A stretch of DNA of 64,000 nt. It comes from Terriglobus sp. GTDB lineage: Bacteria > Acidobacteriota > Terriglobia > Terriglobales > Acidobacteriaceae. The translations under genes were made by a program, and so were the position numbers. Below the pieces are notes generated by a model. That model made no database searches. It had not been told where the DNA came from and saw only the letters and a program-made list of their open reading frames with translations. The stretch lies in NCBI GenBank assembly GCA_965198455.1, contig CBDAPM010000003.1, positions 862,801-926,800 of the forward strand, in the 5' to 3' direction. Shown one piece after another: positions 1 through 64,000 of this stretch. The stretch's first letter is position 1, and every line of letters begins with the position of its first letter.

Positions 1-655
1 GTTGGAACCTCAGAAGAAACGCGAGCTGCTTGGGGTCCGAAGCCATAGCCAGTCCAAAGGCACGCGTCTGAGGTAACGAGAAGAGTTCGATCAGTTCAGG
101 TATACGGAGCGTTGGCGCATCTGCATAGAAAGTGTTCAACAGTACGAGCCCTGCGATTGACTTGGGTTTTGAAAGGGTGAAGTTGATAGCTGCCACCCCG
201 CCGGCATCATGGGCGACCGGCATAATGCTGTCGAGTTTGAGGAAGTCGACAACCGCGTGCAGATCTCCGAGTTGCTGCTTAAAGCCATAGTCGACTCCCG
301 CAGGTTTGTCGGAGGCACCGAAGCCAAGGAAATCGAAGGCTACGACATGACGGCCAGCGGCAACAAGCACTGGGATCAAGAGGTCATAGATATGCAGATT
401 GTCAGGATAGCCGTGCAAGAGAACAAACGTCGGCCCCTTCCCCTCGTACTCACGGGCATACAGAAAGTGACCTTCTCGCGGAATGCGGTGTTCTACGAAC
501 AGAGCTAAGGACTCCGAACCCTTTGATTGCGGTGCTTCCACCCCACGCAATGGGTTCTCAGGTTGTTGCTTCTCCACTATTGCTCTTGTGGATGACGGCG
601 CTACGAGCCAGGCTGCAGAGGCACCAATTCCGGTCACTATCTCTCGTCTGTTCAT
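1..655 (-). CDS. alpha/beta hydrolase, epoxide-hydrolase/haloalkane-dehalogenase-like; partial, 3' end runs off the window
   Basis: Absent from the ORF track because no stop lies inside the window. Own minus-strand translation from ATG 655..653: MNRREIVTGIGASAAWLVAP...LLHGYPDNLHIYD...FDFLGFGASDKP...PVAHDAGGVAAINF. It has an HGxP oxyanion motif, an H-D-x-G-G Asp-nucleophile elbow and an RR-containing Tat-like N-terminus. ORF 209..508 (+) is its antisense shadow. Confidence 0.75.
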   Translation of the reverse strand, partial: MNRREIVTGIGASAAWLVAPSSTRAIVEKQQPENPLRGVEAPQSKGSESLALFVEHRIPREGHFLYAREYEGKGPTFVLLHGYPDNLHIYDLLIPVLVAAGRHVVAFDFLGFGASDKPAGVDYGFKQQLGDLHAVVDFLKLDSIMPVAHDAGGVAAINFTLSKPKSIAGLVLLNTFYADAPTLRIPELIELFSLPQTRAFGLAMASDPKQLAFLLRFQ

Positions 656-880
656 CTGTCACTACCCTTCAGAACGCACGCTCATTGTGATCGTTGGAGC
701 GGCATACCCCCTGACCATAGAATTCCCGGTGACCCTGGTCTTCCCAAATAAGCTCATGCTTTGGCGGGAATAGCCTAAGATTGCCCGCACTTGATCATGG
801 AACAGCTTTTGAGCTGAAAATGGGAAAAGGCGGCACTTTCTACAAAGAAGATGTCTCTCACCAACCCGTAGTGTCGAACG

Positions 881-2497
881 ATGACACAGCCAGCTCATGC
901 GCCGCCAATCGGGACTGTCGGTGCTGACAAAAGACAGGAAATCAGCAGGTCCGTCACGCTTGCGGCCCTGACACTTGCCAGCTCAGCAGAGACTTGGACC
1001 ACGTCTGGCGTGAGTCTGACTCTTACAGATCTAACGGGCACTCTGAGCGCTTCCAGCGATCAAGCTAGTTGGGCTCTAACGGTATACATGGCTGCGTTTG
1101 CCGTCTCGATCGCTCTGTCAGATCGCCTCTCCTTAAAGTATGGAAACCGGCACTTCCTCACAGCTCTCTGCTTGTCTTATGCGATCGCATCGGTAGGGTG
1201 CGCGCTCAGCACCGACCTGAGTACGTTTCTTATCTTTCGTGCTATCGCCGGATTCGCGGGCGGAGCATTTCTTGTCCGTGCATTCGTTTTTTTCACACAG
1301 CAATATGAGCCTGCGGCTCGTCCTATACCCCTGGTTGGCTACGCGATCGCCTACTTCTTTGTTGGTAGGTTCTTGTCGCCGGTGATATGCGGGTGGCTCG
1401 CAGATGTTGCTTCGTGGAGATTCCTGTTTGTTGTGCCAACTGTCTTCATGCTCACGGCCGCCTGGCTGTTCAATCGGCACGGAGCGGATCACTGGGCGGA
1501 GGAGGATTCGCGTAAGCCTCTCGACTCATTCGGCATAGGGCTTCTTGTTCTCGGTGCGGTCTGTCTGCAAACCGCCTTGAGCCGCGGCGAGGTAGACGGC
1601 TGGTTCGAGTCTTCAACACTTTTCAACTTTTTTCTGGTAGGTGTTACTGCAAATTTCATCTTTGTGCTGTGGCAACTTTCTTCCTGGAACAAACACCCCC
1701 TTCTTGATTTTGCGATCCTTCGCAATTCTTTAGCTCGCGGCGGCGCCATCCTGGGCTTTCTCGTAGGGTTGCTGCTGGCCGGCAGCCTCTACGTGATCCC
1801 CCAGTACCTACGGAATCTTGAAGTTCATTCTGCTTTTCAGACAGGTTTGCTTCTCAGCATAGGCGGTGCGGCCTCTGTACTGGTGCTTTGTTGCTTCCGT
1901 TCGATCATCCCTCTATTCGCGAAGATCGGCGGGACTAGCGTACTTCTTTTCGCCCTTGCAGTAGAGATAGCGTCGCAACTCCTCTTTGCGCACTTCGTAA
2001 CGACGGATACTCCCGATCGAGATCTGTGGCTCCCCTTAGCACTAAACGGGATATTCGTTGGTCTATCCGTTCCTACCCTTGGGATTGTGGCGTTCGCAAC
2101 GGTCGACAACCAGAAGGCTTCGAACGGTCGCGCAATGTATTACGGATGCAGACAACTCGGCGCATCCGTGGGGGTTACGCTATCGGCAGTCCTCATCGAC
2201 CGCAGGATGTCCCTTCATTCGTTGAGGCTCCTCGACGCCTTTGTTAATCGAAACCTTTCGATCCTTGGACAAGCTTCATATCTCAGTGACAGCACACTGT
2301 CCGCGATGGTAAGGAAGCAAAGTTCGGTGTTGAGTTTTGCCGATACCTTCTACACAATGGCTTTTGTGGCCGCGGTCACCGTGTTCTTCGTTCCGCTTCT
2401 TTCCGCGACCGCGCCAGACCCATCACCCACCCGCAATTCTCTGGACGAACAGGGCTCCGCGACCCTTCGGCAAGCCGTCGCTGGAGTGCGCCGATGA
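881..2497 (+). CDS. MFS transporter, DHA2 (EmrB/QacA-like) family, divergent member
   Basis: 538-aa polytopic ORF. It is first in an operon whose stop overlaps the start of the TolC-like gene (2494-2497). Confidence 0.8.
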   Translation: MTQPAHAPPIGTVGADKRQEISRSVTLAALTLASSAETWTTSGVSLTLTDLTGTLSASSDQASWALTVYMAAFAVSIALSDRLSLKYGNRHFLTALCLSYAIASVGCALSTDLSTFLIFRAIAGFAGGAFLVRAFVFFTQQYEPAARPIPLVGYAIAYFFVGRFLSPVICGWLADVASWRFLFVVPTVFMLTAAWLFNRHGADHWAEEDSRKPLDSFGIGLLVLGAVCLQTALSRGEVDGWFESSTLFNFFLVGVTANFIFVLWQLSSWNKHPLLDFAILRNSLARGGAILGFLVGLLLAGSLYVIPQYLRNLEVHSAFQTGLLLSIGGAASVLVLCCFRSIIPLFAKIGGTSVLLFALAVEIASQLLFAHFVTTDTPDRDLWLPLALNGIFVGLSVPTLGIVAFATVDNQKASNGRAMYYGCRQLGASVGVTLSAVLIDRRMSLHSLRLLDAFVNRNLSILGQASYLSDSTLSAMVRKQSSVLSFADTFYTMAFVAAVTVFFVPLLSATAPDPSPTRNSLDEQGSATLRQAVAGVRR

Positions 2498-3987
2498 GAA
2501 GGTCTCCATGGTCGTCTCTTCTTACAATCTGTATCACTCTCGGGGTGGCAGTTTGTTTGACAAGAACTGGCAGAACGCAAAGTACCGGAAGCGGCAGTTC
2601 CGCTCAAAATACGGTCGACACCCCTCGTCCCTTCAACCCCGGTCAAAACACCACCAACCCAAGCGCTTTTGCGGTGCAGTCCCAAAATCCCTTCCTTGGC
2701 AGCGTGCCGACAGGACCGGTGATCCCAGGGACACTGCAGCTCTCTTTACGCGCCGCCGTGGACCTGGCACTTCGGACAAATCTTGGTTACATCGACTCGG
2801 AACAGGATCACCAGCGGTCGCGTGCAGCAAGGATCCGCGCGCTCTCGACACTGCTTCCTCAAATTGGAGTCGAGTCCACCGAAGACTACAGAAATCTCGT
2901 GATGGACGCCTTGGGCACCGAGAAGCTTGGAGTTCCGCATGTCGTTCAGGGTTACAACTACCAGGCAGCTCACGCCACTCTCCAGCAGCATGTTGTAGAT
3001 TTCCGCGCATTTCATGAGGTCAAGGCTGCAAGCCAAGAGATGGAGGCTTCCGCGGCGTCGATGGCCGATGCGAGGAACATCGTCGTTCTAGCTTCAGTCA
3101 GTTCCTACCTGCTAGTTGCGGCGAGTCAAACAAGGCTAGAAACCGCACGGGCACAATTCGAAACTGCCAAAACCATTGAGTCCATTCTGTCGAGCAGAGT
3201 GGCACATGACCTCTCTCCTCAGATCGACGAGATAAGAGCGCACGTTGCTATGCGTTCTGCTGAACTTCGAGTGACTCTTGCGACGACCACGCTGGAGAAG
3301 GACAAGCTAGCCTTGACCCGTATCATTGGCCTTCCCATTGAGCAAGAGTTTGCCTTGACGGATAGGTTGAGGTTCCTTGAAACCCCGCCCACCGATCAGG
3401 CGGAGCTGCTATCGAAAGCCTCAGAAAAGCGCCAAGACTTACGAGCTGCGAGGTCGCGCCTTGATGCAGCTGAGCAGAGTGTGAAGGCGGAACGAGCACA
3501 GCGGTTGCCGACCGTGGAGGTACTCGCCAATGGCGGTGAAACGGGCATCACTTATGGACACCCCTATCGAGACTATGACGTCGAGGGGAGAATCTCAGTG
3601 CCTATCTTCACTGGTAGGCGAATCGAGGCGGATGTCCTGAACGCAAAGGCAACCGCCGACCGGCGGAGAGCCGAGTTCGCGGACACGCGGGCAAGGGCAG
3701 TATTCGATGTCCGGACGGCCCTTCTGGATCTGACAGCTGCCAGCAAGAGCGTCGAAGTCTCCCTGGAAAATCAAGCCTTGGCCGTCGAGGGCCTGCGCCA
3801 GGCAAAGGACCGATTCGACGTTGGTGTGTCGAATGCGGCCGATCTCATACAAGCTCAGCAGTCCGTAGCTGAAGCGGAGGATAACCGGATCGCCAGCATC
3901 TATGCGCACCAGGTCGCGAAGCTGATGCTCATTCGAGCGACCGGCACAGCAGAGCAAGACTACATATCGTACCTGGGGGTGCACTGA
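2494..3987 (+). CDS. TolC-family outer membrane efflux protein
   Basis: 497 aa with a signal peptide and two long coiled-coil repeat halves typical of OEP/TolC proteins. Coupled to both neighbours by overlapping stop/start codons. Confidence 0.85.
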   Translation: MRRSPWSSLLTICITLGVAVCLTRTGRTQSTGSGSSAQNTVDTPRPFNPGQNTTNPSAFAVQSQNPFLGSVPTGPVIPGTLQLSLRAAVDLALRTNLGYIDSEQDHQRSRAARIRALSTLLPQIGVESTEDYRNLVMDALGTEKLGVPHVVQGYNYQAAHATLQQHVVDFRAFHEVKAASQEMEASAASMADARNIVVLASVSSYLLVAASQTRLETARAQFETAKTIESILSSRVAHDLSPQIDEIRAHVAMRSAELRVTLATTTLEKDKLALTRIIGLPIEQEFALTDRLRFLETPPTDQAELLSKASEKRQDLRAARSRLDAAEQSVKAERAQRLPTVEVLANGGETGITYGHPYRDYDVEGRISVPIFTGRRIEADVLNAKATADRRRAEFADTRARAVFDVRTALLDLTAASKSVEVSLENQALAVEGLRQAKDRFDVGVSNAADLIQAQQSVAEAEDNRIASIYAHQVAKLMLIRATGTAEQDYISYLGVH

Positions 3988-5183
3988 TGTCATTGACCGA
4001 GACCAAAAGCAGGAAAGCCAGCAACACTCTGCTCGTAGCACTATTCGTCGCGGTACTGATAAGCGCGCTCTTGGGCTGGCACTTTGTGCTCCATCCCAGC
4101 GAGGTGAGCACGGACGACGCGCAGATAGACGGGCACGTTCACCCGATCAACACTCGAATCGGAGGGACCATCATCTGGGTGAACCCAAATGTTGAAGACA
4201 CCTACTACGTAACGGCGGGTACTGTGATCGCACATTTGGATCCCAATGACTATCAACCAACGGTCAATCGATTAGAAGGCGATGTACAGGCGTCCGTAGC
4301 GCAGGAGCGAGCAGCAGTGCTGAACCTTCCTATCGCTTCAGCGACCGCTCTGAGTAGGCTGACCTCAGCTCAGGCCTCGCTTGCGGAGGCAGATGCAGAC
4401 TTGGAATCTGCCTTGTCGCAAAAGACCGCAGCCGAAGCAACGGTTGCTCAGACGGAGGCGAACTATCGCAGAGCAGAAGACGATAGGGTCCGATATCAAG
4501 CACTAGTGACGACACACGAGATCTCACGATCCGAGTACGATCAGCGCGAGGCGGATTCTAAAGGTACAAGGGCTCTCCTCGCCGCCGCTCAGGCCAACAG
4601 CGCCGGTGCCGACCAGAAGATTGAGGCTGCGCGCCAAAAAATCAAAGAGCGGCAAAGCGATCTTCGCATGGCCGAGACCGCACCAGAGTCAATCGCGAGT
4701 GCGCGTGCAAACGTGCTCCGCGCTGCAGGTGAAACAAAGAAATCCCAAGCCACGCTTTGGAATGCGCAGCTTGACCTCGGCTACACAAACCTGGTCGCGC
4801 CTGTCAGTGGAATCGTGGGTCGTAAATCTATGGAAGTTGGACAGCGAGTGGCAGCCAACCAATTGATGCTAACCCTTGCACCGCCTAAGGACGTGTGGGC
4901 CATTGCCAACTTTCGGGAAACGCAGCTGAAGGAGATGCGCATCGGCCAGCCTGCAACTGTGCACGTCGATTCGATAGGTCGAGACTTTCAAGGAAGCGTA
5001 GAAAGTATCGGAGGGGCTACCGGGTCCAAGTACTCAGTGATTGCCCCAGACAATGCAACCGGCAACTATGTGAAAGTCGTACAGCGCATCCCCGTGCGCA
5101 TTCGGCTGAGTGGTCTTGAAGCAGCAGGTCCTCTCTTGTTACCCGGTATGTCGATCGAAGTTTCAGTTCGAGTGAGCCCATAG
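3987..5183 (+). CDS. HlyD-family membrane fusion protein (EmrA-like)
   Basis: 398 aa: N-terminal TM helix, STDDAQIDGH motif, long coiled coil, C-terminal beta-barrel segment (VKVVQRIPVRI). TGATG overlap with the upstream gene. Confidence 0.9.
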   Translation: MSLTETKSRKASNTLLVALFVAVLISALLGWHFVLHPSEVSTDDAQIDGHVHPINTRIGGTIIWVNPNVEDTYYVTAGTVIAHLDPNDYQPTVNRLEGDVQASVAQERAAVLNLPIASATALSRLTSAQASLAEADADLESALSQKTAAEATVAQTEANYRRAEDDRVRYQALVTTHEISRSEYDQREADSKGTRALLAAAQANSAGADQKIEAARQKIKERQSDLRMAETAPESIASARANVLRAAGETKKSQATLWNAQLDLGYTNLVAPVSGIVGRKSMEVGQRVAANQLMLTLAPPKDVWAIANFRETQLKEMRIGQPATVHVDSIGRDFQGSVESIGGATGSKYSVIAPDNATGNYVKVVQRIPVRIRLSGLEAAGPLLLPGMSIEVSVRVSP

Positions 5184-5233
5184 CTCACGGTCTGACCTGT
5201 CCTCGCCTCTATCTGCGAAGTCTGATCGCCGGG

Positions 5234-5452
5234 CTAGAGATGGCGTATGAGTACGAAAAAGAAGACCACCGCGAGAACCACCATCCCCACCAGTAAAGTC
5301 GACACAAATATGAGCGCGCCGCGCTCCTTTGCGGGAGTCGGAGGTGTGATACCAACGGTGAGGATGAACGCTTGTGAGATCGCCCGCAGCGGATTTTTCA
5401 TGGTGTTTCGCATCGCTTGATCTATCGCAGATAGATGTCGTACAAGCAGCAA
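5234..5452 (-). CDS. hypothetical small membrane protein
   Basis: 72-aa ORF with one strongly hydrophobic C-terminal helix (LIFVSTLLVGMVVLAVVFFFVLI). No recognisable family. Confidence 0.25.
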   Translation of the reverse strand: MLLVRHLSAIDQAMRNTMKNPLRAISQAFILTVGITPPTPAKERGALIFVSTLLVGMVVLAVVFFFVLIRHL

Positions 5453-5713
5453 CGATAGAAGAACAAGGGGTGGAGTTCTTTGCGAAAACGACTCTCATTT
5501 GGCGCAGACGATAGGGATCAACGGCAAACTCGACGACCGGAGAAGTTCGCCCAAAAGAGCGAAACCATTTGGCAGCAGCACTGCCAAAATGCAGTGCGAT
5601 TTGAAAATCCTTCTTGGGGCAAGGTCAGTAGTCTCGCTGTATTGGCAACCGGGACATTGTCTCTGGTAGCTGGTCTGGTATCTGTTCAACCAGGGCGGAA
5701 CAAAGGAGATCCA

Positions 5714-6625
5714 ATGACAAAGTCGAAGATTTTGGTGACCGGCGCGACCGGGGGAACCGGCGGCGCGGCAACACGCTTCCTGCGCGATGAAGGGCATGAA
5801 GTACGAGCATTTGTCCTGAAGGACGACGCGCGGGCCGACGAATTGCGCTCCCTGGGGGCGGAGATCGCGGTAGGCAATCTCCTGGATATCGATAGCGTTC
5901 GCGCGGCGATGGAAGGCGTTGGTGCTGCATATTTCGTCTACCCTCTTGCCCCGCAACTCTTGGAGGCAACGGTCGCCTTTGCACAGGCAGCAAAGGAAGC
6001 GGGGGTTGGTGCCATCGTCTACACATCCCAAATGACCTCAAGACGCGATTCTAAGAGCCATGCGGCTCAGAGCCATTGGCTCGCCGAACAGGTGTTCGAT
6101 TGGTCCGGTGTGCCTGTCACCCACCTTCGGCCAACCCTGTTCGCCGAGTGGTTGCTTTACCCCTTCTCTTGGAAGGACTATGCGACCAAGGACACACTAG
6201 CGCTTCCATTCGGTCGGGGAAAGTTTGCGCCGATCACTACGGAGGATCAGGGGCGCGTGATTGCAAAGATATTGGCAGATCCCGCTCCCCACGCAGGCCA
6301 TCTCTACAAATTGCTTGGTCCGCTCGAACTTGACGTATATGGGATCGCCGCCGCCGTGAGTGAAGTGCTGGGACGCACCATCACGTACACTCCGCTCGAA
6401 GTCGATGAGTTCTTAGCGATTCTCGGGAAGATCCCAGACTACTCCTCGCCTTTCTTTACCCAGCACATCGGGGCAGTGGCCTTGGATTGTCAGAATGGAA
6501 TAACCGGCGGAACGAACGACGATGTTGAGCGGATTACGGGACGCCGACCGATGACCATTCAAGAGTTCGTCACCAAACACAAAGCCGCGTTCGAGATTAC
6601 CCCGAACTCCAAGGCAGCCGGTTAG
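5714..6625 (+). CDS. NmrA-family NAD(P)-binding protein
   Basis: ILVTGATGGTGG Rossmann motif. Start moved from track ORF 5480 to ATG 5714, which is preceded by AAAGGAG. Paralog of 17951..18862. Confidence 0.85.
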   Translation: MTKSKILVTGATGGTGGAATRFLRDEGHEVRAFVLKDDARADELRSLGAEIAVGNLLDIDSVRAAMEGVGAAYFVYPLAPQLLEATVAFAQAAKEAGVGAIVYTSQMTSRRDSKSHAAQSHWLAEQVFDWSGVPVTHLRPTLFAEWLLYPFSWKDYATKDTLALPFGRGKFAPITTEDQGRVIAKILADPAPHAGHLYKLLGPLELDVYGIAAAVSEVLGRTITYTPLEVDEFLAILGKIPDYSSPFFTQHIGAVALDCQNGITGGTNDDVERITGRRPMTIQEFVTKHKAAFEITPNSKAAG

Positions 6626-6748
6626 AGATGACCAGCCGCCCAGTGAGACGCGCCAATACTACCTGCAGCCGACGCGGGTGATTCAAACGGCTAGTTCGTA
6701 TCCCGCGTCGAGGTCTTATCCCTAAAGTAGTCGCATGTGTGACGATCA

Positions 6749-7405
6749 TTGTTTTCACACCAGGGGCCGCAAATGTACAACGGACTCAGATCATCGAATG
6801 CGGCTCGAGACACCCGAATGGGGGTAGGGAGCGAACACGTACCTGACGATCGCCTTGTAGAACAGATCAGGATAGGAAGTCATGAAGCCTTCGAGATTCT
6901 TCGAGGTAGGCACGAGAAGCGTCTACTGAACACGGCGATTCATATCCTGCGGAACAGAGAAGATGGCGAAGACGCCGTGCAAGATTCCTTCCTGAAGGCC
7001 TACCGGCGCATCGAGACCTTCAATGGACGGTCTGCCGTTTCGACCTGGCTGACTCGAATCGTCATCAACACATGCTTGATGCAGTTGCGAAGGCAGCGTA
7101 CGAGACCCAGCGTGTCTCTCGATGATCCGAACGAACACGGTCTTTCCAGGCTAGATGGCATACCCGACCGAACACTTAGTATCGAGGCTTCTTACGCCGT
7201 ACGGGAGAGGCGTGAGTTACTGTCAATTGCAGTGTCCCGGTTGAAACCCTCACTGCGTTCCGTGGTCGACGCCTACCGTCACCACGACTACACGATGGCC
7301 GAACTCGCGGAACAAAGCGGCTTGTCGGTACCTGCCGCTAAATCTCGTTTGCGGCGGGCACGTCAAGCTCTGGAGAGATCCCCGGTTATGACCGCATGTA
7401 GATAG
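6749..7405 (+). CDS. ECF-type RNA polymerase sigma factor (sigma-70 family)
   Basis: Region 2 (EDAVQDSFLKAYRRIETF, TWLTRIVINTCLMQLRR) and a region 4 HTH (YTMAELAEQSGLSVPAAKSRLRRAR). The true start is uncertain (ATG 6773 or 6818 possible). Confidence 0.85.
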   Translation: MFSHQGPQMYNGLRSSNAARDTRMGVGSEHVPDDRLVEQIRIGSHEAFEILRGRHEKRLLNTAIHILRNREDGEDAVQDSFLKAYRRIETFNGRSAVSTWLTRIVINTCLMQLRRQRTRPSVSLDDPNEHGLSRLDGIPDRTLSIEASYAVRERRELLSIAVSRLKPSLRSVVDAYRHHDYTMAELAEQSGLSVPAAKSRLRRARQALERSPVMTACR

Positions 7406-7463
7406 TCTTCTCCACGATGTTGTTGCACGCATCGCCACAAATTTGCCTTCAAGGAGTTCGCCC

Positions 7464-8147
7464 ATGAATTACCTCCCGCTTCCTATCAGTGTCTTTTTTC
7501 TGGGAGTCAGTGCTCTGGCTCTCTTCTTGTTTGGCAAAGCCGTTAGCGGGTCCAAGCCGGCGATCGTGCTTTCGCTGGTTTGGATGGTGTTGCAATCGGT
7601 TATCGCAGTCAGTGGCTTTTACCTGATCACGAGCACGATCCCGCCACATTTCATCCTTGTGGTCGCCCCGCCCATCCTTCTAATTGCTGGCTTGTTCCTC
7701 ACGGGAGCTGGTAGGCGCTTCGTTGATCGGATGGACCTGAAGTGGTGCATCCTCGTACACACGATCCGGATCTTTGTGGAGGCCACTCTCTACTGGCTAT
7801 TCCTGTACAAGCAAGTACCCGCACTGATGACGTTTGAGGCTGGTAATCTCGATATCCTGGCCGGCGTAACGGTGCCTTTCGTGTGGTGGGCGTTCAACAC
7901 CGGAAAGATGGGAAGAAGAGGTTTGTTCATTTGGAACGCCCTCTGTCTACTCAGTGTGCTCAACGCTCTCGGCCGAGCGATGCTCTCCGCCCCGTTTCGC
8001 TTCCAGCGCTTCGCCTTTGATCAGCCGACAGTCGCTATTCTTCATTTCCCGTTCGTGATGCTGCCCGCGTTCATCGTTCCAGCTGTTCTGCTGTGCCATT
8101 TTGCGCTCTTTAGAAAGCTAACTTCTTCGATGAGCTTGCCCCAATAA
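7464..8147 (+). CDS. hypothetical polytopic membrane protein
   Basis: About 6 predicted TM helices. ATG 7464 is preceded by AAGGAG (7451-7456). It lies directly downstream of the ECF sigma gene. Confidence 0.6.
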   Translation: MNYLPLPISVFFLGVSALALFLFGKAVSGSKPAIVLSLVWMVLQSVIAVSGFYLITSTIPPHFILVVAPPILLIAGLFLTGAGRRFVDRMDLKWCILVHTIRIFVEATLYWLFLYKQVPALMTFEAGNLDILAGVTVPFVWWAFNTGKMGRRGLFIWNALCLLSVLNALGRAMLSAPFRFQRFAFDQPTVAILHFPFVMLPAFIVPAVLLCHFALFRKLTSSMSLPQ

Positions 8148-8199
8148 CGTTGTTCTTGGGCTCTGTGGCTGGTCGATAGGACAGCTCTCCTTTCGTTTT

Positions 8200-9825
8200 T
8201 TAGAGACGGTACTCAATCTCAGCGACACCCAGCGCGATCTTGGACTTTCTTACCGTCGTCAGGATCACAAGTGTTCCGACAAGGGTGGTCAACGCGCAGC
8301 CGAACATCACATGCCGGTAGGCAGTTACAAACGAGCTTTCTACCATTTCTTCCGCACGCAACCCCGGCGAAGACCCAAACTGTTGAGGGATCGGGATGGC
8401 AAGCATCAGCCCTTCTGAGTGAACGAGTATGCGTTGCATCTCGACCGGTAAGCCCGACGATTGCATTTGCCTTCCAAACTCATGGTTGAACGTGTGGCTG
8501 ACAGCCACAGCCACGATTGAGACTGAGATGAGACCGCCAAGCCTGGATACAGAGTTGTTTACTGCGGATGCGACCCCCCTGCGGCTGGCGGCGACGGAGG
8601 ACATGAGAAAAGACGTAAGAGGTGCAACGGTCAAAGTGATGCCCACACCCAATACCAGGACTCCAGGCAGAAAGCCATATGCGTAACGGGTTTCCTTCGA
8701 GACCAAGCCTAATAAGGCGAAACCTCCCGCTGTCAGGGCTGAGCCCGCCACCATGAACTTCACTTCACCTACTTTGGCAGCTATCGTACCGACCCTTCCG
8801 GAGAAGGCGAACATGATCGCAATCATCGGCAAAAAAGCAGCGCCCGCGGAGCTGGGCAAGAGATGCCGTGCGCCAATCAGGAAGTACGGAACAATGTAGA
8901 ACGCCCCGCCGAGCGCCCCGTAGGCAAGGAAGGTCAGGACGTTCGCACCAGAAAATGCGGAACTTCGAAAGAACGAGAGCGGAACGAGAGGGTTTTTGCT
9001 ACATCGTTGAGACAGGACGAAGACAGTAAGCAAAACCAATCCAGCGAAAAGTGAGAGACCGATGCGCGGATTTTTCCAGCCGAGTTGCGGCACGAAAGAC
9101 AGGGCGAAAACGATGGCGGCGAATCCTAGAATGTTGAGCGCTGCACCCCGATAATCCAGAGGAGCAGGGGCGGCTGCCGAACGGGCAACTGTCGCGCGCC
9201 TAAGCTTGGGGGCGAGCCACATTATCCAAACAGTCAGGGGAATATTGAGAAGGAAGATCGCTCGCCAGCTAGACACCTGGACTAGCCATCCGCCGACTAT
9301 GGGGCCAATTGCGATCGAAACAGAAGTCCAAGCTGACCACGCTCCGATAGCGCCGGCGCGCTCGCCTTCAGGGTAGGTATCAGAAAGTATTGCGAGCGCT
9401 TGCGGGATCAGTAGTGCTGCGCCGAAGCCTTGGATTGCACGCGCCAAGATCAGCTCGGTAAGGTTCAACGACGCTGCACAGCCGATCGAGGCTAGAGCGA
9501 ATACAGCGACACCCAACAGGTACATTCGCGTTCGGCCGAAGCGATCGCCCAAAGCTCCGCAAAACAGAAGCAGCGCCGAGCCTAGAAGAGAATAGGCCTG
9601 GACAACCCAGAGGATGTGGGAGGAAGTGGCCCTGAAACTAGCCTGAAGCGTCGGTAAAGCCACATTCACAACGGACCCGTCCATGAATGCCATGGATGAT
9701 CCCAGCACAGTGAGTACGAGGATTGATCGTCGATCGGAGGCAAGGCACCGCGAGTCCGCTGCGGCCTGGACCCCGGCTGCGACACATGGCGGACTCATCG
9801 GCGACCGAGAAACGGCAGATGTCAT
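8200..9825 (-). CDS. MFS transporter, DHA2 (EmrB/QacA) family
   Basis: 541 aa with a 14-TMS-type layout and the motif LGDRFGRTRMYLLG. Confidence 0.85.
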   Translation of the reverse strand: MTSAVSRSPMSPPCVAAGVQAAADSRCLASDRRSILVLTVLGSSMAFMDGSVVNVALPTLQASFRATSSHILWVVQAYSLLGSALLLFCGALGDRFGRTRMYLLGVAVFALASIGCAASLNLTELILARAIQGFGAALLIPQALAILSDTYPEGERAGAIGAWSAWTSVSIAIGPIVGGWLVQVSSWRAIFLLNIPLTVWIMWLAPKLRRATVARSAAAPAPLDYRGAALNILGFAAIVFALSFVPQLGWKNPRIGLSLFAGLVLLTVFVLSQRCSKNPLVPLSFFRSSAFSGANVLTFLAYGALGGAFYIVPYFLIGARHLLPSSAGAAFLPMIAIMFAFSGRVGTIAAKVGEVKFMVAGSALTAGGFALLGLVSKETRYAYGFLPGVLVLGVGITLTVAPLTSFLMSSVAASRRGVASAVNNSVSRLGGLISVSIVAVAVSHTFNHEFGRQMQSSGLPVEMQRILVHSEGLMLAIPIPQQFGSSPGLRAEEMVESSFVTAYRHVMFGCALTTLVGTLVILTTVRKSKIALGVAEIEYRL

Positions 9826-9828
9826 AAG

Positions 9829-10220
9829 TTATTGCGCTGGAGCGAACATGGCGTTGCCGCTGACCGTTTTCTCAGGTGGCACCTCCTCCTGCATTACATC
9901 CCAATGCTCAACGAGCTTGCCGGCGACAACCCGAAAGATATCGACTGCAATCAAAGGCTTGGCTGCCCAACCTGTGTACCGGCCGTGAATGGCAACGAAC
10001 TCGCCTTCAGCGATGACCATGCCCATTTGTACGTAAATTCGGCCGGCAACGCACGAATCAGCTCAGGGATAGCAACACTGCCATTCGCAATTGTAGGGTT
10101 GTGTTGCGTGTAGTTGGTATCGAACAGCTTTTGGGGCACATCGGTGTCTCGTTTGATGAAGACCCCTGTGATCGCCTCGATAGCAATCGCCCTGTTCCTT
10201 GCAGTTATCTCGTCACTCAT
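9829..10220 (-). pseudogene. SnoaL-like / NTF2-fold protein, disrupted by a -1 frameshift
   Basis: Track ORFs 9951..10220 and 9829..10026 are the N and C halves of one ~130-aa SnoaL-like protein (...NYTQHNPTIANG...AEFTYK | MGMVIAEGEFVAIHGRY...VDIFRVVAGKLVEHWDV). The total length of 392 nt is not a multiple of 3. The break lies at the A-run (plus-strand TTT 10026-10028). Confidence 0.7.
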
Positions 10221-10274
10221 CGGATCTCAATTCTCATGGTGTGGGGTAAAGATTTATTGCCGGTCACTTGCGGT

Positions 10275-10955
10275 TCATGGTCGAGCGTAGTCCATGGTCC
10301 ATACAGCCTTGTCGCCGACATGATATTCGTTACCTTCCCAAGGACTCCCGCAGACGTGCAGGTAGGAATAGGGTGTTCCTGAGAACATCACCCACGCTCC
10401 TCTATCCCGGACCGTAGTTGGAAGTCCATTGGCCTGAGCATCGAACGGCCAGGTAATCATCCAGTGAGGGCCGATTGGGATCGCGGGACTTGTCGTGTCT
10501 CGTGCGTCCGTATTACTCCGCTGAGTTGCGCCGCAGAGCATATAAATCATGCCGGGCGCTGCATTCGTCGGCTTCGGCTTGCCCTGCATTGCATCCATCA
10601 TCCACTGCATACCGAGCGGATTCATGCACATTGGCGGCGAACCAATTCGATCCTCGTCTCCTGGGACGCACAACCACTCGTTGGATCCTTGAACCAAGAC
10701 CTTCATGACCCCGTTCGGCCCAAGTTCGGCCACGGTTGCATTCTTCGTAACCTGCTCCGGCCCTGAGAGCCGCGCTCTGGTGATCCTGGGATCCTCTGCT
10801 TGGTCCTGCATATGTTTGCCTCTTTCCGTCTTTCTGCGCTTGTGTTCTGACTCCGCCGCGCCTCCGGCTAAAGCGCCTGAAGTTTGGCCTGAGCTGCTCG
10901 CCAACGAAGCTGCTGTGGCAATCGTCGCGGCGATGAAAGTTCTACGAGTCGTCAT
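10275..10955 (-). CDS. hypothetical exported protein with Tat-type signal
   Basis: N-terminus MTTRRTFIAATIATAASLASS fits a twin-arginine signal. No recognisable catalytic family. Confidence 0.6.
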   Translation of the reverse strand: MTTRRTFIAATIATAASLASSSGQTSGALAGGAAESEHKRRKTERGKHMQDQAEDPRITRARLSGPEQVTKNATVAELGPNGVMKVLVQGSNEWLCVPGDEDRIGSPPMCMNPLGMQWMMDAMQGKPKPTNAAPGMIYMLCGATQRSNTDARDTTSPAIPIGPHWMITWPFDAQANGLPTTVRDRGAWVMFSGTPYSYLHVCGSPWEGNEYHVGDKAVWTMDYARP

Positions 10956-11064
10956 ATCGAAGGCATACCCTAATTGGCAATCTTGCTGCCCAGCTCAGTC
11001 AATACTGGGGCGCGAGGGAGGCTCTAGTGTTCTCCCTCGCGCCGTCTGGAGCCAGCCACAAAAC

Positions 11065-12084
11065 TCAACCCTTGATGAACGCGAGCACATCAGCGTTGAC
11101 CTGATCGGCGAAGGTGGTGCAAAGCCCATGTGGCTGACCAGGGTAGATCTTCAGCGTGGAGTTTTTGACCAGCTTGGCGGTGAGAGGCGACGAGATCTGC
11201 AAAGGGACAATTTGATCATCGTCGCCCTGCAGGACCAGCGTCGGGACCGTGATCTTTTTTAGATCCTCCCGAAAGTCCGTCTCGGAGAATGCCTTGATGG
11301 AGTCCAGTTCGCCTTTCACAGAACCCATCATGCCCTGAAGCCAGAAGGAATTCTTGATGCCTTCCGAGACCTTCGCATCCGGTCGGTTGTAACCATAGAA
11401 CGGAACAGAGAGACCCCGGAAGAATTCGGCGCGATTGTTCACGACGCCTTGTCGCAATTCTTCAAAAACCGACATGGGGGCTCCGGGATGATCGGGAGTT
11501 CCGAGCATAAACGGCGTCACAGCAGAGATGAGGACTGCTTTCGATACGCGTTTGCTTCCGTGCCGTCCGAGGTACCGGGCAACTTCGCCACCGCCGGTCG
11601 AATGGCCAACCAGGACAGCATCCTTTAAGTTCAATTTCTCGATCAGCTCCGAAAGATCGTCGGCATAGGTATCCATATCATTCCCGTTCCAGGACTGGCC
11701 CGAACGGCCGTGGCCCCGACGATCGTGAGCGATGACCCGATACCCTTGCTCGCCGAAGAAGAGCATCTGCGCATCCCAGGCGTCTGCCGTTAGCGGCCAA
11801 CCATGTGAGAAGACGATCGGCTGACCCGCGCCCCAGTCTTTGTAGTAGATGCATGTTCCGTCTTTGACCTTAAGCATGTCCAGTGAATCCTCTCCAGAGT
11901 GTGGCCTCGAAAAGGAATTTTCCGTGGCGTGTTGTGAAGCGAAAGACTCAAGCGGACGCGCCAACGATGTGGCCATTGCAGCGCCGCCGATCAGGATAGT
12001 TCTGCGTGAAAACTGGCTTGTCCCATCAACATGTTGAACGCGATCTTCACTCTCTTCCAGCAATTTGTTCTCAAGGTTTGACAT
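11065..12084 (-). CDS. alpha/beta hydrolase, non-heme haloperoxidase/arylesterase-like, Tat-signal bearing
   Basis: IVFSHGWPL...[10 protein letters not shown]...[10 protein letters not shown]...QGDDDQIVP is the classic cofactor-free haloperoxidase/esterase pattern. [13 protein letters not shown] is a Tat-like leader. Confidence 0.85.
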
Positions 12085-12479
12085 GTCGTTCTCCTGGGAT
12101 TCCGCACGTATAAATGGATGTCGACGATCAGCAGCAGTAATTATTGCGCGTGGCGCATTTCCGCAGCTTTGAAGTGTTTCGCCCCAGTTGATCGTTTCTG
12201 ACTGTTCTCTAAGCTACCGAAAGAGAAAGCGATCCTCTTTCTGATTGCAACTGTATTTTGACGAATTCAGCTTCGATGTTTCGGCGGCCTTCGCACTCCC
12301 GACCTACGGTGCAAGCGTGGCTGAAACACGTTCGGATTAGTCCTTTCTTTCGACAAAACCTAGCCGCTTTGGCAAAGAGAGATTATGCGACACGGCTCTA
12401 TGGTCACAACAGACATGTCTGTGGGCGTAACTGCCGGATCAGCGTCACCAGAAACCAATAAAGCAGTCAGGAGAATCTC

Positions 12480-13355
12480 ATGAGTGTAAAAAGCCAAGAA
12501 ACAATACAGGACGCAGATGACCTGAAAATATTCTTTCGGTCCTGGCGTCCTGAAACGAAAGCCCGCGCCACCGTAGTCATTGTGCCTGGATTCAACGCTC
12601 ATAGCGGGTACTACGAACATGTAGCCGAGCACCTCGTTGCCGACGGCCTATCCGTATACGCGGTCGATCTTCGTGGCAGAGGTAACTCTGAAGGCGAGCG
12701 ATTCTTTGTTGAATCGTTCGATGACTACGTGCGTGACGTCGAGGCGGTCATGGAGATCGTGAAAACCCGCGAACCGGCGCTCCCGATGTTCATGCTCGGT
12801 CATAGCGCCGGAGGTGTCGTCGCGTGTCTATACACGCTCGATCACCCAGCCGATCTAACGGGGCTAATCTGCGAGAGTTTCGCCCATGAGCTACCCGCTC
12901 CCGAATTTGTTCTGTCAGTCTTCAAAGGATTGAGCCATCTCGCTCCGCACGCACACATCCTTCATCTCCCGAATGAGCGATTCTCAAGGGATCCTGTTGT
13001 TGTAGAAGCGATGAACAACGATCCGCTGATTGAGAACGAGACTCAGCCTACACAGACCATGGCCGCGATGGTTCGGGCAGACGAACGCCTCAAGCAAGAC
13101 TTCCCGCAGATCATACTGCCTGTTCTTATTCTTCACGGAACAGAAGATAAGAACACACGGCCAAGCGGTAGCCAACACTTCTACGACAATGCCGGCTCTC
13201 CCGACAAGACACTCAAGTTCTATGAGGGCGGATTCCACGACCTTCTGAACGATGTAGATAAGGAATTGGTCTTGGCCGACATAATTGGCTGGATCAACGC
13301 TCATTTGGTAGTGCCCGCGCACATTCCCGAAGAACTCCCTGCACTCGCGCATTGA
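12480..13355 (+). CDS. alpha/beta hydrolase, lysophospholipase/monoacylglycerol-lipase-like
   Basis: VVIVPGFNAHSGYY, GHSAGG nucleophile elbow, LILHGTEDK, GGFHDLLND. Confidence 0.85.
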   Translation: MSVKSQETIQDADDLKIFFRSWRPETKARATVVIVPGFNAHSGYYEHVAEHLVADGLSVYAVDLRGRGNSEGERFFVESFDDYVRDVEAVMEIVKTREPALPMFMLGHSAGGVVACLYTLDHPADLTGLICESFAHELPAPEFVLSVFKGLSHLAPHAHILHLPNERFSRDPVVVEAMNNDPLIENETQPTQTMAAMVRADERLKQDFPQIILPVLILHGTEDKNTRPSGSQHFYDNAGSPDKTLKFYEGGFHDLLNDVDKELVLADIIGWINAHLVVPAHIPEELPALAH

Positions 13356-13388
13356 TGTCGTGCGATCAACGTTATGCGCCCCTTTCCT

Positions 13389-13424
13389 CTGCCGCGCTGC
13401 GTTATGCCGCGCGGCAGCTTTTTT
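13389..13424 (+). terminator. candidate rho-independent terminator
   Basis: An 8-9 bp GC-rich stem (CTGCCGCG / CGCGGCAG), followed by C + 6 T (TTTTTT), 34 nt after the hydrolase stop. Confidence 0.6.
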
Positions 13425-13480
13425 GCTCCTAGGGTCAGAGCGATGAAGCGCGACGAGATCAATGGAAAGGAAGTTTTGTT

Positions 13481-14872
13481 ATGACTGTGGAGAACTACGA
13501 AAACGTCGTCATCGGCAGCGGCGAAGGTGGCAAATACCTCGCTTGGCATTTGTCACAGTCTGGACAACAAGTCGCTGTAATCGAGCGGCGCTGGATCGGG
13601 GGATCCTGCCCGAATGTAAACTGCCTCCCGAGTAAGAACGAGATTTGGAGTGCCAAGGTCGCGTACCTCTCGCAGCACGCAAGCACCTTTGGTGTGGCTC
13701 CCACCAAACCCCCATCTGACATGGAGGCGGTCCAAGAGCGCAAGCGAAGAATGGTGCAGGGCCTAATCGCTACGAATTTGGAGCACTACAAGAGTAGTAG
13801 CACTGAGCTTGTGATGGGTGAGGCAAAGTTTGTTGGTCCGAAGACGCTTGCAGTCCAACTAAACGACGGTGGGACTCGAACACTGAAAGCAGAGCGGATC
13901 TTCCTCAACCTGGGAACCCACGCCTCTATTCCCCCGGTGCCGGGCCTCGCAGAGGCTCGGCCTTTAACGAATATCGAGCTTCTTCAACTCGATCGCATCC
14001 CCGAGCACCTCATCGTCTTGGGGGGAGGATATGTTGGGCTCGAGTTCGCCCAGGCATTTCGTCGTTTCGGAAGCCGAGTAACGATCCTGCACCGAGGGTC
14101 ACAGCTGTTGACGAACCAGGACCCAGATATCGCTGGCTCTCTACTTGAAACGTTACTCAAAGAGGAAATCGAAGTGATTGCCGTCTCCGAGACTCTGAGG
14201 GTGGCGGGGACATCGGGTTCTAGCGTCACTTTGCTCGTAAAAACTGATGCTGGCGAAATCACGGTTGCAGGAAGCGATATCCTCGTCGCGACCGGCCGAG
14301 CTCCGAACACCACCTCAATAGGTCTAGAGATAGCTGGTGTTCAGCTCGCTGAACAGGGGTATGTGAAGGTGGATGATCGTCTCCAGACGACCGCTGCGGG
14401 TATATGGGCAATCGGGGAATGCGCAGGGAGTCCGCAGTTTACCCACATTTCCTACGATGATTTCCGTGTGATTCGTGACAATCTCGCCGGCATCGATCGG
14501 ACGACAGCCGGCCGCCTGGTGCCCTCCTGTCTCTTCACCGATCCACCGGTCTCGCAGATTGGTTTGACAGAGGAGGACGCTCGCCGTCGCGGAATACCTG
14601 TACGAGTAACCAAGTTACCCATGGCTGCTGTGCTAAGGACCCGCACCCTCGATGAGAGCCACGGGTTCATGAAGGCACTGCTTGAAGTGGGAGGGGACTG
14701 CATTCTGGGCTTCTCCATGATTGGACCGGAGGCGGGCGAGGTCATGGCCATCGTGCAAGTTGCAATGCTGGCCGGTCTTCCTTATACAACCTTGCGTGAC
14801 GCCACATTTACACATCCGACGATGGCCGAGGGCCTCGTCTTTCTCTTTTCACAAGTGGAGCCACGACGTTGA
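13481..14872 (+). CDS. class-I pyridine nucleotide-disulfide oxidoreductase (MerA/Lpd-like, no metal-binding extensions)
   Basis: GSGEGG FAD motif, redox-active GGSCPNVNCLPSK, a second GGGYVGLE dinucleotide fold and a C-terminal dimerisation domain with the HP motif (THPTMAEG). Confidence 0.85.
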   Translation: MTVENYENVVIGSGEGGKYLAWHLSQSGQQVAVIERRWIGGSCPNVNCLPSKNEIWSAKVAYLSQHASTFGVAPTKPPSDMEAVQERKRRMVQGLIATNLEHYKSSSTELVMGEAKFVGPKTLAVQLNDGGTRTLKAERIFLNLGTHASIPPVPGLAEARPLTNIELLQLDRIPEHLIVLGGGYVGLEFAQAFRRFGSRVTILHRGSQLLTNQDPDIAGSLLETLLKEEIEVIAVSETLRVAGTSGSSVTLLVKTDAGEITVAGSDILVATGRAPNTTSIGLEIAGVQLAEQGYVKVDDRLQTTAAGIWAIGECAGSPQFTHISYDDFRVIRDNLAGIDRTTAGRLVPSCLFTDPPVSQIGLTEEDARRRGIPVRVTKLPMAAVLRTRTLDESHGFMKALLEVGGDCILGFSMIGPEAGEVMAIVQVAMLAGLPYTTLRDATFTHPTMAEGLVFLFSQVEPRR

Positions 14873-14921
14873 CGGTCCGGTAAGCCCTCAAAACGTTCTG
14901 CGGAAATGGAAAGGACTTGCT

Positions 14922-15458
14922 ATGGCAACACACGGATTTGGCGCGCAGCTTAGTAATCGAGAGTTTTTTATCAAACGTTGGCAGCAAGAACACTCTGCCT
15001 TTGTCAATGTGATCGCGGCATTGCCGATCGATCTATTAGACTTCCGACCGCATCCTCTTTCGCGTTCAGCGGCACAGCTAGTTGCGCTGCTCATCTCGGC
15101 TCAGCGGAGCTGTATTCAACTCTGCGACAACAAAAAGAGCTCATACACTGGGATGCACTGGCAAGAACCAACCACCTTGGATGATCGTTTTCACACTGTG
15201 GCAACCTACGAACGCGACCATAGCGAATTGAGAGTTCAGCTTGGCGCCTTGGACGATGACAGTTGGAATCATCAAGCCTGGTTGATCCAAGGTAAGGACG
15301 AAATCCTACTAAGGGATACTTTGGGTGGGCTTCTATGGATTGCTCTGTTCGATACGATTCATCACCGCGGCCAGTTGACTACCTACATCCGTCCCATGGG
15401 TGGTAAGGTCCCGAGCATCTACGGCCCGTCGGCCGACGACCAAAGGGAATGGCACTAA
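14922..15458 (+). CDS. DinB-family protein
   Basis: C-terminal DTIHHRGQLTTYIRPMGGKVPSIYGPS is typical of the DinB superfamily. Start moved to ATG 14922, because the track ORF start overlaps the upstream gene. Confidence 0.75.
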   Translation: MATHGFGAQLSNREFFIKRWQQEHSAFVNVIAALPIDLLDFRPHPLSRSAAQLVALLISAQRSCIQLCDNKKSSYTGMHWQEPTTLDDRFHTVATYERDHSELRVQLGALDDDSWNHQAWLIQGKDEILLRDTLGGLLWIALFDTIHHRGQLTTYIRPMGGKVPSIYGPSADDQREWH

Positions 15459-15551
15459 TGGCTCGAACTAAAGATCCATTCGTCGGGTCCCCTGCGTCGA
15501 CGCGTTAGTCATAATCGAACGCACAACGCCAATCGGAGAGGAGACTCGCAC

Positions 15552-17195
15552 ATGTCGATCGATAACAACGAGAACCACTCATTACTCTTTCCTCGCCTTG
15601 ACGCTCAAAGCCTCCAAACGCTTCAGAGAAAAGGTACGGTGCGAAAGACTACGGTGGATGAGGTCCTGTTCAACCGGGAAACTCTACAGCATGGGCTCTT
15701 CGTTGTGCTGAGCGGCAGTATTGATCTCGTCGGCGTTACAAACGGGCATGAATCCATTATCAGCGTACTCGCTCAGGGTGAGTTCACGGGCGAGTTGACT
15801 CAGCTCTCTGGTCGGAGAAGTCTTGTCTCTTGTCGAGTTTCGACAGCCGGCGAAGTTCTTGAAGTGGATCGCGAATCATTGCGCCACATCATGCAAACGG
15901 ATGCCGTCGTCGGCAATCTGCTGCTGAATGCCTTTGTGCAACGAAGAATCTATCTGATTGCGAATGCCGTGGGTGACGCTGTCTTAATCGGCTCCACCCA
16001 TTCCAGTGACACCCTACGCTTGCGCTCGTTCTTGGTACGTAACGGGCACCCCTATACCTATCTGGACATTGATGAAGATCCCGATATTCAAAGCGTTCTA
16101 GATCAGTTTGGTATTGAAGTGGCCGACATTCCGGTTCTGATTTGCAGAGGAGACGTGGTTCTGCGTGCTCCTAGCAATGCGGAAGCAGCCGTATGTTTCG
16201 ACCTGAACGCTGGGGTGGACCAAACTGATGTGTTCGATGTGGTTATCGTTGGAGCTGGACCATCTGGATTGGCGGCCGCAGTTTATGGAGCATCCGAAGG
16301 ACTCAACGTATTAGTTGTTGAGAGTAACGCTCCTGGTGGGCAAGCTGGATCGAGCTCGCGCATCGAGAACTACCTCGGATTCCCCTTCGGGATTTCAGGA
16401 CAAGAGTTGGCGGACGCAGCTTACATTCAGGCAGAAAAATTTGGAGCTAGGTTATCCATTGCTCGAAGCGCCTGTACGGTGCAATGCGAGCAGCATCCTT
16501 ATCGGATCAAGCTCGATGACGGAACTTTAATCCAGACCCGAACTGTTGTCGTTGCCACCGGATCTCGTTATCGTCGATTGGATATCCCTAATGTGGCTCG
16601 CTTTGATGGTAACGGAGTCTATTACGGGGCGACACAACTAGAGGCTCCTCTGTGTCAAGGCGAAGCAGTTGTAATTGTCGGAGGCGGAAATTCTGCCGGG
16701 CAAGCTGCGATCTTTCTTTCGAGTTTCGCGACTAAAGTCTATCTGCTTGTTCGTGGGCCAAATCTCAAGATCAACATGTCCAAATACCTGATCTCAAGAA
16801 TTGAGGCTTCGCCAACCATCATCCTGAAGACGCGCACGACTGTATTGGCTCTGGAGGGTGGAGACAGGTTGGAGGGTATTCGTTGGATGGATCACTTGAC
16901 AGGCGAATCAGAAGACCATGAGGTCCGGCGCCTGTTCATGATGGCTGGGGCCGACCCAAACACAAGCTGGGTGAGCGGCTGCCTTTCCTTGGACACCAAG
17001 GGATTCATAAAGACGGGTCCGAGCGTGCTTGCAGACTGGAATCTCCAGCGTGCTCCCTATCCCCTAGAGACAAATGTGCCAGGAGTGTTCGCTGTAGGAG
17101 ACGTGAGGGCTGAAAGCGTAAAGAGAGTAGCGTCGGCCGTGGGGGAAGGTTCCATGTGTATTCAGTTCGTTCATCGTGCGCTGGCGAATCAATAA
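15552..17195 (+). CDS. cyclic-nucleotide-binding domain fused to a thioredoxin-reductase-like FAD/NAD(P) oxidoreductase
   Basis: N-terminal cNMP fold (FVVLSGSIDLV...GEFTGELTQLSGRRS). TrxR-like half with VVIVGAGPSGLAAA, GGQ, VGGGNSAGQAA and FAVGDVR. Confidence 0.85.
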   Translation: MSIDNNENHSLLFPRLDAQSLQTLQRKGTVRKTTVDEVLFNRETLQHGLFVVLSGSIDLVGVTNGHESIISVLAQGEFTGELTQLSGRRSLVSCRVSTAGEVLEVDRESLRHIMQTDAVVGNLLLNAFVQRRIYLIANAVGDAVLIGSTHSSDTLRLRSFLVRNGHPYTYLDIDEDPDIQSVLDQFGIEVADIPVLICRGDVVLRAPSNAEAAVCFDLNAGVDQTDVFDVVIVGAGPSGLAAAVYGASEGLNVLVVESNAPGGQAGSSSRIENYLGFPFGISGQELADAAYIQAEKFGARLSIARSACTVQCEQHPYRIKLDDGTLIQTRTVVVATGSRYRRLDIPNVARFDGNGVYYGATQLEAPLCQGEAVVIVGGGNSAGQAAIFLSSFATKVYLLVRGPNLKINMSKYLISRIEASPTIILKTRTTVLALEGGDRLEGIRWMDHLTGESEDHEVRRLFMMAGADPNTSWVSGCLSLDTKGFIKTGPSVLADWNLQRAPYPLETNVPGVFAVGDVRAESVKRVASAVGEGSMCIQFVHRALANQ

Positions 17196-17305
17196 TTGCA
17201 AACCAGCCAGACAGAGAGCCATTTCTTTTGACAAACGCTGGCGGCTTCCGCAAAGACTTCCCCCTCGAAGAGATCCTATCGTTGGAATCAGCTTCCGGAG
17301 AAATC

Positions 17306-17848
17306 ATGACCTTCGCTGACACAATCACTCTACGAAACGCCGAGTTTGCCAAGGAACGGTATTCGTCTGATCTAAAGATTATCCCCTCAGCGAAGACCAT
17401 CATCATCGGGTGCCTCGATCCGAGGGTCGATCCGGTAGACGTCTTCGGATTGAAGTCCGGGGAAGCGGCCATTTACAGGAATCTTGGCGGCAGGATCAAT
17501 CCTGCCCTCGTCGAAGCCATGGTCTTGCTCCCGATCGTGACCAGAGCCGCAGGCCAAGAGATGGGCGTAGGGTGGGATCTCATCATTCTCCACCATACCG
17601 AGTGCGGCATCATCGGCTGTTATAAACACACGCCTGATCTGCTCGCAGTCCATCTAGGGGTCAGCAGGCCCCAACTCGATCTTATGGCGATCGCAGACCC
17701 ACGCAAGGCTGTGGCCATGGATGTTGAAGCCTATAGGAGCAATGAAGACATCCCTGGTGGATTCATGATCTCTGGGCTTGTCTACGACGTTGCAACAGGG
17801 TTGATCGAAGTCGTCGTGCCTCCAAGCCGACTCCGCTTGGGCGCGTAA
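17306..17848 (+). CDS. beta-class carbonic anhydrase-like protein
   Basis: C-x-D-x-R (GCLDPRV) and H-x-x-C (HHTECG) zinc-ligand motifs. ATG 17306 follows GGAG. Confidence 0.7.
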   Translation: MTFADTITLRNAEFAKERYSSDLKIIPSAKTIIIGCLDPRVDPVDVFGLKSGEAAIYRNLGGRINPALVEAMVLLPIVTRAAGQEMGVGWDLIILHHTECGIIGCYKHTPDLLAVHLGVSRPQLDLMAIADPRKAVAMDVEAYRSNEDIPGGFMISGLVYDVATGLIEVVVPPSRLRLGA

Positions 17849-17950
17849 GTTCAACCCCACGCCGATCGGATTCGACTCTCGCCCTCCTTCCAAACCGTAA
17901 ATCAGCAACGCAGAAGTGATTCTAATTCCCAAGATCGAGTGAGGCGAGCC

Positions 17951-18862
17951 ATGAATTCTGATCAGGTAAGCAAGCTTAGTGCAGCATCTGACGAGGACAC
18001 AAAGCTGATCCTGGTTACCGGGGCAACAGGCGACACTGGACGGCCAACGGTGAAGCTTTTGCTAGAGAGAGGTCACCGAGTAAGAGCATTGGCGCGCAAA
18101 CAGGATGCGCGCTCCAGAGCACTTCAGGAGCTTGGCGCCGACGTTGTCTTTGGCGACATGTTGATGATTGGGGACATCAGGGCTGCGCTGAAGGGTGTCA
18201 GGAGTGCCTATTTCGTCTATCCTCTGGCGCACGGACAAGTTGAGGCCTCGGTAATCTTTGCCAAGGCCGCGGAAGAAGAAGGACTGGAACTCGTCGTAAA
18301 CATGTCCCATAAGCAGTCTCGGCCTTTCGCGAGAAGCCAAGCAACGATGGCTCATTGGCTTTCGGAGCAAGTTTTTGACTGGTCAGGAATACCCGTAACG
18401 CACCTCCGGATTACGTTCTTCGCCGAATGGATACTTTACATCTCCGCCCTTATCCGCAAGGGGCGTTATGTCGTTCCGTTCGATGGAGAAAGCCGTTTTG
18501 CTCCCATCGCGTCAAGCGATATTGCGCGGATCGTGGTCGGTCTACTTGAGAATCCAGCGAAACACGTCGGGCAGGCCCTATCCCTACACGGGCCTGTTGA
18601 ATATAGCCACGTCGAGCTTGCGGCCCTTATCGCGCGGGTTCTCGGAAAAGACGTTCGATTCGAAAAAGTCTCTACTCCCGAGTTCCTTGAGTTGCTCGGC
18701 ATTCCGAACGACACCGCAAAGGGAGCGCACTTCGAGGCGGTGAAGATTGATCAGCAGGAGGGACTTCTCAGCGGAACCGACAGCCTAGGATCGGAGATCG
18801 CCGGCGGCCCACTCATGACAATGGAAGAGTTCGTTGCAAACCATCGTGCGCAGCTGATGTGA
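17951..18862 (+). CDS. NmrA-family NAD(P)-binding protein (paralog of 5714..6625)
   Basis: ILVTGATGDTG, and the shared block HWLSEQVFDWSGIPVTHLR..FFAEW also found in the 5714 paralog. The start could instead be GTG 17939. Confidence 0.85.
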   Translation: MNSDQVSKLSAASDEDTKLILVTGATGDTGRPTVKLLLERGHRVRALARKQDARSRALQELGADVVFGDMLMIGDIRAALKGVRSAYFVYPLAHGQVEASVIFAKAAEEEGLELVVNMSHKQSRPFARSQATMAHWLSEQVFDWSGIPVTHLRITFFAEWILYISALIRKGRYVVPFDGESRFAPIASSDIARIVVGLLENPAKHVGQALSLHGPVEYSHVELAALIARVLGKDVRFEKVSTPEFLELLGIPNDTAKGAHFEAVKIDQQEGLLSGTDSLGSEIAGGPLMTMEEFVANHRAQLM

Positions 18863-18994
18863 ATGCGCGGATTCAGAGGCATAGTGCAGACCGCTAGCGC
18901 TCGAAAGCAGTGCCTTCTCCCTTGCCCGATCCAGCAATTGTGCTATGAGCATTCCACTTGTTCAAAGTCTTGATCGCATTTAGCGGAGACGTAC

Positions 18995-20620
18995 ATGGTG
19001 ACTGAGATCGCAGATAGTACCGCAAGTATCGATCTAGGTCATCAGGTCTCCACCGGCATCAGCCCCTGGGTGGTTGCACTGACTGTAACGCTTGCTACCT
19101 TCATGGAACTCCTGGATACGTCCATTGCGAACGTTTCCTTGCCATATATCGCTGGCGGTCTCGGTCGCTCCTTCGATGAGGTGACATGGATATTGACCAC
19201 GTATCTCGTTGCGAATGCAGTAGTCCTCCCGATGTCAGCCTGGCTTTCGCGCGTATTCGGCCGGAAGAACTACTACATGGCATGCGTATTTCTCTTCACC
19301 GTTACTTCCTTTCTGTGTGGGATTGCCCCAAGTCTTCAGGTGATCCTTATCGCGCGTGTGCTCCAAGGCATTGGGGGAGGAGGCCTCGCCCCTGTCGAGC
19401 AGGCCATCCTAGTCGACGCATTTGAGCCTGCTAAGCGGGCTTCGGCGTTTGCGCTTTACACCGTAGCAATCGTGACAGCACCAGCAATAGGACCGGTGTT
19501 GGGGGGATACATCACTGACAACTTCAGTTGGCGTTGGGTGTTCTTTATCAACATTCCAGTCGGCATCTTGTCGCTCATTTTGACGAACCGATTCGTACAT
19601 GATCCGCCCGCCTTCATCAAAGAGCGCGCTTCGGTTCGCGTCAATGGAAAGCTGCGGGTGGACGGTATCGGGATTGCTCTGGTCGGCATCGGTTCTGCTG
19701 CTCTGGAAGTTCTGTTAGATCGCGGGCAGATTGACGATTGGTTTGGCTCAAGGACCATACGCTGCTGTTCCGTTATAGCGGTCGTATGTCTCAGTGCCGC
19801 TGTGTATTGGGAGCTGCACACTCCGGAACCTATCATCAACCTAAGACTCTTGAAGGTCCGGAACTTTGCAATTGCTAACGTCTTCTACTTCGTCTTCGGC
19901 GTAGGGTTGTTCGCTTCCACCACGATGATTCCTCAAATCCTGCAGTCTCTTTTCGGATATCGAGCGATCGACGCGGGACTTGTTCTTGCCCCGGGGGCGG
20001 TGGTCATCACGTTGTTGGCTCCCCTAGGAGCTCAGTTAGTTCAGCGGAAGATCATCCAACCCCGGATCTTGTTGTTTGGCGCTGTAATGGTTGTCGGTAT
20101 CTCCTTCCTGCATTACAGCCGCATGAGCCTCGATACCGATTTCCAACATTGGGCACTTGCAAGGTCGCTCCAGGGTCTGGGTTACGCCTTCTTCTTTGTT
20201 CCTCTTTCGGTTCTTGCCTATTCACAACTCGCTCCCGAAGACAACAATAAGGCGTCCTCCCTCACTAATTTCTTCCGGAATTGGGGAGGTAGCTTTGGAA
20301 TTGCGCTAGTCACGATCATGAGCGACAGACGGGCTAGCTTTCATCAGTCGATTGTCGGTGCAAACCAGACGGCATCGACAGTGCCGTTCCAAACCTCGAT
20401 GAAGCAGCTAGCCGCTTATCTCCAGATACATGGGTTCTCCCAGGCGGACGCGATCCATGCTGCCACCGGTCGTATTTACGAACAGCTCCAAGTCCAGACC
20501 AGATTCCTGGCTTTCATGGACTGCTTTTACATTTTGGGCGTTGGAACGTTGATTGCTGCACCTCTCGTTTTGCTGACAAAGGGATTCCAGATCGGCGCAA
20601 AAGCGCCTGGCGGACACTAG
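18995..20620 (+). CDS. MFS multidrug transporter, DHA2 family (EmrB-like)
   Basis: WVVALTVTLATFMELLDTSIANVSLPYIAGGLG, LQGIGGGGL, 14-TMS layout. Close paralog of 58278..59864. Confidence 0.9.
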   Translation: MVTEIADSTASIDLGHQVSTGISPWVVALTVTLATFMELLDTSIANVSLPYIAGGLGRSFDEVTWILTTYLVANAVVLPMSAWLSRVFGRKNYYMACVFLFTVTSFLCGIAPSLQVILIARVLQGIGGGGLAPVEQAILVDAFEPAKRASAFALYTVAIVTAPAIGPVLGGYITDNFSWRWVFFINIPVGILSLILTNRFVHDPPAFIKERASVRVNGKLRVDGIGIALVGIGSAALEVLLDRGQIDDWFGSRTIRCCSVIAVVCLSAAVYWELHTPEPIINLRLLKVRNFAIANVFYFVFGVGLFASTTMIPQILQSLFGYRAIDAGLVLAPGAVVITLLAPLGAQLVQRKIIQPRILLFGAVMVVGISFLHYSRMSLDTDFQHWALARSLQGLGYAFFFVPLSVLAYSQLAPEDNNKASSLTNFFRNWGGSFGIALVTIMSDRRASFHQSIVGANQTASTVPFQTSMKQLAAYLQIHGFSQADAIHAATGRIYEQLQVQTRFLAFMDCFYILGVGTLIAAPLVLLTKGFQIGAKAPGGH

Positions 20621-20678
20621 CGGTGTGCATTTGACTTGGCCCGCCGGAATCTAGAGCACACGCTATTGAAAGGGAAAG

Positions 20679-21650
20679 ATGCTTGGTCTTCGTTTGTTTG
20701 CTGGTCTTTTTGCAGTCTCACTGATTCGGGTTATCGCCGGTAAACAGGAGCCGCATACCAAGGAAGAAAGTGTTCCCTTTGTCATCCGGGACATCTCCGG
20801 CCCACGCCCGTTCGTCATGGCTCAACTGAACGGCAAGCCCTTCGAGATGATGGTCCACAGCGGTGCCAGCTTTTACGCCCAGACGGATCACGCCCGTGCG
20901 AAATCCATAGGAATTACCCCCGTGACCAGCGACAGCAATTATGGCATCAGCGCAGTGGGACACGTGAGCTCTCTTGGGAAGGGTCAAGCTATATTGGACT
21001 CGCTGGTGGTGGGAGCCTCCGTTTCAAGCCGGGTGCCAATCTCAATCTTCGAAGTGCCCGTTCCCTCGATGGAGGGCATGCTTGGAAGAAAGTGGCTCAT
21101 CGAGAACTCAGTGATAGTGGATTTCGAAACCCGTCGCTTAATCTTCCCTTCGTCACATGACTCTGCACTTGGGCAAGACGCATTTCTTGTAGCTCATGGG
21201 TACTCTCCGCATCGGATGATGGAGGGAGCGGAATCTGGTGGCCGTTCCTTGGTATCCGTATCTGTGAACGGTACGGTCGGCCTCTTTCTGGTAAGCACTG
21301 TCGCTAACACTGTTGTCGACGTCCGGTTTGCCAACCGTGCCGGGATAGCGCATTCCGCCACCGGAGAAGCATTCGGTGGACCAACGGGAACAACCGGCGC
21401 CACCGACCGAAGCAAAAGGGCGCTGAGTTTTTTGCTCGACGGACAAGTCATGAGGAAGGTGACGCCTGAGGTTTTCGATACATTCGCTTACGATGGGCAA
21501 GGTCGATCAAAATCTGTAGCGGGCCAGACAGTGGGTTCCTTGGGAGCTGACTTCATGCTGGCGAACCATGCGGTAATTGATTTCGCAACCGGGACGCTTC
21601 TGGTCCGGCGTCGCATCAAATCGGTCTTGCGCGCGGAGAGAGACTTTTAA
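20679..21650 (+). CDS. exported tandem retropepsin-like (aspartic-protease-fold) protein with degenerate active sites
   Basis: Two repeats fit the pattern xLNGxxxxxx-(D-T-G-A-S)...GMLGxxWL...VIVDF/VIDF. The first has HSGAS (MMVHSGAS) and the second has STVAN where DTGA is expected. Confidence 0.5.
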   Translation: MLGLRLFAGLFAVSLIRVIAGKQEPHTKEESVPFVIRDISGPRPFVMAQLNGKPFEMMVHSGASFYAQTDHARAKSIGITPVTSDSNYGISAVGHVSSLGKGQAILDSLVVGASVSSRVPISIFEVPVPSMEGMLGRKWLIENSVIVDFETRRLIFPSSHDSALGQDAFLVAHGYSPHRMMEGAESGGRSLVSVSVNGTVGLFLVSTVANTVVDVRFANRAGIAHSATGEAFGGPTGTTGATDRSKRALSFLLDGQVMRKVTPEVFDTFAYDGQGRSKSVAGQTVGSLGADFMLANHAVIDFATGTLLVRRRIKSVLRAERDF

Positions 21651-21719
21651 TCGACGACCGCATCGGCCTGGAACTTATCCATCCAAACGGGGAAGCAAGC
21701 CAGCTCTTCGGTAGGGAAG

Positions 21720-22358
21720 TTACTTCTCACAAGCCGGCGCAATGCGCTCGTAGAACTGGCTGCCAATCTGGCGGTCGAGCTGCCGAACGGATCATCCGGA
21801 GCGCAACGCTTCGGCTTCGTAGAATTGGCGAGCCTCTTGGTTTCTCACCGAGAGCAGTCGTACATAGGCGCACCATGGTAACGGGAAGCGGTTCGCGACG
21901 GCGGTGAAGTCCGATATGGTCGATCCCGCGGCAGGGTGAGCAAATTGTCCAGACGGTGTCTGGAGAATGTTCCTCTCGGGCCAGGTTCGATAAAAACCGC
22001 TCATCTGCCAGAGATTGGCTCTGCCGAACCCGCGTCCGAAACGCCGCGTGAGGTCCTTGGCGAGTTGCTCCACCAGCTTCTCACCGTATTCCGCCCAGTT
22101 CTCTCCTCGCATCTCAGATTCAACGATGCGCCTTCCGATTTCCCAATACGTCGCGGTCATGACCGCGTTAATGCTGCGCGCTGACGCGACACGAGCGGCT
22201 TGCAACAAATCGACGATGCCGTTGCGAACATAGGCGTAGTCCGCATCTGGTCTGTCCAGCTTCTGCTCAGCCCTATCCAGGTCCATCCCAATCCATTTCA
22301 TTGATTGCACTCCGCTGGTTTCGCCAACCAGGGGAGACGTGCCGACTGCGCTAAACAA
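21720..22358 (-). pseudogene. DUF1016/YhcG-family (PDDEXK nuclease) gene remnant with nonsense codon and 3' truncation
   Basis: N-terminal YhcG-like sequence (AVMTATYWEIGRRIVESE...GFGRANLWQMSGFY...EARQFYEAEALRSG). An in-frame TGA (21792-21794) then occupies the position where family members have Trp. The frame continues SVRQLDRQIGSQFYERIA and ends, so the nuclease domain is missing. Confidence 0.7.
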
Positions 22359-22512
22359 AAGTAGTGGTGAGCTGGTCCGCTACGACCCAGCTCACCCGCC
22401 CTAAAAGTTTGTGTCAAAGGCCGCCGATTAGGTCCGTTTTGCCGGTTCTTTCGGTTGCTAACTACTTACTGTCGATAACTTAGCGTTTTGCAAGTTCCGT
22501 GGCATGGAGGCG

Positions 22513-23754
22513 TCAAGCCCACAGGCAAGATATAGGAGCGGCGAATAGGCGGTCCCCGAAAGGGACCACCTTCGTTCCGTCGTACATTACGATTCCAACT
22601 TTCAGGTCATCACCACAAATGTCCAACAGCTTCCTGATCCCTTTGAAGTCGCTCGCATGGACGGTTGCGCTTGCTTTGACCTCAACACCGACTAGTGCGC
22701 CGTGTTCATCCTCTACGACGATGTCAATCTCATCCTGATCCTTATCCCGATAGTGATGGAGCGTATAGCCTTCGTCGGACCATGTGATCTGCTTCATGAC
22801 TTCGGCAAATACAAATGTTTCCAGCAACGCACCAAACGTGGAGCGGTCCTTTGCTATCTGCGCAGTAGTCAATGCCAGCAAGGTGGCGAGCAACCCCGAG
22901 TCGACGAAATGTAGTTTTGGGGTCTTGATCAGTCGCTTCAGTTCATTGCGGAACCACGGGGATACCCGCTGCACGAGAAAGAGCTGTTCAAGGATGCCGG
23001 TGTATTTTCTTGTCGTCTTGTCGTCCATCCCGATCTGTCCGCCGATTTGAGTGAAGTTGGTAAGTTGCCCGGACTGGTGGGCGAGTGCCTGGAGTAACCG
23101 CGGCAACTGATCCAGCTTCTCTACTTCCGCGATATCCCGCACATCCCTCTGTACGATCGCCTTCACATAGTCGCGCGCCCAAGCCTGACGTCGCCGGGAG
23201 TCTTCTCTTCGCAGCATCTCAGGGTAGCCGCCTACCAGCACCGCATGGACAAGCTGATCGCCCTCGATGTCCGGCCCCGGCTTCACCAACTTGCCATCGA
23301 ATGCCATCTTCAGAAAGGTGGGCTCTTTGCCGAGTATTTCGGCTCTGGAAATCGGCATCAGATTTACGATTTCCATGCGGCCTGCAAGGCTCTCGGACAC
23401 CTGAGGAAGAGTGAGAATGTTGGCAGATCCCGTTAGCAGGAAACGGCCTGCCCTGCGGTCGTTATCAACGGATCGTTTTATGGCTCTCAGAAGTTCCGGG
23501 GCTCTTTGCACTTCGTCGACGGTTACCAGATCGAATCCACGCACAAAGCCAGCGGGGTCGTTGCGAGCGGCTTCAAGCACCGTGTCGTCATCCAAAGTCA
23601 CATACTCGCGGTTCTTATCGGCGAACTGTTGGACAAGCGTCGTCTTGCCGCACTGTCGTGGTCCTATCAGCATGACCACGGGAGTGTCAGTAAGGGCGGT
23701 GGCCACGCGTCGGGCTGCGAATCTCTGTACGAACTGGAAATTGGCGTCGGCCAT
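22513..23754 (-). CDS. AAA-type ATPase with C-terminal DUF4143 / restriction-endonuclease-like domain (COG1373-like)
   Basis: Walker A GPRQCGKTT, Walker B VTVDEVQ, C-terminal DEIDIVVEDEHGALVGVEVK (PD-(D/E)xK-like). Confidence 0.85.
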   Translation of the reverse strand: MADANFQFVQRFAARRVATALTDTPVVMLIGPRQCGKTTLVQQFADKNREYVTLDDDTVLEAARNDPAGFVRGFDLVTVDEVQRAPELLRAIKRSVDNDRRAGRFLLTGSANILTLPQVSESLAGRMEIVNLMPISRAEILGKEPTFLKMAFDGKLVKPGPDIEGDQLVHAVLVGGYPEMLRREDSRRRQAWARDYVKAIVQRDVRDIAEVEKLDQLPRLLQALAHQSGQLTNFTQIGGQIGMDDKTTRKYTGILEQLFLVQRVSPWFRNELKRLIKTPKLHFVDSGLLATLLALTTAQIAKDRSTFGALLETFVFAEVMKQITWSDEGYTLHHYRDKDQDEIDIVVEDEHGALVGVEVKASATVHASDFKGIRKLLDICGDDLKVGIVMYDGTKVVPFGDRLFAAPISCLWA

Positions 23755-24046
23755 CTCGGATTATTGTATCGTCTAATCCGGATCTAATTCCCGTCCGATT
23801 CGGATTAAGGACCCGGCCAAACCGGAAGGGTTGAAAGGCTGCCGCCCCAACCCCGGCAACCAATCTTTACAAATTCTACGGGGATTTTGCCTTCATCCAG
23901 AACTACGGCACCCCCCTAAATACTGGACCGACGTACAAATAGCGTACACATAAGAAGCGAAATGAGCCCAAATGGTCCCATTCAAGCCCAAAGCCATTTC
24001 CCGTAAAACCCATCCCTTCAACAACTTCCATTGATTCCAAACCGCT

Positions 24047-24112
24047 TAGCATACTTGGAAGGCAGCCCTGAAAAGGCCGGCGTCGGCGGTTCGATCCCGT
24101 CTCTGGCCACCA
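24047..24112 (+). pseudogene. truncated tRNA-Phe(GAA) remnant (5' acceptor strand missing)
   Basis: TA-GCATACTTGGAAGGCA (D-arm-like), anticodon loop CTGAAAA, GTC-GGCGG-TTCGATC-CCGTC T-arm, TCTGGCC-A-CCA 3' end. No complement (GGCCAGA) occurs upstream, and the anticodon stem 5' strand is 2 nt short relative to canonical tRNA-Phe. Confidence 0.65.
24091..24112 (+). repeat. direct repeat copy 1 (tRNA-Phe 3' end; att-like)
   Basis: TCGATCCCGTCTCTGGCCACCA matches 30104..30125 at 21/22 positions in the same orientation. Confidence 0.8.
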
Positions 24113-24227
24113 CCACCGTTACACACAGTTGATTCATCGAAAACCGGCCCAATGCCGCCATTTGGGCAGCTTTAGCTCCGACTTCCTTCGTGGAGCGACG
24201 AGGCAAAGCTTTAGCCTCTAACGGATC

Positions 24228-25059
24228 TCAGCCGGGCAATGCGTCTTGAACGGACTCCGCGATGTAGCTCTTCATCGCCTGGTTCAACTGCGAATCCACT
24301 TCATCGGCAATCGTCATAACACCCAGGAGCAGGACACTGAAGTCAATCGTCCCCAGGTTTTTTTGCAATGTATGGAAGATCGTCACCTGGAGAATGCGGC
24401 TTTCTTCGACCATCATGGCGGCGGTGTAATTTTGTCTGCGACGAGCGAGCCCGTGAGCTGAGGCGGCTTCAGACTTCAGCTCCTTAGTCCCAAGCGGCTT
24501 CAAAGACCCCAGCCGTCTTGCAAGATCGCGAAAGAGCTGGGGCAGGTGCTCGCAACGTAATTCGCGGCTGAGTGGAACTGCTATCAAATCATCTTCTTGT
24601 TCTAACCCACTCATACCACTCACGAATCGCCTCTTCTCTCGTGCGTTCGAGAATGGTGGCGAGAGTTTCAATCTTGCGCTTTTGAAGCGGTCCCTTGGCA
24701 AGACGCTGCGTGATCGCGGCGATCAGGTCAGGAACGTTCATGGGCTTGACGAGGATTTCGTCGGTTTGGAGCAAAATCGCGTTGGCCGCAGCGGACATTT
24801 CAGGAAACGAACTCAGCAGCAAAGTCACAGCCTCTGGATTGGCATGGCGCATCGCACTCACAACAGTCAATCCGTCACCGGCATGAGGCATATGCAGATC
24901 GCTCAATAGAACATCGAAGTTTTGTGAGCTGATCAGCCTCAATGCTTCTTTTGCGTCAGCCGCGGCAGTCGCCTCGAAACCATGCTTCTCAAGAATGGTG
25001 CAAAGACTCAAACGGATCGGTTCGCTATCGTCAACTACAAGTACCCTCGCCAACGCCAT
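24228..25059 (-). pseudogene. response regulator (receiver + RsbRD_N-like C-terminal domain) split by a frameshift
   Basis: Receiver domain (VLVVDDSEPIR...DVLLSDLHMPHAGDG...LVKP) runs into ...ILERTREEAIREWYEWV and stops at TGA. The continuation EQEDDLIAVPLSRELRCEHLPQLFRDLARRL lies in another frame (track ORF 24228..24701). The 832-nt span is not a multiple of 3. GGAGG lies before ATG 25059. Confidence 0.6.
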
Positions 25060-25368
25060 TGAACCTCCAAGTGGTCGCAGACGAGTGTCCGAGTGTCCCC
25101 AGCTAGCTTGAGCATACGCTTTGTCGCATAAGTTACACATTTAAGTTAGGATGAAGCGCGAAACTTAGGCAAAGAGAGTTCCGGAGGGTCAAACGGTACC
25201 ATCAACAATCCGGCATTATTGGAGCACTGAGCAAAGCTTTCATTCGCGCTCGAACAACAGCCCGGTGAACCAAGGCAGCGGACTTACTACAAGTACAAAG
25301 GACAATGTTCTGCGCTATGGACGGCTAGCGCAGAATGTATCTTATGGAATCCAGAACCCGGTGCCGTC

Positions 25369-26114
25369 TTGCAAATCGAAGAAACGCTGCAACTGGCCGC
25401 CGAGACGGCTGGCATCGGCACCTGGCATCTGTCCTTACCTGAGAGCGAACTTAGCAGTTCTCCCAAATGTAAAGAGGTCTTCGGTCTCTCTGCTGACGCT
25501 CCATTCCGATACGAAGATTTCCTCTCAGTGGTGCATCCCGATGACCGATCGTTGGTTGAGGCAACGGTAGCCCCCGCTCTCGACCCGCAAGGAACAGGAA
25601 GCGCCATTGGACGCGGCACTGTCTTTGAGCTTTCCCTCGATGGAGGAGAGGAAAGAGTGTCGGATAGGCAAGAAGAAACTAAATCGTACTGACCAGACCG
25701 CCGCAGGTTAGTTAAGAGTAAGTGCATAAAGGAGCACAAGACTATCTAACCTCTACGCTCGCTAGCAGCCAATTTCCGATTCGGACCATCAAGAAGTGAA
25801 ACACGAGATCAGCATGTCCGGGCTCAAGGACCGTTCATAGTGTCGGAGGATAAAGTCGCGTGCCGGTATCGCCTATATTGGGGCGTCAGGAGAACATATC
25901 GACCCGCTTCCTCTGATGATCACGGATATCGTGATGTCTGGGTTTAGCGGGTCTGTACTCACGGAAGGTCTTGCAACCATCAGGCCGGAGACCAAAGTGC
26001 TGTATACCTCGGGATACGCCGACGACGAAACTGTTCAGCTGAATGTGCGCGGAAGAAATGATGTACAGAGAGCGCATTCTGGCAAGAGTTAGCCCACATA
26101 TCCTGAAAAGCTAA
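25369..26114 (+). pseudogene. hybrid sensor histidine kinase remnant (PAS fragment, HATPase tail, receiver fragment)
   Basis: AAETAGIGTWHL...FRYEDFLSVVHPDDRSLVEATV (PAS) is joined directly to GRGTVFELSL (end of HATPase_c). A receiver C-terminal half follows in another frame at ~25890-26110 (LMITDIVMSGFSGSVLTEGLATIRPETKVLYTSGYADDE). No HisKA domain is present. Confidence 0.6.
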
Positions 26115-26276
26115 GAAACAGCAAAGAATCCATGTATCCGCATGAGCGCTCCCGTCAAAGAAGCCTATAGTGGACACACTGATTCGGTTCTCGAGGACCG
26201 CTTCCACTTCCGAATTCCATCTAGATAACTCCTGTATGACCTCGAGGGCCGCCTGCTTGGCTGAGAGGTTTCCGAA

Positions 26277-26738
26277 ATGGTCTCACTCGTTCACTGCATC
26301 TACGCAAGCACGGCTACGCGTCCCTTCAGCGAGGCTCAACTTGCAACCCTGATCCAGGGTGCCCGTGTGAAAAATCAGGGTCTCGGTGTGACAGGAATTC
26401 TTGTCTATATGTCCGGTCGATTCTTTCAAATACTGGAAGGCGAAGCGGCAGTGATTGAACAACTATATGCCGCAATCGAGGGCGATCAGCGTCACAAGGA
26501 AGTGACGCGAATCATATTCGAGTCCATTCATGCGCGCGAATTCCGGGATTGGTCCATGAGTTTGATCGATCTTTCCGGGGACAAGCTTCGCCAACTCGTC
26601 CTGCTGGCCGATCCGACAAGCGGGATGCTGTCAGTCTCACAGCTTCCCAACGGGCGCGCAAAGAAACTGTTGCTGGCCTTTTGCGAGGGACGTTGGGGAC
26701 TGACCTTGGCTGACCTCGCGGTGAAATCGACGATATGA
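26277..26738 (+). CDS. BLUF-domain blue-light FAD photoreceptor (short, stand-alone)
   Basis: LVHCIYASTA (Tyr), GVTGILVYMSGRFFQILEG (Gln), DQRH, FRDWSMS (Trp/Met): all canonical BLUF signature positions. Confidence 0.9.
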   Translation: MVSLVHCIYASTATRPFSEAQLATLIQGARVKNQGLGVTGILVYMSGRFFQILEGEAAVIEQLYAAIEGDQRHKEVTRIIFESIHAREFRDWSMSLIDLSGDKLRQLVLLADPTSGMLSVSQLPNGRAKKLLLAFCEGRWGLTLADLAVKSTI

Positions 26739-27532
26739 GCGCAAAACGTTCCCATGTCGTAGAGATCTCAGAGCCGGCACGGCTTTCCGCAGAGCAGGCG
26801 GCGGGAAAACCCATCAGTTTCGCATTCCAACCCATCGTCGATGCAAAGACCCATGAAATCCTGTCGTACGAAGCTTTGGTACGTGGCTCGGCCGGCAATG
26901 AAACAGCAGCTCAAATCTTCGAGCAGATTGCTCCGACCGATCTCAACCTTTTCGACCAGCGCTGCCGAACCACGGCAATCGACTTGGCCGTGAAGCTAAA
27001 AATTCCTTGCAATCTCAACTTGAATATCCTCGCCAATAGCAGGTATTCGCCCGAGAGGAGAATCCGGACAACGTTTGAGGCTGCAAATCGTGGAGGCCTC
27101 CCTTTGGATTGCATCGTGCTGGAGGTTTCGGAGAGTCAGATCGTCCACGATCCTTCAGAGTTCGCGAGGATGGTGAATCTGTATCAAGGCATGGGTTTCA
27201 AAATGGCAATCGACGATTTCGGTGCAGGCTACGCCGGCTTAAGTCTCTTGGCCGACTTCCAACCTAATCAGATCAAGATCGACAGAGGCCTCATTCACCA
27301 CATCGAAAGTCGAGGCCCACGGCAGGTTATCGTTCGTGCCGTCATACAAGTGTGCCGCGACCTTGGAATCGATCTTGTCGCCGAAGGTGTCGAAACCACG
27401 GAGCAATATGCGTGGCTGGCCAGCGAGGGCGTCCGCTACTTTCAGGGTTACCTTTTCGGACATCCAGCTTTCGAAACTCTGGAGACACCATCGTACGGCC
27501 ATATCTTGCCCGCTTCTGGGGAACCCACTTAA
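26735..27532 (+). CDS. EAL-domain c-di-GMP phosphodiesterase (stand-alone)
   Basis: FQPIV, YEALVRG, NLNILAN, LEVSES, DDFGAGYAGLS, KIDRGLI, EGVET, QGYLFGHP: a full catalytic EAL motif set. ATGA start/stop overlap with the BLUF gene. Confidence 0.9.
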   Translation: MSAKRSHVVEISEPARLSAEQAAGKPISFAFQPIVDAKTHEILSYEALVRGSAGNETAAQIFEQIAPTDLNLFDQRCRTTAIDLAVKLKIPCNLNLNILANSRYSPERRIRTTFEAANRGGLPLDCIVLEVSESQIVHDPSEFARMVNLYQGMGFKMAIDDFGAGYAGLSLLADFQPNQIKIDRGLIHHIESRGPRQVIVRAVIQVCRDLGIDLVAEGVETTEQYAWLASEGVRYFQGYLFGHPAFETLETPSYGHILPASGEPT

Positions 27533-27592
27533 GGTTGTCAACAGACGACCTAAAGGCATCCCTGCCCGGCGTTTGCCTGACGACTGAATTTC

Positions 27593-28045
27593 TCAGAACT
27601 TTGCGATGAGGCTGATTCCGCCAACCAGCAGGACGCCACCTACTATCCGACCAACGTTCAGCGGATGGGCCTGCATTCTGAACCACCCAAAATAGTCGAT
27701 CAGTAGCGAAGTGATCAGCGCAGCGGTCACAGTAAACCCGACGAATGGTCCTGCGCCCACTTTATTGACCAGCGTAAGGCCAGCATAGACCTGCACTGCT
27801 CCTACCAAGCCGCCAACGACTGCCCACCAAGGTAGTTCTGCCAAGTCCTTCTGAGTAGGCAGTGGGTGGGGATGGATCAACGAAGCGCCAGCGAAAAAGA
27901 AGGTAATGAGCGCAAATGAAATAGCCGAAGCAAGCCACGGGTTGACGACATGTTTGTTGAGGTGACCGTTCATCGCCGCACCGCAACTCTACAGCGCACC
28001 TCCGATGAGGATGAAGGGAATGATCCATCCGGCGTTCGCACTCAT
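27593..28045 (-). pseudogene. DMT-superfamily DUF606/YdcZ-like membrane protein with in-frame amber codon
   Basis: ATG 28045 (after AGAGGAGAG) gives MSANAGWIIPFILIGGAL-TAG-SCGAAMNGHLNKHVVNPWLASAISF... in one frame. The TAG at 27989-27991 sits where I recall this family having a conserved Gln. Confidence 0.6.
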
Positions 28046-28062
28046 AAGACTCTCCTCTGTGT

Positions 28063-29373
28063 TTAGTGTTTTCCGACCAGCATGTTCATCAAGATTGCTC
28101 CGCCGAGCGCGGCAAACAGCGCCACAGGCATTGCAACTACACCCACTTTCAAGAACTTCCAGAAACTCACGTCGAGTTTCTCTCCACCTGCGTCTCCACC
28201 CGAGTCCTTGCGAAGTGCAAGCAGCCACAGAATCGTGGCCAGCGAGCCGGTGACCGAGAGATTGGGCCCTAGATCCACACCGATCAGAACGGCATTGGCA
28301 ATCAATCCTTTTGTATGAGCGGCTTGAATCGTGCCCCCCGCAATCAGTCCCAACGGAAGGTTGTTCACGATATTGTTCGCTACGCCCACAACAAAGCCGA
28401 CAACGAGCGCACCGGCGTTCTGGCCCAAATGCGATGCACATGCAAGCCACTCTTGGGTCAGCTTCAAAGCTCCCTGACTCTCAACAGCATCGACCAAGAC
28501 AAACAGGCCGGCGACGAGCAGCAGCGTTGCCCAACTAATCTCGCGGGCAAGCCTGACGGGATTGCTTTTTGCCTTCACGGAGACGACTGCGGTGATCACC
28601 AGCGCAACAAGGCACGTCGGCAGTCCCAAATCTTTCTTCAGTGCTGAGGCCGTCAGAAGCACTGCAATCATCAGCGCGAGACCTGCGAGGACCCGCCGGC
28701 CGTTGCTGGTCAGCTTCACATCTTCTACCTCGCACTCGATGCTCTTGCAGAGATCGTCGCGAAACAGAAAGCGCATGACGAAAAATGTCACAAGGATCGA
28801 GAAAAGCGAGGGGATGCCGAAGTCCGCAAGCCATGTCCCCAAGGGGGGCATACCGGCGTGGAAGACGACCAGGTTGGCGGGATTTGAGATGGGGAGTACA
28901 AAGCTTGCGGCGTTTGCAATCAACGCGCAGACGAACAAGTACGGAAGCGGCGAGACTCTTGCCTTGCGTACTGCCGTCAGGATCGCCGGCGTCAACACAA
29001 CTGCGGTAGCATCGTTCGACATGAAAATCGTCACCAGCGTTCCCACTCCATAGACAAGCAGGAAGAGACGCGAGCAGCTGCCGTTGGCCCCGCGTACCGC
29101 GATTGAAGCCACCCAATCAAAGACGCCCTGTTCCCTCGCCAGCTCGCTGAGGAGCATCATGCCGATGAGGAACAGGTACACATCGCTGCCCTTTGCGACG
29201 GCCTGTCCGGCCAACTTCAGCGGCACAAGCCGCAACGCTATCAAAACAAGCGCTCCTCCTGAGACCCACCAGACTTCAGGGATTCCGCGCGGACGTGTCA
29301 GCATCAGAGCAATGCTGATGGCGACAATCAGCGGCAGAACAACGTGCCCGATCTCGGTAGTGATCATCACCAT
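28063..29373 (-). CDS. ArsB/NhaD-superfamily permease (arsenite-efflux-like)
   Basis: 436-aa polytopic protein with ...LFLIGMMLLSELAREQGVFDW...LTIFMSNDATAVVLTPA..., typical of ArsB/anion permease families. Confidence 0.8.
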   Translation of the reverse strand: MVMITTEIGHVVLPLIVAISIALMLTRPRGIPEVWWVSGGALVLIALRLVPLKLAGQAVAKGSDVYLFLIGMMLLSELAREQGVFDWVASIAVRGANGSCSRLFLLVYGVGTLVTIFMSNDATAVVLTPAILTAVRKARVSPLPYLFVCALIANAASFVLPISNPANLVVFHAGMPPLGTWLADFGIPSLFSILVTFFVMRFLFRDDLCKSIECEVEDVKLTSNGRRVLAGLALMIAVLLTASALKKDLGLPTCLVALVITAVVSVKAKSNPVRLAREISWATLLLVAGLFVLVDAVESQGALKLTQEWLACASHLGQNAGALVVGFVVGVANNIVNNLPLGLIAGGTIQAAHTKGLIANAVLIGVDLGPNLSVTGSLATILWLLALRKDSGGDAGGEKLDVSFWKFLKVGVVAMPVALFAALGGAILMNMLVGKH

Positions 29374-29395
29374 TTCTTTCCGTTCTTGTTCGGCC

Positions 29396-29803
29396 CAAGT
29401 TCCATTGGCTGAGTATTTCCTAGCGCGTTACACGCAACGAAATCAACTCGCTTCGACGGGCCTTGCTGCCGATGCCGTCGTGGCTCTCCAAGACTATTCC
29501 TTCCCAGGCAACGTGCGAGAGTTGGAGCACCTGATCGAGCGGGCTGCCGTCAAAGCCGGGGGCCGGGCTATAACAGCCGACCTCATCCAAGAAGAGTTAG
29601 CGAGAGAAGAGTGCAGGGCCAGGCATCTTCGACGCTCAAGCAGCCGATGCGATGCCCTTCCATGATGCGGTCGCGCGTTGGGAACGTCATCTCATCGAGC
29701 AGGCGCTGAAGGCGTCTCGCGGCAACAAATCTAACGCCGCTCGGCGGCTGGGAATCCATCGAAGCTTCTCTACGAAAAGCTAACCCAGTTTGGCATGCTG
29801 TGA
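29396..29803 (+). pseudogene. 3' remnant of a sigma-54-dependent (NtrC/Fis-family) transcriptional activator
   Basis: PLAEYFLARY...LQDYSFPGNVRELEHLIERAAV (end of the AAA+ sigma-54 interaction domain). After frameshifts it continues FHDAVARWERHLIEQALKASRGNKSNAARRLGIHRS / KLLYEKLTQFGML (Fis-type HTH). There is no N-terminal part; the homology begins about 25 nt from the ArsB-like start. Confidence 0.65.
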
Positions 29804-30103
29804 CTCGAATGGGTGTGTGGATCATGCAGGAAGGAAAGGGTCATGCAGATCGGCTGGAGAGACACCCGTTGAAGCGGGATCAAGCAATTCGGTTGATGCA
29901 CTGGCTTTGCGGGAATGTCAAAGGCATGGCCAGCTGCGTTAGCCATCTCCAAGATGTCTGCCCGAAAGAAGGCTTGCTCCGCACCCGGCTGCTCATAGGA
30001 ACCAAGGGAGACGGTGCTGGTGATTCTTTGCCTGCGTACACAATGCTGTGCGGTCGCATATTGCTGCCGCGTTCTTCAACTAGTTTGCGGTATGTAACGG
30101 TAA

Positions 30104-30125
30104 TCGATTCCGTCTCTGGCCACCA
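30104..30125 (+). repeat. direct repeat copy 2 (tRNA-Phe 3'-end fragment; att-like)
   Basis: TCGATTCCGTCTCTGGCCACCA. No tRNA body lies upstream of it. Confidence 0.8.
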
Positions 30126-30396
30126 TATTCTAAGAACGTATAAGGCGACCAGATTCTCTCAGATCTGTCCAGGACACATACAAGGACACGTCCTGGAACT
30201 ACGTGGCACCTCGGTACTCCATCGTCAGCCTCGGCGTTCTATTTGCCGATACGGCATCCTCTTCCTCATCTCTTTCTGGCTTCGGCTCGAGCTTGCTCCA
30301 TATCTCGCGCGAGACGCTTCCGGTCTTCCCGATGCGCGGATTTGCGTTTGCAGATGGTGAACATGTTCACCTACCATGCGCGCACGGGAAGAGCCG

Positions 30397-31644
30397 TCAG
30401 ACACTGGCAGCTGCCGTCTCGTGTTTGGGCGTGGCGTACGCCGGCATGGCAAACGTGACCAGCGCTGCCACAAGGCTTAGGGCGACGAACAGCAACAGGC
30501 CGGGGTTGTAGCGGCCGGTCCGGTCAAAGCTCATGCCCAGCACCAACGGACCGATGCCGATCGACAAAGCAAACAGCCCAAAGGCGATGCCGTACAGGCG
30601 GCTGAAGGCTGCATTGCCGAAGTAGCGGCGCACAAGGAACGCGGTGAAATCCACCTCCGCGCCGAGCACCAGACCAAGCAGGAGAGCGGCAACAGCATCC
30701 GGCAGCTTGCCGTGCGCGTAGATGAGCAGCAGTAGCGATGTGACCACCGCAAGGCCGATCAGCGCGAGCAGACGTGCCGCGTTGAACCGGTCAAGTAACC
30801 AGCCGATGCCGCCGCGACCGGCGATAACCGCGAGACCGGCCAGCCCGGCAATCCGCGCCGCCTCCGTAGGATTGTTGCCGCGGTCCACCAGCATGGGCAC
30901 AAGGCTGGCAAAGGTACCGCCGGCGGCGATGGAGATCAACATCAGCACCGCGGACATCACCAGAAACGCGCGCGTCCACAGCAGGGGCGCGATAGCAACG
31001 CGATCGCGAACCCGGTTCGGCAGCGGAAACCGCGCAATGCGCGTAGCGACGGCAGCGGCAGGCACCGTCACAATCAGCGTAATAAGACCGATGGCCGCAT
31101 AGGCGCTTCGCCATCCGTAGTGGCCAACAAACCAGGTGGCAAGCGAGGGCAGCAGCGCGGCGCCAAGACCGATCCCCATCAGGGACAGCCCAAGTGCCAA
31201 ACCGAGCCGTCGCTCGAAGCTGCGCACCAGGACCGCCGCATAGCCGATGGGAGAAGCGCCGCCGCCGAAGCACGAAAACAGCGCATAGAGCAGGTAAAGG
31301 TGCCAAAGATGCGGGGTCAGCAGCGATAACGACGCAAAGGCGAGCGAGAGGCCGACAACCGAGGGCAGGATGACGCGGCGAGGACCGAAGCGGTCGATGA
31401 GCCAACCCCACAGCGGGGCAGTCAAAGCGACGGCGAACTCGCCTGTGACAAGGGCAATGGATACCTGCGTCCGGGTCCAGTGAAACTCCCCGGAGAGTGG
31501 GCGAACAAAGACGCCAAAGACATAAATGAGCAGGCTGCCGACGGAGAGCAGAAGGCAAATGCCGCAGCAGACCACCGTGAGCCAGTCGCGGTCCATGGGA
31601 GCAGCAATGTCCAGGGACGAGTTTCTTTCGTGTGCAGCAGGCAT
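30397..31644 (-). CDS. MFS transporter (12-TMS type)
   Basis: Polytopic MFS_1-like protein. Start set at ATG 31644 (AGGAG upstream) rather than the track start 31845. Divergent from a TetR gene. Confidence 0.85.
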   Translation of the reverse strand: MPAAHERNSSLDIAAPMDRDWLTVVCCGICLLLSVGSLLIYVFGVFVRPLSGEFHWTRTQVSIALVTGEFAVALTAPLWGWLIDRFGPRRVILPSVVGLSLAFASLSLLTPHLWHLYLLYALFSCFGGGASPIGYAAVLVRSFERRLGLALGLSLMGIGLGAALLPSLATWFVGHYGWRSAYAAIGLITLIVTVPAAAVATRIARFPLPNRVRDRVAIAPLLWTRAFLVMSAVLMLISIAAGGTFASLVPMLVDRGNNPTEAARIAGLAGLAVIAGRGGIGWLLDRFNAARLLALIGLAVVTSLLLLIYAHGKLPDAVAALLLGLVLGAEVDFTAFLVRRYFGNAAFSRLYGIAFGLFALSIGIGPLVLGMSFDRTGRYNPGLLLFVALSLVAALVTFAMPAYATPKHETAAASV

Positions 31645-31663
31645 CGCAGGCTCCTGGTGGAAT

Positions 31664-31773
31664 GTGAACGTGTTCGCAAAACGAGATTCGGTGAGAGGGC
31701 GCATGCTTGTCAAGCAACGGACGCTTCGGGTAGTGAAAGCCGGCACGCGTGTATGGCGCTTGTGAACTCGTTC
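31664..31773. promoter_or_regulatory. candidate TetR operator motifs GTGAAC-NN-GTTC (two copies) in the divergent intergenic region
   Basis: GTGAACGTGTTC at 31664-31675 and GTGAACTCGTTC at 31762-31773. A half-like GTGAACGATTTG lies at 31804-31815. Confidence 0.3.
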
Positions 31774-31889
31774 CCTATCTACTGTTGCGGTAGTACGCAC
31801 GCGGTGAACGATTTGCTGGAATTCACCCGGATTCTTCGAAGCCACAGTATCAGGAGGAAGGCTCTAAAATTCGTAGCTAAGGAGAACCT

Positions 31890-32675
31890 TTGACTACAGC
31901 AGGGCGCAAACCGGTCGTGAACGTGAAAAAAGAGGGAGTGCGCGAACAGTCCAAACTGGAGCGCCAGGACCGGATCATGATGGCCGCTCGAACCATGTTC
32001 GCGGAACATGGCTATGACGCAACGACGCTGCGGCAGGTTGCGCAACGGTCAGGTCTGGGGCTTGGAACGCTCTTCAACTACATCAGTGATAAGCGCGATT
32101 TGATCTACCTGGTCTTCAACAAGGAGGCAAGCGTTGCGTGCGACACTTCGCTGGCAGCACCCAGGCCATGGCAAAACTTTACGGAAAAGATTATGGGCAT
32201 GGTCGAGCCGAACTATCGGCTCTTCGGCAGCGAACCGGTCCTCTCGCGTATTTTGCTCAGTGAGGTTCTACAGCATACGCCGGGCCTTCACCTTGCAGAA
32301 CATCTCGCCATTCGTGACCGCTTCATCCGCGGCATGGAGGCGGTAGTTGCAGAGGCGCAGCTGTCCGGTGAGATCGGATCAACACAGGGGCCCAGGTTGA
32401 TCGCCCGTCATATCTTCTTTGCCTATTCGGCCGCCCTGCGCTGGTGGCTGGCATCGGTCGAACATCCAGAGTGGCGTTCTGGTTTACGCGACTTCGCGGA
32501 GATCCTGAAGCTGCTGACCACCGGGCTCAATCTGAGAACGGATTCCGAATTCACAAAGCCGGGCAGGGTTGTCACCGCCAACGTGCAGTTGAAAACGTCC
32601 AGTCGAGCCGTTGACGGAACTCGGGCTGTGATCCGGCCAAAGACAACGCCGGCACGCTCACTTGAAACCGCTTGA
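31890..32675 (+). CDS. TetR/AcrR-family transcriptional regulator
   Basis: N-terminal HTH (RIMMAARTMFAEHGYDATTLRQVAQRSGLGLGTLFNYISDKRDL). TTG start with AAGGAG 7 nt upstream. Confidence 0.85.
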   Translation: MTTAGRKPVVNVKKEGVREQSKLERQDRIMMAARTMFAEHGYDATTLRQVAQRSGLGLGTLFNYISDKRDLIYLVFNKEASVACDTSLAAPRPWQNFTEKIMGMVEPNYRLFGSEPVLSRILLSEVLQHTPGLHLAEHLAIRDRFIRGMEAVVAEAQLSGEIGSTQGPRLIARHIFFAYSAALRWWLASVEHPEWRSGLRDFAEILKLLTTGLNLRTDSEFTKPGRVVTANVQLKTSSRAVDGTRAVIRPKTTPARSLETA

Positions 32676-32793
32676 CAAGCGTATCCCCTTTCCATCAATT
32701 TTTCTGAACGCGTTCATTTTCCCTTCTGCTGGCCTGCATCCCAGCGTCTGCGGGACATTATTCGACGTCCCAAGGCAGGGAAAAGCAGGCGGT

Positions 32794-33306
32794 ATGATCG
32801 AGACGCAAGAAACAGAGGTACTCATTATCGGCGCCGGTCCGGTCGGGCTGGCGCTTGCCATTGAGCTGGGAACGCGTGGCTTGCGCTGCATGGTCATCGA
32901 GCAGAACGACCGCGTCGGCAAGAACCCGCGAGCGAAGACGACCAATGTCCGCACACGCGAGCATCTGCGCCGCTGGGGCATTGCCGAGAACCTGCGCCGC
33001 GCCTCCAGGCTGCCGCCCGATTACCCCTCCGACATCATCTTCGCCATGCGATTGAATGGGCCGCAGCTCACGAAAATTGAGAATGCATCGAACTGCAATC
33101 CTGACAGGAACGACCTCTACTCAGCAGCCCATGCCCTTAGCCTTCCCCTGAAACTGATTGCGCCCCAGGATGCTCGCCTAAATCGCCGATACATGGCGCA
33201 GATGGCTATCATCCGGCCAGACCAGCACGTGGCGTGGCGTGGCAATCAACTGCCGGAAGATGTGACAGGATTGCTGCGCCAGATCACGGGCAATCTCGCC
33301 GCCTGA
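32794..33306 (+). pseudogene. FAD-dependent aromatic-ring monooxygenase with large internal deletion
   Basis: N-terminus EVLIIGAGPVGLALAIELGTRGLRCMVIEQ...RTREHLRRWGI, joined to the family C-terminal end IIRPDQHVAWRG after ~130 aa. The central DG / GD-x-AH FAD motifs are absent. It is 170 aa, whereas as far as I recall this family is usually several hundred aa. Confidence 0.55.
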
Positions 33307-33405
33307 TAGGGCCGGCGATCCCCACGAGCGTCATCGTCGGGTGAGTGCACCAGTCCATCTAGGCCCCGTTTCGTTGCTTGATAAAATCTGTGGCTCCCGA
33401 ATCAC

Positions 33406-34875
33406 CTAAGGTGCAAGGTCTGTCCCGGTGGCTGCGCTAAGCGTGTGGATTGCCATCCACGTTTGCGAGTAGGCATTGAGGGCATCGCTTGTGGAGGAGC
33501 GTGCGTCACGCAGTGCGTCAAGATAATCGATCAGCGCGAGTCCACCATGGTCAAAGGCGTAGCGCGCGATGGAGAGCACGTCAGCGGATTCGTCAAGATA
33601 ATGATCGCCGAAGCGGGTCGAGAGAGCCTTCGCGTGAATGTAGGCGCTCCACGCCTGGTTCACATCAGAATGGATCTGGTTTCGTGTGGCCTGCACGGTA
33701 AGCCGGGCGGCGTCTGCCTGCAGGCGCGTCGTCTCTTTATTGCCTTGATTCTTGTCGAAAATACGAATGGGAATGTTGACGTTGAAGCCGCCGGAGTTCT
33801 CAGTGCCGGTCCTGTCGTATTCCACTTCGAGTGTGGGGTCAGCCTTGCCCTGTGAGATGGCGAGCTTCGCGGTGGCATCCGCCGCCGTCACGGCGAACTC
33901 CGCCGCTCGCAAGTCCGGACGCCGCTGCAGCGCTGTGGCCAGTACCTCTTCATGGGTCTGCGTCAGCGGCGGTGGAACGATCAGGCCGGTGATATCGAAA
34001 TCGGGTGAAGAGGCCTGCACGCCCATCAGCGTCTGCAACTGATCCGCTGCCTGCTCCACGGTAATCTCGGCATTCTGCTCATCGGCTTCAAACGAGCCAA
34101 GCTGCAGGTCAAGCCGCTCGAAGTCCAGCTTGCCGAGATCGCCGGCCTTGTAGCGCTCATTGCCGATCTCCACTTCATGACGGAAGTCTTTGAGCTGCGC
34201 CTGCGAAAGCTGTAGCGCTTCCTTAGCGATGAGCATGGTCGTGAAGGCCTGGCGGACGGACAACTCGGTCTGGCGGACCGTGTCCTGTAGCTGCGCCTCG
34301 GTCTGTGCGGTGGTTGCGCGCGCATTGTCCAGGCGGTATGCGCGCTTGTCGCCGCGCTCAAACAAACGCGAGACCTGCACGGCGTAGTTGTAAGGGTTGT
34401 TCTGATAGGCAGGTTCTGAGACGTCGGAGGCTGCCACGCCGAAATAAGGATTCGCACGCACGCCGGCCTGTAGCTCTTGCGCGCGGACGGCGCGGAGATT
34501 CTGTGCCGCCGCCAGCAGCGTTGGATTGTTCTGGCGTGCACGCTCAAGCACCTGTCGCAACGTGAGCGCGCCCGGCTTTGAAGCTGGAGGTACACGCGGG
34601 TCGCTTCCCGGTGAGGCGGCAGCCGCGTAGCCCGCAGGCCCCGAGCCGGGCTCCTGCGACGCACCGCTTTGCGTCGCTCCTCGTGTGCCGGTCGAACCGG
34701 CGCCGCTTTGTCCCGTTGGAGCGCCCGCCTGCGAAGCTGCGCCGACAGCACCACTACCGGAAGCGCCGGCGCCCGCGGCACTTCCTGCAGCACCCGCAGC
34801 CTGCGCATAGCTGGCTGGGATGGACGCCGTTAACAAAGCAAGTGATAGACAGAGACGCGGAATGAAATGGCTCAT
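33406..34875 (-). CDS. TolC/CzcC-like outer membrane efflux protein
   Basis: Signal peptide, ~80-aa Ala/Gly/Ser-rich linker, then OEP repeats. Last gene of the czc-like operon, with a 4-nt overlap with the RND gene. Confidence 0.85.
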   Translation of the reverse strand: MSHFIPRLCLSLALLTASIPASYAQAAGAAGSAAGAGASGSGAVGAASQAGAPTGQSGAGSTGTRGATQSGASQEPGSGPAGYAAAASPGSDPRVPPASKPGALTLRQVLERARQNNPTLLAAAQNLRAVRAQELQAGVRANPYFGVAASDVSEPAYQNNPYNYAVQVSRLFERGDKRAYRLDNARATTAQTEAQLQDTVRQTELSVRQAFTTMLIAKEALQLSQAQLKDFRHEVEIGNERYKAGDLGKLDFERLDLQLGSFEADEQNAEITVEQAADQLQTLMGVQASSPDFDITGLIVPPPLTQTHEEVLATALQRRPDLRAAEFAVTAADATAKLAISQGKADPTLEVEYDRTGTENSGGFNVNIPIRIFDKNQGNKETTRLQADAARLTVQATRNQIHSDVNQAWSAYIHAKALSTRFGDHYLDESADVLSIARYAFDHGGLALIDYLDALRDARSSTSDALNAYSQTWMAIHTLSAATGTDLAP

Positions 34876-37800
34876 GACGCAAACTCCTCGTCCTGGCTGG
34901 GCAGTATGTCGGCGCTGCTTGAGAGCCAGACATAGAGGGTGGGCAGCAGGAAAACGTTGATGATGAGCGCGCCCACCAGTCCGCCGACAATCACAATGGC
35001 GAATGGCCTCTGTGAATCCGAACCGATGCCATGCGAGAGTGCCGCCGGCAGCAGCCCCAGCGTTGCCACCAGCATCGTCATCAGGATGGGCCGAAGGCGT
35101 AGTACAGCGCCTTCAATGGCAGCCTTTTCCGGGTCGTCGCCGTTTGCACGGAGCTGGTTCATGTACTCCAGCATGATGATGCCCGTCTGCACCGACACAC
35201 CGAAGAGCGCAAGGAAACCGACACCGGACGAAACGGAAAAATGGGTGCCTGTGGCAAGCAAGGCCAGCAGGCCCCCGATTGGCGCCATGGCCACATTTGC
35301 AAGGATCAACGTGGCCCACTTTGCCGAACCGAACATCGTGTACAGGATGATGAAGATCAACAGGATGGTGATGGGCAGCACGATAAGCAGCCGGCGCGAG
35401 GAACGCTTCTGGCTCTCGTACTCACCTGCCCAGTCAATCTTGTAGCCGGCGGGCAGAGGCACCTGTTTCGATACGTTCGCAATGGCTTCTTCCACCGTCG
35501 ATCCAAGATCGCGGTCGCGCACCGAGTACTTGATGGCCACATAGCGCAGTCCGTTTTCACGGTAGATCTCTTCAGCACCATCGCTCGTTTGCAGCTTCGT
35601 CAGCTGCGCCAGCGATACGCGCTCGCCAGACGGTGCAACGATGCGAACGTCGTTGATGGCTTCGGGCGTGGAACGATACGGCCCTGCGTAGCGCGTCGTC
35701 ACGTCGTAGCGCGCTTCCCCATCCAGGACCTGCGTTGGGGCATTGCCGCCGACTGCCGTTTCAATCGCATCCTGTACATCGGCAACGTTGATGCCGAAGC
35801 GCGCAGCGGCGTCGCGATCCACCACGAAGTTCAGGTTCGGCTGACCGATCACCCGGAACAGCCCAAGATCCTGGATGCCGCGGATCGAACTCATAACGCC
35901 GACAATCGCGTCTGCCTTGGACTCGAGCGTCCTCAGGTCCGTACCGTACAGCTTCACTGCCAACTCGCCCTTTACGCCGCTCACAGCCTCTTCCACGTTG
36001 TCTGAAATGGGTTGCGAGAAGTTCCAGATGACGCCAGGCAGTTGACTGAGCTGCCGGTTCATGGCGTGGATCAGCTCGTCTTTGTTCTCGCGAAAGACAC
36101 CACGCCACTCGTCCTTCGGCTTCAGGTCGACGTAGTACTCGGTGTTGAAAAAGCCCGTCGTGTCCGTGCCGTCGTCGGGCCTGCCAATCTGGCTGACGAC
36201 CTGGTTCACCTCAGGAAACGACGACAGCATGATGCGAGCCTTGTTTGCGACAGCAAGGCTCTCCGTCGGACCTGTCGAAGGCGCCAGTGTGCCGCGCGCC
36301 CAAATGGCTCCCTCATCAAGATGCGGCAGAAACTCTGACCCCACGACACCGGTCGCGACGAGAACAATCGATGTGGTGAGCGCCGCAGCAGCAACGCCCA
36401 CCGTGACGTAGCGGTGTTCAATGGCCCACTGTGCCGCGACGCGGTAGCGTCCCGTCAGCCAGCGCAGCACGGGATTCTCCCACTCGGTGGTGCCGTTCCG
36501 GAACAAAAAGCTGGCTAACACGGGCGCAAGCAGCATGGAGAAGATGAGCGCGCCAAGCAGTGCGAAGGCTACGGTCCAACTCATCGGCTTGAAGAGCCGT
36601 CCCTCAACGGATTGCAGCGTGAAGATAGGCAGGTAGGCCGTGATGATGATGCCGATGGCGTAGAACACGGGCCGCTGTACTTCATGCGCGGCCATCCGTA
36701 TCTGTTCACTTACAGTAAGGTCCTGGCGCCTGTTATGACTCAGATGGCGAACGATGTTTTCCACCATCACAACGGCCCCATCCACCACCATGCCGAAGTC
36801 CAGCGCACCCAGCGACAGCAGGTTTGCCGGAATGTGCTGCAGGTCAAGGCAAATGGATGCGAAAAGCAGCGCGAACGGAATCGTAATGGCCACAATCAAC
36901 GCGCCACGCAGGTTTCCGAGAAACAGAAACAGAATGATGACGACCAGCACAATGCCTTCGGTAAGGTTGTGCAGCACGGTGTGCGTCGTCAGGTGCAACA
37001 GGTTGGAGCGGTCAAGGAACGGTACGATCTTCACGCCCTTGGGCAGCACACGCTCATTCAGCTCGTCCACCTTGGCATGTATGCCTTCAAGGGTCTCGTC
37101 GGAGTTGGCGCCCTTCTGCAACAGAGCAATGCCTTCCACCGCATCTGGGTCATCGATGAGTTTCCCATCGGCTGATCGAATCGTCCTGCCGATCTGGCCC
37201 AGGCGTATCTTTGGCCCCTGCACGACCGTTGCAATATCCCGCACACGCAGCGCGGTGCCGTTCTGCGCTTTAAGCGGCGTATTCCCGATGTCGTCTGTGT
37301 TGCGGAACAAACCCACCTCGCGCACGTTGATCTGCTGCGCGCCCTGCTCGATAAAGCTGCCGCCGGCATTGGTGTTGTTCGCCGCCAGAGCCTGCTTGAC
37401 CTGTGCAATGTTCAGCCCGTACGACACGAGCTTCACCGGATCGAGGATCACCTGGTACTCGCGTGTGGGACCGCCGAAGCTTGAAACATCGACCACGCCG
37501 GGCACTGTCCTCAGGTTCTTCTCAAGCGTCCAGTCCTCCAGGCTCTTCAGGGCCATCGTGTCGTAGGCGGGATTTTTGCTCTGTAGCGTGTACCAGTAGA
37601 TCTGCCCAACGGGGCTCCAGTCCGTGCCGATCTGCGGCTGCAGGTTGTTGGGCAGCGTGACCTGCGTCATGCGCTCGACAACCTTCTCACGATTCCAGTC
37701 GTTGATACTGTCATCGTCGAAGATCATCGTGACGCTCGACAGTCCTGCAAGCGATGTGGAGCGCAGGTGTGCCATGTGCGGAATGCCGGCAAAGCCAATC

Positions 37801-38012
37801 TCCAGCGGAACCGTAACCTGCTGCTCTACCTCCTCCGCTGCCCGCCCCGGCCATTGCGTGATCACGGTGACGTAGTTATTCGCGACGTCTGGGTATGCCT
37901 CGACAGGCAGGTTGTGGAACGAGATTGCGCCCCATCCAAACAGCAGCGCCGCAAAGACCAGGACAATGAACCGGTTGTCGAGCGCGAAGTCTACGAATTT
38001 CCGGATCATCAC
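34872..38012 (-). CDS. czcA: CusA/CzcA-family heavy-metal efflux RND transporter
   Basis: MIRKFVDFALDNRFIVLV...LPVEAYPDVANNYVTVITQWPGRAAEEVEQQVTVPLE is the characteristic HME-RND N-terminus. 1046 aa. Confidence 0.93.
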   Translation of the reverse strand: MMIRKFVDFALDNRFIVLVFAALLFGWGAISFHNLPVEAYPDVANNYVTVITQWPGRAAEEVEQQVTVPLEIGFAGIPHMAHLRSTSLAGLSSVTMIFDDDSINDWNREKVVERMTQVTLPNNLQPQIGTDWSPVGQIYWYTLQSKNPAYDTMALKSLEDWTLEKNLRTVPGVVDVSSFGGPTREYQVILDPVKLVSYGLNIAQVKQALAANNTNAGGSFIEQGAQQINVREVGLFRNTDDIGNTPLKAQNGTALRVRDIATVVQGPKIRLGQIGRTIRSADGKLIDDPDAVEGIALLQKGANSDETLEGIHAKVDELNERVLPKGVKIVPFLDRSNLLHLTTHTVLHNLTEGIVLVVIILFLFLGNLRGALIVAITIPFALLFASICLDLQHIPANLLSLGALDFGMVVDGAVVMVENIVRHLSHNRRQDLTVSEQIRMAAHEVQRPVFYAIGIIITAYLPIFTLQSVEGRLFKPMSWTVAFALLGALIFSMLLAPVLASFLFRNGTTEWENPVLRWLTGRYRVAAQWAIEHRYVTVGVAAAALTTSIVLVATGVVGSEFLPHLDEGAIWARGTLAPSTGPTESLAVANKARIMLSSFPEVNQVVSQIGRPDDGTDTTGFFNTEYYVDLKPKDEWRGVFRENKDELIHAMNRQLSQLPGVIWNFSQPISDNVEEAVSGVKGELAVKLYGTDLRTLESKADAIVGVMSSIRGIQDLGLFRVIGQPNLNFVVDRDAAARFGINVADVQDAIETAVGGNAPTQVLDGEARYDVTTRYAGPYRSTPEAINDVRIVAPSGERVSLAQLTKLQTSDGAEEIYRENGLRYVAIKYSVRDRDLGSTVEEAIANVSKQVPLPAGYKIDWAGEYESQKRSSRRLLIVLPITILLIFIILYTMFGSAKWATLILANVAMAPIGGLLALLATGTHFSVSSGVGFLALFGVSVQTGIIMLEYMNQLRANGDDPEKAAIEGAVLRLRPILMTMLVATLGLLPAALSHGIGSDSQRPFAIVIVGGLVGALIINVFLLPTLYVWLSSSADILPSQDEEFAS

Positions 38013-39196
38013 TGGCCTGCCGTGTTCTGCAACTCAAGCGCATTGGCGACCACCTGCTGCCCGGCGCTTACACCCGCCTGGATCTCCACCGCGCCGCCTG
38101 GCAGCGTTTGCCCAGATCGCACGGCAATACGCCGGTAAGTCCCTGCTGCATCTCCCGGCATGTAGACGAACTCGCGGTCATGCAAATGCAGAATCGCCGT
38201 TCCGGGAACAGTGATCGCGTTGTGCGCTCGCGCACCGTGGAAGGTCGCCGTAGCAAACATCCCAATCCGGAGCAGGTTGTCAGGGTTCTGCACCTGGATG
38301 CGAACCTTGGCTGTGCGGATGGACGGATCGAGGATCGCGCCAATGTCGGAGATGGTTCCGCTGCGCACCTTATCCGGATAGGCACTCAGGCGGATTTCTG
38401 CGTTCTCACCCAGGTGGACGCTCGCAAGGTCGTTCTCGTACACATCGCACACCACCCAGACATGCGACAGATCCGCGATCGTAAGTGAACCTGCGGCGCC
38501 GGCGAATGTGATACCGGCCGCACCGGCCGCCGTGGTGTTTTGCGCAACGATGATCCCGGGGATCGGCGCATACACGTGTACGGTGTCGCTGGGATGATCC
38601 TTGTCCACCCCCAGAATGCGTAGCTCCTGCTCGGCGGCGCCTCTGGCTGCGAGCGCATCGGTCTCACTGTTCTCAGCGACGTCCAGCTGACTCTTCGCGA
38701 TAGCGCCCTTGTCATACAGCAACTGGTCGCGCGTCAGGATTGTCTTGGCGAGCTGCTCGTTCGCCAGTGCCGTCTGGTAGCTCATAAAAGCCTGTGCAAC
38801 GTCGGGCGACTGAACGTCCATCACAAGCTGGCCCTTGCGCACCGTGTCGCCCAGCCCCACATGCAAAGCAGTAACGCGCCCGTTCGCAATGGAGAGTACC
38901 GGCACCTCGCGCGATACATCCGGCTGCACCGCGCCCGTCACGTTCAGCGTATCGAAAGCCGAGCGCTGCTCCGCGGCCACCAGCGGAAAACGCGTTGCCT
39001 GATCGACATGGACGGTGTTGTCCGTTCCGGCTTCGACGACTTGTGGCGTGCTGGGCGGAGCCTCTGCCGCGTCCTGCTTCGCTTCCTTGCTGTGGCACCC
39101 CTGCAGGCATGCAATCGCGGCGATGCTCCAGAGAACAACCTGTACTCGACGAATCGTATGCCTGCGTTCAGTGCTCCTTTTACGGCGGTTTCCCAT
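38009..39196 (-). CDS. efflux RND periplasmic adaptor (CzcB/CusB-like), lipoprotein
   Basis: Lipobox LQGC, with biotinyl-lipoyl-like and beta-barrel MFP motifs. 4-nt overlap with the RND gene. Confidence 0.9.
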   Translation of the reverse strand: MGNRRKRSTERRHTIRRVQVVLWSIAAIACLQGCHSKEAKQDAAEAPPSTPQVVEAGTDNTVHVDQATRFPLVAAEQRSAFDTLNVTGAVQPDVSREVPVLSIANGRVTALHVGLGDTVRKGQLVMDVQSPDVAQAFMSYQTALANEQLAKTILTRDQLLYDKGAIAKSQLDVAENSETDALAARGAAEQELRILGVDKDHPSDTVHVYAPIPGIIVAQNTTAAGAAGITFAGAAGSLTIADLSHVWVVCDVYENDLASVHLGENAEIRLSAYPDKVRSGTISDIGAILDPSIRTAKVRIQVQNPDNLLRIGMFATATFHGARAHNAITVPGTAILHLHDREFVYMPGDAAGTYRRIAVRSGQTLPGGAVEIQAGVSAGQQVVANALELQNTAGQ

Positions 39197-39243
39197 AGTG
39201 CGAGTCTATGGAGACAGCCTTGCACCAGCGGGCATCCAACGCT

Positions 39244-39276
39244 GATCTTTCGATACTGGAAGCCGATCTTTCGATA
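39244..39276. promoter_or_regulatory. tandem direct repeat GATCTTTCGATA x2 (21-bp phasing), candidate response-regulator box
   Basis: Exact 12-mers at 39244-39255 and 39265-39276, between the divergent czc-like operon and the HK/RR operon. Confidence 0.45.
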
Positions 39277-39325
39277 TGTGAGAGAACAAGCGTCCCTGAC
39301 AGCAGGATCATGAAGGAGTCCGCAT

Positions 39326-40711
39326 ATGTTTCACCCGAGAAAACATCCCGTAGCAACTGCGCTCATCGCCCTCCTCATTGCCGGGGCCATCGCGGTGTTG
39401 GATCGGAACTTGCCCTATGGCGTGCCGCTGAGCTTCTTATACCTCGTACCGATGGCCATGATCGGCACAGTGGCTTCCCGCTGGCAAATGATCGCCGCGG
39501 CTGCGCTCTGCACCGGCATTGCGGAGATCTCGGACGCTTTTGTGTGGAATGCATCCGCGGGCATCCCTCGCGATCTGCTCTCCTTCATTGCCTTTGCCGC
39601 GGAAGGACTCTACATTCGCGAGGTGCTTTCGAAGCGCCAGTCAGAAAGCCTACACATCGAGTTACTGCAGGAAGAGAACCGCGCGCGTCGCGAAGTGGAA
39701 GAACAGCTGAGCCTGCTCATTGGCAGCTCCGCCCTTGCGATCCTTACGCTCGACGGACGCGGCGTCGTCGTCCAGGCAAATCACGCAGCGAAGCAGATGT
39801 TTCACGAAGCGCCAACGGCGGGTAATGCGCTGCTGGGGGCAGAGATCGGCGCGTTCCTGCCCGCGCTGGCACGCGTATCGCATCGTCCGCACCCAGAGCG
39901 TCCAGTGCGAACCATGATGCAAACACAAGGCTTCCGCGATGACGGTGCGCCATTCCTGGCAGAGGTCTGGTTCTCCACGTACACGACGACGGATGGTCCA
40001 AGGACCGCGGCCATCATTGTGGATGCCTCTGAAAATTTGCGTGACCGGGAAGAGTCCGCGTTGGAGCAACTGCTCAACAACTCGCGCCTCGCGGTTGGGG
40101 CTGTCGCACACGAGATTCGCAACGTCAGCAGTGCCATTCGCCTGGTGCAGCGCAACCTGCTGGCGAACACGCCTTCCTTGGGCGAAGCTCCGGACTTTCT
40201 CGCACTGCAACAACTCACATCGACCCTGGAACGCATGGCTTCGGTAGAGATTTCGCAGGTCAAACGCACTGCTGTCATGCTTCCGTTACAGCATTGCTTT
40301 GAAGAGTTGCGCATCGTAGCCCAGGCAATGATGCGCGAACACGATATCGCCCTGGAATGGAATGTAGCCACCGATCTGCCCAGCGTATGGGCGGACCAGC
40401 ATGGCCTGATGCAGGTGTTCCTCAACGTACTTCGAAACGCGCAAAGCGCCCTTGCATCCACTGCGAATGCGCGCGTGCGTGTGGATCTCAATCGAACCGA
40501 ACAAAGTGTTCACATCCGGATCAGCGATAACGGGCCGGGTGTCGCCGTGCCCGATGATCTCTTCCGTCCCTTCTGGGCTGCTCCAAGTACGGTCAGCTTT
40601 GGCCTTTACCTTTCGCGGGCTATCCTGCATAGCTTCCAGGGAGAGATCGTGTACGAGGGGCTGAACCCCGGCGCGACCTTCGTCATCGCCTTGCAGGTGG
40701 CATCGTTATGA
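39326..40711 (+). CDS. membrane-bound PAS sensor histidine kinase
   Basis: N-terminal TM block, PAS (LAILTLDGRGVVVQANHAAKQMF), H-box AVAHEIRNVSSAI, N/G boxes (NVLRNAQSAL, ISDNGPGV, GLYLSRAI). AAGGAG before the ATG. Confidence 0.85.
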   Translation: MFHPRKHPVATALIALLIAGAIAVLDRNLPYGVPLSFLYLVPMAMIGTVASRWQMIAAAALCTGIAEISDAFVWNASAGIPRDLLSFIAFAAEGLYIREVLSKRQSESLHIELLQEENRARREVEEQLSLLIGSSALAILTLDGRGVVVQANHAAKQMFHEAPTAGNALLGAEIGAFLPALARVSHRPHPERPVRTMMQTQGFRDDGAPFLAEVWFSTYTTTDGPRTAAIIVDASENLRDREESALEQLLNNSRLAVGAVAHEIRNVSSAIRLVQRNLLANTPSLGEAPDFLALQQLTSTLERMASVEISQVKRTAVMLPLQHCFEELRIVAQAMMREHDIALEWNVATDLPSVWADQHGLMQVFLNVLRNAQSALASTANARVRVDLNRTEQSVHIRISDNGPGVAVPDDLFRPFWAAPSTVSFGLYLSRAILHSFQGEIVYEGLNPGATFVIALQVASL

Positions 40712-41376
40712 ACCGCCCATCCGGTACGCCCATCCGCATCTTGCTTGTCGATGACCACATACTCTTCCGTGAGAGCTTGAAACGAGTGCTGGAAGCGGAA
40801 GCGCGCTTTCAGGTTGTCGCGGAAGCATCCACGCCGCAGGAAGCTATCTCCTATTGCAACTCCGGCTCTGCATTCGACATCGGGCTGATCGACTTTCAGC
40901 TAAGCAGTTCTGATCCGTCGAAAAATGGGCTGACGGTGCTGCGCGCAATCCGCCAGGCGCTGCCCTCAGTCGCCGTCATCCTGCTCACAGCGGGTGCAGG
41001 CAGGGCCGAGCTGCACGAAGCAGTTCAAACGCTGGCTGCTAGCGTCTTCCTCAAATCGGAACCAGCGTCGGACCTTTTTCTTGCGATTGACAGAACTCTA
41101 CAGCACAGAACGTGGATTTCCAGCGGAGTGAGCCAACTGCTAATGGAAGCGCCGCCTGCCGATCCCGCAGTCACTCAGGCGGCGTTCACATCGAAGGAGT
41201 TACTCGTGCTCCGCTGGATCACCGAGGGCCTCAGCAACAAGGAGATTGCCAGCCAACTCGCTGTCTCGGAAAGCAGTGTGAAAGCGCTGCTGCAAAAGCT
41301 CTTCGAAAAGACAGCTGTCCGAACGCGGTCACAGTTGGTGCGCTATGTCTTTGAAAGCGGCCTCTCGCTACCGTGA
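40708..41376 (+). CDS. response regulator, NarL/FixJ (LuxR-type HTH) family
   Basis: ILLVDDHILFRE receiver and LTSKELLVLRWITEGLSNKEIASQLAVSESSVKALLQKLFEK HTH. ATGA overlap with the kinase gene. Confidence 0.9.
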   Translation: MNRPSGTPIRILLVDDHILFRESLKRVLEAEARFQVVAEASTPQEAISYCNSGSAFDIGLIDFQLSSSDPSKNGLTVLRAIRQALPSVAVILLTAGAGRAELHEAVQTLAASVFLKSEPASDLFLAIDRTLQHRTWISSGVSQLLMEAPPADPAVTQAAFTSKELLVLRWITEGLSNKEIASQLAVSESSVKALLQKLFEKTAVRTRSQLVRYVFESGLSLP

Positions 41377-41582
41377 AGAGACGTCCTCACATGCGGCAGC
41401 AAAGAAGGATTCGCTTGCGCCGGCGCACACATCTGCATCTTTTGGCACTCGCCCTCTTTTTCGGACTGCCGCTATCCATCCTTGTGTTCCTGGTAAGCAT
41501 GAGCGCCTGGAGTGCTATCGAAACCTCATTTCACCTGCGCTACGAACCCGCCGCCTCGCCTCATCGCCCTGACGAACGTTAA
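41373..41582 (+). CDS. hypothetical small Arg-rich/TM protein
   Basis: 69-aa ORF with a GTGA overlap with the regulator stop. Basic N-terminus followed by one TM helix. No family recognised. Confidence 0.25.
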   Translation: MKRRPHMRQQRRIRLRRRTHLHLLALALFFGLPLSILVFLVSMSAWSAIETSFHLRYEPAASPHRPDER

Positions 41583-41897
41583 TCGTCCACCGGCAGCTTG
41601 GCCGGAACCGGCCTTGCTAACTCAAAGACGGCAATGCTTCGACGCAAAAGACTCACCGTAATCCCAGCAAACGGCGCCACCACGACGACGAGCCGCGGTG
41701 GAACGTCTGTGACGCGAAAGCCAACGCATCACGCTTGGACGCCTCCATCTGGGCTCGTTGGGTCTGGCGCACATCGTCCGTCGATGGATACCAGCTCGGC
41801 ACGGTCGCGATCCGTTCGCTTTTCTTGCTCATAAAGGTGCCCTCAGGTCGTTGGTTCCGATCACGCTTACGTTGAACGCCGAATTCGCCTGTTCGAG

Positions 41898-42092
41898 TTA
41901 CGCAGGTCCAAACCAGTAATAACGTCTCCAGCAATTAGTGCAGCGAACAGGCGTTGCGTGAAACAACTTCATCAGCCCGTCTCCCATACCAGGCTCCGCA
42001 GCCTGAAAATCGATGGAAGTGCAGAGAGGACATTCATGCTTCCAAAGAACACGGGGCAGCTGTTGCGGCCAATTGTCCAGGGCTGAGTTCAT
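41898..42092 (-). CDS. hypothetical small 4-Cys zinc-ribbon protein
   Basis: C-P-L-C ... 30 aa ... R-C-T-N-C-W-R-R-Y spacing typical of a zinc ribbon. No clear SD. Confidence 0.3.
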   Translation of the reverse strand: MNSALDNWPQQLPRVLWKHECPLCTSIDFQAAEPGMGDGLMKLFHATPVRCTNCWRRYYWFGPA

Positions 42093-42337
42093 GCGTGTTT
42101 CAAAACCCGTCCTTGTCCATTCTCAGGAAAGGCAGTCGGGTTGCGCTCCATCGGACGCGTGCTGCTAAGGCAACTCTGTTGCCGGAGAACTTCAAAAGAA
42201 CGTTGACGTAACAGTCTTTCGGATGCATCGCTTGCGGTTCAGGATAGCTACCGCCGTCTGGGGGCGGGTTCCCTCAAAGCCAGTCGCAACCGGCATGACC
42301 CGCTTGATACCATGCATACTCCAGGAGAAACAAAGCA

Positions 42338-44683
42338 ATGCGATCAGGAAGCGTTCTGAGGACGTGTGCTGCACTGTTGGTCGCAACAGCGGCCTCTGCC
42401 CAGCAGCCCAGGGTAGTTACTGCCGCGGACTACACCCGCGCCATGCACCAGCTTGCGCCGTACACAGGCTCCCTGGTGGACCATGCCGTCCGCACAGCGC
42501 AGTGGATGGACGACCACCGCTTCTGGTACATCGAAAGCGACCACGGTGTCCAGACCGTGATGATTGGTGACGCGGCCCGAGGCGCCAAAGCCGCTGCCTT
42601 CGACACAGTCAAGCTCATCGGTACGCTAAACACCGTCGGCCTGAACGAAACCGATCCCACCAAGATCGCCTTTGAGGGCTTCGAACCGCAGACGGAGAAG
42701 AACACCGCCATCATCCGCGTGCGTGGCCAGCGGTATCAGTGCGGCCTCGAAACCTCGTACACGTGCAAGAAGCTCGCCGAGCAGCGCGCCGGCCGCACTG
42801 GGGGCTATCTCACAGGCCTGCCTCCCGCAGAGTCGGTACTCTCGCCCGACGGCAAAAAGGGCGTGTTCATCCGCGACTGGAACCTCTGGGTTCGCGACAT
42901 CGGCACAAATGCAGAAAAACAGCTCACCACCGACGGCGTGAAGGACTTCGGCTATGCGACGGATAACGCCGGTTGGAAGCACTCCGCCCAGGCAATCGTC
43001 GTCTGGTCTCCCGATTCAAAGATGGTCGCAACCTTCCAGCAGGATCAGCGCAACGTAGGCGACATGGTCACCGTCAACACGCAAGTCGGACATTCGAAGG
43101 TGGACATCTGGAAAGGACCGCTGGTCGGTGACAAGGAAATCATCCACATCCAGCGTGTCTTCGTAGACGTCGACAGCGGCAAAGTAACCCGGCTCCAGAT
43201 GCCGCCCGACCTGCACCGCTCTTCTCTCTGCGACGATGTCATCTGCGGCGATGGACCGCAGGACATGCAGTGGGCAAACGATGCGAAGACACTCGCCTTC
43301 GTCTCGACCTCGCGCGACCACAAAATCGAAACCGTGCGCATCGCCGATGTAGCCACGGGCGCGGTCCGCGATCTCTTCACAGAAACCATCCCGACATACT
43401 TCGACAGCGGCTACAACGACGAAGGCATCAACTGGCGCTATCTTTCGCAGCGCAACGAAATCCTGTGGTGGTCGCAGCGTTCCAACTGGGGACACTATTA
43501 CCTCTACGACGCGGCAACGGGCAAGCTGAAGCGCCAGGTCACAAGCGGCGACTGGAACGTAGACCACCTCGTCCACATCGACGAGAAAACAGGCAACATG
43601 CTACTCGCGGGTGTTGGCCGCGAAGCCGGCGACGACCCCTACTATAGAAGCATCTACGCAGTAAGCCTTGAGAGCGGCAAGACGAAGCTGCTAACCCCCG
43701 AACATCAGGACCACATCGCCATCCCATCGAGTGACGGCAAGTACTTCGTCGATGTCTTCTCCACGGCACAGGAGCCGACGACGACAGTGCTCCGCAAATC
43801 GGACGGCGCCGTAGTCGAAACCCTCGCCAAGGCAGACATCACGCGCCTGAAGGCAAGCGGCTGGCAGGCGCCGGAGAACATCGCCGTCAAATGCAGCGAC
43901 GGCAAAACGCTCTGCTACGGCCTGCTCTTCAAGCCTGCAGGATTGAATCCGGCCATGAAGTATCCCGTCATCGATTACTTCTATCCAGGCCCATTCACCG
44001 GCACACTCCCAACACGGCAGTTCTTCCCGTCCTATGGCGATGCAAACGCTCTGGCACAACTCGGCTTCGCCGTCGTCGAAATCGACTCCATGGGAACGCC
44101 GCATCGCTCCAAGGAATTTCAGGATGTCTACTTCCACGACATGGGCAAGCAGGCGTTGCCGGACCAGGTCAGCGGCATCAAGGACCTGGCTGCTCGCTAC
44201 ACATGGATCGATCTCGACCGGGTAGGCATGTGGGGCCACTCCGGCGGCGGCAACGCCACGGCAGCCTCCATGTTCACCTATCCGGACTTCTACAAAGTCG
44301 GCATCGCCGAAAGCGGCAATCACGACAACCGAAACTACGAAGACGACTTCTACGAAAAGTACCTCGGCCTGCTTGAGAGCCACGACGGCACAACCAACTA
44401 CGACAGCCAGGCCAACCAGTCCATGGCAAAGAACCTGAAGGGCAAGCTCATGCTCGCGCATGGTCTGCTCGACGACAACGTGCCGCCCTCAAACACCTTC
44501 CTCGTAGTGGATGCACTCGAAAAGGCCAACAAGGACTACGATCTCGTCATCTTCCCGCGCGCGCACCATGGCTATGGCGACATGAGCTACTACATGATGC
44601 GCCGCCGGTGGGACTACTTCGTGGCCAACCTCATGGGCGCGACACCGCCGCATGAGTTCAACATCGTGCCGCCCGGCCGATAA
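42338..44683 (+). CDS. S9-family serine peptidase, dipeptidyl-peptidase-IV-like (DPPIV_N beta-propeller + catalytic domain)
   Basis: Signal peptide, long propeller region, GMWGHSGGGNA nucleophile elbow, LLDDNV (Asp), HHGY (His). AGGAG before the ATG. Confidence 0.9.
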   Translation: MRSGSVLRTCAALLVATAASAQQPRVVTAADYTRAMHQLAPYTGSLVDHAVRTAQWMDDHRFWYIESDHGVQTVMIGDAARGAKAAAFDTVKLIGTLNTVGLNETDPTKIAFEGFEPQTEKNTAIIRVRGQRYQCGLETSYTCKKLAEQRAGRTGGYLTGLPPAESVLSPDGKKGVFIRDWNLWVRDIGTNAEKQLTTDGVKDFGYATDNAGWKHSAQAIVVWSPDSKMVATFQQDQRNVGDMVTVNTQVGHSKVDIWKGPLVGDKEIIHIQRVFVDVDSGKVTRLQMPPDLHRSSLCDDVICGDGPQDMQWANDAKTLAFVSTSRDHKIETVRIADVATGAVRDLFTETIPTYFDSGYNDEGINWRYLSQRNEILWWSQRSNWGHYYLYDAATGKLKRQVTSGDWNVDHLVHIDEKTGNMLLAGVGREAGDDPYYRSIYAVSLESGKTKLLTPEHQDHIAIPSSDGKYFVDVFSTAQEPTTTVLRKSDGAVVETLAKADITRLKASGWQAPENIAVKCSDGKTLCYGLLFKPAGLNPAMKYPVIDYFYPGPFTGTLPTRQFFPSYGDANALAQLGFAVVEIDSMGTPHRSKEFQDVYFHDMGKQALPDQVSGIKDLAARYTWIDLDRVGMWGHSGGGNATAASMFTYPDFYKVGIAESGNHDNRNYEDDFYEKYLGLLESHDGTTNYDSQANQSMAKNLKGKLMLAHGLLDDNVPPSNTFLVVDALEKANKDYDLVIFPRAHHGYGDMSYYMMRRRWDYFVANLMGATPPHEFNIVPPGR

Positions 44684-44717
44684 GACGGGCTGCCGTCACG
44701 CCCGCTCTTACCTTGCT

Positions 44718-46355
44718 CTACTTCTCAATCGCGCGATCAGCCTTGGTGAAGTGCGCTGACACCTGCGATGGAGACTGCAAATCCGAAACATTCCATCCGC
44801 CACCCAGCGCCTGGATCAGCTGCACGGAGGACGTCATCTGCTGTGTCCGCAGTGTCGCAAGTAAGCTCTGGTCGGTAAGTAACGTGGTCTGCGCCTGCAC
44901 AACATCAATGTACGGGTCCACACCAGTCTCGTAGCGTGCCATCTCCAGATCAACAGCCTTCTGCGCCGACGCGGCGGCTGCCTGCTGCTGCTGGTACTGC
45001 CGCGAAAGTATGCGCAGCGCTGCGATGTTGTCTTCCACCTGCTGAAACGCGGTCAACACCGTCTGCCGGTACGCCGCAACATCCGCGTTGTACGTCGCAA
45101 CATATTGGTTCACCGTGGCGCGGCGCAGGCCCGCATCAAAGATCGTCTCCGGCACCGTAGCGCCGACAGACCAAAAGCGGCTGGGCCAATCAAACAGTTG
45201 CGAGATCGCAGACGTCTCCGTACCACCCTGGCCGGTAAGGCTCAGCGAAGGATAGTACGCGGCTGTAGCAACGCCGATCAACGCATTGGCTGAAGCCATC
45301 TGCCGCTCGGCTGCAGCCACATCCGGCCTGCGCTCCAACAACTGCGATGGCATGCCGATGGGAATGGCAGGCGGCGCGGTGTCCAGGGGCTTTGCCGGTA
45401 TGGAGAACGTGGACGGATTCACACCAATGAGCACCGCAATCGCATGCTCATACTGCGCACGCAGCACGCCAAAGTTCGTCGCTGACGCTTCCGCATTCTG
45501 CAGCGTGTTCTCCGCCTCGATCACGGCTGCCTGATCGTCAATGCCCGTTTCATACAGGCCTTTCGTCAGCTCAACCGCCTGCCGGTCGGCCTCCACTGTC
45601 TTGCGATACACGTCGATGGACGCGTCCTGCCCGCGCAGTTCAAACAGATACACGGCAAGGCTGGCCTGCTCCGTAAGCCGCTCGTTCTCCAGATCGGCCG
45701 CACTCACCTGCGCTAAAAATTGATACGACCGTATCTGGCTGCGTATCTTGCCGAAGAAGTCCGGCTCCCATGAAGCTTCAAACGGCAAGGACCAAACCGT
45801 ACTCTGCTCGCCCGCTGCCGCTGCCGTTCCCGTTGTGGTGGTGGTTCCGGTGCCTGTAGTGCCCGTACCTGTGGTGCCCGTACCCGTTGTTCCGGTACCA
45901 GTAGTGCCCGTCCCCGTGCCGGTTGTGCTGCCGGCGGTTCCTACACCATGCGCTATGTTCGCTGAGGAACGCGAACGCTGAAAGCCGGGCGCAACCGAGA
46001 GCGTTGGGAACAGCTGCGAACGCGCCTGCGCGATAAGCGTGCGCGCTTCCATGAAGTTCTCGAAATATTGCTTGATGTTCTGGTTGTCGATGTTGAGCTT
46101 GTCTTCCAGATCGTTCAACTGCGGGTCGTTATAGATGAGCCACCACTTGCCGCGCAGCATGGCATCCTGCGGCTGTGCAGGCTTCCACTCATCGGACCCC
46201 TCAGGCGTTGGCGCCGCAGCCTCTTTGTACGCTGCCGGTGGTGGCGCCGCCAGCGCTGCCGGCTTCACGTAGTGCGGTCCAACGCGGCAGCCCGCAAGCA
46301 CTGCAAGGCTTGCGCTCATCAGCGAAACGCAAAGTGAGCGAAAACGTGTTTTCAT
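44718..46355 (-). CDS. RND efflux outer membrane lipoprotein, NodT family
   Basis: Lipobox LAGC followed by VGPHY, ASWEPDFFGK, and a duplicated OEP architecture. 4-nt overlap with the upstream RND gene. Confidence 0.9.
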   Translation of the reverse strand: MKTRFRSLCVSLMSASLAVLAGCRVGPHYVKPAALAAPPPAAYKEAAAPTPEGSDEWKPAQPQDAMLRGKWWLIYNDPQLNDLEDKLNIDNQNIKQYFENFMEARTLIAQARSQLFPTLSVAPGFQRSRSSANIAHGVGTAGSTTGTGTGTTGTGTTGTGTTGTGTTGTGTTTTTGTAAAAGEQSTVWSLPFEASWEPDFFGKIRSQIRSYQFLAQVSAADLENERLTEQASLAVYLFELRGQDASIDVYRKTVEADRQAVELTKGLYETGIDDQAAVIEAENTLQNAEASATNFGVLRAQYEHAIAVLIGVNPSTFSIPAKPLDTAPPAIPIGMPSQLLERRPDVAAAERQMASANALIGVATAAYYPSLSLTGQGGTETSAISQLFDWPSRFWSVGATVPETIFDAGLRRATVNQYVATYNADVAAYRQTVLTAFQQVEDNIAALRILSRQYQQQQAAAASAQKAVDLEMARYETGVDPYIDVVQAQTTLLTDQSLLATLRTQQMTSSVQLIQALGGGWNVSDLQSPSQVSAHFTKADRAIEK

Positions 46356-49300
46356 CCGTGTGCCTCCGACGGAACTGCAGCATGCGATGCATGCTCTTCA
46401 TGATCCTTGCCTGACATGCGAAGGCGAAGGCGATCCAGTGTGAGGTACACCACCGGCGTTGTGTACAGCGTAAGCATCTGGCTGACAATCAGACCGCCAA
46501 CAATCGTGATACCGAGCGGCCTGCGCAATTCCGATCCGGTGCCCGTGCCGAACGCAAGCGGCAGCGCGCCAAACAGCGCGGCCATCGTGGTCATCAGGAT
46601 GGGCCGGAAGCGCAGCATGCATGCTTCGAAGATCGCATCCTCGGTGTTCATGCCCTGGTCGCGCTCGGCCTGCAATGCAAAGTCGATCATCATAATGGCA
46701 TTCTTCTTAACGATGCCGATCAACAACACAATGCCGATGATGGAGATAACATTCAGGTCTTCATGAAACAGCATCAGCGCAAGCATCGCGCCAACACTGG
46801 CTGACGGCAGCGTCGATAAAATGGTGATCGGATGCACCAGGCTCTCATACAAAATGCCAAGCACAATGTAGACAGCCAGGATGGCCGTGGCAATCAGGTA
46901 CGGTTCAGACCCCAACGACTGCTGATACGCCTGCAGCGTCCCGGAAAAGAAGCCCTGGATGGTTGTAGGCAGGTTGAGTTGTTGCTTCACGCCTTCAATC
47001 GCCAGCGTGGCATCGCTGAGTGAAAGCCCCGGTGCAAGGTTGAACGATACCGTAACGGATGGAAACAGGCCTGTGTGGTTCAACGCAAGCGGCGTCGTGC
47101 CGGCCTTTGCATGGCTGAACGATGACAGCGGCGTATTGCCTGCGGCCGTGGGAGTAGAAGCGCCCGTTGGATGGAAGTACACCGTATTCAGGCCATCCGG
47201 CCGCTGCCAGAACCGGGGCGCAACCTCCAGCACCACGTAGTACTGGTTTAACTGCGTATAGATCAAGGAGACTTCTGATTGCCCGAAGGCCGCATACAGC
47301 GCGCTGTCGATCGATGTCGCGGTTTGTCCAAGCCTTGCCGCCGACACGCGGTCAAAAGTGACCTGCTCATCCAGGCCGCCCATCTGCTGATCGGAACTCA
47401 CATCCTGAAAGCCCGGCAGATGCTGCATCTTCTCCAGTATCTTCGGTCCGTACGTCTGCAGATCGTCAACGTTATCCGCCTCAAGCGTGTACTGATACAT
47501 CGCATTGCTTGACCGGCCTCCAATGCGGATATCCTGCTGCGCCTGTAGAAATGCCGATGCCACGGGCAGGCGATTCAACTTCGGCCGCAGCCGGTTAATG
47601 ACATCTGCCGCACCCGTCTTGCGCTGTCCAGGTCCATCTCCAAGAGGCTTGAGCGAGATGAACACATTGCCCGTGTTCGTCGCGCCCTGACCACCCGTAA
47701 AACCAATCACGTTCTGCACCGCGGGATCTTCGCCAATGACCTTTTGGATCTTCTGAATGGAACCATTCATCACGTTGAACGAAGCATCCTCCGGTCCGCG
47801 TGCTGCACCGGCAAGTGACCCCGTATCCTGCTGCGGGAAGAAACCCTTCGGAATGCGCACGATAATCACAACGTTCAGCGCAATCGTGAGCCCAAGCACC
47901 ACCAGCATCAGGCCGGAGTTCTCCAGCGACCAGTGCAGACTTGAGCGGTACACGCGAAGAATCCAGTCAAAGAACTTCTCCGTCGTGTTGTAGAACCACC
48001 CGTGCTTCACATCCTTTTCGCTCTTCAGCAGGTACGCACACATCATGGGTGTGGTCGCAAGTGAGATCATCATCGACACAAGAATCGCGGTCGAAAGCGT
48101 AACGGCAAATTCGCGGAACAGACGCCCCACGATGCCGCCCATCAGCAGCAGCGGAATGAACACAGCGATGAGCGAGATGCTGATGGACAATACGGTGAAG
48201 CCGATCTCCTGCGCCCCCAGCAGCGCTGCATCCATTGCGGACATGCCGTTCTCGAGATGACGCGCAATGTTCTCCATCACGACGATTGCGTCATCGACCA
48301 CAAAGCCCGTGGAGATGGTGAGAGCCATCAGCGACAGGTTATCCAGTGAGTAGCCGAGGAGATACATCACCGCAAATGTCCCAATCAACGAGACAGGGAC
48401 GGCGACCGCGGGAATCAGCGTTGCGCGCCCATTGCGCAGGAAAAGGAACACCACGGCAATAACAAGGCCGATGGAGAGCAACAGCGTTCGCTCCACATCG
48501 TGCACGCTGGCGCGGATCGTCGTGGTGCGGTCCAGCACCACCGTCATATCAATTCCCTGGGGTATCGAAGCTTTCAGCGATGGGATCTGCGCAGTGATCG
48601 CGTTTACCGTATCGATGATGTTCGCGCCCGGCTGCCGGAAGATGATCAGCACGACTGCGCGTTTGCCATTCAGATAGCCCGCCGCGCGCACGTTCTGCGT
48701 GGAGTCGATGACGTCGGCAACGTCGGACAGGCGAATCGCTGCGCCACTCTTATAGCCAACAATCAACGGCTGATACTCGGCCGCATGCGATATCTGCCCA
48801 TTCACGAGGATGTCCGCCGTGCGGTCACCATCCGTGATCTGACCCCGCGCAAGATTCGTGTTCTGCAGACTCAACACCGACTGCAAATTCGCCATCGTAA
48901 GGCCGTAACTGCCAAGCTTGTTAGGATCGACCTCAACACGCACCGATGGCAATGCGCCTCCACCCGCACTCACCTGGCCTACGCCCTGAATCTGCGATAG
49001 CTTTTGTTCCACAACCGTCGATGCTTCGTCGTACAGTTTGTCCGGTCCGTATTTGTCTGAGGTAAGCCCAAGAATCATGATCGGCGCATCAGCCGGGTTC
49101 ACCTTGCGATACGTCGGGTTCGATGGCAGGTTTGTCGGCAGGTACGTCCGTGCCGCATTAATAGCTGCTTCCACATCACGCGCAGCGCCATCGATGTCGC
49201 GGCTTAGATCGAACTGGATGGTGATGGCCGTGGTGCCCAGCGTGCTGGACGACGTCATCTCCGTAACGCCCGCGATGTGACCGAACTGCCGCTCCAGTGG

Positions 49301-49495
49301 CGTAGCGATCGAAGACGCCATGATCTCCGCGCTGCCACCGGGCAGGGACGCCGCCACAGCGATGGTTGGGAAGTCCACCTGTGGCAGCGGCGATACCGGC
49401 AGCAGGTTGAACGCAACAGCACCCGCAATCGCGATAGCGATGGTGAGCAGCGTTGTCGCAACAGGCCGGTGAATAAATGGCGCGGACAGGTTCAC
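46352..49495 (-). CDS. mdtC: multidrug efflux RND permease, MdtC-like
   Basis: MNLSAPFIHRPVATTLLTIAI... with a typical HAE1 architecture. Second of two tandem RND genes after an MFP gene. Confidence 0.9.
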   Translation of the reverse strand: MNLSAPFIHRPVATTLLTIAIAIAGAVAFNLLPVSPLPQVDFPTIAVAASLPGGSAEIMASSIATPLERQFGHIAGVTEMTSSSTLGTTAITIQFDLSRDIDGAARDVEAAINAARTYLPTNLPSNPTYRKVNPADAPIMILGLTSDKYGPDKLYDEASTVVEQKLSQIQGVGQVSAGGGALPSVRVEVDPNKLGSYGLTMANLQSVLSLQNTNLARGQITDGDRTADILVNGQISHAAEYQPLIVGYKSGAAIRLSDVADVIDSTQNVRAAGYLNGKRAVVLIIFRQPGANIIDTVNAITAQIPSLKASIPQGIDMTVVLDRTTTIRASVHDVERTLLLSIGLVIAVVFLFLRNGRATLIPAVAVPVSLIGTFAVMYLLGYSLDNLSLMALTISTGFVVDDAIVVMENIARHLENGMSAMDAALLGAQEIGFTVLSISISLIAVFIPLLLMGGIVGRLFREFAVTLSTAILVSMMISLATTPMMCAYLLKSEKDVKHGWFYNTTEKFFDWILRVYRSSLHWSLENSGLMLVVLGLTIALNVVIIVRIPKGFFPQQDTGSLAGAARGPEDASFNVMNGSIQKIQKVIGEDPAVQNVIGFTGGQGATNTGNVFISLKPLGDGPGQRKTGAADVINRLRPKLNRLPVASAFLQAQQDIRIGGRSSNAMYQYTLEADNVDDLQTYGPKILEKMQHLPGFQDVSSDQQMGGLDEQVTFDRVSAARLGQTATSIDSALYAAFGQSEVSLIYTQLNQYYVVLEVAPRFWQRPDGLNTVYFHPTGASTPTAAGNTPLSSFSHAKAGTTPLALNHTGLFPSVTVSFNLAPGLSLSDATLAIEGVKQQLNLPTTIQGFFSGTLQAYQQSLGSEPYLIATAILAVYIVLGILYESLVHPITILSTLPSASVGAMLALMLFHEDLNVISIIGIVLLIGIVKKNAIMMIDFALQAERDQGMNTEDAIFEACMLRFRPILMTTMAALFGALPLAFGTGTGSELRRPLGITIVGGLIVSQMLTLYTTPVVYLTLDRLRLRMSGKDHEEHASHAAVPSEAHG

Positions 49496-52400
49496 GCGTG
49501 GCCGCCCTCTGCTTGCAGGTTTCCGTGGCTTGCGTCCGGCGCGTTCGACGGCGAGTGTTCCCCTGTCTGCACCTCAGGCTTGTGCTTTGAGAATCGCTGC
49601 GACAGGTTATCGAAGAAGATATAAATGACAGGCGTCGTATACAGCGTCAGCACCTGGCTCACCATCAGGCCGCCCACCATGGCAATGCCCAGCGGCCGCC
49701 GCAGCTCCGACCCGATGCCATGCCCAAAAGCAAGTGGCAAGCCGCCCAGCAACGCTGCCATCGTCGTCATCATAATGGGGCGGAAACGCAGCGTTGCCGC
49801 TTCAAAGATTGCCTCTGTCGAACTCTTGCCGTGCTCACGCTCCGCTTCCAGCGCAAAATCCACCATCATGATGCCGTTCTTCTTCACAATGCCAATCAAC
49901 AGCACAATGCCGATGATCGCCACAACACTCAAGTCTTGGTGAAACAACAGCAGCGAAAGAAACGCGCCCACACCCGCGGAAGGCAGCGTGGAAAGAATCG
50001 TCACCGGATGTATGAAGCTCTCGTACAGAACACCCAGCACGATGTACACCGTCACCAGCGCCGCAAGAATCAGCAGCGGCTCATTCGACAGCGAGTTGCG
50101 GAACGAAGCGGCTGTGCCCTGGAAGTCTGCCTGGATGCTGGCAGGCATCTTCATGTCCTTCTGAATCTTCGTGACATCCGTGATCGCTGTACCCAGCGAC
50201 GCGTTCGGAGCAAGATTGAAGGACACCGTCACCGACGGAAACTGCCCTTGGTGCGTGATCGAGAGCGCCTCTGTCGTTGTCTCAAAATGCGAGAACGCAC
50301 TCAGCGGAACAGAATTCGCATACGTTGAACTCGTCGTTCCCGCTGAGGTCGATCCACCTGCCGTCGTGGTCACGGCGCTGTTATGGGTCAGCGCGGACAC
50401 GGGCGCGGTGATCGCGGAACTGGAAGCCGTATACGCCGCGGTCGATGTCAGCGCATTGGATCCGGCAGACGTTGACCCACGTCCGGAAGATGTGGAGCCA
50501 CCAGCGCCTGTCGTGCCGCTCGCCGCATTCGACTGAATGAAGAGATGATTCAGCTTGTCAGGATCAAGCTGAAACTGCGGCTGCGCTTCCATGATCACGT
50601 GGTACTGATTCAACTGCGTGTACATCGTATTGATCTGCCGCTGACCGAACGCGTCGTACAGCGTGTTGTCCACGGTCGTTGGTGCAATGCCAAGCCGTGA
50701 CGCTGTCGGCCGGTCAATCACAAGCGAGACCGCAAGTCCGCCCAGCTGCTGATCGGTCGCAACGTCTTCCAGCTCAGGCAGCTGCTTCAGCTTGTCCACG
50801 AACCTCTGTGTCCATTGGTTCAATTCAGTCTGGTCAGGGTCTTCCAGCGTGTATTGATACTGCGTGCGGCTCACGCGGTCATCCACGGTAATGTTCTGCA
50901 CCGGCTGCATGAACATGGTGATGCCTGCCACATCCTGCAGCTTCTTTTGCAGCCTTCGAATCACATCCGAAGCCGAGGCGTCACGCTGATTCAGCGCCTT
51001 CAGGTTGATCGAAAATCTGCCGCTGTTCCCTGTGGTGTTCGTGCCGTCCGCGCCAATGAACGACGAAAGGCTCTCAACAGCAGGGTCTGCCAGGATCACC
51101 TTCGCCACCTGCTGCGACTTGTCCGCCATCTCCTTGTTGCCAATGCTCGCCGGCGCCTGCGAGATGCCTTGGATCACACCGGTATCCTGCACCGGGAAAA
51201 AGCCCTTGGGCACGATCATGTAAAGAAAGACCGTAAGCAGCAACGTCACAACAGCCACAAGCAGGGTTGCAGTCTGGTGATCGAGTACCCACTTCAACGT
51301 GCGGCCATAGAACGCGATCGTGCGCTCGAAAATAGTCTCGGACCACTTATAGAAGCGGCCCTCCTGCGCCTTTGGGTCGTGCTTCAGAATGCGCGACGCC
51401 ATCATCGGCGTCAGCGTCAACGACACAACCGCTGAAAGCACAATCGTCACCGCGAGCGTCACAGCAAACTCGCGGAACAGGCGGCCCACTACGTCGCCCA
51501 TAAACAGCAACGGAATCAACACGGCAATCAGCGAAACGGTCAGCGACAGGATCGTGAAGCCAATCTGCTCCGCCCCCTTGAGGGCAGCTTCCATCGGCGG
51601 ATCGCCCTCTTCCAGATAGCGCGAGATGTTCTCCACCATCACGATCGCATCGTCCACCACGAAGCCTGTCGAGATCGTCAGCGCCATCAACGAAAGGTTG
51701 TCCAACGAATAATGCAGCGCGTACATCACGCCAAGCGTACCCACCAGCGACAACGGAACAGCAACCGCAGGAATGATGGTTGCGTACAGGTTGCGCAGGA
51801 AGAGAAAGATAACAAGAATAACCAGGACGATCGTCAGCCCAAGCTCAAACTCAACATCATCCACAGACGCCTGGATGGGCGTCGTGAGATCGGTCAGCGT
51901 CGTCACTTCAATGCCGGCGGGCAGATTGGACTCCAACTGCGGCAGCAGCGCCTTGATGCTCTTAACCACGCTGATGGTGTTGCCGCCGGGCTGGCGCTGC
52001 ACATTCAAAATGATCGCCGGCGTGGTGTTCATCCATGCGGCCTGCGTTGTGTTTTCCACACTGTCAATGATGTTGGCAACATCCGGCAGCATCACCGCCG
52101 CGCCATTGCGATACGCAACCACGACCTTGCGATAGTCATTGCTCGAGACAAGCTGATCGTTCGCATCGATCTGGTAATCCTGGCGTTCGCCGTCAAAATT
52201 TCCCTTGGCAGCGTTCACGCTTGCGTCGGTCACTGCCGTGCGCAGATCTTCCAGGTTCAAACCATACGAAGCCAATGCCGTTGGATTGGCCTGGATACGC
52301 ACCGCAGGCTTTTGCCCACCGCTGATGCTGACGAGGCCGACACCATTCAGCTGCGATATCTTCGGTGCCAGCCGCGTATCCACAAGGTCCTCTACCTGCG

Positions 52401-52854
52401 GCAAAGGAATATTCTTCGACGTCACGGCAAGCGTCATGACCGGTGCGTCCGCAGGGTTGGTCTTGCTGTACACCGGCGGCGCAGGCAGGTTCGCCGGCAA
52501 AAAACTCTGTGCGGCATTGATGGCGGCCTGCACCTCTTCTTCCGCCACGTCGATGTCCAGCGACAGATTAAACTGCAGCACGATCACCGAGTTGCCGCCG
52601 GCGCTCGTCGACGTCATCTGGCTCAGTCCCTGCAACTCGCCGAACTGCCGCTCCAACGGAGCCGTCACCGTCGTCGCGGTAACATCAGGGCTCGCTCCCG
52701 GATAAAACGTCAGCACCTGGATCGTCGGGTACGCAACCTCGGGCAAAGCAGAGACAGGCAACTGCGTGTAGGACACAATCCCCACAAGCAAAATGGCCGC
52801 CATCAGCAACGCCGTCGCAATTGGACGCAGGATGAACGGGCGCGATGGGCTCAA
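49492..52854 (-). CDS. mdtB: multidrug efflux RND permease, MdtB-like (with ~72-aa low-complexity insertion)
   Basis: SPSRPFILRPIATALLMAAILL... HAE1 architecture. 1120 aa, versus 1047 aa for the neighbouring paralog. Confidence 0.9.
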   Translation of the reverse strand: MSPSRPFILRPIATALLMAAILLVGIVSYTQLPVSALPEVAYPTIQVLTFYPGASPDVTATTVTAPLERQFGELQGLSQMTSTSAGGNSVIVLQFNLSLDIDVAEEEVQAAINAAQSFLPANLPAPPVYSKTNPADAPVMTLAVTSKNIPLPQVEDLVDTRLAPKISQLNGVGLVSISGGQKPAVRIQANPTALASYGLNLEDLRTAVTDASVNAAKGNFDGERQDYQIDANDQLVSSNDYRKVVVAYRNGAAVMLPDVANIIDSVENTTQAAWMNTTPAIILNVQRQPGGNTISVVKSIKALLPQLESNLPAGIEVTTLTDLTTPIQASVDDVEFELGLTIVLVILVIFLFLRNLYATIIPAVAVPLSLVGTLGVMYALHYSLDNLSLMALTISTGFVVDDAIVMVENISRYLEEGDPPMEAALKGAEQIGFTILSLTVSLIAVLIPLLFMGDVVGRLFREFAVTLAVTIVLSAVVSLTLTPMMASRILKHDPKAQEGRFYKWSETIFERTIAFYGRTLKWVLDHQTATLLVAVVTLLLTVFLYMIVPKGFFPVQDTGVIQGISQAPASIGNKEMADKSQQVAKVILADPAVESLSSFIGADGTNTTGNSGRFSINLKALNQRDASASDVIRRLQKKLQDVAGITMFMQPVQNITVDDRVSRTQYQYTLEDPDQTELNQWTQRFVDKLKQLPELEDVATDQQLGGLAVSLVIDRPTASRLGIAPTTVDNTLYDAFGQRQINTMYTQLNQYHVIMEAQPQFQLDPDKLNHLFIQSNAASGTTGAGGSTSSGRGSTSAGSNALTSTAAYTASSSAITAPVSALTHNSAVTTTAGGSTSAGTTSSTYANSVPLSAFSHFETTTEALSITHQGQFPSVTVSFNLAPNASLGTAITDVTKIQKDMKMPASIQADFQGTAASFRNSLSNEPLLILAALVTVYIVLGVLYESFIHPVTILSTLPSAGVGAFLSLLLFHQDLSVVAIIGIVLLIGIVKKNGIMMVDFALEAEREHGKSSTEAIFEAATLRFRPIMMTTMAALLGGLPLAFGHGIGSELRRPLGIAMVGGLMVSQVLTLYTTPVIYIFFDNLSQRFSKHKPEVQTGEHSPSNAPDASHGNLQAEGGHA

Positions 52855-54110
52855 GGCGTGTCACTCCCGCTTTGCGTCGCCGTTGTCCCCTGGTTGGAGA
52901 GCTTCACCTGTGCGCCGGTCTGCAACTTATCGAAGCTGGAGTTCGCCACGATCTGGCCGGCATTCACGCCACTTACCTGCGCCGTATCGCCATCGGTTAC
53001 ACCCACCTTCACCGGCTGCATCGTCGCCTTGTTATTCGCAAGCACATACACGTACGTCGCAGTACCGTTGTGCTGTATCGCCGACGTCGGCAGCAGCATC
53101 GCGTTGTGCAGCGTGTTTACCAATAGGCGCGCATTCACAAATTCGTTCGGATAAAGCTCTGCGCTCCTGTTGTCAAACTGCGCACGCGCTTTCACGGTGC
53201 CCGTGGTCGTGTCCACCTGGTTATCCAGTGATTGCAACGCGCCCGTCGCAATCTTCTTCTGCGCCGTGCGATCCAACGCATCCACCGGCAGCTTCGCGCC
53301 AGACCTCATGCGCGGCACCACCTGGCCCAAAGCGTCCTCTGCCAGTGTGAAAATGACCGTGATGGGCTGTATCTGCGTGATCACCACAAGCGGCGTTGTG
53401 CCACCGGACGTCACCAGATTGCCCGGGTCCACCAGCCGCAAACCAACGCGCCCGGCAATGGGCGCAACAATGTGGCAGAAGTCCACCTGCACCTGGTCAT
53501 ACTGCACTGTGCCCTGGTCCTGCGTCACCACACCTTCATCCTGCTGCACGATCTTCTGCTGATCTTCATATTGCTGACGCGGAATCGCATTGCGAGCCCA
53601 TGCCTGCTGGTAGCGGTCCAGGTCCATCTTCGCCTGCGCCAGCACGCCTTCATCCTTTTGCAGCGTGCCCTGCGCCGTCAGCAGGTTCGCTCGGTACTGC
53701 CGTGAATCAATATCGATCAGCGGCTGCCCCTTGGCGACGAGCTGCCCTTCGCGATAGTGCACCGCGGTGATCACACCGGTAATCTGCGCCGTGATTGAGG
53801 ACGTGAAGACAGGCGTGACGGTGCCGATAGCCTCCTGGTACACGCCAATGTCACCCTGCTTCACAGTGGCGGGCACGACCGGCACAACACCACCAGCTCC
53901 GCGTTTGTTCGCAGAAGCAGCGCCCGCTTCTTCATGATGATGGATCACCCAATAAAAGACGAGTGCGAACAGCAGCAGCAGGACACCCCACACGATAAAT
54001 CGGGATGCATGTTTTTTCTTCGGCTCTGCAGGTGCCTCGGAAGACGGAGTCGAAGCAGGCAGCATGTGACCGGCATCCGTGATCGGATGCTCATGCGAAT
54101 CAGCAGACAA
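52851..54110 (-). CDS. mdtA: efflux RND periplasmic adaptor, MdtA-like
   Basis: MFP motifs (ITAQITGVITAVHYREGQLVAKGQPLIDID, coiled coil, beta-barrel). Start uncertain: TTG 54110 follows GAGGAG by 6 nt. Alternatives are ATG 54065 and the track start 54269. Confidence 0.85.
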   Translation of the reverse strand: MSADSHEHPITDAGHMLPASTPSSEAPAEPKKKHASRFIVWGVLLLLFALVFYWVIHHHEEAGAASANKRGAGGVVPVVPATVKQGDIGVYQEAIGTVTPVFTSSITAQITGVITAVHYREGQLVAKGQPLIDIDSRQYRANLLTAQGTLQKDEGVLAQAKMDLDRYQQAWARNAIPRQQYEDQQKIVQQDEGVVTQDQGTVQYDQVQVDFCHIVAPIAGRVGLRLVDPGNLVTSGGTTPLVVITQIQPITVIFTLAEDALGQVVPRMRSGAKLPVDALDRTAQKKIATGALQSLDNQVDTTTGTVKARAQFDNRSAELYPNEFVNARLLVNTLHNAMLLPTSAIQHNGTATYVYVLANNKATMQPVKVGVTDGDTAQVSGVNAGQIVANSSFDKLQTGAQVKLSNQGTTATQSGSDTP

Positions 54111-54494
54111 TGAAATCTCCTCGAACGGGGTAGCTGGAAGATTGAATCTTCTCTTATCATCGACTTTGACGCAGGCCGAGGCCGAGCGAGCGCTCAAAAA
54201 TCTTCTCGAGGGATGAAATAAACGCAAACGACGTGGATCAGCGTGACCTTTGTCCCGCCTCGACACCATGGTCTAAATCTAAAGGCGATGAGGAGTTGAG
54301 CGCCCTCGACACGTTAGCCGCACCGGCCCACCAATGCCAGGAGGCACAGGGCTACAACTTCAGCCGGCCAAATCCAGGCGCAAGCCTTTGCCACGCTTCT
54401 GGCCGCGCGGCAGCCGCTGATGACGTCTTCAACTCCTGTATTCGCCTGAGCCACAAGAGAGAGTGGACGCCGCGCATCCACTCTTTAAGTCAAC

Positions 54495-55295
54495 CTACGC
54501 CTTCATCGCACTCGCGCGAAATCTCCGCGCCGCAAGCGCCACACACACCACGCTAAAGCCCGCGAGCCACAACACATGTGCCGCAACACTCCACGCCATC
54601 GGCACGCCAACATCATGCAGTGCAAGTTGACCCAGGTGCCACGTGGGCCATATCGGCGCTATCTTCTGTATCCAGCCCGGCAAGCCATCCAACGGAAACC
54701 ACAGCCCTGACAGGAATGACATCGGCAGATAGATCAGGTTCACAAAGCCGATCGAAGCGTTGGGCGGCACCAGGCTTGCCAGCAGTATGCCCATGGACGC
54801 AAACGGAAACACACCAAGAATCACCGTCAGCACCAGCTTCACCATCTGCCCAGCGCTGAAGTGAACATGCGCCATCGTCATGCCGCACAGCAGCAAAATA
54901 CCGAAGATAATGAGCGCAAACGCCATGGCTGTTAGCAGCTTCGCCAACAGATATGCCATTCGCGGCATCGGACTCGCCTGCTTCAACTCCAGCCACCCCT
55001 GTGCACGCTCATTCGCAATGGTGCTGCACAAGCCAAACAGCGACGATCCAACCAATCCAAACACGGAGTAAGTGGCAAGTAAGTAAGTCGCGCGCCCCAC
55101 CTGCTCCGCATGACTCCCACCCTCCACCACGCCGAACAGTAAGTAGAAACAAACCGGAAATCCAATCGTCGAAAACGTAAACGACCGTGCACGAAACAGC
55201 CGGAGAAACTCGTATTTCGTCTCCTTGCTGTACGGCTTCAATGAAAAAGGTATAGACGGCGTTGCAACGGGACTCATCGTGGCCGTGGTGCTCAT
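54495..55295 (-). CDS. ABC-2-type transporter permease
   Basis: 266 aa with 6 TM helices. 4-nt overlap with the ATPase gene upstream. Confidence 0.85.
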   Translation of the reverse strand: MSTTATMSPVATPSIPFSLKPYSKETKYEFLRLFRARSFTFSTIGFPVCFYLLFGVVEGGSHAEQVGRATYLLATYSVFGLVGSSLFGLCSTIANERAQGWLELKQASPMPRMAYLLAKLLTAMAFALIIFGILLLCGMTMAHVHFSAGQMVKLVLTVILGVFPFASMGILLASLVPPNASIGFVNLIYLPMSFLSGLWFPLDGLPGWIQKIAPIWPTWHLGQLALHDVGVPMAWSVAAHVLWLAGFSVVCVALAARRFRASAMKA

Positions 55296-56227
55296 GCTTC
55301 CTCCTTGCGCGTCAATGCCAGGAACGCGTCTTCCAGCGTGGGACTTGAAACTTCCAGGCTATGCAGCGACGCATCCGCCGCCAGCAACGTACGCAACACA
55401 TCTTCGGCACAGCCAACCGTCATCGTCACAGCCGCGCCATTGCGGTCCACGCGCAGCACATCGGGCACGGAGCGCAGAAACGCATCGCTCAACGTCGTCA
55501 CACACGTCAGTGTGCGTCCCGCAACGCGGCTCTTGATCTCAAGTGGTGTACCCTCCGCCACAATCGAGCCCTCAGCAATCACCAGCACACGATCCGCCAG
55601 CGTATCGGCTTCTTCCAGGTAATGCGTCGTCAGCAGCACGGTCTTGCCCGCATCCGCCAGCGCCCGCACCTGCCGCCACAGGTTGTGGCGCGTCTCAATG
55701 TCCATGCCCAGTGTGGGCTCATCCAGAAACACCAGGTCAGGATTGCCGCACAGCGCCAGCCCAAACAACAGCCGTTGCCGCTGCCCGCCGCTCAACGCGC
55801 CAAACTGCTTCTTCTCGATCCCCGCCAGCCCCGCGGCTTCAATCACCTCAGCCATCGGCAACGGCTTCGGATAGTAACTCGAAAACAAATCGATGTATTC
55901 GCGCACCGCCAGCGTCTCCGGCACACGAGCCACCTGCAACATCGCTCCCACACGCTGTCGCGTCGCCCGCTCACTGGGGCTTCCGCCAAAAATCCTGACA
56001 CTGCCTTCCGTCGGCTGCAGCAAGCCCAGCAACAGCTTCACCGCGGTTGTCTTGCCGGCGCCATTCGGGCCCAGCAGCGCAACCACCTCACCCTTGCGCA
56101 GGCTTAACGACAAGCCGCGCAGCGCAGTGTGCGTCCCATAACGGTGGGTAACGCCCACCAACTCCGCGGCAGCCAATGCCGTCGCGGTCTGTATCTTCGA
56201 TTCAGTCAATACGGCAGTGGCGCTCAT
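55292..56227 (-). CDS. ABC transporter ATP-binding protein (DrrA/CcmA-like exporter ATPase)
   Basis: Walker A GPNGAGKTT, signature LSGGQRQRL, Walker B LVFLDEPTLGMD. Confidence 0.9.
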   Translation of the reverse strand: MSATAVLTESKIQTATALAAAELVGVTHRYGTHTALRGLSLSLRKGEVVALLGPNGAGKTTAVKLLLGLLQPTEGSVRIFGGSPSERATRQRVGAMLQVARVPETLAVREYIDLFSSYYPKPLPMAEVIEAAGLAGIEKKQFGALSGGQRQRLLFGLALCGNPDLVFLDEPTLGMDIETRHNLWRQVRALADAGKTVLLTTHYLEEADTLADRVLVIAEGSIVAEGTPLEIKSRVAGRTLTCVTTLSDAFLRSVPDVLRVDRNGAAVTMTVGCAEDVLRTLLAADASLHSLEVSSPTLEDAFLALTRKEEA

Positions 56228-56467
56228 CGTTACGGCTCCTGCAGTGCGGGTTCTCGGTGCGGGGGCCGCCCTTGGCTAACATCGCCGCAGCGCTCGGACT
56301 CCCGCTCACAAGAACAATCCTGCGCCGCTTACAACGCCAACAACACTGCCGTCCGTCACCGTCGTCACATGACACTTGTCACACGCTTAACAAAGCAGTA
56401 TGCAGTGATCGCTACGGAACCGCCGCGCCGCTGCGCACGCTCTTGCTTTGTATGAACCCACGAGCGC

Positions 56468-57709
56468 CTACAGCACCCGGCTATGCCGATACCCTTGCTC
56501 CGTCAACGCCGCCAGCAACTCATCCATCTGATCACGCCCTCGCGTCTCCATCGTGATATCGATGGTCGTATCGCCAAGATTCACACCGTAGTACGCCCGG
56601 TTATACAGCGTATCCACAATGTTCACGCCATGTTCCGCGATAATCTTCGTCAAATCCTGCAGCGCGCCCGCACGATCCAGCAGGTGAATCCGCAGCCGGA
56701 TCAAACGCCCATCCTGCACCAGGCCGCGCTCAATAATCCGCGACAGCAGCGTCACATCAATGTTGCCGCCACACACCAGCACCGCCGTCTTCGCGCCCTT
56801 GGGCAACGACGTCCGCTTCTGCAACAACGCTGCCAGCGCCGTCGCACCCGCACCCTCGGCCAGCGTCTTCTCGCGCTCCAGCAGCATCAGGATCGCCGCA
56901 GCGATCTCATCTTCATCGACAGTCACAATCTCATCGACATACTGCCTTACCAGCGGCATCGTCAGCGTTCCCGCACGACGAACAGCAATGCCATCGCCAA
57001 TCGTCGTAGCGGCATCAATCGTCACCGGCTCACCCGCCGCCAGAGCCGCCTGCATGCTCGGCAGCCGCATCGTCTGCACGCCAATCACCTTCACGCCAGG
57101 CTTCAGCGACTTCACGGCGCACGCAATGCCGCCAATCAGCCCGCCGCCGCCAATCGGTGCCACCACCGCCTCAAGCCCATCCACCTGCTCCAGCATCTCC
57201 AGGCCAATCGTGCCTTGCCCCGCGATCACATCCGCATCATCGAACGGATGAATAAACGTCGATCCATCCGCATCCCACCGCCTCCGTGCCTCCGCATACG
57301 CAGCGTCATAATTGGCCCCATGCAGCACCACATGCGCGCCAAACCGCCGCGTCGCCGTCACCTTCACCAGCGGCGTCGTCTCCGGCATCACAATGGTCGA
57401 CTGAATCCCTCGCCGCGTCGCGTGATACGCCACCCCCTGCGCATGATTGCCCGCGCTCGCCGCAATCACGCCACGAGCAGCTTGCTCCGGCGTCAGCAGG
57501 CTGATCCGGTTCAGCGCTCCGCGCTCCTTAAACGCGCCCGTCATCTGCAGGTTTTCCAGCTTCAGATGAATCGACTGGCCCGTCATCTCGCTCAGCGTGT
57601 GCGAGTAGGCGCACGGCGTCAGATACACAGCATCGCGCACACGTTCGCGCGCCGCCTCAATATCGGCAAGGTTCACAGCAAGTTGCGTCGGGTTTTCTAA
57701 GGCAGGCAT
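56468..57709 (-). CDS. ilvA: threonine ammonia-lyase (threonine dehydratase), single ACT-like C-terminal domain
   Basis: PLP-fold motifs (LENLQMTGAFKERGALN, SAGNHAQGVAY, GGGGLIGG) and a C-terminal regulatory domain. Start set to ATG 57709. Confidence 0.88.
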   Translation of the reverse strand: MPALENPTQLAVNLADIEAARERVRDAVYLTPCAYSHTLSEMTGQSIHLKLENLQMTGAFKERGALNRISLLTPEQAARGVIAASAGNHAQGVAYHATRRGIQSTIVMPETTPLVKVTATRRFGAHVVLHGANYDAAYAEARRRWDADGSTFIHPFDDADVIAGQGTIGLEMLEQVDGLEAVVAPIGGGGLIGGIACAVKSLKPGVKVIGVQTMRLPSMQAALAAGEPVTIDAATTIGDGIAVRRAGTLTMPLVRQYVDEIVTVDEDEIAAAILMLLEREKTLAEGAGATALAALLQKRTSLPKGAKTAVLVCGGNIDVTLLSRIIERGLVQDGRLIRLRIHLLDRAGALQDLTKIIAEHGVNIVDTLYNRAYYGVNLGDTTIDITMETRGRDQMDELLAALTEQGYRHSRVL

Positions 57710-57725
57710 GGCTATGCCTATAAGA

Positions 57726-58238
57726 CTAAGCTGTTTTACGCCGCGCCGCGCTCTTCGCGTGCAACGCATCCAACTGCGGCTGCAGCCGGTCCACCGCCGC
57801 TGCAAGCATGCCCTTCAGCAGCTCCAGCTCAGAAAGCTTCAGATCGGACCACATATCGCGGCTGATGATGGTCCAGAGACCCATACAGCGCTCCAGCACG
57901 CGTCGCCCCTCCTCGGTCAGCTGTGCCGTTAGCACCCGGCGATTCACAGGGGATGGCCGGCGCACGATCAAGCCATCCCTCTCCGCCCGCGTTACAATCG
58001 CCTGCATGCTCTGCGGCGTGATGTAGCAAGTCCGCGACAGGGCCGCGGCGGAATGGTCCGGCTCCTCGTTCAGGGCATGTAACATACGCAGCTGTGCCAG
58101 CGTGACATTTTCCTTCTCCAGTTCCACCTCCAGCAGCGTTCGGTACCCGGTCATCAACCGCTTCATGCTGCTCGCGATCGCCTTCGCCTCAGCATCTCGA
58201 ATTTCCGCTTTGGACCTTTTCATCGGTTTACGCTGCAT
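57726..58238 (-). CDS. MarR-family transcriptional regulator
   Basis: Winged-helix core LTLAQLRMLHALNEEPDHSAAALSRTCYITPQSMQAIVTRAERDGLIVRRPSPVNRR. Divergent from a DHA2 pump. Confidence 0.9.
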   Translation of the reverse strand: MQRKPMKRSKAEIRDAEAKAIASSMKRLMTGYRTLLEVELEKENVTLAQLRMLHALNEEPDHSAAALSRTCYITPQSMQAIVTRAERDGLIVRRPSPVNRRVLTAQLTEEGRRVLERCMGLWTIISRDMWSDLKLSELELLKGMLAAAVDRLQPQLDALHAKSAARRKTA

Positions 58239-58241
58239 TGT

Positions 58242-58279
58242 TATCAGCCTGCTGATACTCTATATCAGGAAACTGATAT
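58242..58279. promoter_or_regulatory. two palindromes sharing the ATCAG/CTGAT half-site (candidate MarR operators)
   Basis: TATCAGC-CT-GCTGATA (58242-58257) and ATATCAG-GAAA-CTGATAT (58262-58279). The second overlaps the pump ATG, within a 39-nt intergenic region. Confidence 0.5.
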
Positions 58280-59864
58280 GCCTGCCGCAACCACCCACCA
58301 GGTCGAATGGAAGCCAAAGCACAATCCCTGGGCGATTGCGCTCACGGTCACGCTCGCCACCTTCATGGAGGTGCTCGACACCTCCATCGCCAACGTGGCG
58401 CTGCCTCACATTGCAGGCTCCATGGGCGCATCGCAGGAAGAAGCCACCTGGGTGCTCACCAGCTATCTCGTCGCCTCCGCCGTCATTCTGCCCATCTCCG
58501 GCTGGCTCTCCAACCGCTTCGGCCGCAAGCGCTTCTACATGACCTGCGTTGTCCTTTTTACGCTCTCATCGCTGCTCTGCGGCCTCGCGCCCACGCTGCC
58601 GCTGCTCATCTTCGCTCGCGTCCTGCAAGGCCTTGGCGGCGGTGGTCTCGCGCCAAGTGAACAGGCCATCCTCGCCGACACCTTCTCTGTTGAAAAGCGC
58701 GGGCAGGCCTTCGCACTCTACGGTGCCGCCGTTGTCATCGCGCCCGCCATCGGCCCAACCCTCGGCGGTTGGATTACCGACAACTATAACTGGCACTGGA
58801 TCTTCTTCATCAACCTGCCCATCGGCCTCATCTCGCTCTTCCTCTCCAATCGCATGGTCGAGGATTCGCCCGAGATCATCGCCCGCACCAAGCGCCGCGA
58901 CCCCGTCGATTTCATCGGCCTGCTCTCCGTCGGCATCGGTGTCGGCATGCTCGAGTTCACGCTCGACAAAGGCCAGGAAAAAGACTGGTTCGGCTCCGGC
59001 GAAATTCAACTCACCGCCATTCTCGCCACCATCATCCTCATCTTCTTCGTCTACTGGGAGTGGCGTCACGTCGATCCCATCGTGGACCTGAAACTTCTCA
59101 AAAACCGAAACTTCGGCACAGCCGTCTTCCTCCAGCTCATCCTCGGCATGGTGCTCTTCGGGTCCACCGTACTCATCCCGCAGTTCCTACAAAGCCTGCT
59201 CGGCTACACCGCGGAGCGCGCTGGCATGGTCCTCTCACCCGCCGGCTTCGTCATGATGATCGGCATGGTCATCGCCGGCCGTACGCTCGGCAAGGGCGAC
59301 CCACGCCTCACCGTCATGCTCGGCTACCTCGCCACCGCGGCAGGCCTCTACAACCTCACACGGCTCGACCTCGGCTCCGCCTTCGGCACCATCACCATCT
59401 GGCGCATGATCCAGGTCATCGGCCTGCCCTTCATCTTCATCCCCATCAGCACGCTCAACTACGTCGGCGTGCCGCGCGAAAAGAGCAACCAGATCTCCTC
59501 GCTCTCCAACTTCGCGCGCAACATGGGCGGCTCCGCAGGCACCGCTCTGCTCACCACCTACCTCGCGCGCAACGCGCAAACCCACGCGCAAACGCTCGGC
59601 GCCAACATCTGGCAGGGCAAAGCCGCGCTCACCGACTACGTCAGCCACTTCGCCTCAGCCGCAGGCATGAGCATGTCCGCGGCACAGCCGCTCGCCACCG
59701 CATCGGCATATCAGCAGCTCATCCTGCAGGCCACCATGCTCGCCTACAAAAACGCCTTCGCTCTGCTCGCCTTCGCTGTCGCCGCTCTCGCACCACTGGT
59801 ATGGATCATGCGCCTCCCACCCAAGAGAGCAACGATCGAGCCGGAACTGGCAGCCGGCCATTGA
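58278..59864 (+). CDS. MFS multidrug transporter, DHA2 family (EmrB-like)
   Basis: WAIALTVTLATFMEVLDTSIANVALPHIAGSMG, LQGLGGGGL, 14-TMS layout. Confidence 0.9.
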   Translation: MPAATTHQVEWKPKHNPWAIALTVTLATFMEVLDTSIANVALPHIAGSMGASQEEATWVLTSYLVASAVILPISGWLSNRFGRKRFYMTCVVLFTLSSLLCGLAPTLPLLIFARVLQGLGGGGLAPSEQAILADTFSVEKRGQAFALYGAAVVIAPAIGPTLGGWITDNYNWHWIFFINLPIGLISLFLSNRMVEDSPEIIARTKRRDPVDFIGLLSVGIGVGMLEFTLDKGQEKDWFGSGEIQLTAILATIILIFFVYWEWRHVDPIVDLKLLKNRNFGTAVFLQLILGMVLFGSTVLIPQFLQSLLGYTAERAGMVLSPAGFVMMIGMVIAGRTLGKGDPRLTVMLGYLATAAGLYNLTRLDLGSAFGTITIWRMIQVIGLPFIFIPISTLNYVGVPREKSNQISSLSNFARNMGGSAGTALLTTYLARNAQTHAQTLGANIWQGKAALTDYVSHFASAAGMSMSAAQPLATASAYQQLILQATMLAYKNAFALLAFAVAALAPLVWIMRLPPKRATIEPELAAGH

Positions 59865-60000
59865 GTCGCTCCCAGTCAGCTGATCGAAAACAGCTTCATG
59901 CCGACCAACGGAAGGCCTACGCGAAGCAGTAAAGGGGCATGCAAACGCCCCGCACCGCGCGTAGCGGGCCCCGTCCGGCAGGACACCCGTCTGAACGCCG

Positions 60001-60840
60001 TTACAGCCGCTTCCGGAACGCATTCGCCCGCGCAAACGCCTCGCGCAGCTCCGGCGTCTTCAGGTTCTCCCGCATATGCTGCAACCGCTGCTCCAGCGAC
60101 TGCAGCGTCTCCGCAATCGGCGCCTCATTGGTATGCGCAATGTCCCGCCACATGCTGTACGGACTCGCTCCAAGCCGCGTCATCTCACGCAACGCGCGCC
60201 CACCAATCGCGCGCAACTCCGGCGAATCCCCAAACGCCTCTTCCAGCATCGCCGCAATCGCCGTCGACACCATCTGCGGCATGTGGCTCACCCACGCGCA
60301 CACGCGATCATGCTGCTCCGCCGGCAAATCCAGTACGTTCGCCCCAAACTTTGCGACCCAGTCACGCCACATCAGTTCCAGCTTCGTCGTCTCATGCAAC
60401 GGCGTAAACAACCACGTAGCCCCGCGGAATAATCCGGCCTCCGCCAGCGCCGCGCCGCCACTCTCCTTGCCCGCCATCGGATGCCCCGGCAAAAAACTCC
60501 CCGGCATCAACCGCTCCGCCAACTCGCAGATCACAACCTTGGTCGATCCAACATCGGTCACCAGTTGCCCGTCACGCAGCCCCGGCGCAATCTGCTTCAT
60601 CCAGTGTTGGATCGCAAGCACCGGCGCAGCCAGCACAATCACATCGGCAGCCTCAATCGCCGCCCCATGCTCCTCTGAAGACCGCGCCGCACGATCGATT
60701 GCGCCAAGCTCCAGCGCAGTCTTCAGCTCGTCGCCACTGGCATCAATGCCCGTAATCGCACCGGCAAAACCGGCCTCGCGCAATGCAAGGCCGATGGATG
60801 CGCCGATGAGTCCCGTCCCAACGATGACGACAGAGTTCAT
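60001..60840 (-). CDS. tyrA: prephenate (arogenate) dehydrogenase
   Basis: VIVGTGLIGASIGLAL Rossmann motif, GHPMAG, HDRVCAWVSHMPQ. Confidence 0.9.
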   Translation of the reverse strand: MNSVVIVGTGLIGASIGLALREAGFAGAITGIDASGDELKTALELGAIDRAARSSEEHGAAIEAADVIVLAAPVLAIQHWMKQIAPGLRDGQLVTDVGSTKVVICELAERLMPGSFLPGHPMAGKESGGAALAEAGLFRGATWLFTPLHETTKLELMWRDWVAKFGANVLDLPAEQHDRVCAWVSHMPQMVSTAIAAMLEEAFGDSPELRAIGGRALREMTRLGASPYSMWRDIAHTNEAPIAETLQSLEQRLQHMRENLKTPELREAFARANAFRKRL

Positions 60841-61527
60841 CTAAAACACAAGGTGCTGCTCAAAGAAGAGTACCGACCGCTTCATCGCAAGCGTCGCAGC
60901 ATCCGCAACATAGCTATGCGGGTCAATGGCACGCGCAAAGGCATGGCCGGCATTCTCATAGACGAAGATCGGCACTTCAGGATGAGCCACCTGTATCTTG
61001 GCGATCTCCTCCGCTGGAATGTGCTCGTCCAATCCGCCAAAGTGCAGCATCACCGGGCATTGCGGCTTTTCGCTCGCAAACTTGGCAATGCTGCCGCCGT
61101 AATAGCCAACCGCAGCTTCGGCTTTCAGCCGGCATGCCGACAGCCAGGCCATCGTCCCGCCAAAGCAATACCCAACCACGCCAACGTTCTGCTCCGTCTC
61201 ATTGCGAAGCCAGTCAATCGCCGCGTCCACATCCAGCGTCTGAGGCCCAAAGTCCGGCGCAAAGTGCTTCATCAGACGCATGGCGTCGCCCCATCCCGCC
61301 TGGTCATACTTCAGCTGCACGCCCTTCTCAAACCGGTCGAACATCTGCGGCGCAATCACCAGGAACCCATGGCTCGCCCACTCATCCGCAGTCATCTGGA
61401 TGTTCTTATTAACGCCAAAAATCTCCTGCACCACCACTAGCGCCGCCTTCGGCTCACCCTTGGGACGCACCACATACGCGTCCATCTCGTTGCCGTCGCT
61501 CGCCGTAATCTTGACCCACTCTGCCAT
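60841..61527 (-). CDS. dienelactone hydrolase-family protein
   Basis: GYCFGG nucleophile (Cys) elbow, HFGGLDEHIP, ENAGHAF. ATG 61527 follows GGGAGGA. Its stop abuts the tyrA start with zero spacer. Confidence 0.85.
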   Translation of the reverse strand: MAEWVKITASDGNEMDAYVVRPKGEPKAALVVVQEIFGVNKNIQMTADEWASHGFLVIAPQMFDRFEKGVQLKYDQAGWGDAMRLMKHFAPDFGPQTLDVDAAIDWLRNETEQNVGVVGYCFGGTMAWLSACRLKAEAAVGYYGGSIAKFASEKPQCPVMLHFGGLDEHIPAEEIAKIQVAHPEVPIFVYENAGHAFARAIDPHSYVADAATLAMKRSVLFFEQHLVF

Positions 61528-61581
61528 TCCACATCCTCCCGGAGACAATGTTCCAGCGAACATTCTCCCACTGACGAAACC

Positions 61582-62601
61582 TTACGCCACTCTGCGTCCC
61601 ACCACGGGCGCAAGCTGGCGCAGCTGCTCCACCAGCTTCGTCAACTGCTCCGGAAACAATGACTGCGCGCCATCGCTCATCGCCTTCTCCGGATTCGGAT
61701 GCATCTCCATCAGCAACCCATCCGCACCCGCCGCAACCGACGCCAGCGCCAGCGCCGGCACAAACTCGCGCTTACCCACACCATGTGACGGATCGCCAAA
61801 CACCGGCAGATGCGTCAGCTTCTTCAGCACCGGAATCGCGCTGATGTCCATCGTATTGCGCGTGTACGTCTCAAACGTGCGGATACCCCGCTCGCACAAC
61901 ATCAGGTCATAGTTGCCGCCGCTCAGAATGTACTCCGCACTCAACAGCACTTCCTCAATCGTCGCGGAAATGCCGCGCTTCATCAGCACCGGCTTGCGCA
62001 CATGGCCCAACTCGCGCAGCAGGTTAAAGTTCTGCATATTCCTCGCACCCACCTGGAAACAGTCAATGTACGGCAGCATCGGCTCAATCTGCGAAATCTC
62101 CATCACTTCCGTGATCACCAGCAAGCCTGTCGTATCACCCACCTCGCGCAGCAGCTTCAGCCCCTCAACGCCCATGCCCTGAAAGCTGTACGGCGACGAC
62201 CGCGGCTTATACGCTCCGCCCCGCAGAAACTGCCCACCCGCCGCCTTCACCTGCTGCGCGCTCAACAGAATCTGCTCACGCGACTCCACCGAGCAAGGCC
62301 CCGCCATAATCGTGACTTCCTCGCCGCCGACCGTCACGCCATTCGGAAACGTGATGACAGTCCCCTCTGGCCGGAAGCTGCGCCCCGCCAACTTATACGG
62401 CGACGAGATGCGGTGCGCATCCTGCACGCCCGCCAGCACCTGGAACTCCGCCACATCGAACTGCGCAGGCGTACCCACACCCGCCAGAATCATCTGCCCT
62501 TCACCGCTCGTGCGATGCACATCAAACCCGAGCTCCACCATCTGCTCGATCACCGCCTGGATATTCGCCGCGGTGGCGCTGCTCTGCATAACCACAATCA
62601 T
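61582..62601 (-). CDS. aroF: 3-deoxy-7-phosphoheptulonate (DAHP) synthase, type I-beta with N-terminal ferredoxin-like regulatory domain
   Basis: N-terminal MIVVM...IEQMVELGFDVHRTSGE ACT/FL-like domain, then a KDO8PS/DAHPS I-beta core (AGPCSVES, RGGAYKPRSSPYSFQG, GARNMQNF, KRG, CERGIRTF, DPSH). Confidence 0.9.
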   Translation of the reverse strand: MIVVMQSSATAANIQAVIEQMVELGFDVHRTSGEGQMILAGVGTPAQFDVAEFQVLAGVQDAHRISSPYKLAGRSFRPEGTVITFPNGVTVGGEEVTIMAGPCSVESREQILLSAQQVKAAGGQFLRGGAYKPRSSPYSFQGMGVEGLKLLREVGDTTGLLVITEVMEISQIEPMLPYIDCFQVGARNMQNFNLLRELGHVRKPVLMKRGISATIEEVLLSAEYILSGGNYDLMLCERGIRTFETYTRNTMDISAIPVLKKLTHLPVFGDPSHGVGKREFVPALALASVAAGADGLLMEMHPNPEKAMSDGAQSLFPEQLTKLVEQLRQLAPVVGRRVA

Positions 62602-62648
62602 TGGATCCGTCGACCTTCACTCTCTCTAAATGTCTTCTGCTGCGCCGC

Positions 62649-62915
62649 TTACGCCTGCGGGCGCTTCTGCAGCGAACGCATCACGTCCATAATGCGTTCG
62701 TAAATCACCACCAGCTGCGCGTCCGGCATCGCCCCCGTATTGCACGCCTGCACATGCGCCAGCACAGCCTGCTCACGATCGGGCTCATAAATCGTGCCGC
62801 CCTTCTGCGCCTTCAACTGACCAATCGCCGCCGCCGCGCTCGCGCGCTCACACAGCAGCTTCACAATCTGCTCGTCCAGCCCATCAATCTTCGCCCGCCA
62901 GTCTGCAATCTCCAT
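62649..62915 (-). CDS. chorismate mutase, AroQ class (stand-alone)
   Basis: 88 aa. WRAKIDGLDEQIVKLLCERASAAAAIGQLK...YEPDREQAVL is typical of the AroQ three-helix protein. Confidence 0.85.
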   Translation of the reverse strand: MEIADWRAKIDGLDEQIVKLLCERASAAAAIGQLKAQKGGTIYEPDREQAVLAHVQACNTGAMPDAQLVVIYERIMDVMRSLQKRPQA

Positions 62916-63003
62916 CGTCTTCGTCCCCTGCTACATCGGTCTAGCCGCTTGATCCAGCCGCTCTCGCATGGCTGCCCGGCGTCTCGTTCATTCTACGGAG
63001 CGC

Positions 63004-63771
63004 CTACGACGCCGCGCGCAACGCCTTCACAAACGCCCCCACGGCAGCAGCCTCGCCACCCCGATCACTCTGTTCAATCAACGCAACAATCGCGCTGCCC
63101 ACAATCGCCGCATCCGCAAACGCAGTCACCGCACGCACATGCTCCGCCTTCGAGATACCAAAGCCCACCGCAACCGGCAGCGTCGTGTACTGCTTCAGCC
63201 GCTTCACCAGCCCCTCGGCATCGCTCGCCACCTGCTCCTGCGTGCCCGTAATCCCCACACGCGAGATCGCATACACAAACCCCTTGCTATGTTCCGCAAT
63301 GGCCTTCAACCGCTCCTCAGGACTCGTCGGCGCAGCCAGAAACACCGGCGCAAGGTTATGCTTCGCCATCTCAGCCAAATACTCACCGGCCTCCTCAACA
63401 ATCATGTCCGTCAACAAAACCCCATCCGCTCCGCAAGCCTTCGCCGCCTCGCAAAACGCCGCCAAACCCATCCGCACAACAGGGTTCAGATAGCTGAACA
63501 AAATCAACCCGCAAGCAGGCCGCGCGTCGCGAATCTTCTTAGCCAGCGCGAGCACATCACTCAAACGAACGCCACGCCCAACCGCACGCTCACTCGCCCG
63601 CTGAATCACCGGCCCATCCGCCAGCGGATCGCTGAACGGCACACCCAGCTCAATCACCTGCGCACCGTTATCGATCGCAGCAAGCGCAATAGCATAGGTC
63701 GCTTCAACCGAAGGATCACCGGCGGTGAGATACACCACCAAACCCGGCTTCTGCGAGAAATCAATGGGCAT
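63004..63771 (-). CDS. trpA: tryptophan synthase alpha chain
   Basis: LVVYLTAGDPS, IELGVPFSDPLADGPVIQ, GFGIS. Confidence 0.95.
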   Translation of the reverse strand: MPIDFSQKPGLVVYLTAGDPSVEATYAIALAAIDNGAQVIELGVPFSDPLADGPVIQRASERAVGRGVRLSDVLALAKKIRDARPACGLILFSYLNPVVRMGLAAFCEAAKACGADGVLLTDMIVEEAGEYLAEMAKHNLAPVFLAAPTSPEERLKAIAEHSKGFVYAISRVGITGTQEQVASDAEGLVKRLKQYTTLPVAVGFGISKAEHVRAVTAFADAAIVGSAIVALIEQSDRGGEAAAVGAFVKALRAAS

Positions 63772-63786
63772 CGCAAACTCCCGTAA

Positions 63787-63892
63787 GAGGGAACAGGAAA
63801 AAGGAAACAGGGAACAGCATGTTCGCCTTGTTCTCAGATAGTGCCGATGGACAATGCTTTTCTGTTCCCTGTTCCCTGCATCCTGTTCCCTC
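63787..63892. repeat. long imperfect inverted repeat built from GGGAACAG/CTGTTCCC units in the trpB-trpA spacer
   Basis: GAGGGAACAGGA (63787-63798) pairs with TCCTGTTCCCTC (63881-63892). GGAAACAGGGAACAG (63803-63817) pairs with CTGTTCCCTGTTCCC (63862-63876) at 14/15. Confidence 0.7.
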
Positions 63893-63927
63893 AGCTACAG
63901 CCACGGCTGCTACGTAGACCACCAACA

Positions 63928-64000
63928 TCACGCGCCCTTCAAATCCATCTCACGGGCAATAATGCCCATGTCTTTATCGCCACGGCCACTTACATTCACC
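63928..64000 (-). CDS. trpB: tryptophan synthase beta chain, C-terminal end only (partial at window edge)
   Basis: Own translation of the minus strand: VNVSGRGDKDMGIIAREMDLKGA-stop (TGA at 63928-63930). The SGRGDKD motif is the TrpB C-terminal signature. Confidence 0.8.
   Translation of the reverse strand, partial: VNVSGRGDKDMGIIAREMDLKGA

What the first reader, a model, noticed from the sequence alone, without database searches (positions are those of the whole stretch)
24047..30125. Truncated tRNA-Phe plus a 22-nt direct repeat of its 3' end 6 kb away: att-like scars around an integrase-less cassette
24047-24112 carries most of a tRNA-Phe(GAA): D-arm-like segment, anticodon loop CTGAAAA, GGCGG-TTCGATC-CCGTC T-arm and TCTGGCC-A-CCA end. 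The 5' acceptor strand (expected GGCCAGA) is absent and the anticodon stem is 2 nt short, so it cannot fold as a functional tRNA. Its last 22 nt (TCGATCCCGTCTCTGGCCACCA) recur in the same orientation at 30104-30125 (TCGATTCCGTCTCTGGCCACCA, 21/22) with no tRNA body upstream. Duplicated tRNA 3' ends are the classic footprint of tyrosine-integrase-mediated insertion. The bracketed 6 kb holds intact BLUF/EAL and ArsB-like genes and at least four decayed genes, but no recombinase. Two scenarios fit. In the first, islands accreted in tandem downstream of an intact tRNA-Phe lying left of the window. In the second, a single old island now sits next to a tRNA gene that has itself been truncated.
Basis: partly seen in the sequence, partly recalled or inferred. 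Interest (0 to 1): 0.7.

Follow-up and report, generated by a model that had tools for sequence, protein, structure and literature searches.

The report
tRNA-Phe island junction scars, tandem array
The "broken tRNA-Phe" is the right-hand junction left when a large, widely shared mobile island inserted into the tRNA-Phe gene of an Acidobacteriaceae (Granulicella-like) genome, and the 22-base repeat 6 kb away is an older scar of the same kind, so this is an ordinary tandem array of integrated elements.

Summary
Bases 24065-24112 are 48/48 identical to the 3' part of the tRNA-Phe(GAA) of close relatives, and 30104-30125 repeats the last 22 nt at 21/22. No functional tRNA is present.

It is not a decayed tRNA gene. 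A 97-98% identical relative (L162) has an intact tRNA-Phe followed directly by window 24113 onward, so everything left of 24065 is an insertion. Thirteen other contigs, including Granulicella arctica, carry the same "arm + 48-nt core". Eleven retain readable sequence after CCA, and they split into about seven different flanks there. 24047-24112 is therefore the attR of island A, of the anticodon-loop att class.

Related islands sit next to intact tRNA-Phe, tRNA-Ala or tRNA-Val with a tyrosine integrase. A sister island in tRNA-Ala ends in an analogous 49/50-nt tRNA-Ala fragment.

The 6-kb segment (GC 0.545, against 0.60-0.625 on its flanks) lay downstream of the tRNA before island A arrived. 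It holds decayed genes and no integrase. It ends in the 22-nt repeat, which is followed by a tRNA-trailer-like motif and a probable vestige of an integrase C-terminus.

This is a known kind of structure, and interest is low to moderate.

The parts
1..24064 (.). Island A, the part inside the window. Cargo: MFS/OEP/HlyD efflux, ECF sigma, NmrA, hydrolases, flavoprotein reductases, DinB, DHA2 MFS, Asp-protease-like, and candidate defence genes at the right end. The left end lies outside the window.
   Evidence: 94-97% nt identity to L081, L091, L147 and L155. Proteins are >=90% identical in G. arctica, G. aggregans, G. sibirica and Acidisarcina. GC 0.548. Absent from the near-identical relative L162.
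22463..22515 (+). Nested third scar: a truncated tRNA-Ala(GGC)-type attR. It consists of the island right arm plus the anticodon arm GTTCCGTGGCATGGAGG at 22494-22510, and it breaks before the T arm.
   Evidence: Aligns to the right end of L155, where the complete 49/50-nt tRNA-Ala 3' fragment abuts a core S1 gene.
22513..23754 (-). AAA_14/DUF4143 ATPase, a conserved right-end gene next to attR. It matches the PADLOC candidate defence family PDC-S01.
   Evidence: Pfam hits. PADLOC hit at 1.8e-176. The exact protein occurs on 34 contigs, always ~290 nt from the attR.
24044..24064 (+). Island-borne right arm of attR (GCTTAGCATACTTGGAAGGCA).
   Evidence: Conserved in 13 other contigs with different downstream flanks. 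Not tRNA-derived: 7/27 ungapped identity.
24065..24112 (+). 48-nt identity block (core) of attR. It is tRNA-Phe(GAA) nt 28-75, from the anticodon stem through CCA.
   Evidence: Identical to the intact tRNA-Phe of L162, L120, L121 and L006. Homology to other island copies ends at 24112/24113; in three of them it continues to 24126.
24113..30103 (.). Segment B: an older, integrase-less, decayed accessory segment. It lies immediately 3' of tRNA-Phe in the uninterrupted relative.
   Evidence: L162 has tRNA-Phe followed by window 24113-24239 and 26121-28036 at 97-98% identity. GC is 0.545, against 0.625 to the left (L162 core) and 0.60 to the right. Its first 14 nt are shared with the flank after attR in L083, L084 and L089.
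24240..26120 (.). 1.9-kb stretch absent from L162. It holds a response regulator and PAS and receiver fragments of a decayed sensor kinase.
   Evidence: Blast gap against L162, with GCAA microhomology at both edges. Pfam hits.
26277..27532 (+). BLUF (26277-26738) and EAL (26735-27532) genes, both intact.
   Evidence: Pfam 8.9e-29 and 4.1e-49. 95-98% aa identity in L162.
28063..29373 (-). ArsB/CitMHS-family permease, intact.
   Evidence: Pfam hit. Homologs are 87-91% identical in many Granulicella and Acidisarcina genomes.
29402..29765 (+). Sigma-54 activator C-terminal fragment (AAA lid plus HTH_8, frameshifted, no AAA+ core).
   Evidence: Six-frame Pfam scan.
30104..30125 (+). 22-nt direct repeat of the tRNA-Phe 3' end (nt 54-75, from the T loop to CCA; 21/22 identity). 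Putative attR of segment B, of the T-loop/junction att class.
   Evidence: The GC step occurs at this position.
30126..30140 (+). Trailer motif TATTCTAAGAACGTA. It resembles the sequence that follows tRNA-Phe or attR elsewhere.
   Evidence: 30104-30140 (the 22-nt repeat plus this 15-nt trailer) aligns at 89% to L087, L088 and L090. Compare CATTCTAAAGAAC (L120/L121), CATTAGAATGAAC (G. arctica), CACCCCAAGAAC (L081) and TTTTCTAAGCAAC (L086).
30277..30333 (-). Probable vestige of the extreme C-terminus of a tRNA-Phe-type tyrosine integrase (IGKTGSVSREIWSKLEPKP).
   Evidence: tblastn gives 9/19 identity to the L120 integrase tail. An HMM of three integrase tails has this as its only hit among 2017 six-frame segments (E 0.024; next best 8.9). 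Strand and distance from the repeat match L120/L121.
30397..31845 (-). MFS transporter, the first gene of the higher-GC right flank.
   Evidence: Pfam hit. 31534-42676 is 98.3% identical to L161, from the same sample as L162.

Best explanation
The locus is a tandem array of integrative elements at the 3' side of a tRNA-Phe(GAA) gene.

(1) Island A. A tyrosine-integrase island inserted by site-specific recombination in the anticodon-loop region of tRNA-Phe. At least 24 kb of it lies in the window. The island carries its own copy of tRNA nt 28-75, so the gene should be regenerated at the island's far (left) end, outside the window. The displaced original 3' part now follows the island's right arm. 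That displaced fragment is 24047-24112, an attR, not a broken gene.

(2) Segment B. 24113-30103 was already downstream of the tRNA before island A arrived. It is most likely the decayed remnant of an earlier element that used a shorter (22-bp, T-loop class) identity block, which leaves 30104-30125 as its attR. Its integrase has been lost.

(3) Possible third element. The ~240 nt to the right of the 22-mer carry a tRNA-trailer or island-left-arm motif and a ~19-45-codon vestige of an integrase C-terminus on the minus strand. This is the geometry seen next to intact tRNA-Phe in related islands, so a third, still older element was probably deleted down to this stub.

What is shown: the insertion polymorphism, the exact end of island A, the tRNA origin of both repeats, and integrases at the homologous position in relatives.

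What is inferred: the regenerated tRNA-Phe and integrase at this genome's left end, the island status of segment B, and the third element.
For: Empty site. L162 (97-98% nt identity) has an intact tRNA-Phe at 7628-7702, flanked on the left by core genes (GC 0.625) and followed directly by window 24113 onward.

Precise end. Ten contigs (L081-L090), plus G. arctica (L164) and L165, carry the identical arm and core ending at CCA; L166 shares the adjacent module but stops before the core. The eleven with readable sequence after CCA diverge there into about 7 flank classes: core genes, another integrase, RM genes and others.

Family behaviour. L120 and L121 have an intact tRNA-Phe, then 75 nt, then a 391-aa PF00589 integrase on the minus strand. 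The cargo-identical island L147/L155 has tRNA-Ala plus a 440-aa integrase at one end and a 49/50-nt tRNA-Ala 3' fragment at the other. Other relatives sit at tRNA-Val. L087, L088 and L090 show attR joined to the left arm and integrase, as in attP or a tandem array.

Composition. GC is 0.548 (island A) and 0.545 (segment B), against 0.60-0.625 on the flanks, with a step at 30.1 kb.

Repeat statistics. Integrase-tail vestige.

Literature. A regenerated tDNA plus a displaced fragment marks island ends, crossover subsites are the anticodon loop, the T loop or the T/acceptor junction, and tandem arrays are known (PMC4383910).
Against: The window's own left junction (intact tRNA-Phe plus integrase) could not be read. 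The genome's gene positions are not indexed.

Island A's cargo is closest to islands that sit in tRNA-Ala, and a tRNA-Ala attR fragment is nested at 22463-22515. Island A is therefore a composite, and its left end may be more complex than 'tRNA-Phe then integrase'. In G. arctica the same cargo sits in a larger element with a TrwC relaxase.

For segment B there is no integrase remnant. The only close relative also carries segment B, so no empty site was seen for it. Its permease has 87-91% identical homologs in most Granulicella genomes, which could mean a conserved resident gene.

The integrase-tail match is short (E 0.024 window-wide).
Confidence: 0.85

Rival explanations
1. A resident tRNA-Phe gene was truncated and mutated in place. 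Its 5' acceptor strand and D arm were lost by deletion or decay, next to a single old island.
For: No tRNA is predicted at the locus. TAGC and GG motifs upstream of the core look superficially like a D arm.
Against: The sequence upstream of the core is identical in 12 contigs with unrelated downstream flanks, including G. arctica, so it travels with the island. The near-identical relative has the intact gene at exactly this junction with different upstream DNA. Ungapped identity of the upstream 27 nt to the tRNA is 7/27.
Confidence: 0.02
2. The 22-mer at 30104-30125 is not an att scar of segment B. It is what remains of a longer att or tRNA copy after a deletion. The original could be a 48-nt attR, or an attL-type junction of a neighbouring element of the L120/L088 type. 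Segment B would then be ordinary chromosomal or mosaic DNA trapped between elements.
For: The 15 nt after the 22-mer and the integrase-tail vestige match the left end of L120/L088-type islands. Segment B has no integrase. Its permease is widely conserved in the genus. There are many deletion footprints nearby.
Against: The 22-mer starts exactly in the T loop, a recognised crossover subsite. The GC dip spans 24.1-30.1 kb and is bounded by the tRNA and the repeat. The first 14 nt of segment B recur after attR in other genomes with different cargo.
Confidence: 0.2
3. The 22-mer is a chance or dispersed short repeat unrelated to recombination.
For: None beyond its short length.
Against: There are only two copies in 64 kb, and none of 100 shuffles gave two matches. 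Among the 80 loci fetched at that point it otherwise matches only a genuine tRNA-Phe 3' end (L006). Orientation is the same as the tRNA, and it coincides with a GC step.
Confidence: 0.01

Closest known systems
tRNA-gene-targeting genomic islands / integrative elements as defined by Islander (Hudson, Lau & Williams 2015, PMC4383910; Williams 2002 att sublocation classes)
   Same: The target is a tRNA gene. The island restores the gene and the displaced 3' fragment marks the far end in direct orientation. The 48-nt block starting in the anticodon stem corresponds to the 'A' (anticodon-loop) subsite. The 22-nt block starting in the T loop corresponds to the T-loop/junction subsite. A PF00589 integrase sits next to the tRNA in homologous islands. 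GC differs from the flanks.
   Different: In this window neither the regenerated tRNA nor an integrase is visible. Island A is a composite that also carries a truncated tRNA-Ala-type attR inside it.
Tandem arrays / site-specific accretion of islands at one tDNA (e.g. K. pneumoniae Asn tDNAs, PMC4891358; Dehalococcoides ssrA islands, PMC3146451; ICE/IME accretion reviews, PMC5704250 and PMC5812530)
   Same: Successive elements are stacked downstream of one tRNA gene, each separated by a repeat of the tRNA 3' end. The youngest is nearest the gene and the older ones are decayed.
   Different: Islander counts a tandem member only if it has its own integrase. Segment B has none, and the putative third element is only a ~240-nt stub.
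CIMEs (cis-mobilisable elements: att-flanked, integrase-less remnants of ICEs/IMEs, described in streptococci; recalled from knowledge and from review PMC5704250)
   Same: Segment B is bounded by att-type repeats (the 48-nt core on the left, the 22-mer on the right) and lacks recombination genes.
   Different: The two repeats belong to different att classes (48 vs 22 nt). No evidence of mobilisation exists. Not tested.

Membership tests
tDNA-integrated genomic island (Islander criteria) - island A | Displaced 3' fragment of the target tDNA at the distal end, in the same orientation as the gene | tested here: met
   24065-24112 is 48/48 identical to tRNA-Phe nt 28-75.
tDNA-integrated genomic island (Islander criteria) - island A | Intact (regenerated) tDNA at the proximal end | not testable with these tools
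   It lies left of the window, and the genome is not retrievable. Met in relatives: L120/L121 (tRNA-Phe plus integrase) and L147 (tRNA-Ala plus integrase).
tDNA-integrated genomic island (Islander criteria) - island A | Tyrosine integrase gene inside the island | tested here: inconclusive
   No recombinase among the ORFs of at least 150 aa with plausible gene coordinates scanned in 1-24 kb. Homologous islands have one ~7 kb beyond the window's left edge.
tDNA-integrated genomic island (Islander criteria) - island A | Presence/absence polymorphism with a precise boundary (empty site) | tested here: met
   L162 has an intact tRNA-Phe continuous with window 24113 onward. Eleven other contigs break right after CCA.
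Tandem island array - segment B as a member | Own tDNA fragment at its distal end | tested here: met
   30104-30125, 21/22 identity, direct orientation.
Tandem island array - segment B as a member | Own integrase gene | tested here: not met
   No PF00589 hit in ORFs or six-frame scans of the regions examined in 24113-30103, and no tblastn hit with 4 family integrases.
Tandem island array - segment B as a member | Absent from some close relatives with a clean junction | not testable with these tools
   The only close relative (L162/L161) also has segment B, and its contigs break before the 22-mer.
Functional tRNA-Phe gene | Cloverleaf recognised by tRNA detectors or covariance models | tested here: not met
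   ARAGORN finds 0 genes. Rfam gives no tRNA hit at E<=10.

The most novel reading that the evidence does not exclude
The window samples a currently active, modular island family of peat/tundra Acidobacteriaceae. Near-identical cargo (94-99% nt across genera) is re-targeted between tRNA-Ala, tRNA-Val and tRNA-Phe by swapping end modules. The nested tRNA-Ala attR fragment at 22463-22515, fused to a conserved 1.65-kb 'PDC-S01 ATPase plus tRNA-Phe attR' cassette, would record an integrase-mediated island-into-island (pseudo-att) recombination that created a new chimeric element.
Probability: 0.3. Interest if true: 0.5.

Novelty: new member of a known kind. Interest (0 to 1): 0.3.

Why it matters
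It turns an apparently broken essential tRNA gene into a well-understood footprint. It also fixes the right boundary of a ≥24-kb, recently acquired island to the base. That island carries efflux, redox and candidate defence genes and is shared among Granulicella, Acidisarcina and many peat-soil metagenome contigs. Mobile elements of Acidobacteriota are poorly catalogued, so the mapped att sites (a 48-nt tRNA-Phe core, a 49-50-nt tRNA-Ala core, and their conserved arms) give concrete handles for finding and delimiting such islands in soil genomes. As a mechanism it is textbook.

Tried and rejected
(1) Reading the window's own genome leftwards. Exact-protein look-ups for four window proteins found no indexed gene, although the proteins are in the collection on a 4.38-Mb contig.

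(2) Looking for an empty site of the right junction through relatives of the MFS gene. The 80 genome loci were at best 73-78% identical, with no synteny beyond MFS/TetR and no adjacent tRNA-Phe. The one tRNA-Phe (L006) lies on the other side.

(3) A close relative of the right flank (L161) starts inside the MFS gene, so the 22-mer junction is unseen.

(4) Integrase remnants inside segment B. tblastn with four family integrases and six-frame Pfam scans found none.

(5) Using the permease to show foreign origin of segment B. It has 87-91% identical homologs in most Granulicella genomes and is not near the MFS homolog in L001-L009. The result is ambiguous.

(6) G. arctica as a complete example of the composite. 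There the cargo and the ATPase/attR module lie 3 Mb apart, so it does not show the composite's left end.

Full report
**1. Observation**

The sequence at 24047-24112 reads TAGCATACTTGGAAGGCAGCCCTGAAAAGGCCGGCGTCGGCGGTTCGATCCCGTCTCTGGCCACCA. Its last 22 nt recur at 30104-30125 with one mismatch, on the same strand. None of 100 dinucleotide-preserving shuffles gave two matches. A sensitive search with the whole tRNA found no third copy in the window.

ARAGORN predicts no tRNA anywhere in the 64 kb. Rfam reports no tRNA at gathering score or at E<=10 around the locus.

**2. Organism, and what the tRNA looks like intact**

Protein relatives place the window in Acidobacteriaceae (Granulicella-like). 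The window's own proteins are recorded on a 4.38-Mb contig.

Intact tRNA-Phe(GAA) genes of relatives (L006, L120, L121, L162) read GGCCAGATAGCTCAGTGGTAGAGCGCG-GCCCTGAAAAGGCCGGCGTCGGCGGTTCGATCCCGTCTCTGGCCACC(A). Window 24065-24112 is identical to nt 28-75, which run from the second or third base of the anticodon stem to CCA.

The 27 nt upstream match the tRNA at only 7 ungapped positions. The 'D-arm-like' part is therefore not tRNA-derived.

**3. The left repeat is the attR of an island lying to its left**

The DUF4143 ATPase gene (22513-23754, minus strand) encodes a protein found with the identical sequence on 34 contigs. Ten of these were fetched (L081-L090).

All ten share 94-99.7% nt identity with the window up to 24112 or 24113; three of them continue to 24126. 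All ten contain the same 'GCTTAGC(A/T)TACTTGGAAGGCA + core' sequence. After CCA they diverge into at least six different sequences. One flank leads to core genes (melibiase, HxlR, amidase; L081). Another leads to a different integrase, DUF1016 and NACHT (L082). Another leads to restriction-modification genes (L084).

Granulicella arctica and one further metagenome contig (L165) carry the same arm-plus-core module, at 93% identity. In G. arctica it lies at the end of an island with different cargo. A third contig (L166) shares the module but ends before the core.

The decisive result is L162, a 9.7-kb contig that is 97-98% identical to the window. It has an intact tRNA-Phe at 7628-7702. Adenosine-deaminase, AA-permease and PIG-L genes precede it (GC 0.625). 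It is followed directly by CCACCGTTACACACAGTTGATTC..., which is window 24113 onward, including BLUF/EAL. None of the genes upstream of the tRNA in L162 occurs in the window.

So everything left of 24065 is an insertion into tRNA-Phe, and 24047-24112 is its attR.

**4. How the island family works**

No recombinase was found among the plausible ORFs of at least 150 aa in 1-33 kb. The integrases sit at the other end of homologous islands.

- The cargo of window 3-21739 is 94-96% identical to L091, L147 and L155.
- In L147 this island starts with tRNA-Ala(GGC), then a 440-aa PF00589 integrase, a 107-aa ORF and LysR.
- In L155 it ends with a 49/50-nt copy of the tRNA-Ala 3' part, again starting in the anticodon stem, which abuts a core S1 gene.
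- Among 50 metagenome loci that share the LysR end module, a tRNA gene lies ~2 kb upstream: tRNA-Ala in 13, tRNA-Val(CAC) in 4 and tRNA-Phe(GAA) in 2. Each tRNA type is paired with its own integrase type. Only the ~1.3-kb LysR module is shared; the cargo differs.
- L120 and L121 have an intact tRNA-Phe, then CATTCTAAAGAAC..., then a 391-aa integrase on the minus strand whose stop lies 75 nt from the tRNA.
- In L087, L088 and L090 the tRNA-Phe attR is followed directly by that left arm and an integrase C-terminus (77% nt to L120). This is the arrangement expected for attP or a tandem junction.

This is the standard tyrosine-integrase mechanism. The element carries a copy of the tRNA 3' part, crossover occurs in the anticodon-loop region, the gene is regenerated and the original 3' fragment is displaced (PMC4383910).

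For this genome, the regenerated tRNA-Phe and the integrase at the left end are inferred, not seen.

**5. Island A is a composite**

At 22463-22515 the window carries the right arm and anticodon arm (GTTCCGTGGCATGGAGG) of the tRNA-Ala-type attR. It is broken before the T arm and fused to the 1.6-kb ATPase module that ends in the tRNA-Phe attR.

The same fusion is present in L081-L090 and in G. arctica, with different left breakpoints (22440 and 22463). The bases to the right of the anticodon loop differ from tRNA-Ala (GGAGG-CGTCA against GGAAG-AGGTCA). That is what a recombination into a pseudo-att site would leave. This reading is an inference.

In G. arctica the cargo homolog lies in a larger element with a TrwC relaxase, 3 Mb from the ATPase module. 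The left end of the window's island may therefore be more complex than 'tRNA-Phe then integrase'.

**6. Segment B (24113-30103) and the 22-mer**

*Evidence that segment B is an older element*

- Segment B was already downstream of tRNA-Phe before island A arrived (L162).
- Its GC is 0.545, against 0.625 to the left (L162 core) and 0.60 to the right.
- Its gene content mixes intact and decayed genes:
  - Intact: BLUF, EAL and an ArsB/CitMHS permease.
  - Also present: a response regulator with a disrupted C-terminal extension.
  - Decayed: PAS and receiver fragments, a YdcZ gene with an in-frame stop, and a frameshifted sigma-54 activator C-terminus.
- A 1.9-kb stretch (24240-26120) is missing in L162, with GCAA at both edges.
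- Its first 14 nt (CCACCGTTACACAC) recur, 13/14, right after attR in L083, L084 and L089 before different cargo. This suggests an island left arm.
- It ends at the 22-mer, which begins in the T loop, a recognised second crossover subsite, and which coincides with the GC step.

These points favour an older, integrase-less element whose attR is 30104-30125.

*Caveats*

- No integrase remnant was found in it.
- The only close relative also has segment B, and its contigs break before the 22-mer.
- The permease has 87-91% identical homologs in most Granulicella and Acidisarcina genomes, although not near the MFS homolog in L001-L009.

**7. What follows the 22-mer**

TATTCTAAGAACGTA resembles the sequences that follow tRNA-Phe or its attR elsewhere: CATTCTAAAGAAC, CATTAGAATGAAC, CACCCCAAGAAC and TTTTCTAAGCAAC. 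It is either the native trailer or the island left arm. In the tRNA-Ala islands the two share 9 nt, so they cannot be told apart here.

At 30277-30333 the minus strand encodes IGKTGSVSREIWSKLEPKP. The integrase tails read ITKTGTTAKV(L/I)W.... A profile of three such tails hits only this segment among 2017 six-frame segments of the window (E 0.024; next best 8.9). Strand and distance from the repeat match L120.

I read this as the stub of a third, older element whose integrase was deleted up to the MFS gene. My confidence in that reading is about 0.5-0.6.

**8. Verdict**

- The 48-nt fragment is the anticodon-class attR of a recent, widely shared composite island.
- The 22-mer is most likely the T-loop-class attR of an older degenerate element.
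- Beyond it lies the vestige of a still older one.

This is a new instance of a well-known kind of structure. What it adds is mainly the base-exact mapping of att sites for a modular island family in Acidobacteriaceae.

Noticed in passing
window 22463-22515: A truncated tRNA-Ala(GGC)-type attR (right arm plus anticodon arm) is nested inside island A. It is fused to the ATPase/tRNA-Phe-attR module. The same fusion is seen in L081-L090 and in G. arctica, with different left breakpoints.
   Followed up: partly
window 22513-23754 (-) and 21792-22358 (-): The att-proximal DUF4143 ATPase matches the PADLOC candidate defence family PDC-S01 full-length (1.8e-176). The truncated DUF1016 gene matches PDC-S02. 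Candidate defence genes therefore sit at the island's right end.
   Followed up: partly
window 20774-22462: The Asp-protease-like gene and the DUF1016_N fragment are present in the window and in L081 but absent from L082-L090. In L155 the same interval is expanded by two IS110 copies, GmrSD and a JmjC/cupin gene.
   Followed up: partly
L087, L088, L090 (about 75-450 nt from the contig ends): The tRNA-Phe attR is followed directly by the island left arm and an integrase C-terminus. This is an attP-like junction, which suggests excised circles or tandem copies in the sampled populations.
   Followed up: partly
L084 9469-9542; L089 626-699: About 100 nt beyond the island end lies an inverted, 85%-identical copy of the right arm plus the first part of the tRNA-Phe-like core.
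   Followed up: no
L163 (G. arctica JAGTUT010000001.1, 4.14-4.16 Mb): The homolog of the island cargo (85% nt) continues into TetR/AraC/SDR genes and a TrwC relaxase. In that genome it is therefore part of a larger, possibly conjugative element.
   Followed up: no
window 24240-26120: A 1.9-kb stretch (response regulator, PAS and receiver fragments) is absent from the 97-98% identical relative L162. GCAA microhomology is present at both edges, which suggests a simple deletion in L162.
   Followed up: yes
window 28063-29373 (-): The ArsB/CitMHS permease is 87-91% identical to homologs across Granulicella and Acidisarcina. The neighbouring MFS and TetR genes are only 72-78% identical to the same genomes. 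This is unusually high conservation or horizontal spread.
   Followed up: partly
window 32662-33306 (+): A FAD_binding_3 N-terminus is joined to an aromatic-ring-hydroxylase C-terminus in a 214-aa ORF, which looks like an internally deleted monooxygenase. In L161 the region is called as two short genes.
   Followed up: no
window 55000-64000: GC skew becomes strongly negative (-0.2 to -0.3) over the last 9 kb of the window.
   Followed up: no

What the first reader, a model, noticed from the sequence alone, without database searches (positions are those of the whole stretch)
26277..27532. Split BLUF photoreceptor + catalytically complete EAL phosphodiesterase, translationally coupled
A 153-aa stand-alone BLUF protein has all photocycle residues (Tyr in CIYAS, Gln in FFQILEG, Trp/Met in DWSMS). 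Its stop overlaps (ATGA, 26735-26738) the start of a 265-aa stand-alone EAL protein with every catalytic motif (EAL, N, ExxE, DDFGAGY, KID, EGVE, QGY). BLUF-EAL proteins are known as fusions (E. coli BluF/YcgF, Klebsiella BlrP1). To my recollection, a two-protein complex has been described only in Rhodopseudomonas palustris (PapB/PapA). Here the pair sits inside an att-bracketed, otherwise decaying cassette of a likely non-phototrophic soil bacterium. It is the only signalling unit in the cassette that stayed intact. This suggests selection for light-controlled c-di-GMP turnover and possible horizontal spread of the module.
Basis: partly seen in the sequence, partly recalled or inferred. Interest (0 to 1): 0.65.

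Follow-up and report, generated by a model that had tools for sequence, protein, structure and literature searches.

The report
Two-gene blue-light c-di-GMP phosphodiesterase operon
An acidobacterial genome carries a small blue-light sensor gene overlapping the start of a c-di-GMP-degrading enzyme gene; this two-protein version of a known light switch proves common in soil and peat bacteria, so it is a sound but ordinary new member of a known kind.

Summary
A 153-aa BLUF protein (26277-26738) and a 265-aa EAL protein (26735-27532) overlap by ATGA. Independent sequencing runs show no indel at the junction.

It is best read as a PapB/PapA-type split blue-light-activated c-di-GMP phosphodiesterase, homologous along both parts to fused BlrP1.

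It is not rare. Of 79 related loci with room downstream, 52 have BLUF followed directly by EAL on the same strand, often with the same 4-nt overlap. Another 11 are fused and 16 have BLUF alone. The pair is in cultured Bryocella elongata, Granulicella MAGs and a Lautropia MAG. BLUF and EAL distances co-vary (Mantel r = 0.93). A C-terminal BLUF motif (GRAKKLLxAFxxGRW) is conserved in split and fused forms and aligns with the BlrP1 helix that contacts EAL.

The context claim is largely right. A 22-nt tRNA-3'-like direct repeat brackets 24091-30125, which holds kinase and activator gene remnants. A permease and a receiver ORF look intact, and no integrase was seen.

Complex formation and light regulation are inferred, not shown.

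Verdict: a new member of a known kind, of modest interest.

The parts
26277..26738 (+). papB-like gene: 153-aa short BLUF photoreceptor. BLUF core is residues 4-94. The C-terminal extension (95-153) has predicted helices at 127-136 and 144-150.
   Evidence: ORF. Pfam BLUF 8.9e-29. Best PDB sequence hits are BlrB, TePixD, OaPAC and BlrP1. AF2 model has pLDDT 79 with a confident core. The Foldseek hit with the highest query-normalised TM-score is BlrP1, 0.70-0.71 over 147-150 columns.
26735..27532 (+). papA-like gene: 265-aa stand-alone EAL c-di-GMP phosphodiesterase with a complete catalytic residue set.
   Evidence: ORF. Pfam EAL 4.1e-49. PDB sequence hits: 6IFQ V. cholerae stand-alone EAL 1.4e-61 and BlrP1 EAL 2e-47. 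The EAL part of the model matches 6IFQ at TM 0.90, rmsd 2.0 A, 46% identity. Catalytic residues checked.
26735..26738 (+). ATGA: the BLUF stop codon overlaps the EAL start codon, an arrangement typical of translational coupling.
   Evidence: Sequence. The same 4-nt overlap is in L001, L002, L084, L085, L086, L087 and many metagenome loci. No indel in independent runs.
26652..26696 (+). Codons for BLUF residues 126-140 (GRAKKLLLAFCEGRW), a conserved C-terminal helix motif and the proposed EAL-docking or signal-relay element.
   Evidence: At least 97% conserved in 79 relatives, whether split, fused or solitary. In a fused relative it aligns with BlrP1 'DRMFRLLSAF'. Predicted helix 127-136. The role of the C-terminal helices in PapB and BlrP1 comes from the literature.
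26263..26268 (+). GAGAGG, a Shine-Dalgarno-like sequence 8 nt upstream of the BLUF ATG.
   Evidence: Sequence. Conserved as GAGAGG or AAGAGG in L084 and L085.
26080..26276 (+). Conserved upstream leader or promoter region that travels with the two genes.
   Evidence: Homology with relatives L084 and L085 (90-92% DNA identity) begins at 26080/26100 and ends at 27552/27576. The flanks beyond differ. No consensus sigma-70 promoter was found on the + strand.
24091..24112 (+). Left copy of the 22-nt direct repeat. It looks like a tRNA 3' end: T-arm, acceptor strand and CCA. The tRNA-like sequence extends upstream to about 24079 (GGCGGTTCGATCCCGTC...).
   Evidence: Neither ARAGORN nor Rfam finds an intact tRNA or tmRNA.
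30104..30125 (+). Right copy of the direct repeat (21 of 22 identical), attR-like.
   Evidence: GC content rises from about 0.54 to about 0.60 near here.
25369..26092 (+). Remnants of a hybrid sensor kinase: half a PAS_3 domain (25369-25692) and the C-terminal half of a receiver domain (25916-26092). They lie in different frames with stops between, and no kinase core is left.
   Evidence: Pfam partial hits, PAS_3 positions 3-47 of 89 and Response_reg 46-86 of 111. Three-frame translations.
24589..25140 (-). 183-aa ORF with a complete response-regulator receiver domain. It overlaps a 157-aa ORF in another frame (24228-24701), so a frameshift is possible.
   Evidence: Pfam Response_reg 4.2e-21, positions 1-110 of 111. 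ORFs. The 157-aa ORF has no Pfam or PDB match.
29084..29665 (+). Remnant of a sigma-54-type activator. Only the AAA+ lid and the C-terminus are left.
   Evidence: Pfam AAA_lid_14 8.5e-18 at residues 107-179, with no AAA core.

Best explanation
This is a two-gene operon for a split, blue-light-activated c-di-GMP phosphodiesterase of the PapB/PapA type.

Proposed mechanism:
- The 153-aa BLUF protein binds a flavin. Blue light drives the usual Tyr9/Gln51/Met94 hydrogen-bond switch.
- The change passes through strand beta5 to the C-terminal helices, which include the conserved GRAKKLLxAFxxGRW motif.
- Those helices dock on the dimeric 265-aa EAL protein and raise its hydrolysis of c-di-GMP to pGpG.
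- The ATGA overlap couples translation, so both subunits are made together.
- Light would therefore lower c-di-GMP. By analogy with R. palustris, that would shift the cell away from biofilm or matrix production.

Shown here: both domains and all key residues; the coupled gene arrangement and its wide conservation; co-inheritance of the two genes; homology over the full length to fused BlrP1-type enzymes.

Inferred: flavin binding, the physical complex, the direction and size of the light effect, and the physiological output.
For: - Domains and residues.
- Gene arrangement: of 79 related loci with room downstream, 52 have BLUF directly followed by EAL on the same strand, with start-stop distances of about -49 to +15 nt. 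The 4-nt overlap is the commonest junction. The pair occurs in Granulicella MAGs, Bryocella elongata and a Lautropia MAG.
- Reciprocal check: 3 of 3 abundant EAL homologues have a BLUF gene directly upstream.
- Rosetta-stone evidence: 11 related loci encode one fused BLUF-EAL protein of 394-414 aa. One of them aligns with BlrP1 over residues 7-384 (E 7e-72). The split point in the window falls in the variable linker of the fused forms.
- Co-inheritance: Mantel r = 0.93 between BLUF and EAL distance matrices of 30 dereplicated pairs, with 0 of 2000 permutations as high.
- C-terminal motif: conserved in at least 97% of 79 relatives and aligned to the BlrP1 BLUF C-terminal helix. The whole BLUF model fits BlrP1 best by TM-score.
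- Literature: PapB activates PapA through its C-terminal helices in a heterotetramer, and BlrP1 is activated about 4-fold by light.
Against: - There are no biochemical or expression data for this locus. No identifiable RNA runs were found.
- The AF2 model of the concatenated pair folded each domain well, but the domain arrangement did not reproduce BlrP1 (TM 0.52, rmsd about 16 A; pTM 0.61). It therefore says nothing about an interface.
- Residues 100-125 of the BLUF protein are predicted with low confidence.
- 16 of 79 relatives with the same C-terminal motif have no adjacent EAL, so the motif is not proof of an EAL next door.
- I could not compare directly with the PapB and PapA sequences.
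- The gene pair sits in a decaying island, so it may be on its way to loss. Some close relatives carry a broken EAL gene.
Confidence: 0.75

Rival explanations
1. The two proteins are only co-transcribed and act separately. The BLUF protein would signal to some other partner, as PixD, BlsA or AppA do, and the EAL would be a constitutive or otherwise regulated phosphodiesterase.
For: Short BLUF proteins are known to use many kinds of partner. 16 of 79 relatives have no EAL next door. A Gemmatimonadales BLUF sits beside cheA. The Polyangiales and Litorivivens genes are solitary.
Against: Fused homologues exist. Co-inheritance is tight, r = 0.93. The start/stop overlap is conserved. The C-terminal motif is shared with fused forms and BlrP1. 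EAL homologues are reciprocally linked to BLUF genes.
Confidence: 0.1
2. It is a BluF/YcgF-like light switch that works by protein binding, for example as an anti-repressor, rather than by hydrolysis. Several JGI annotations of the EAL homologues suggest this ('blue light- and temperature-responsive anti-repressor').
For: JGI names on many homologues. E. coli YcgF is a BLUF-EAL protein with a degenerate, inactive EAL domain.
Against: All metal-binding and catalytic EAL residues are intact here and in 53 of 55 relatives. Pfam on the ORFs at 20679-29665 and on the larger ORFs at 29800-34875 found no MerR-type repressor; a few small ORFs near 24000-24200 and 25265-25740 were not scanned. The closest solved structures are active phosphodiesterases. 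The JGI name probably reflects similarity of the EAL domain to BluF (inference).
Confidence: 0.05
3. The enzyme has a different or broader substrate or role. It could be a versatile cyclic-dinucleotide phosphodiesterase like V. cholerae VcEAL, or a RimA-like regulator of ribosomal protein S6 modification. Light would then gate something other than c-di-GMP alone.
For: The best PDB hit is the 'standalone versatile EAL' 6IFQ, deposited as a cyclic dinucleotide phosphodiesterase, at 46% identity. The best NCBIfam hit is RimA at 238 bits.
Against: The RimA score is well under the 430-bit cutoff, and no RimK-type ligase domain was found in the ORFs scanned in the neighbourhood. The BLUF-linked homologues BlrP1 and PapA are c-di-GMP enzymes. 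Extra substrates would extend the main explanation, not replace it.
Confidence: 0.08
4. The split is an artefact or a recent pseudogenising frameshift of a fused BLUF-EAL gene.
For: Fused relatives exist. The island around the pair is decaying.
Against: The same split with its own ATG is found in relatives from 92% down to about 45% identity and in several phyla. No indel at the junction in independent runs. The fused forms are one clade nested among split ones.
Confidence: 0.02

Closest known systems
PapB/PapA of Rhodopseudomonas palustris (short BLUF protein plus stand-alone EAL phosphodiesterase)
   Same: By inference both work as a heteromeric complex in which blue light raises c-di-GMP hydrolysis (literature; Kanazawa 2010, Ren 2012 and Nakasone 2019 as cited).
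   Different: The host is a non-phototrophic acidobacterium close to Granulicella, not a purple alphaproteobacterium. I could not measure sequence relatedness to PapB/PapA themselves. Nothing has been shown biochemically here.
BlrP1 of Klebsiella pneumoniae (fused BLUF-EAL; PDB 3GFX)
   Same: Homologous in both parts: BLUF E 7.5e-12 and EAL E 2e-47. The C-terminal BLUF helix motif aligns. BlrP1 is the best whole-model structural match for the BLUF protein. The catalytic residues are the same.
   Different: BlrP1 is one polypeptide, whereas here there are two, cut in the variable linker. BlrP1 lacks the Trp of the W-x-M motif (it reads HGTGM), which the window protein keeps as W92.
BluF (YcgF) of E. 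coli
   Same: It pairs a BLUF domain with an EAL domain. Database names of homologues point to it.
   Different: BluF is fused. Its EAL domain is degenerate and inactive, and it acts as an anti-repressor. Here the EAL is catalytically complete.
VcEAL (PDB 6IFQ) and RimA: stand-alone EAL proteins
   Same: They are the closest stand-alone EAL relatives: 46% identity and TM 0.90 to 6IFQ, and 238 bits to the RimA model.
   Different: The entries and family descriptions seen here mention no BLUF partner for them; I did not check their gene neighbourhoods. RimA works with RimK according to the NCBIfam family description. The window protein is below the RimA cutoff.

Membership tests
Pfam BLUF (PF04940) photoreceptor domain | Profile match above the gathering score, with photocycle residues Tyr, Gln and Met (plus Trp) and the flavin-binding Asn | tested here: met
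   99.9 bits against a cutoff of 25. Y9, N33, Q51, W92 and M94 are present and invariant in 79 relatives.
Pfam EAL (PF00563), catalytically active class | Profile match plus the full set of metal-binding and catalytic residues: EAL Glu, Arg, Asn, ExxE, DD, Lys, ExxE and Gln | tested here: met
   167.5 bits against a cutoff of 31.3. Q32, E46, R50, N97, E130, E133, D160, D161, K181, E217, E220 and Q237 are all present.
PapB/PapA-type split BLUF + EAL system | Short BLUF protein with C-terminal helices and no output domain | tested here: met
   153 aa with only the BLUF domain. Predicted helices at 127-136 and 144-150.
PapB/PapA-type split BLUF + EAL system | Stand-alone EAL gene adjacent and co-oriented, in one operon | tested here: met
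   4-nt overlap. The arrangement is conserved in 52 of 79 related loci.
PapB/PapA-type split BLUF + EAL system | The two proteins form a physical complex | tested here: inconclusive
   The AF2 model of the concatenated chains gave no trustworthy interface (pTM 0.61; TM 0.52 to BlrP1). Indirect support comes from fused homologues and co-variation.
PapB/PapA-type split BLUF + EAL system | Blue light increases c-di-GMP hydrolysis | not testable with these tools
   This needs an enzyme assay in dark and light.
PapB/PapA-type split BLUF + EAL system | Sequence orthology to R. palustris PapB and PapA | not tested
BlrP1-type fused BLUF-EAL phosphodiesterase | BLUF and EAL in a single polypeptide | tested here: not met
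   Two ORFs in different frames with a stop between them. No indel in independent runs.
BluF/YcgF-type anti-repressor | Degenerate EAL domain and a MerR-like partner repressor | tested here: not met
   The catalytic residues are intact. No MerR-type domain in the ORFs scanned around the pair; a few small ORFs near 24000-24200 and 25265-25740 were not scanned.
RimA (NCBIfam NF052265) | Score above the equivalog cutoff | tested here: not met
   238.2 bits against a cutoff of 430.
tRNA-targeting integrative island | Direct repeats derived from a tRNA 3' end at both borders | tested here: met
   22-nt repeat, 21 of 22 identical, ending in ...CCACCA, 6013 nt apart, with 0 matches expected by chance.
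tRNA-targeting integrative island | An intact target tRNA and an integrase gene | tested here: not met
   No tRNA or tmRNA was found by ARAGORN or Rfam. No integrase domain in the ORFs scanned.

The most novel reading that the evidence does not exclude
The split BLUF|EAL operon, not the textbook fused BlrP1 form, may be the ancestral and dominant design of BLUF-gated c-di-GMP phosphodiesterases in soil, peat, moss and lichen bacteria. Under this reading there were at least two independent fusions and repeated loss or relocation of the EAL partner. There is also a three-part variant: BLUF fused to a degenerate EAL, followed by an active EAL. In Acidobacteriaceae the roughly 1.5-kb module would move between genomic sites as a unit, here inside a tRNA-targeting island remnant.
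Probability: 0.35. Interest if true: 0.45.

Novelty: new member of a known kind. Interest (0 to 1): 0.3.

Why it matters
Blue-light control of c-di-GMP is textbook biology for fused BlrP1, but only one split system (PapB/PapA) has been studied.

This locus and its many relatives show that non-phototrophic Acidobacteriota of peat, moss and lichen habitats commonly encode the split form. That gives them a plausible way to tie the biofilm-or-motility decision to daylight at a surface.

It also supplies a large natural set of co-evolving BLUF/EAL pairs, with fused and degenerate variants. Such a set is useful for working out how a BLUF domain talks to an EAL dimer, and as parts for optogenetic control of c-di-GMP.

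For this particular window the result is confirmatory rather than surprising.

Tried and rejected
- The exact-sequence look-up of the window's BLUF protein found nothing.
- I spent the single genome-contig scan on the lone protein, and it returned only 3 loci. An alignment query would have reached further.
- The first alignment (A1) was too diverse for the metagenome scan. A 10-sequence alignment worked.
- The AF2 model of the concatenated BLUF+EAL chain folded both domains, but gave an inter-domain arrangement unlike BlrP1 and a low pTM. I rejected it as evidence on the interface.
- Promoter and terminator scans found nothing above background on the + strand.
- Rfam and ARAGORN found no tRNA or tmRNA at the att-like repeats. 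The 22-mer is absent from all fetched loci.
- No runs identifiable as RNA were found, so there is no expression evidence.
- The 157-aa ORF overlapping the receiver gene has no Pfam or PDB match, so a frameshift could not be established.
- Literature searches found no survey of BLUF-next-to-EAL gene pairs and no second characterised split system.
- I considered and rejected: a sequencing artefact, a BluF-type anti-repressor, and RimA. Reasons are given under the rival explanations.
- I looked briefly for a programmed frameshift that would make a fused product. No slippery heptamer is evident by eye before the stop, and I did not pursue it.
Full report
**1. Observation**

The sequence ACGATATGAGC makes the BLUF stop (TGA) overlap the EAL start (ATG) by four bases at 26735-26738.

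Pfam gives BLUF at E 8.9e-29 over the whole profile, and EAL at E 4.1e-49. A GAGAGG Shine-Dalgarno-like sequence lies 8 nt before the BLUF ATG.

- BLUF: Y9, N33, Q51, W92, M94.
- EAL: Q32, E46, R50, N97, E130, E133, D160, D161, K181, E217, E220, Q237.

Contigs of four public runs from at least three coded organisms cover the junction without any indel. The split is therefore not an assembly error.

**2. What the proteins are**

*BLUF protein.* Its best solved relatives by sequence are BlrB, TePixD, OaPAC and BlrP1.
- An AF2 model built with 33 homologues has a confident BLUF core (pLDDT about 90).
- Residues 100-125 are poorly defined.
- The model has C-terminal helices at 127-136 and 144-150.
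- In a Foldseek search PixD ranks first by E-value. The highest query-normalised TM-scores belong to BlrP1 chains, at 0.70-0.71 over 147-150 columns. BlrP1 is thus the only target that also matches the C-terminal part.

*EAL protein.* It is closest to the stand-alone V. cholerae EAL 6IFQ (E 1.4e-61) and to the EAL domain of BlrP1 (E 2e-47).
- In the model it superposes on 6IFQ at TM 0.90 and 2.0 A.
- NCBIfam's nearest model is RimA, at 238 bits against a 430-bit cutoff, so it is not RimA.

**3. How common the arrangement is**

*Close relatives.*
- The two nearest genome hits, both Granulicella MAGs with BLUF about 62-64% identical, carry the same pair with the same ATGA overlap. Their neighbours differ: an M13 peptidase upstream and rimO downstream.
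- Metagenome contigs whose BLUF-EAL module is 90-92% identical in DNA (L084, L085), and another contig with 65% BLUF identity (L086), also keep the 4-nt overlap.

*Metagenome survey.* A scan with a BLUF alignment returned 80 loci out of at least 274 confirmed relatives. I analysed them by tblastn and ORF tracing, together with the window and L001-L003. Of 79 loci with room downstream:

| Architecture | Loci | Clusters at 90% BLUF identity |
|---|---|---|
| EAL directly downstream, same strand (split) | 52 | 34 |
| Single fused BLUF-EAL ORF, 394-414 aa | 11 | 10 |
| No EAL in the locus (solitary BLUF) | 16 | 6 |
| Mixed | – | 1 |

This sample is biased towards BLUF proteins that carry the two search motifs.

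*Junctions.* They range from about -49 to +15 nt. The 4-nt overlap is the commonest form, at about 23 loci.

*Named genomes.*
- Bryocella elongata, a cultured acidobacterium, has the split pair with a 4-nt overlap.
- A Lautropia MAG has it with a 14-nt gap.
- The Polyangiales and Litorivivens genes are solitary.

*Reciprocal check.* Three abundant EAL homologues, each seen in 39-79 blocks of contigs, all have a BLUF gene directly upstream.

It is right as a statement about what has been characterised: a 2022 census lists only PapB/PapA, and my literature searches found nothing further.

**4. Evidence that the two proteins work together**

- *Fused homologues.* A fused relative aligns with BlrP1 from residue 7 to 384 (E 7e-72). 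The window's break point falls in the variable linker, between the 'GRWR' motif and the 'F-x-F-A-F-Q-P-I-V' start of the EAL domain.
- *Co-inheritance.* Across 30 dereplicated split pairs the BLUF and EAL distance matrices correlate with r = 0.93, with 0 of 2000 permutations as high. This shows inheritance as one unit without partner swapping. Shared phylogeny alone would also give a correlation, so it is support rather than proof of contact.
- *C-terminal motif.* The BLUF tail carries G126-R-A-K-K-L-L-x-A-F-x-x-G-R-W140. It is conserved in at least 97% of 79 relatives and predicted helical. It aligns with BlrP1 'DRMFRLLSAF'.
- *Literature on the relay.* The helices C-terminal to beta5 relay the signal to the EAL in BlrP1 and PapB (Ren 2012 as cited).
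- *Structure model.* An AF2 model of the concatenated proteins folded both parts well (mean pLDDT 85.5). Its domain arrangement did not match BlrP1 (TM 0.52, rmsd about 16 A, pTM 0.61). With an unpaired alignment that result is uninformative.

**5. Mechanism proposed**

Blue light acts on the flavin and flips the Tyr9/Gln51/Met94 hydrogen-bond network. The change moves through beta5 to the C-terminal helices. These press on the EAL dimer and raise c-di-GMP hydrolysis, and c-di-GMP falls.

The sequence features are shown here. Flavin binding, the complex, the sign of the light effect and the output are inferred from BlrP1 and PapB/PapA.

**6. Evolution (rough NJ trees, no support values)**

- The metagenomic fused forms make one clade nested among split forms in both the BLUF and the EAL trees. 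BlrP1 falls elsewhere, which suggests at least two fusion or fission events.
- The window groups with the Granulicella loci.
- Solitary BLUF genes are scattered inside split clades, which suggests recent loss or relocation of the partner.
- Two fused proteins (L022, L062) have degenerate EAL domains (K to S, E to K and other changes). Each is followed at once by an intact stand-alone EAL gene, which makes a third architecture.

**7. Genomic context**

*The repeat.* A 22-nt direct repeat (21 of 22 identical) at 24091-24112 and 30104-30125 looks like a tRNA 3' end. The left copy extends into a T-arm, GGCGGTTCGATCCCGTC. No intact tRNA or tmRNA is detected, and no integrase domain was found in the ORFs scanned.

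*What lies between the repeats.*

| Coordinates | Feature | State |
|---|---|---|
| 24589-25140 | Receiver-domain ORF, overlapped by an unidentifiable 157-aa ORF | Complete receiver domain |
| 25369-26092 | Half a PAS_3 domain and half a receiver domain | Remnants |
| 26277-27532 | BLUF-EAL pair | Intact |
| 27593-27973 | YdcZ-type gene lacking about 19 N-terminal profile positions | Possibly truncated |
| 28063-29373 | ArsB/CitMHS permease | Apparently full-length |
| 29084-29665 | Sigma-54 activator lid | Remnant |

'Decaying cassette' is thus largely right. 'Only intact signalling unit' is too strong.

*Other context observations.*
- GC content is about 0.54 from the start of the window to about 29 kb and about 0.60 after it. 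The low-GC region is therefore much larger than the 6-kb bracket.
- Relatives 90-92% identical in DNA share only 26080/26100 to 27552/27576 with the window. They share a different downstream flank with each other.
- In one run (X6) the module is joined on its left to sequence matching 24207-24236. The 1.9 kb holding the receiver gene and kinase remnants is therefore absent there.
- The module has thus changed neighbours recently. All its nearest relatives are Acidobacteriaceae-like, so the evidence points to local rearrangement or short-range transfer rather than transfer across phyla.

*Host and habitat.*
- The source is an NCBI genome with a 4.38-Mb contig.
- One island protein clusters at 90% or more with a Granulicella aggregans protein.
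- Near-identical DNA occurs in peat, moss and lichen metagenomes. Sensing light makes sense in these habitats; that last point is my inference.

**8. Verdict**

The functional reading as a PapB/PapA-like split light-gated phosphodiesterase is well supported by sequence and comparative evidence, but it is untested biochemically.

The claim of rarity is refuted. This is a new member of a known kind, with modest added value from the survey.

Noticed in passing
window 24079-24112 and 30104-30125: These tRNA-3'-end-like direct repeats bracket 6 kb, yet the 64-kb window holds no intact tRNA or tmRNA, and no integrase domain was found in the ORFs scanned. The element looks like an old island remnant whose target gene is truncated or lies elsewhere.
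   Followed up: partly
window 24237-26120: In run X6 (coded organism C) a contig joins sequence like 24207-24236 directly to 26121. The 1.9 kb with the receiver ORF and the kinase remnants is therefore missing there, either as an insertion in the window genome or a deletion in the other.
   Followed up: no
window 1-30000 versus 30000-64000: GC content steps from about 0.54 to about 0.60 near 29-30 kb. GC skew also becomes strongly negative towards the right end. The low-GC stretch is far larger than the att-bracketed 6 kb.
   Followed up: no
L022 1030-2996 and L062 417-2202: This is a third architecture. BLUF is fused to a degenerate EAL domain (catalytic K to S, E to K and other changes) and is followed immediately by an intact stand-alone EAL gene. 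The fused dead EAL may serve as an adaptor to the live one.
   Followed up: partly
L013, L015, L018-L020, L028, L030, L031, L036, L047, L051, L065, L066, L072, L083, L088, L089: These are solitary BLUF genes that keep the GRAKKLLxAFxxGRW tail but have no EAL in the locus. Several are nested within split clades. L018 and L020 have a 307-aa ORF that looks like an HDOD-type domain protein (by eye, not scanned) lying convergent downstream.
   Followed up: partly
window 27181-27241: There is a depth spike, up to about 150 against about 11, where contigs of other genes match the DDFGAGYAGL-coding stretch with 5-6 mismatches. The same samples therefore hold several other EAL-domain genes, which points to a wider c-di-GMP network.
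   Followed up: no
window 26992; proteins P0244 and P0246: Run X6 shows a 1-nt deletion inside the EAL gene. The 90% cluster of the EAL protein also contains 142-aa and 87-aa pieces from one ENA contig. Some close relatives may therefore carry a broken EAL gene.
   Followed up: no
window 24228-25140 (- strand): The receiver-domain ORF (183 aa) overlaps by 113 nt a 157-aa ORF in another frame that has no Pfam or PDB match. This may be one frameshifted response-regulator gene with an unrecognised C-terminal domain.
   Followed up: partly
window 15552-17195: This 547-aa protein joins a cyclic-nucleotide-binding domain to a pyridine-nucleotide-disulphide oxidoreductase. It sits among MFS transporters and other oxidoreductases in the low-GC region.
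   Followed up: no
window 21792-23754 (- strand): A DUF4143/AAA_14 ATPase gene lies here, followed by a DUF1016 gene that keeps only its N-terminal domain. Both sit just left of the att-like repeat.
   Followed up: no
L084 434-503 versus window 25598-25667: A 70-nt piece of the PAS remnant (96% identical) lies inverted upstream of the BLUF-EAL module in a close relative. This indicates local rearrangement around the module.
   Followed up: no
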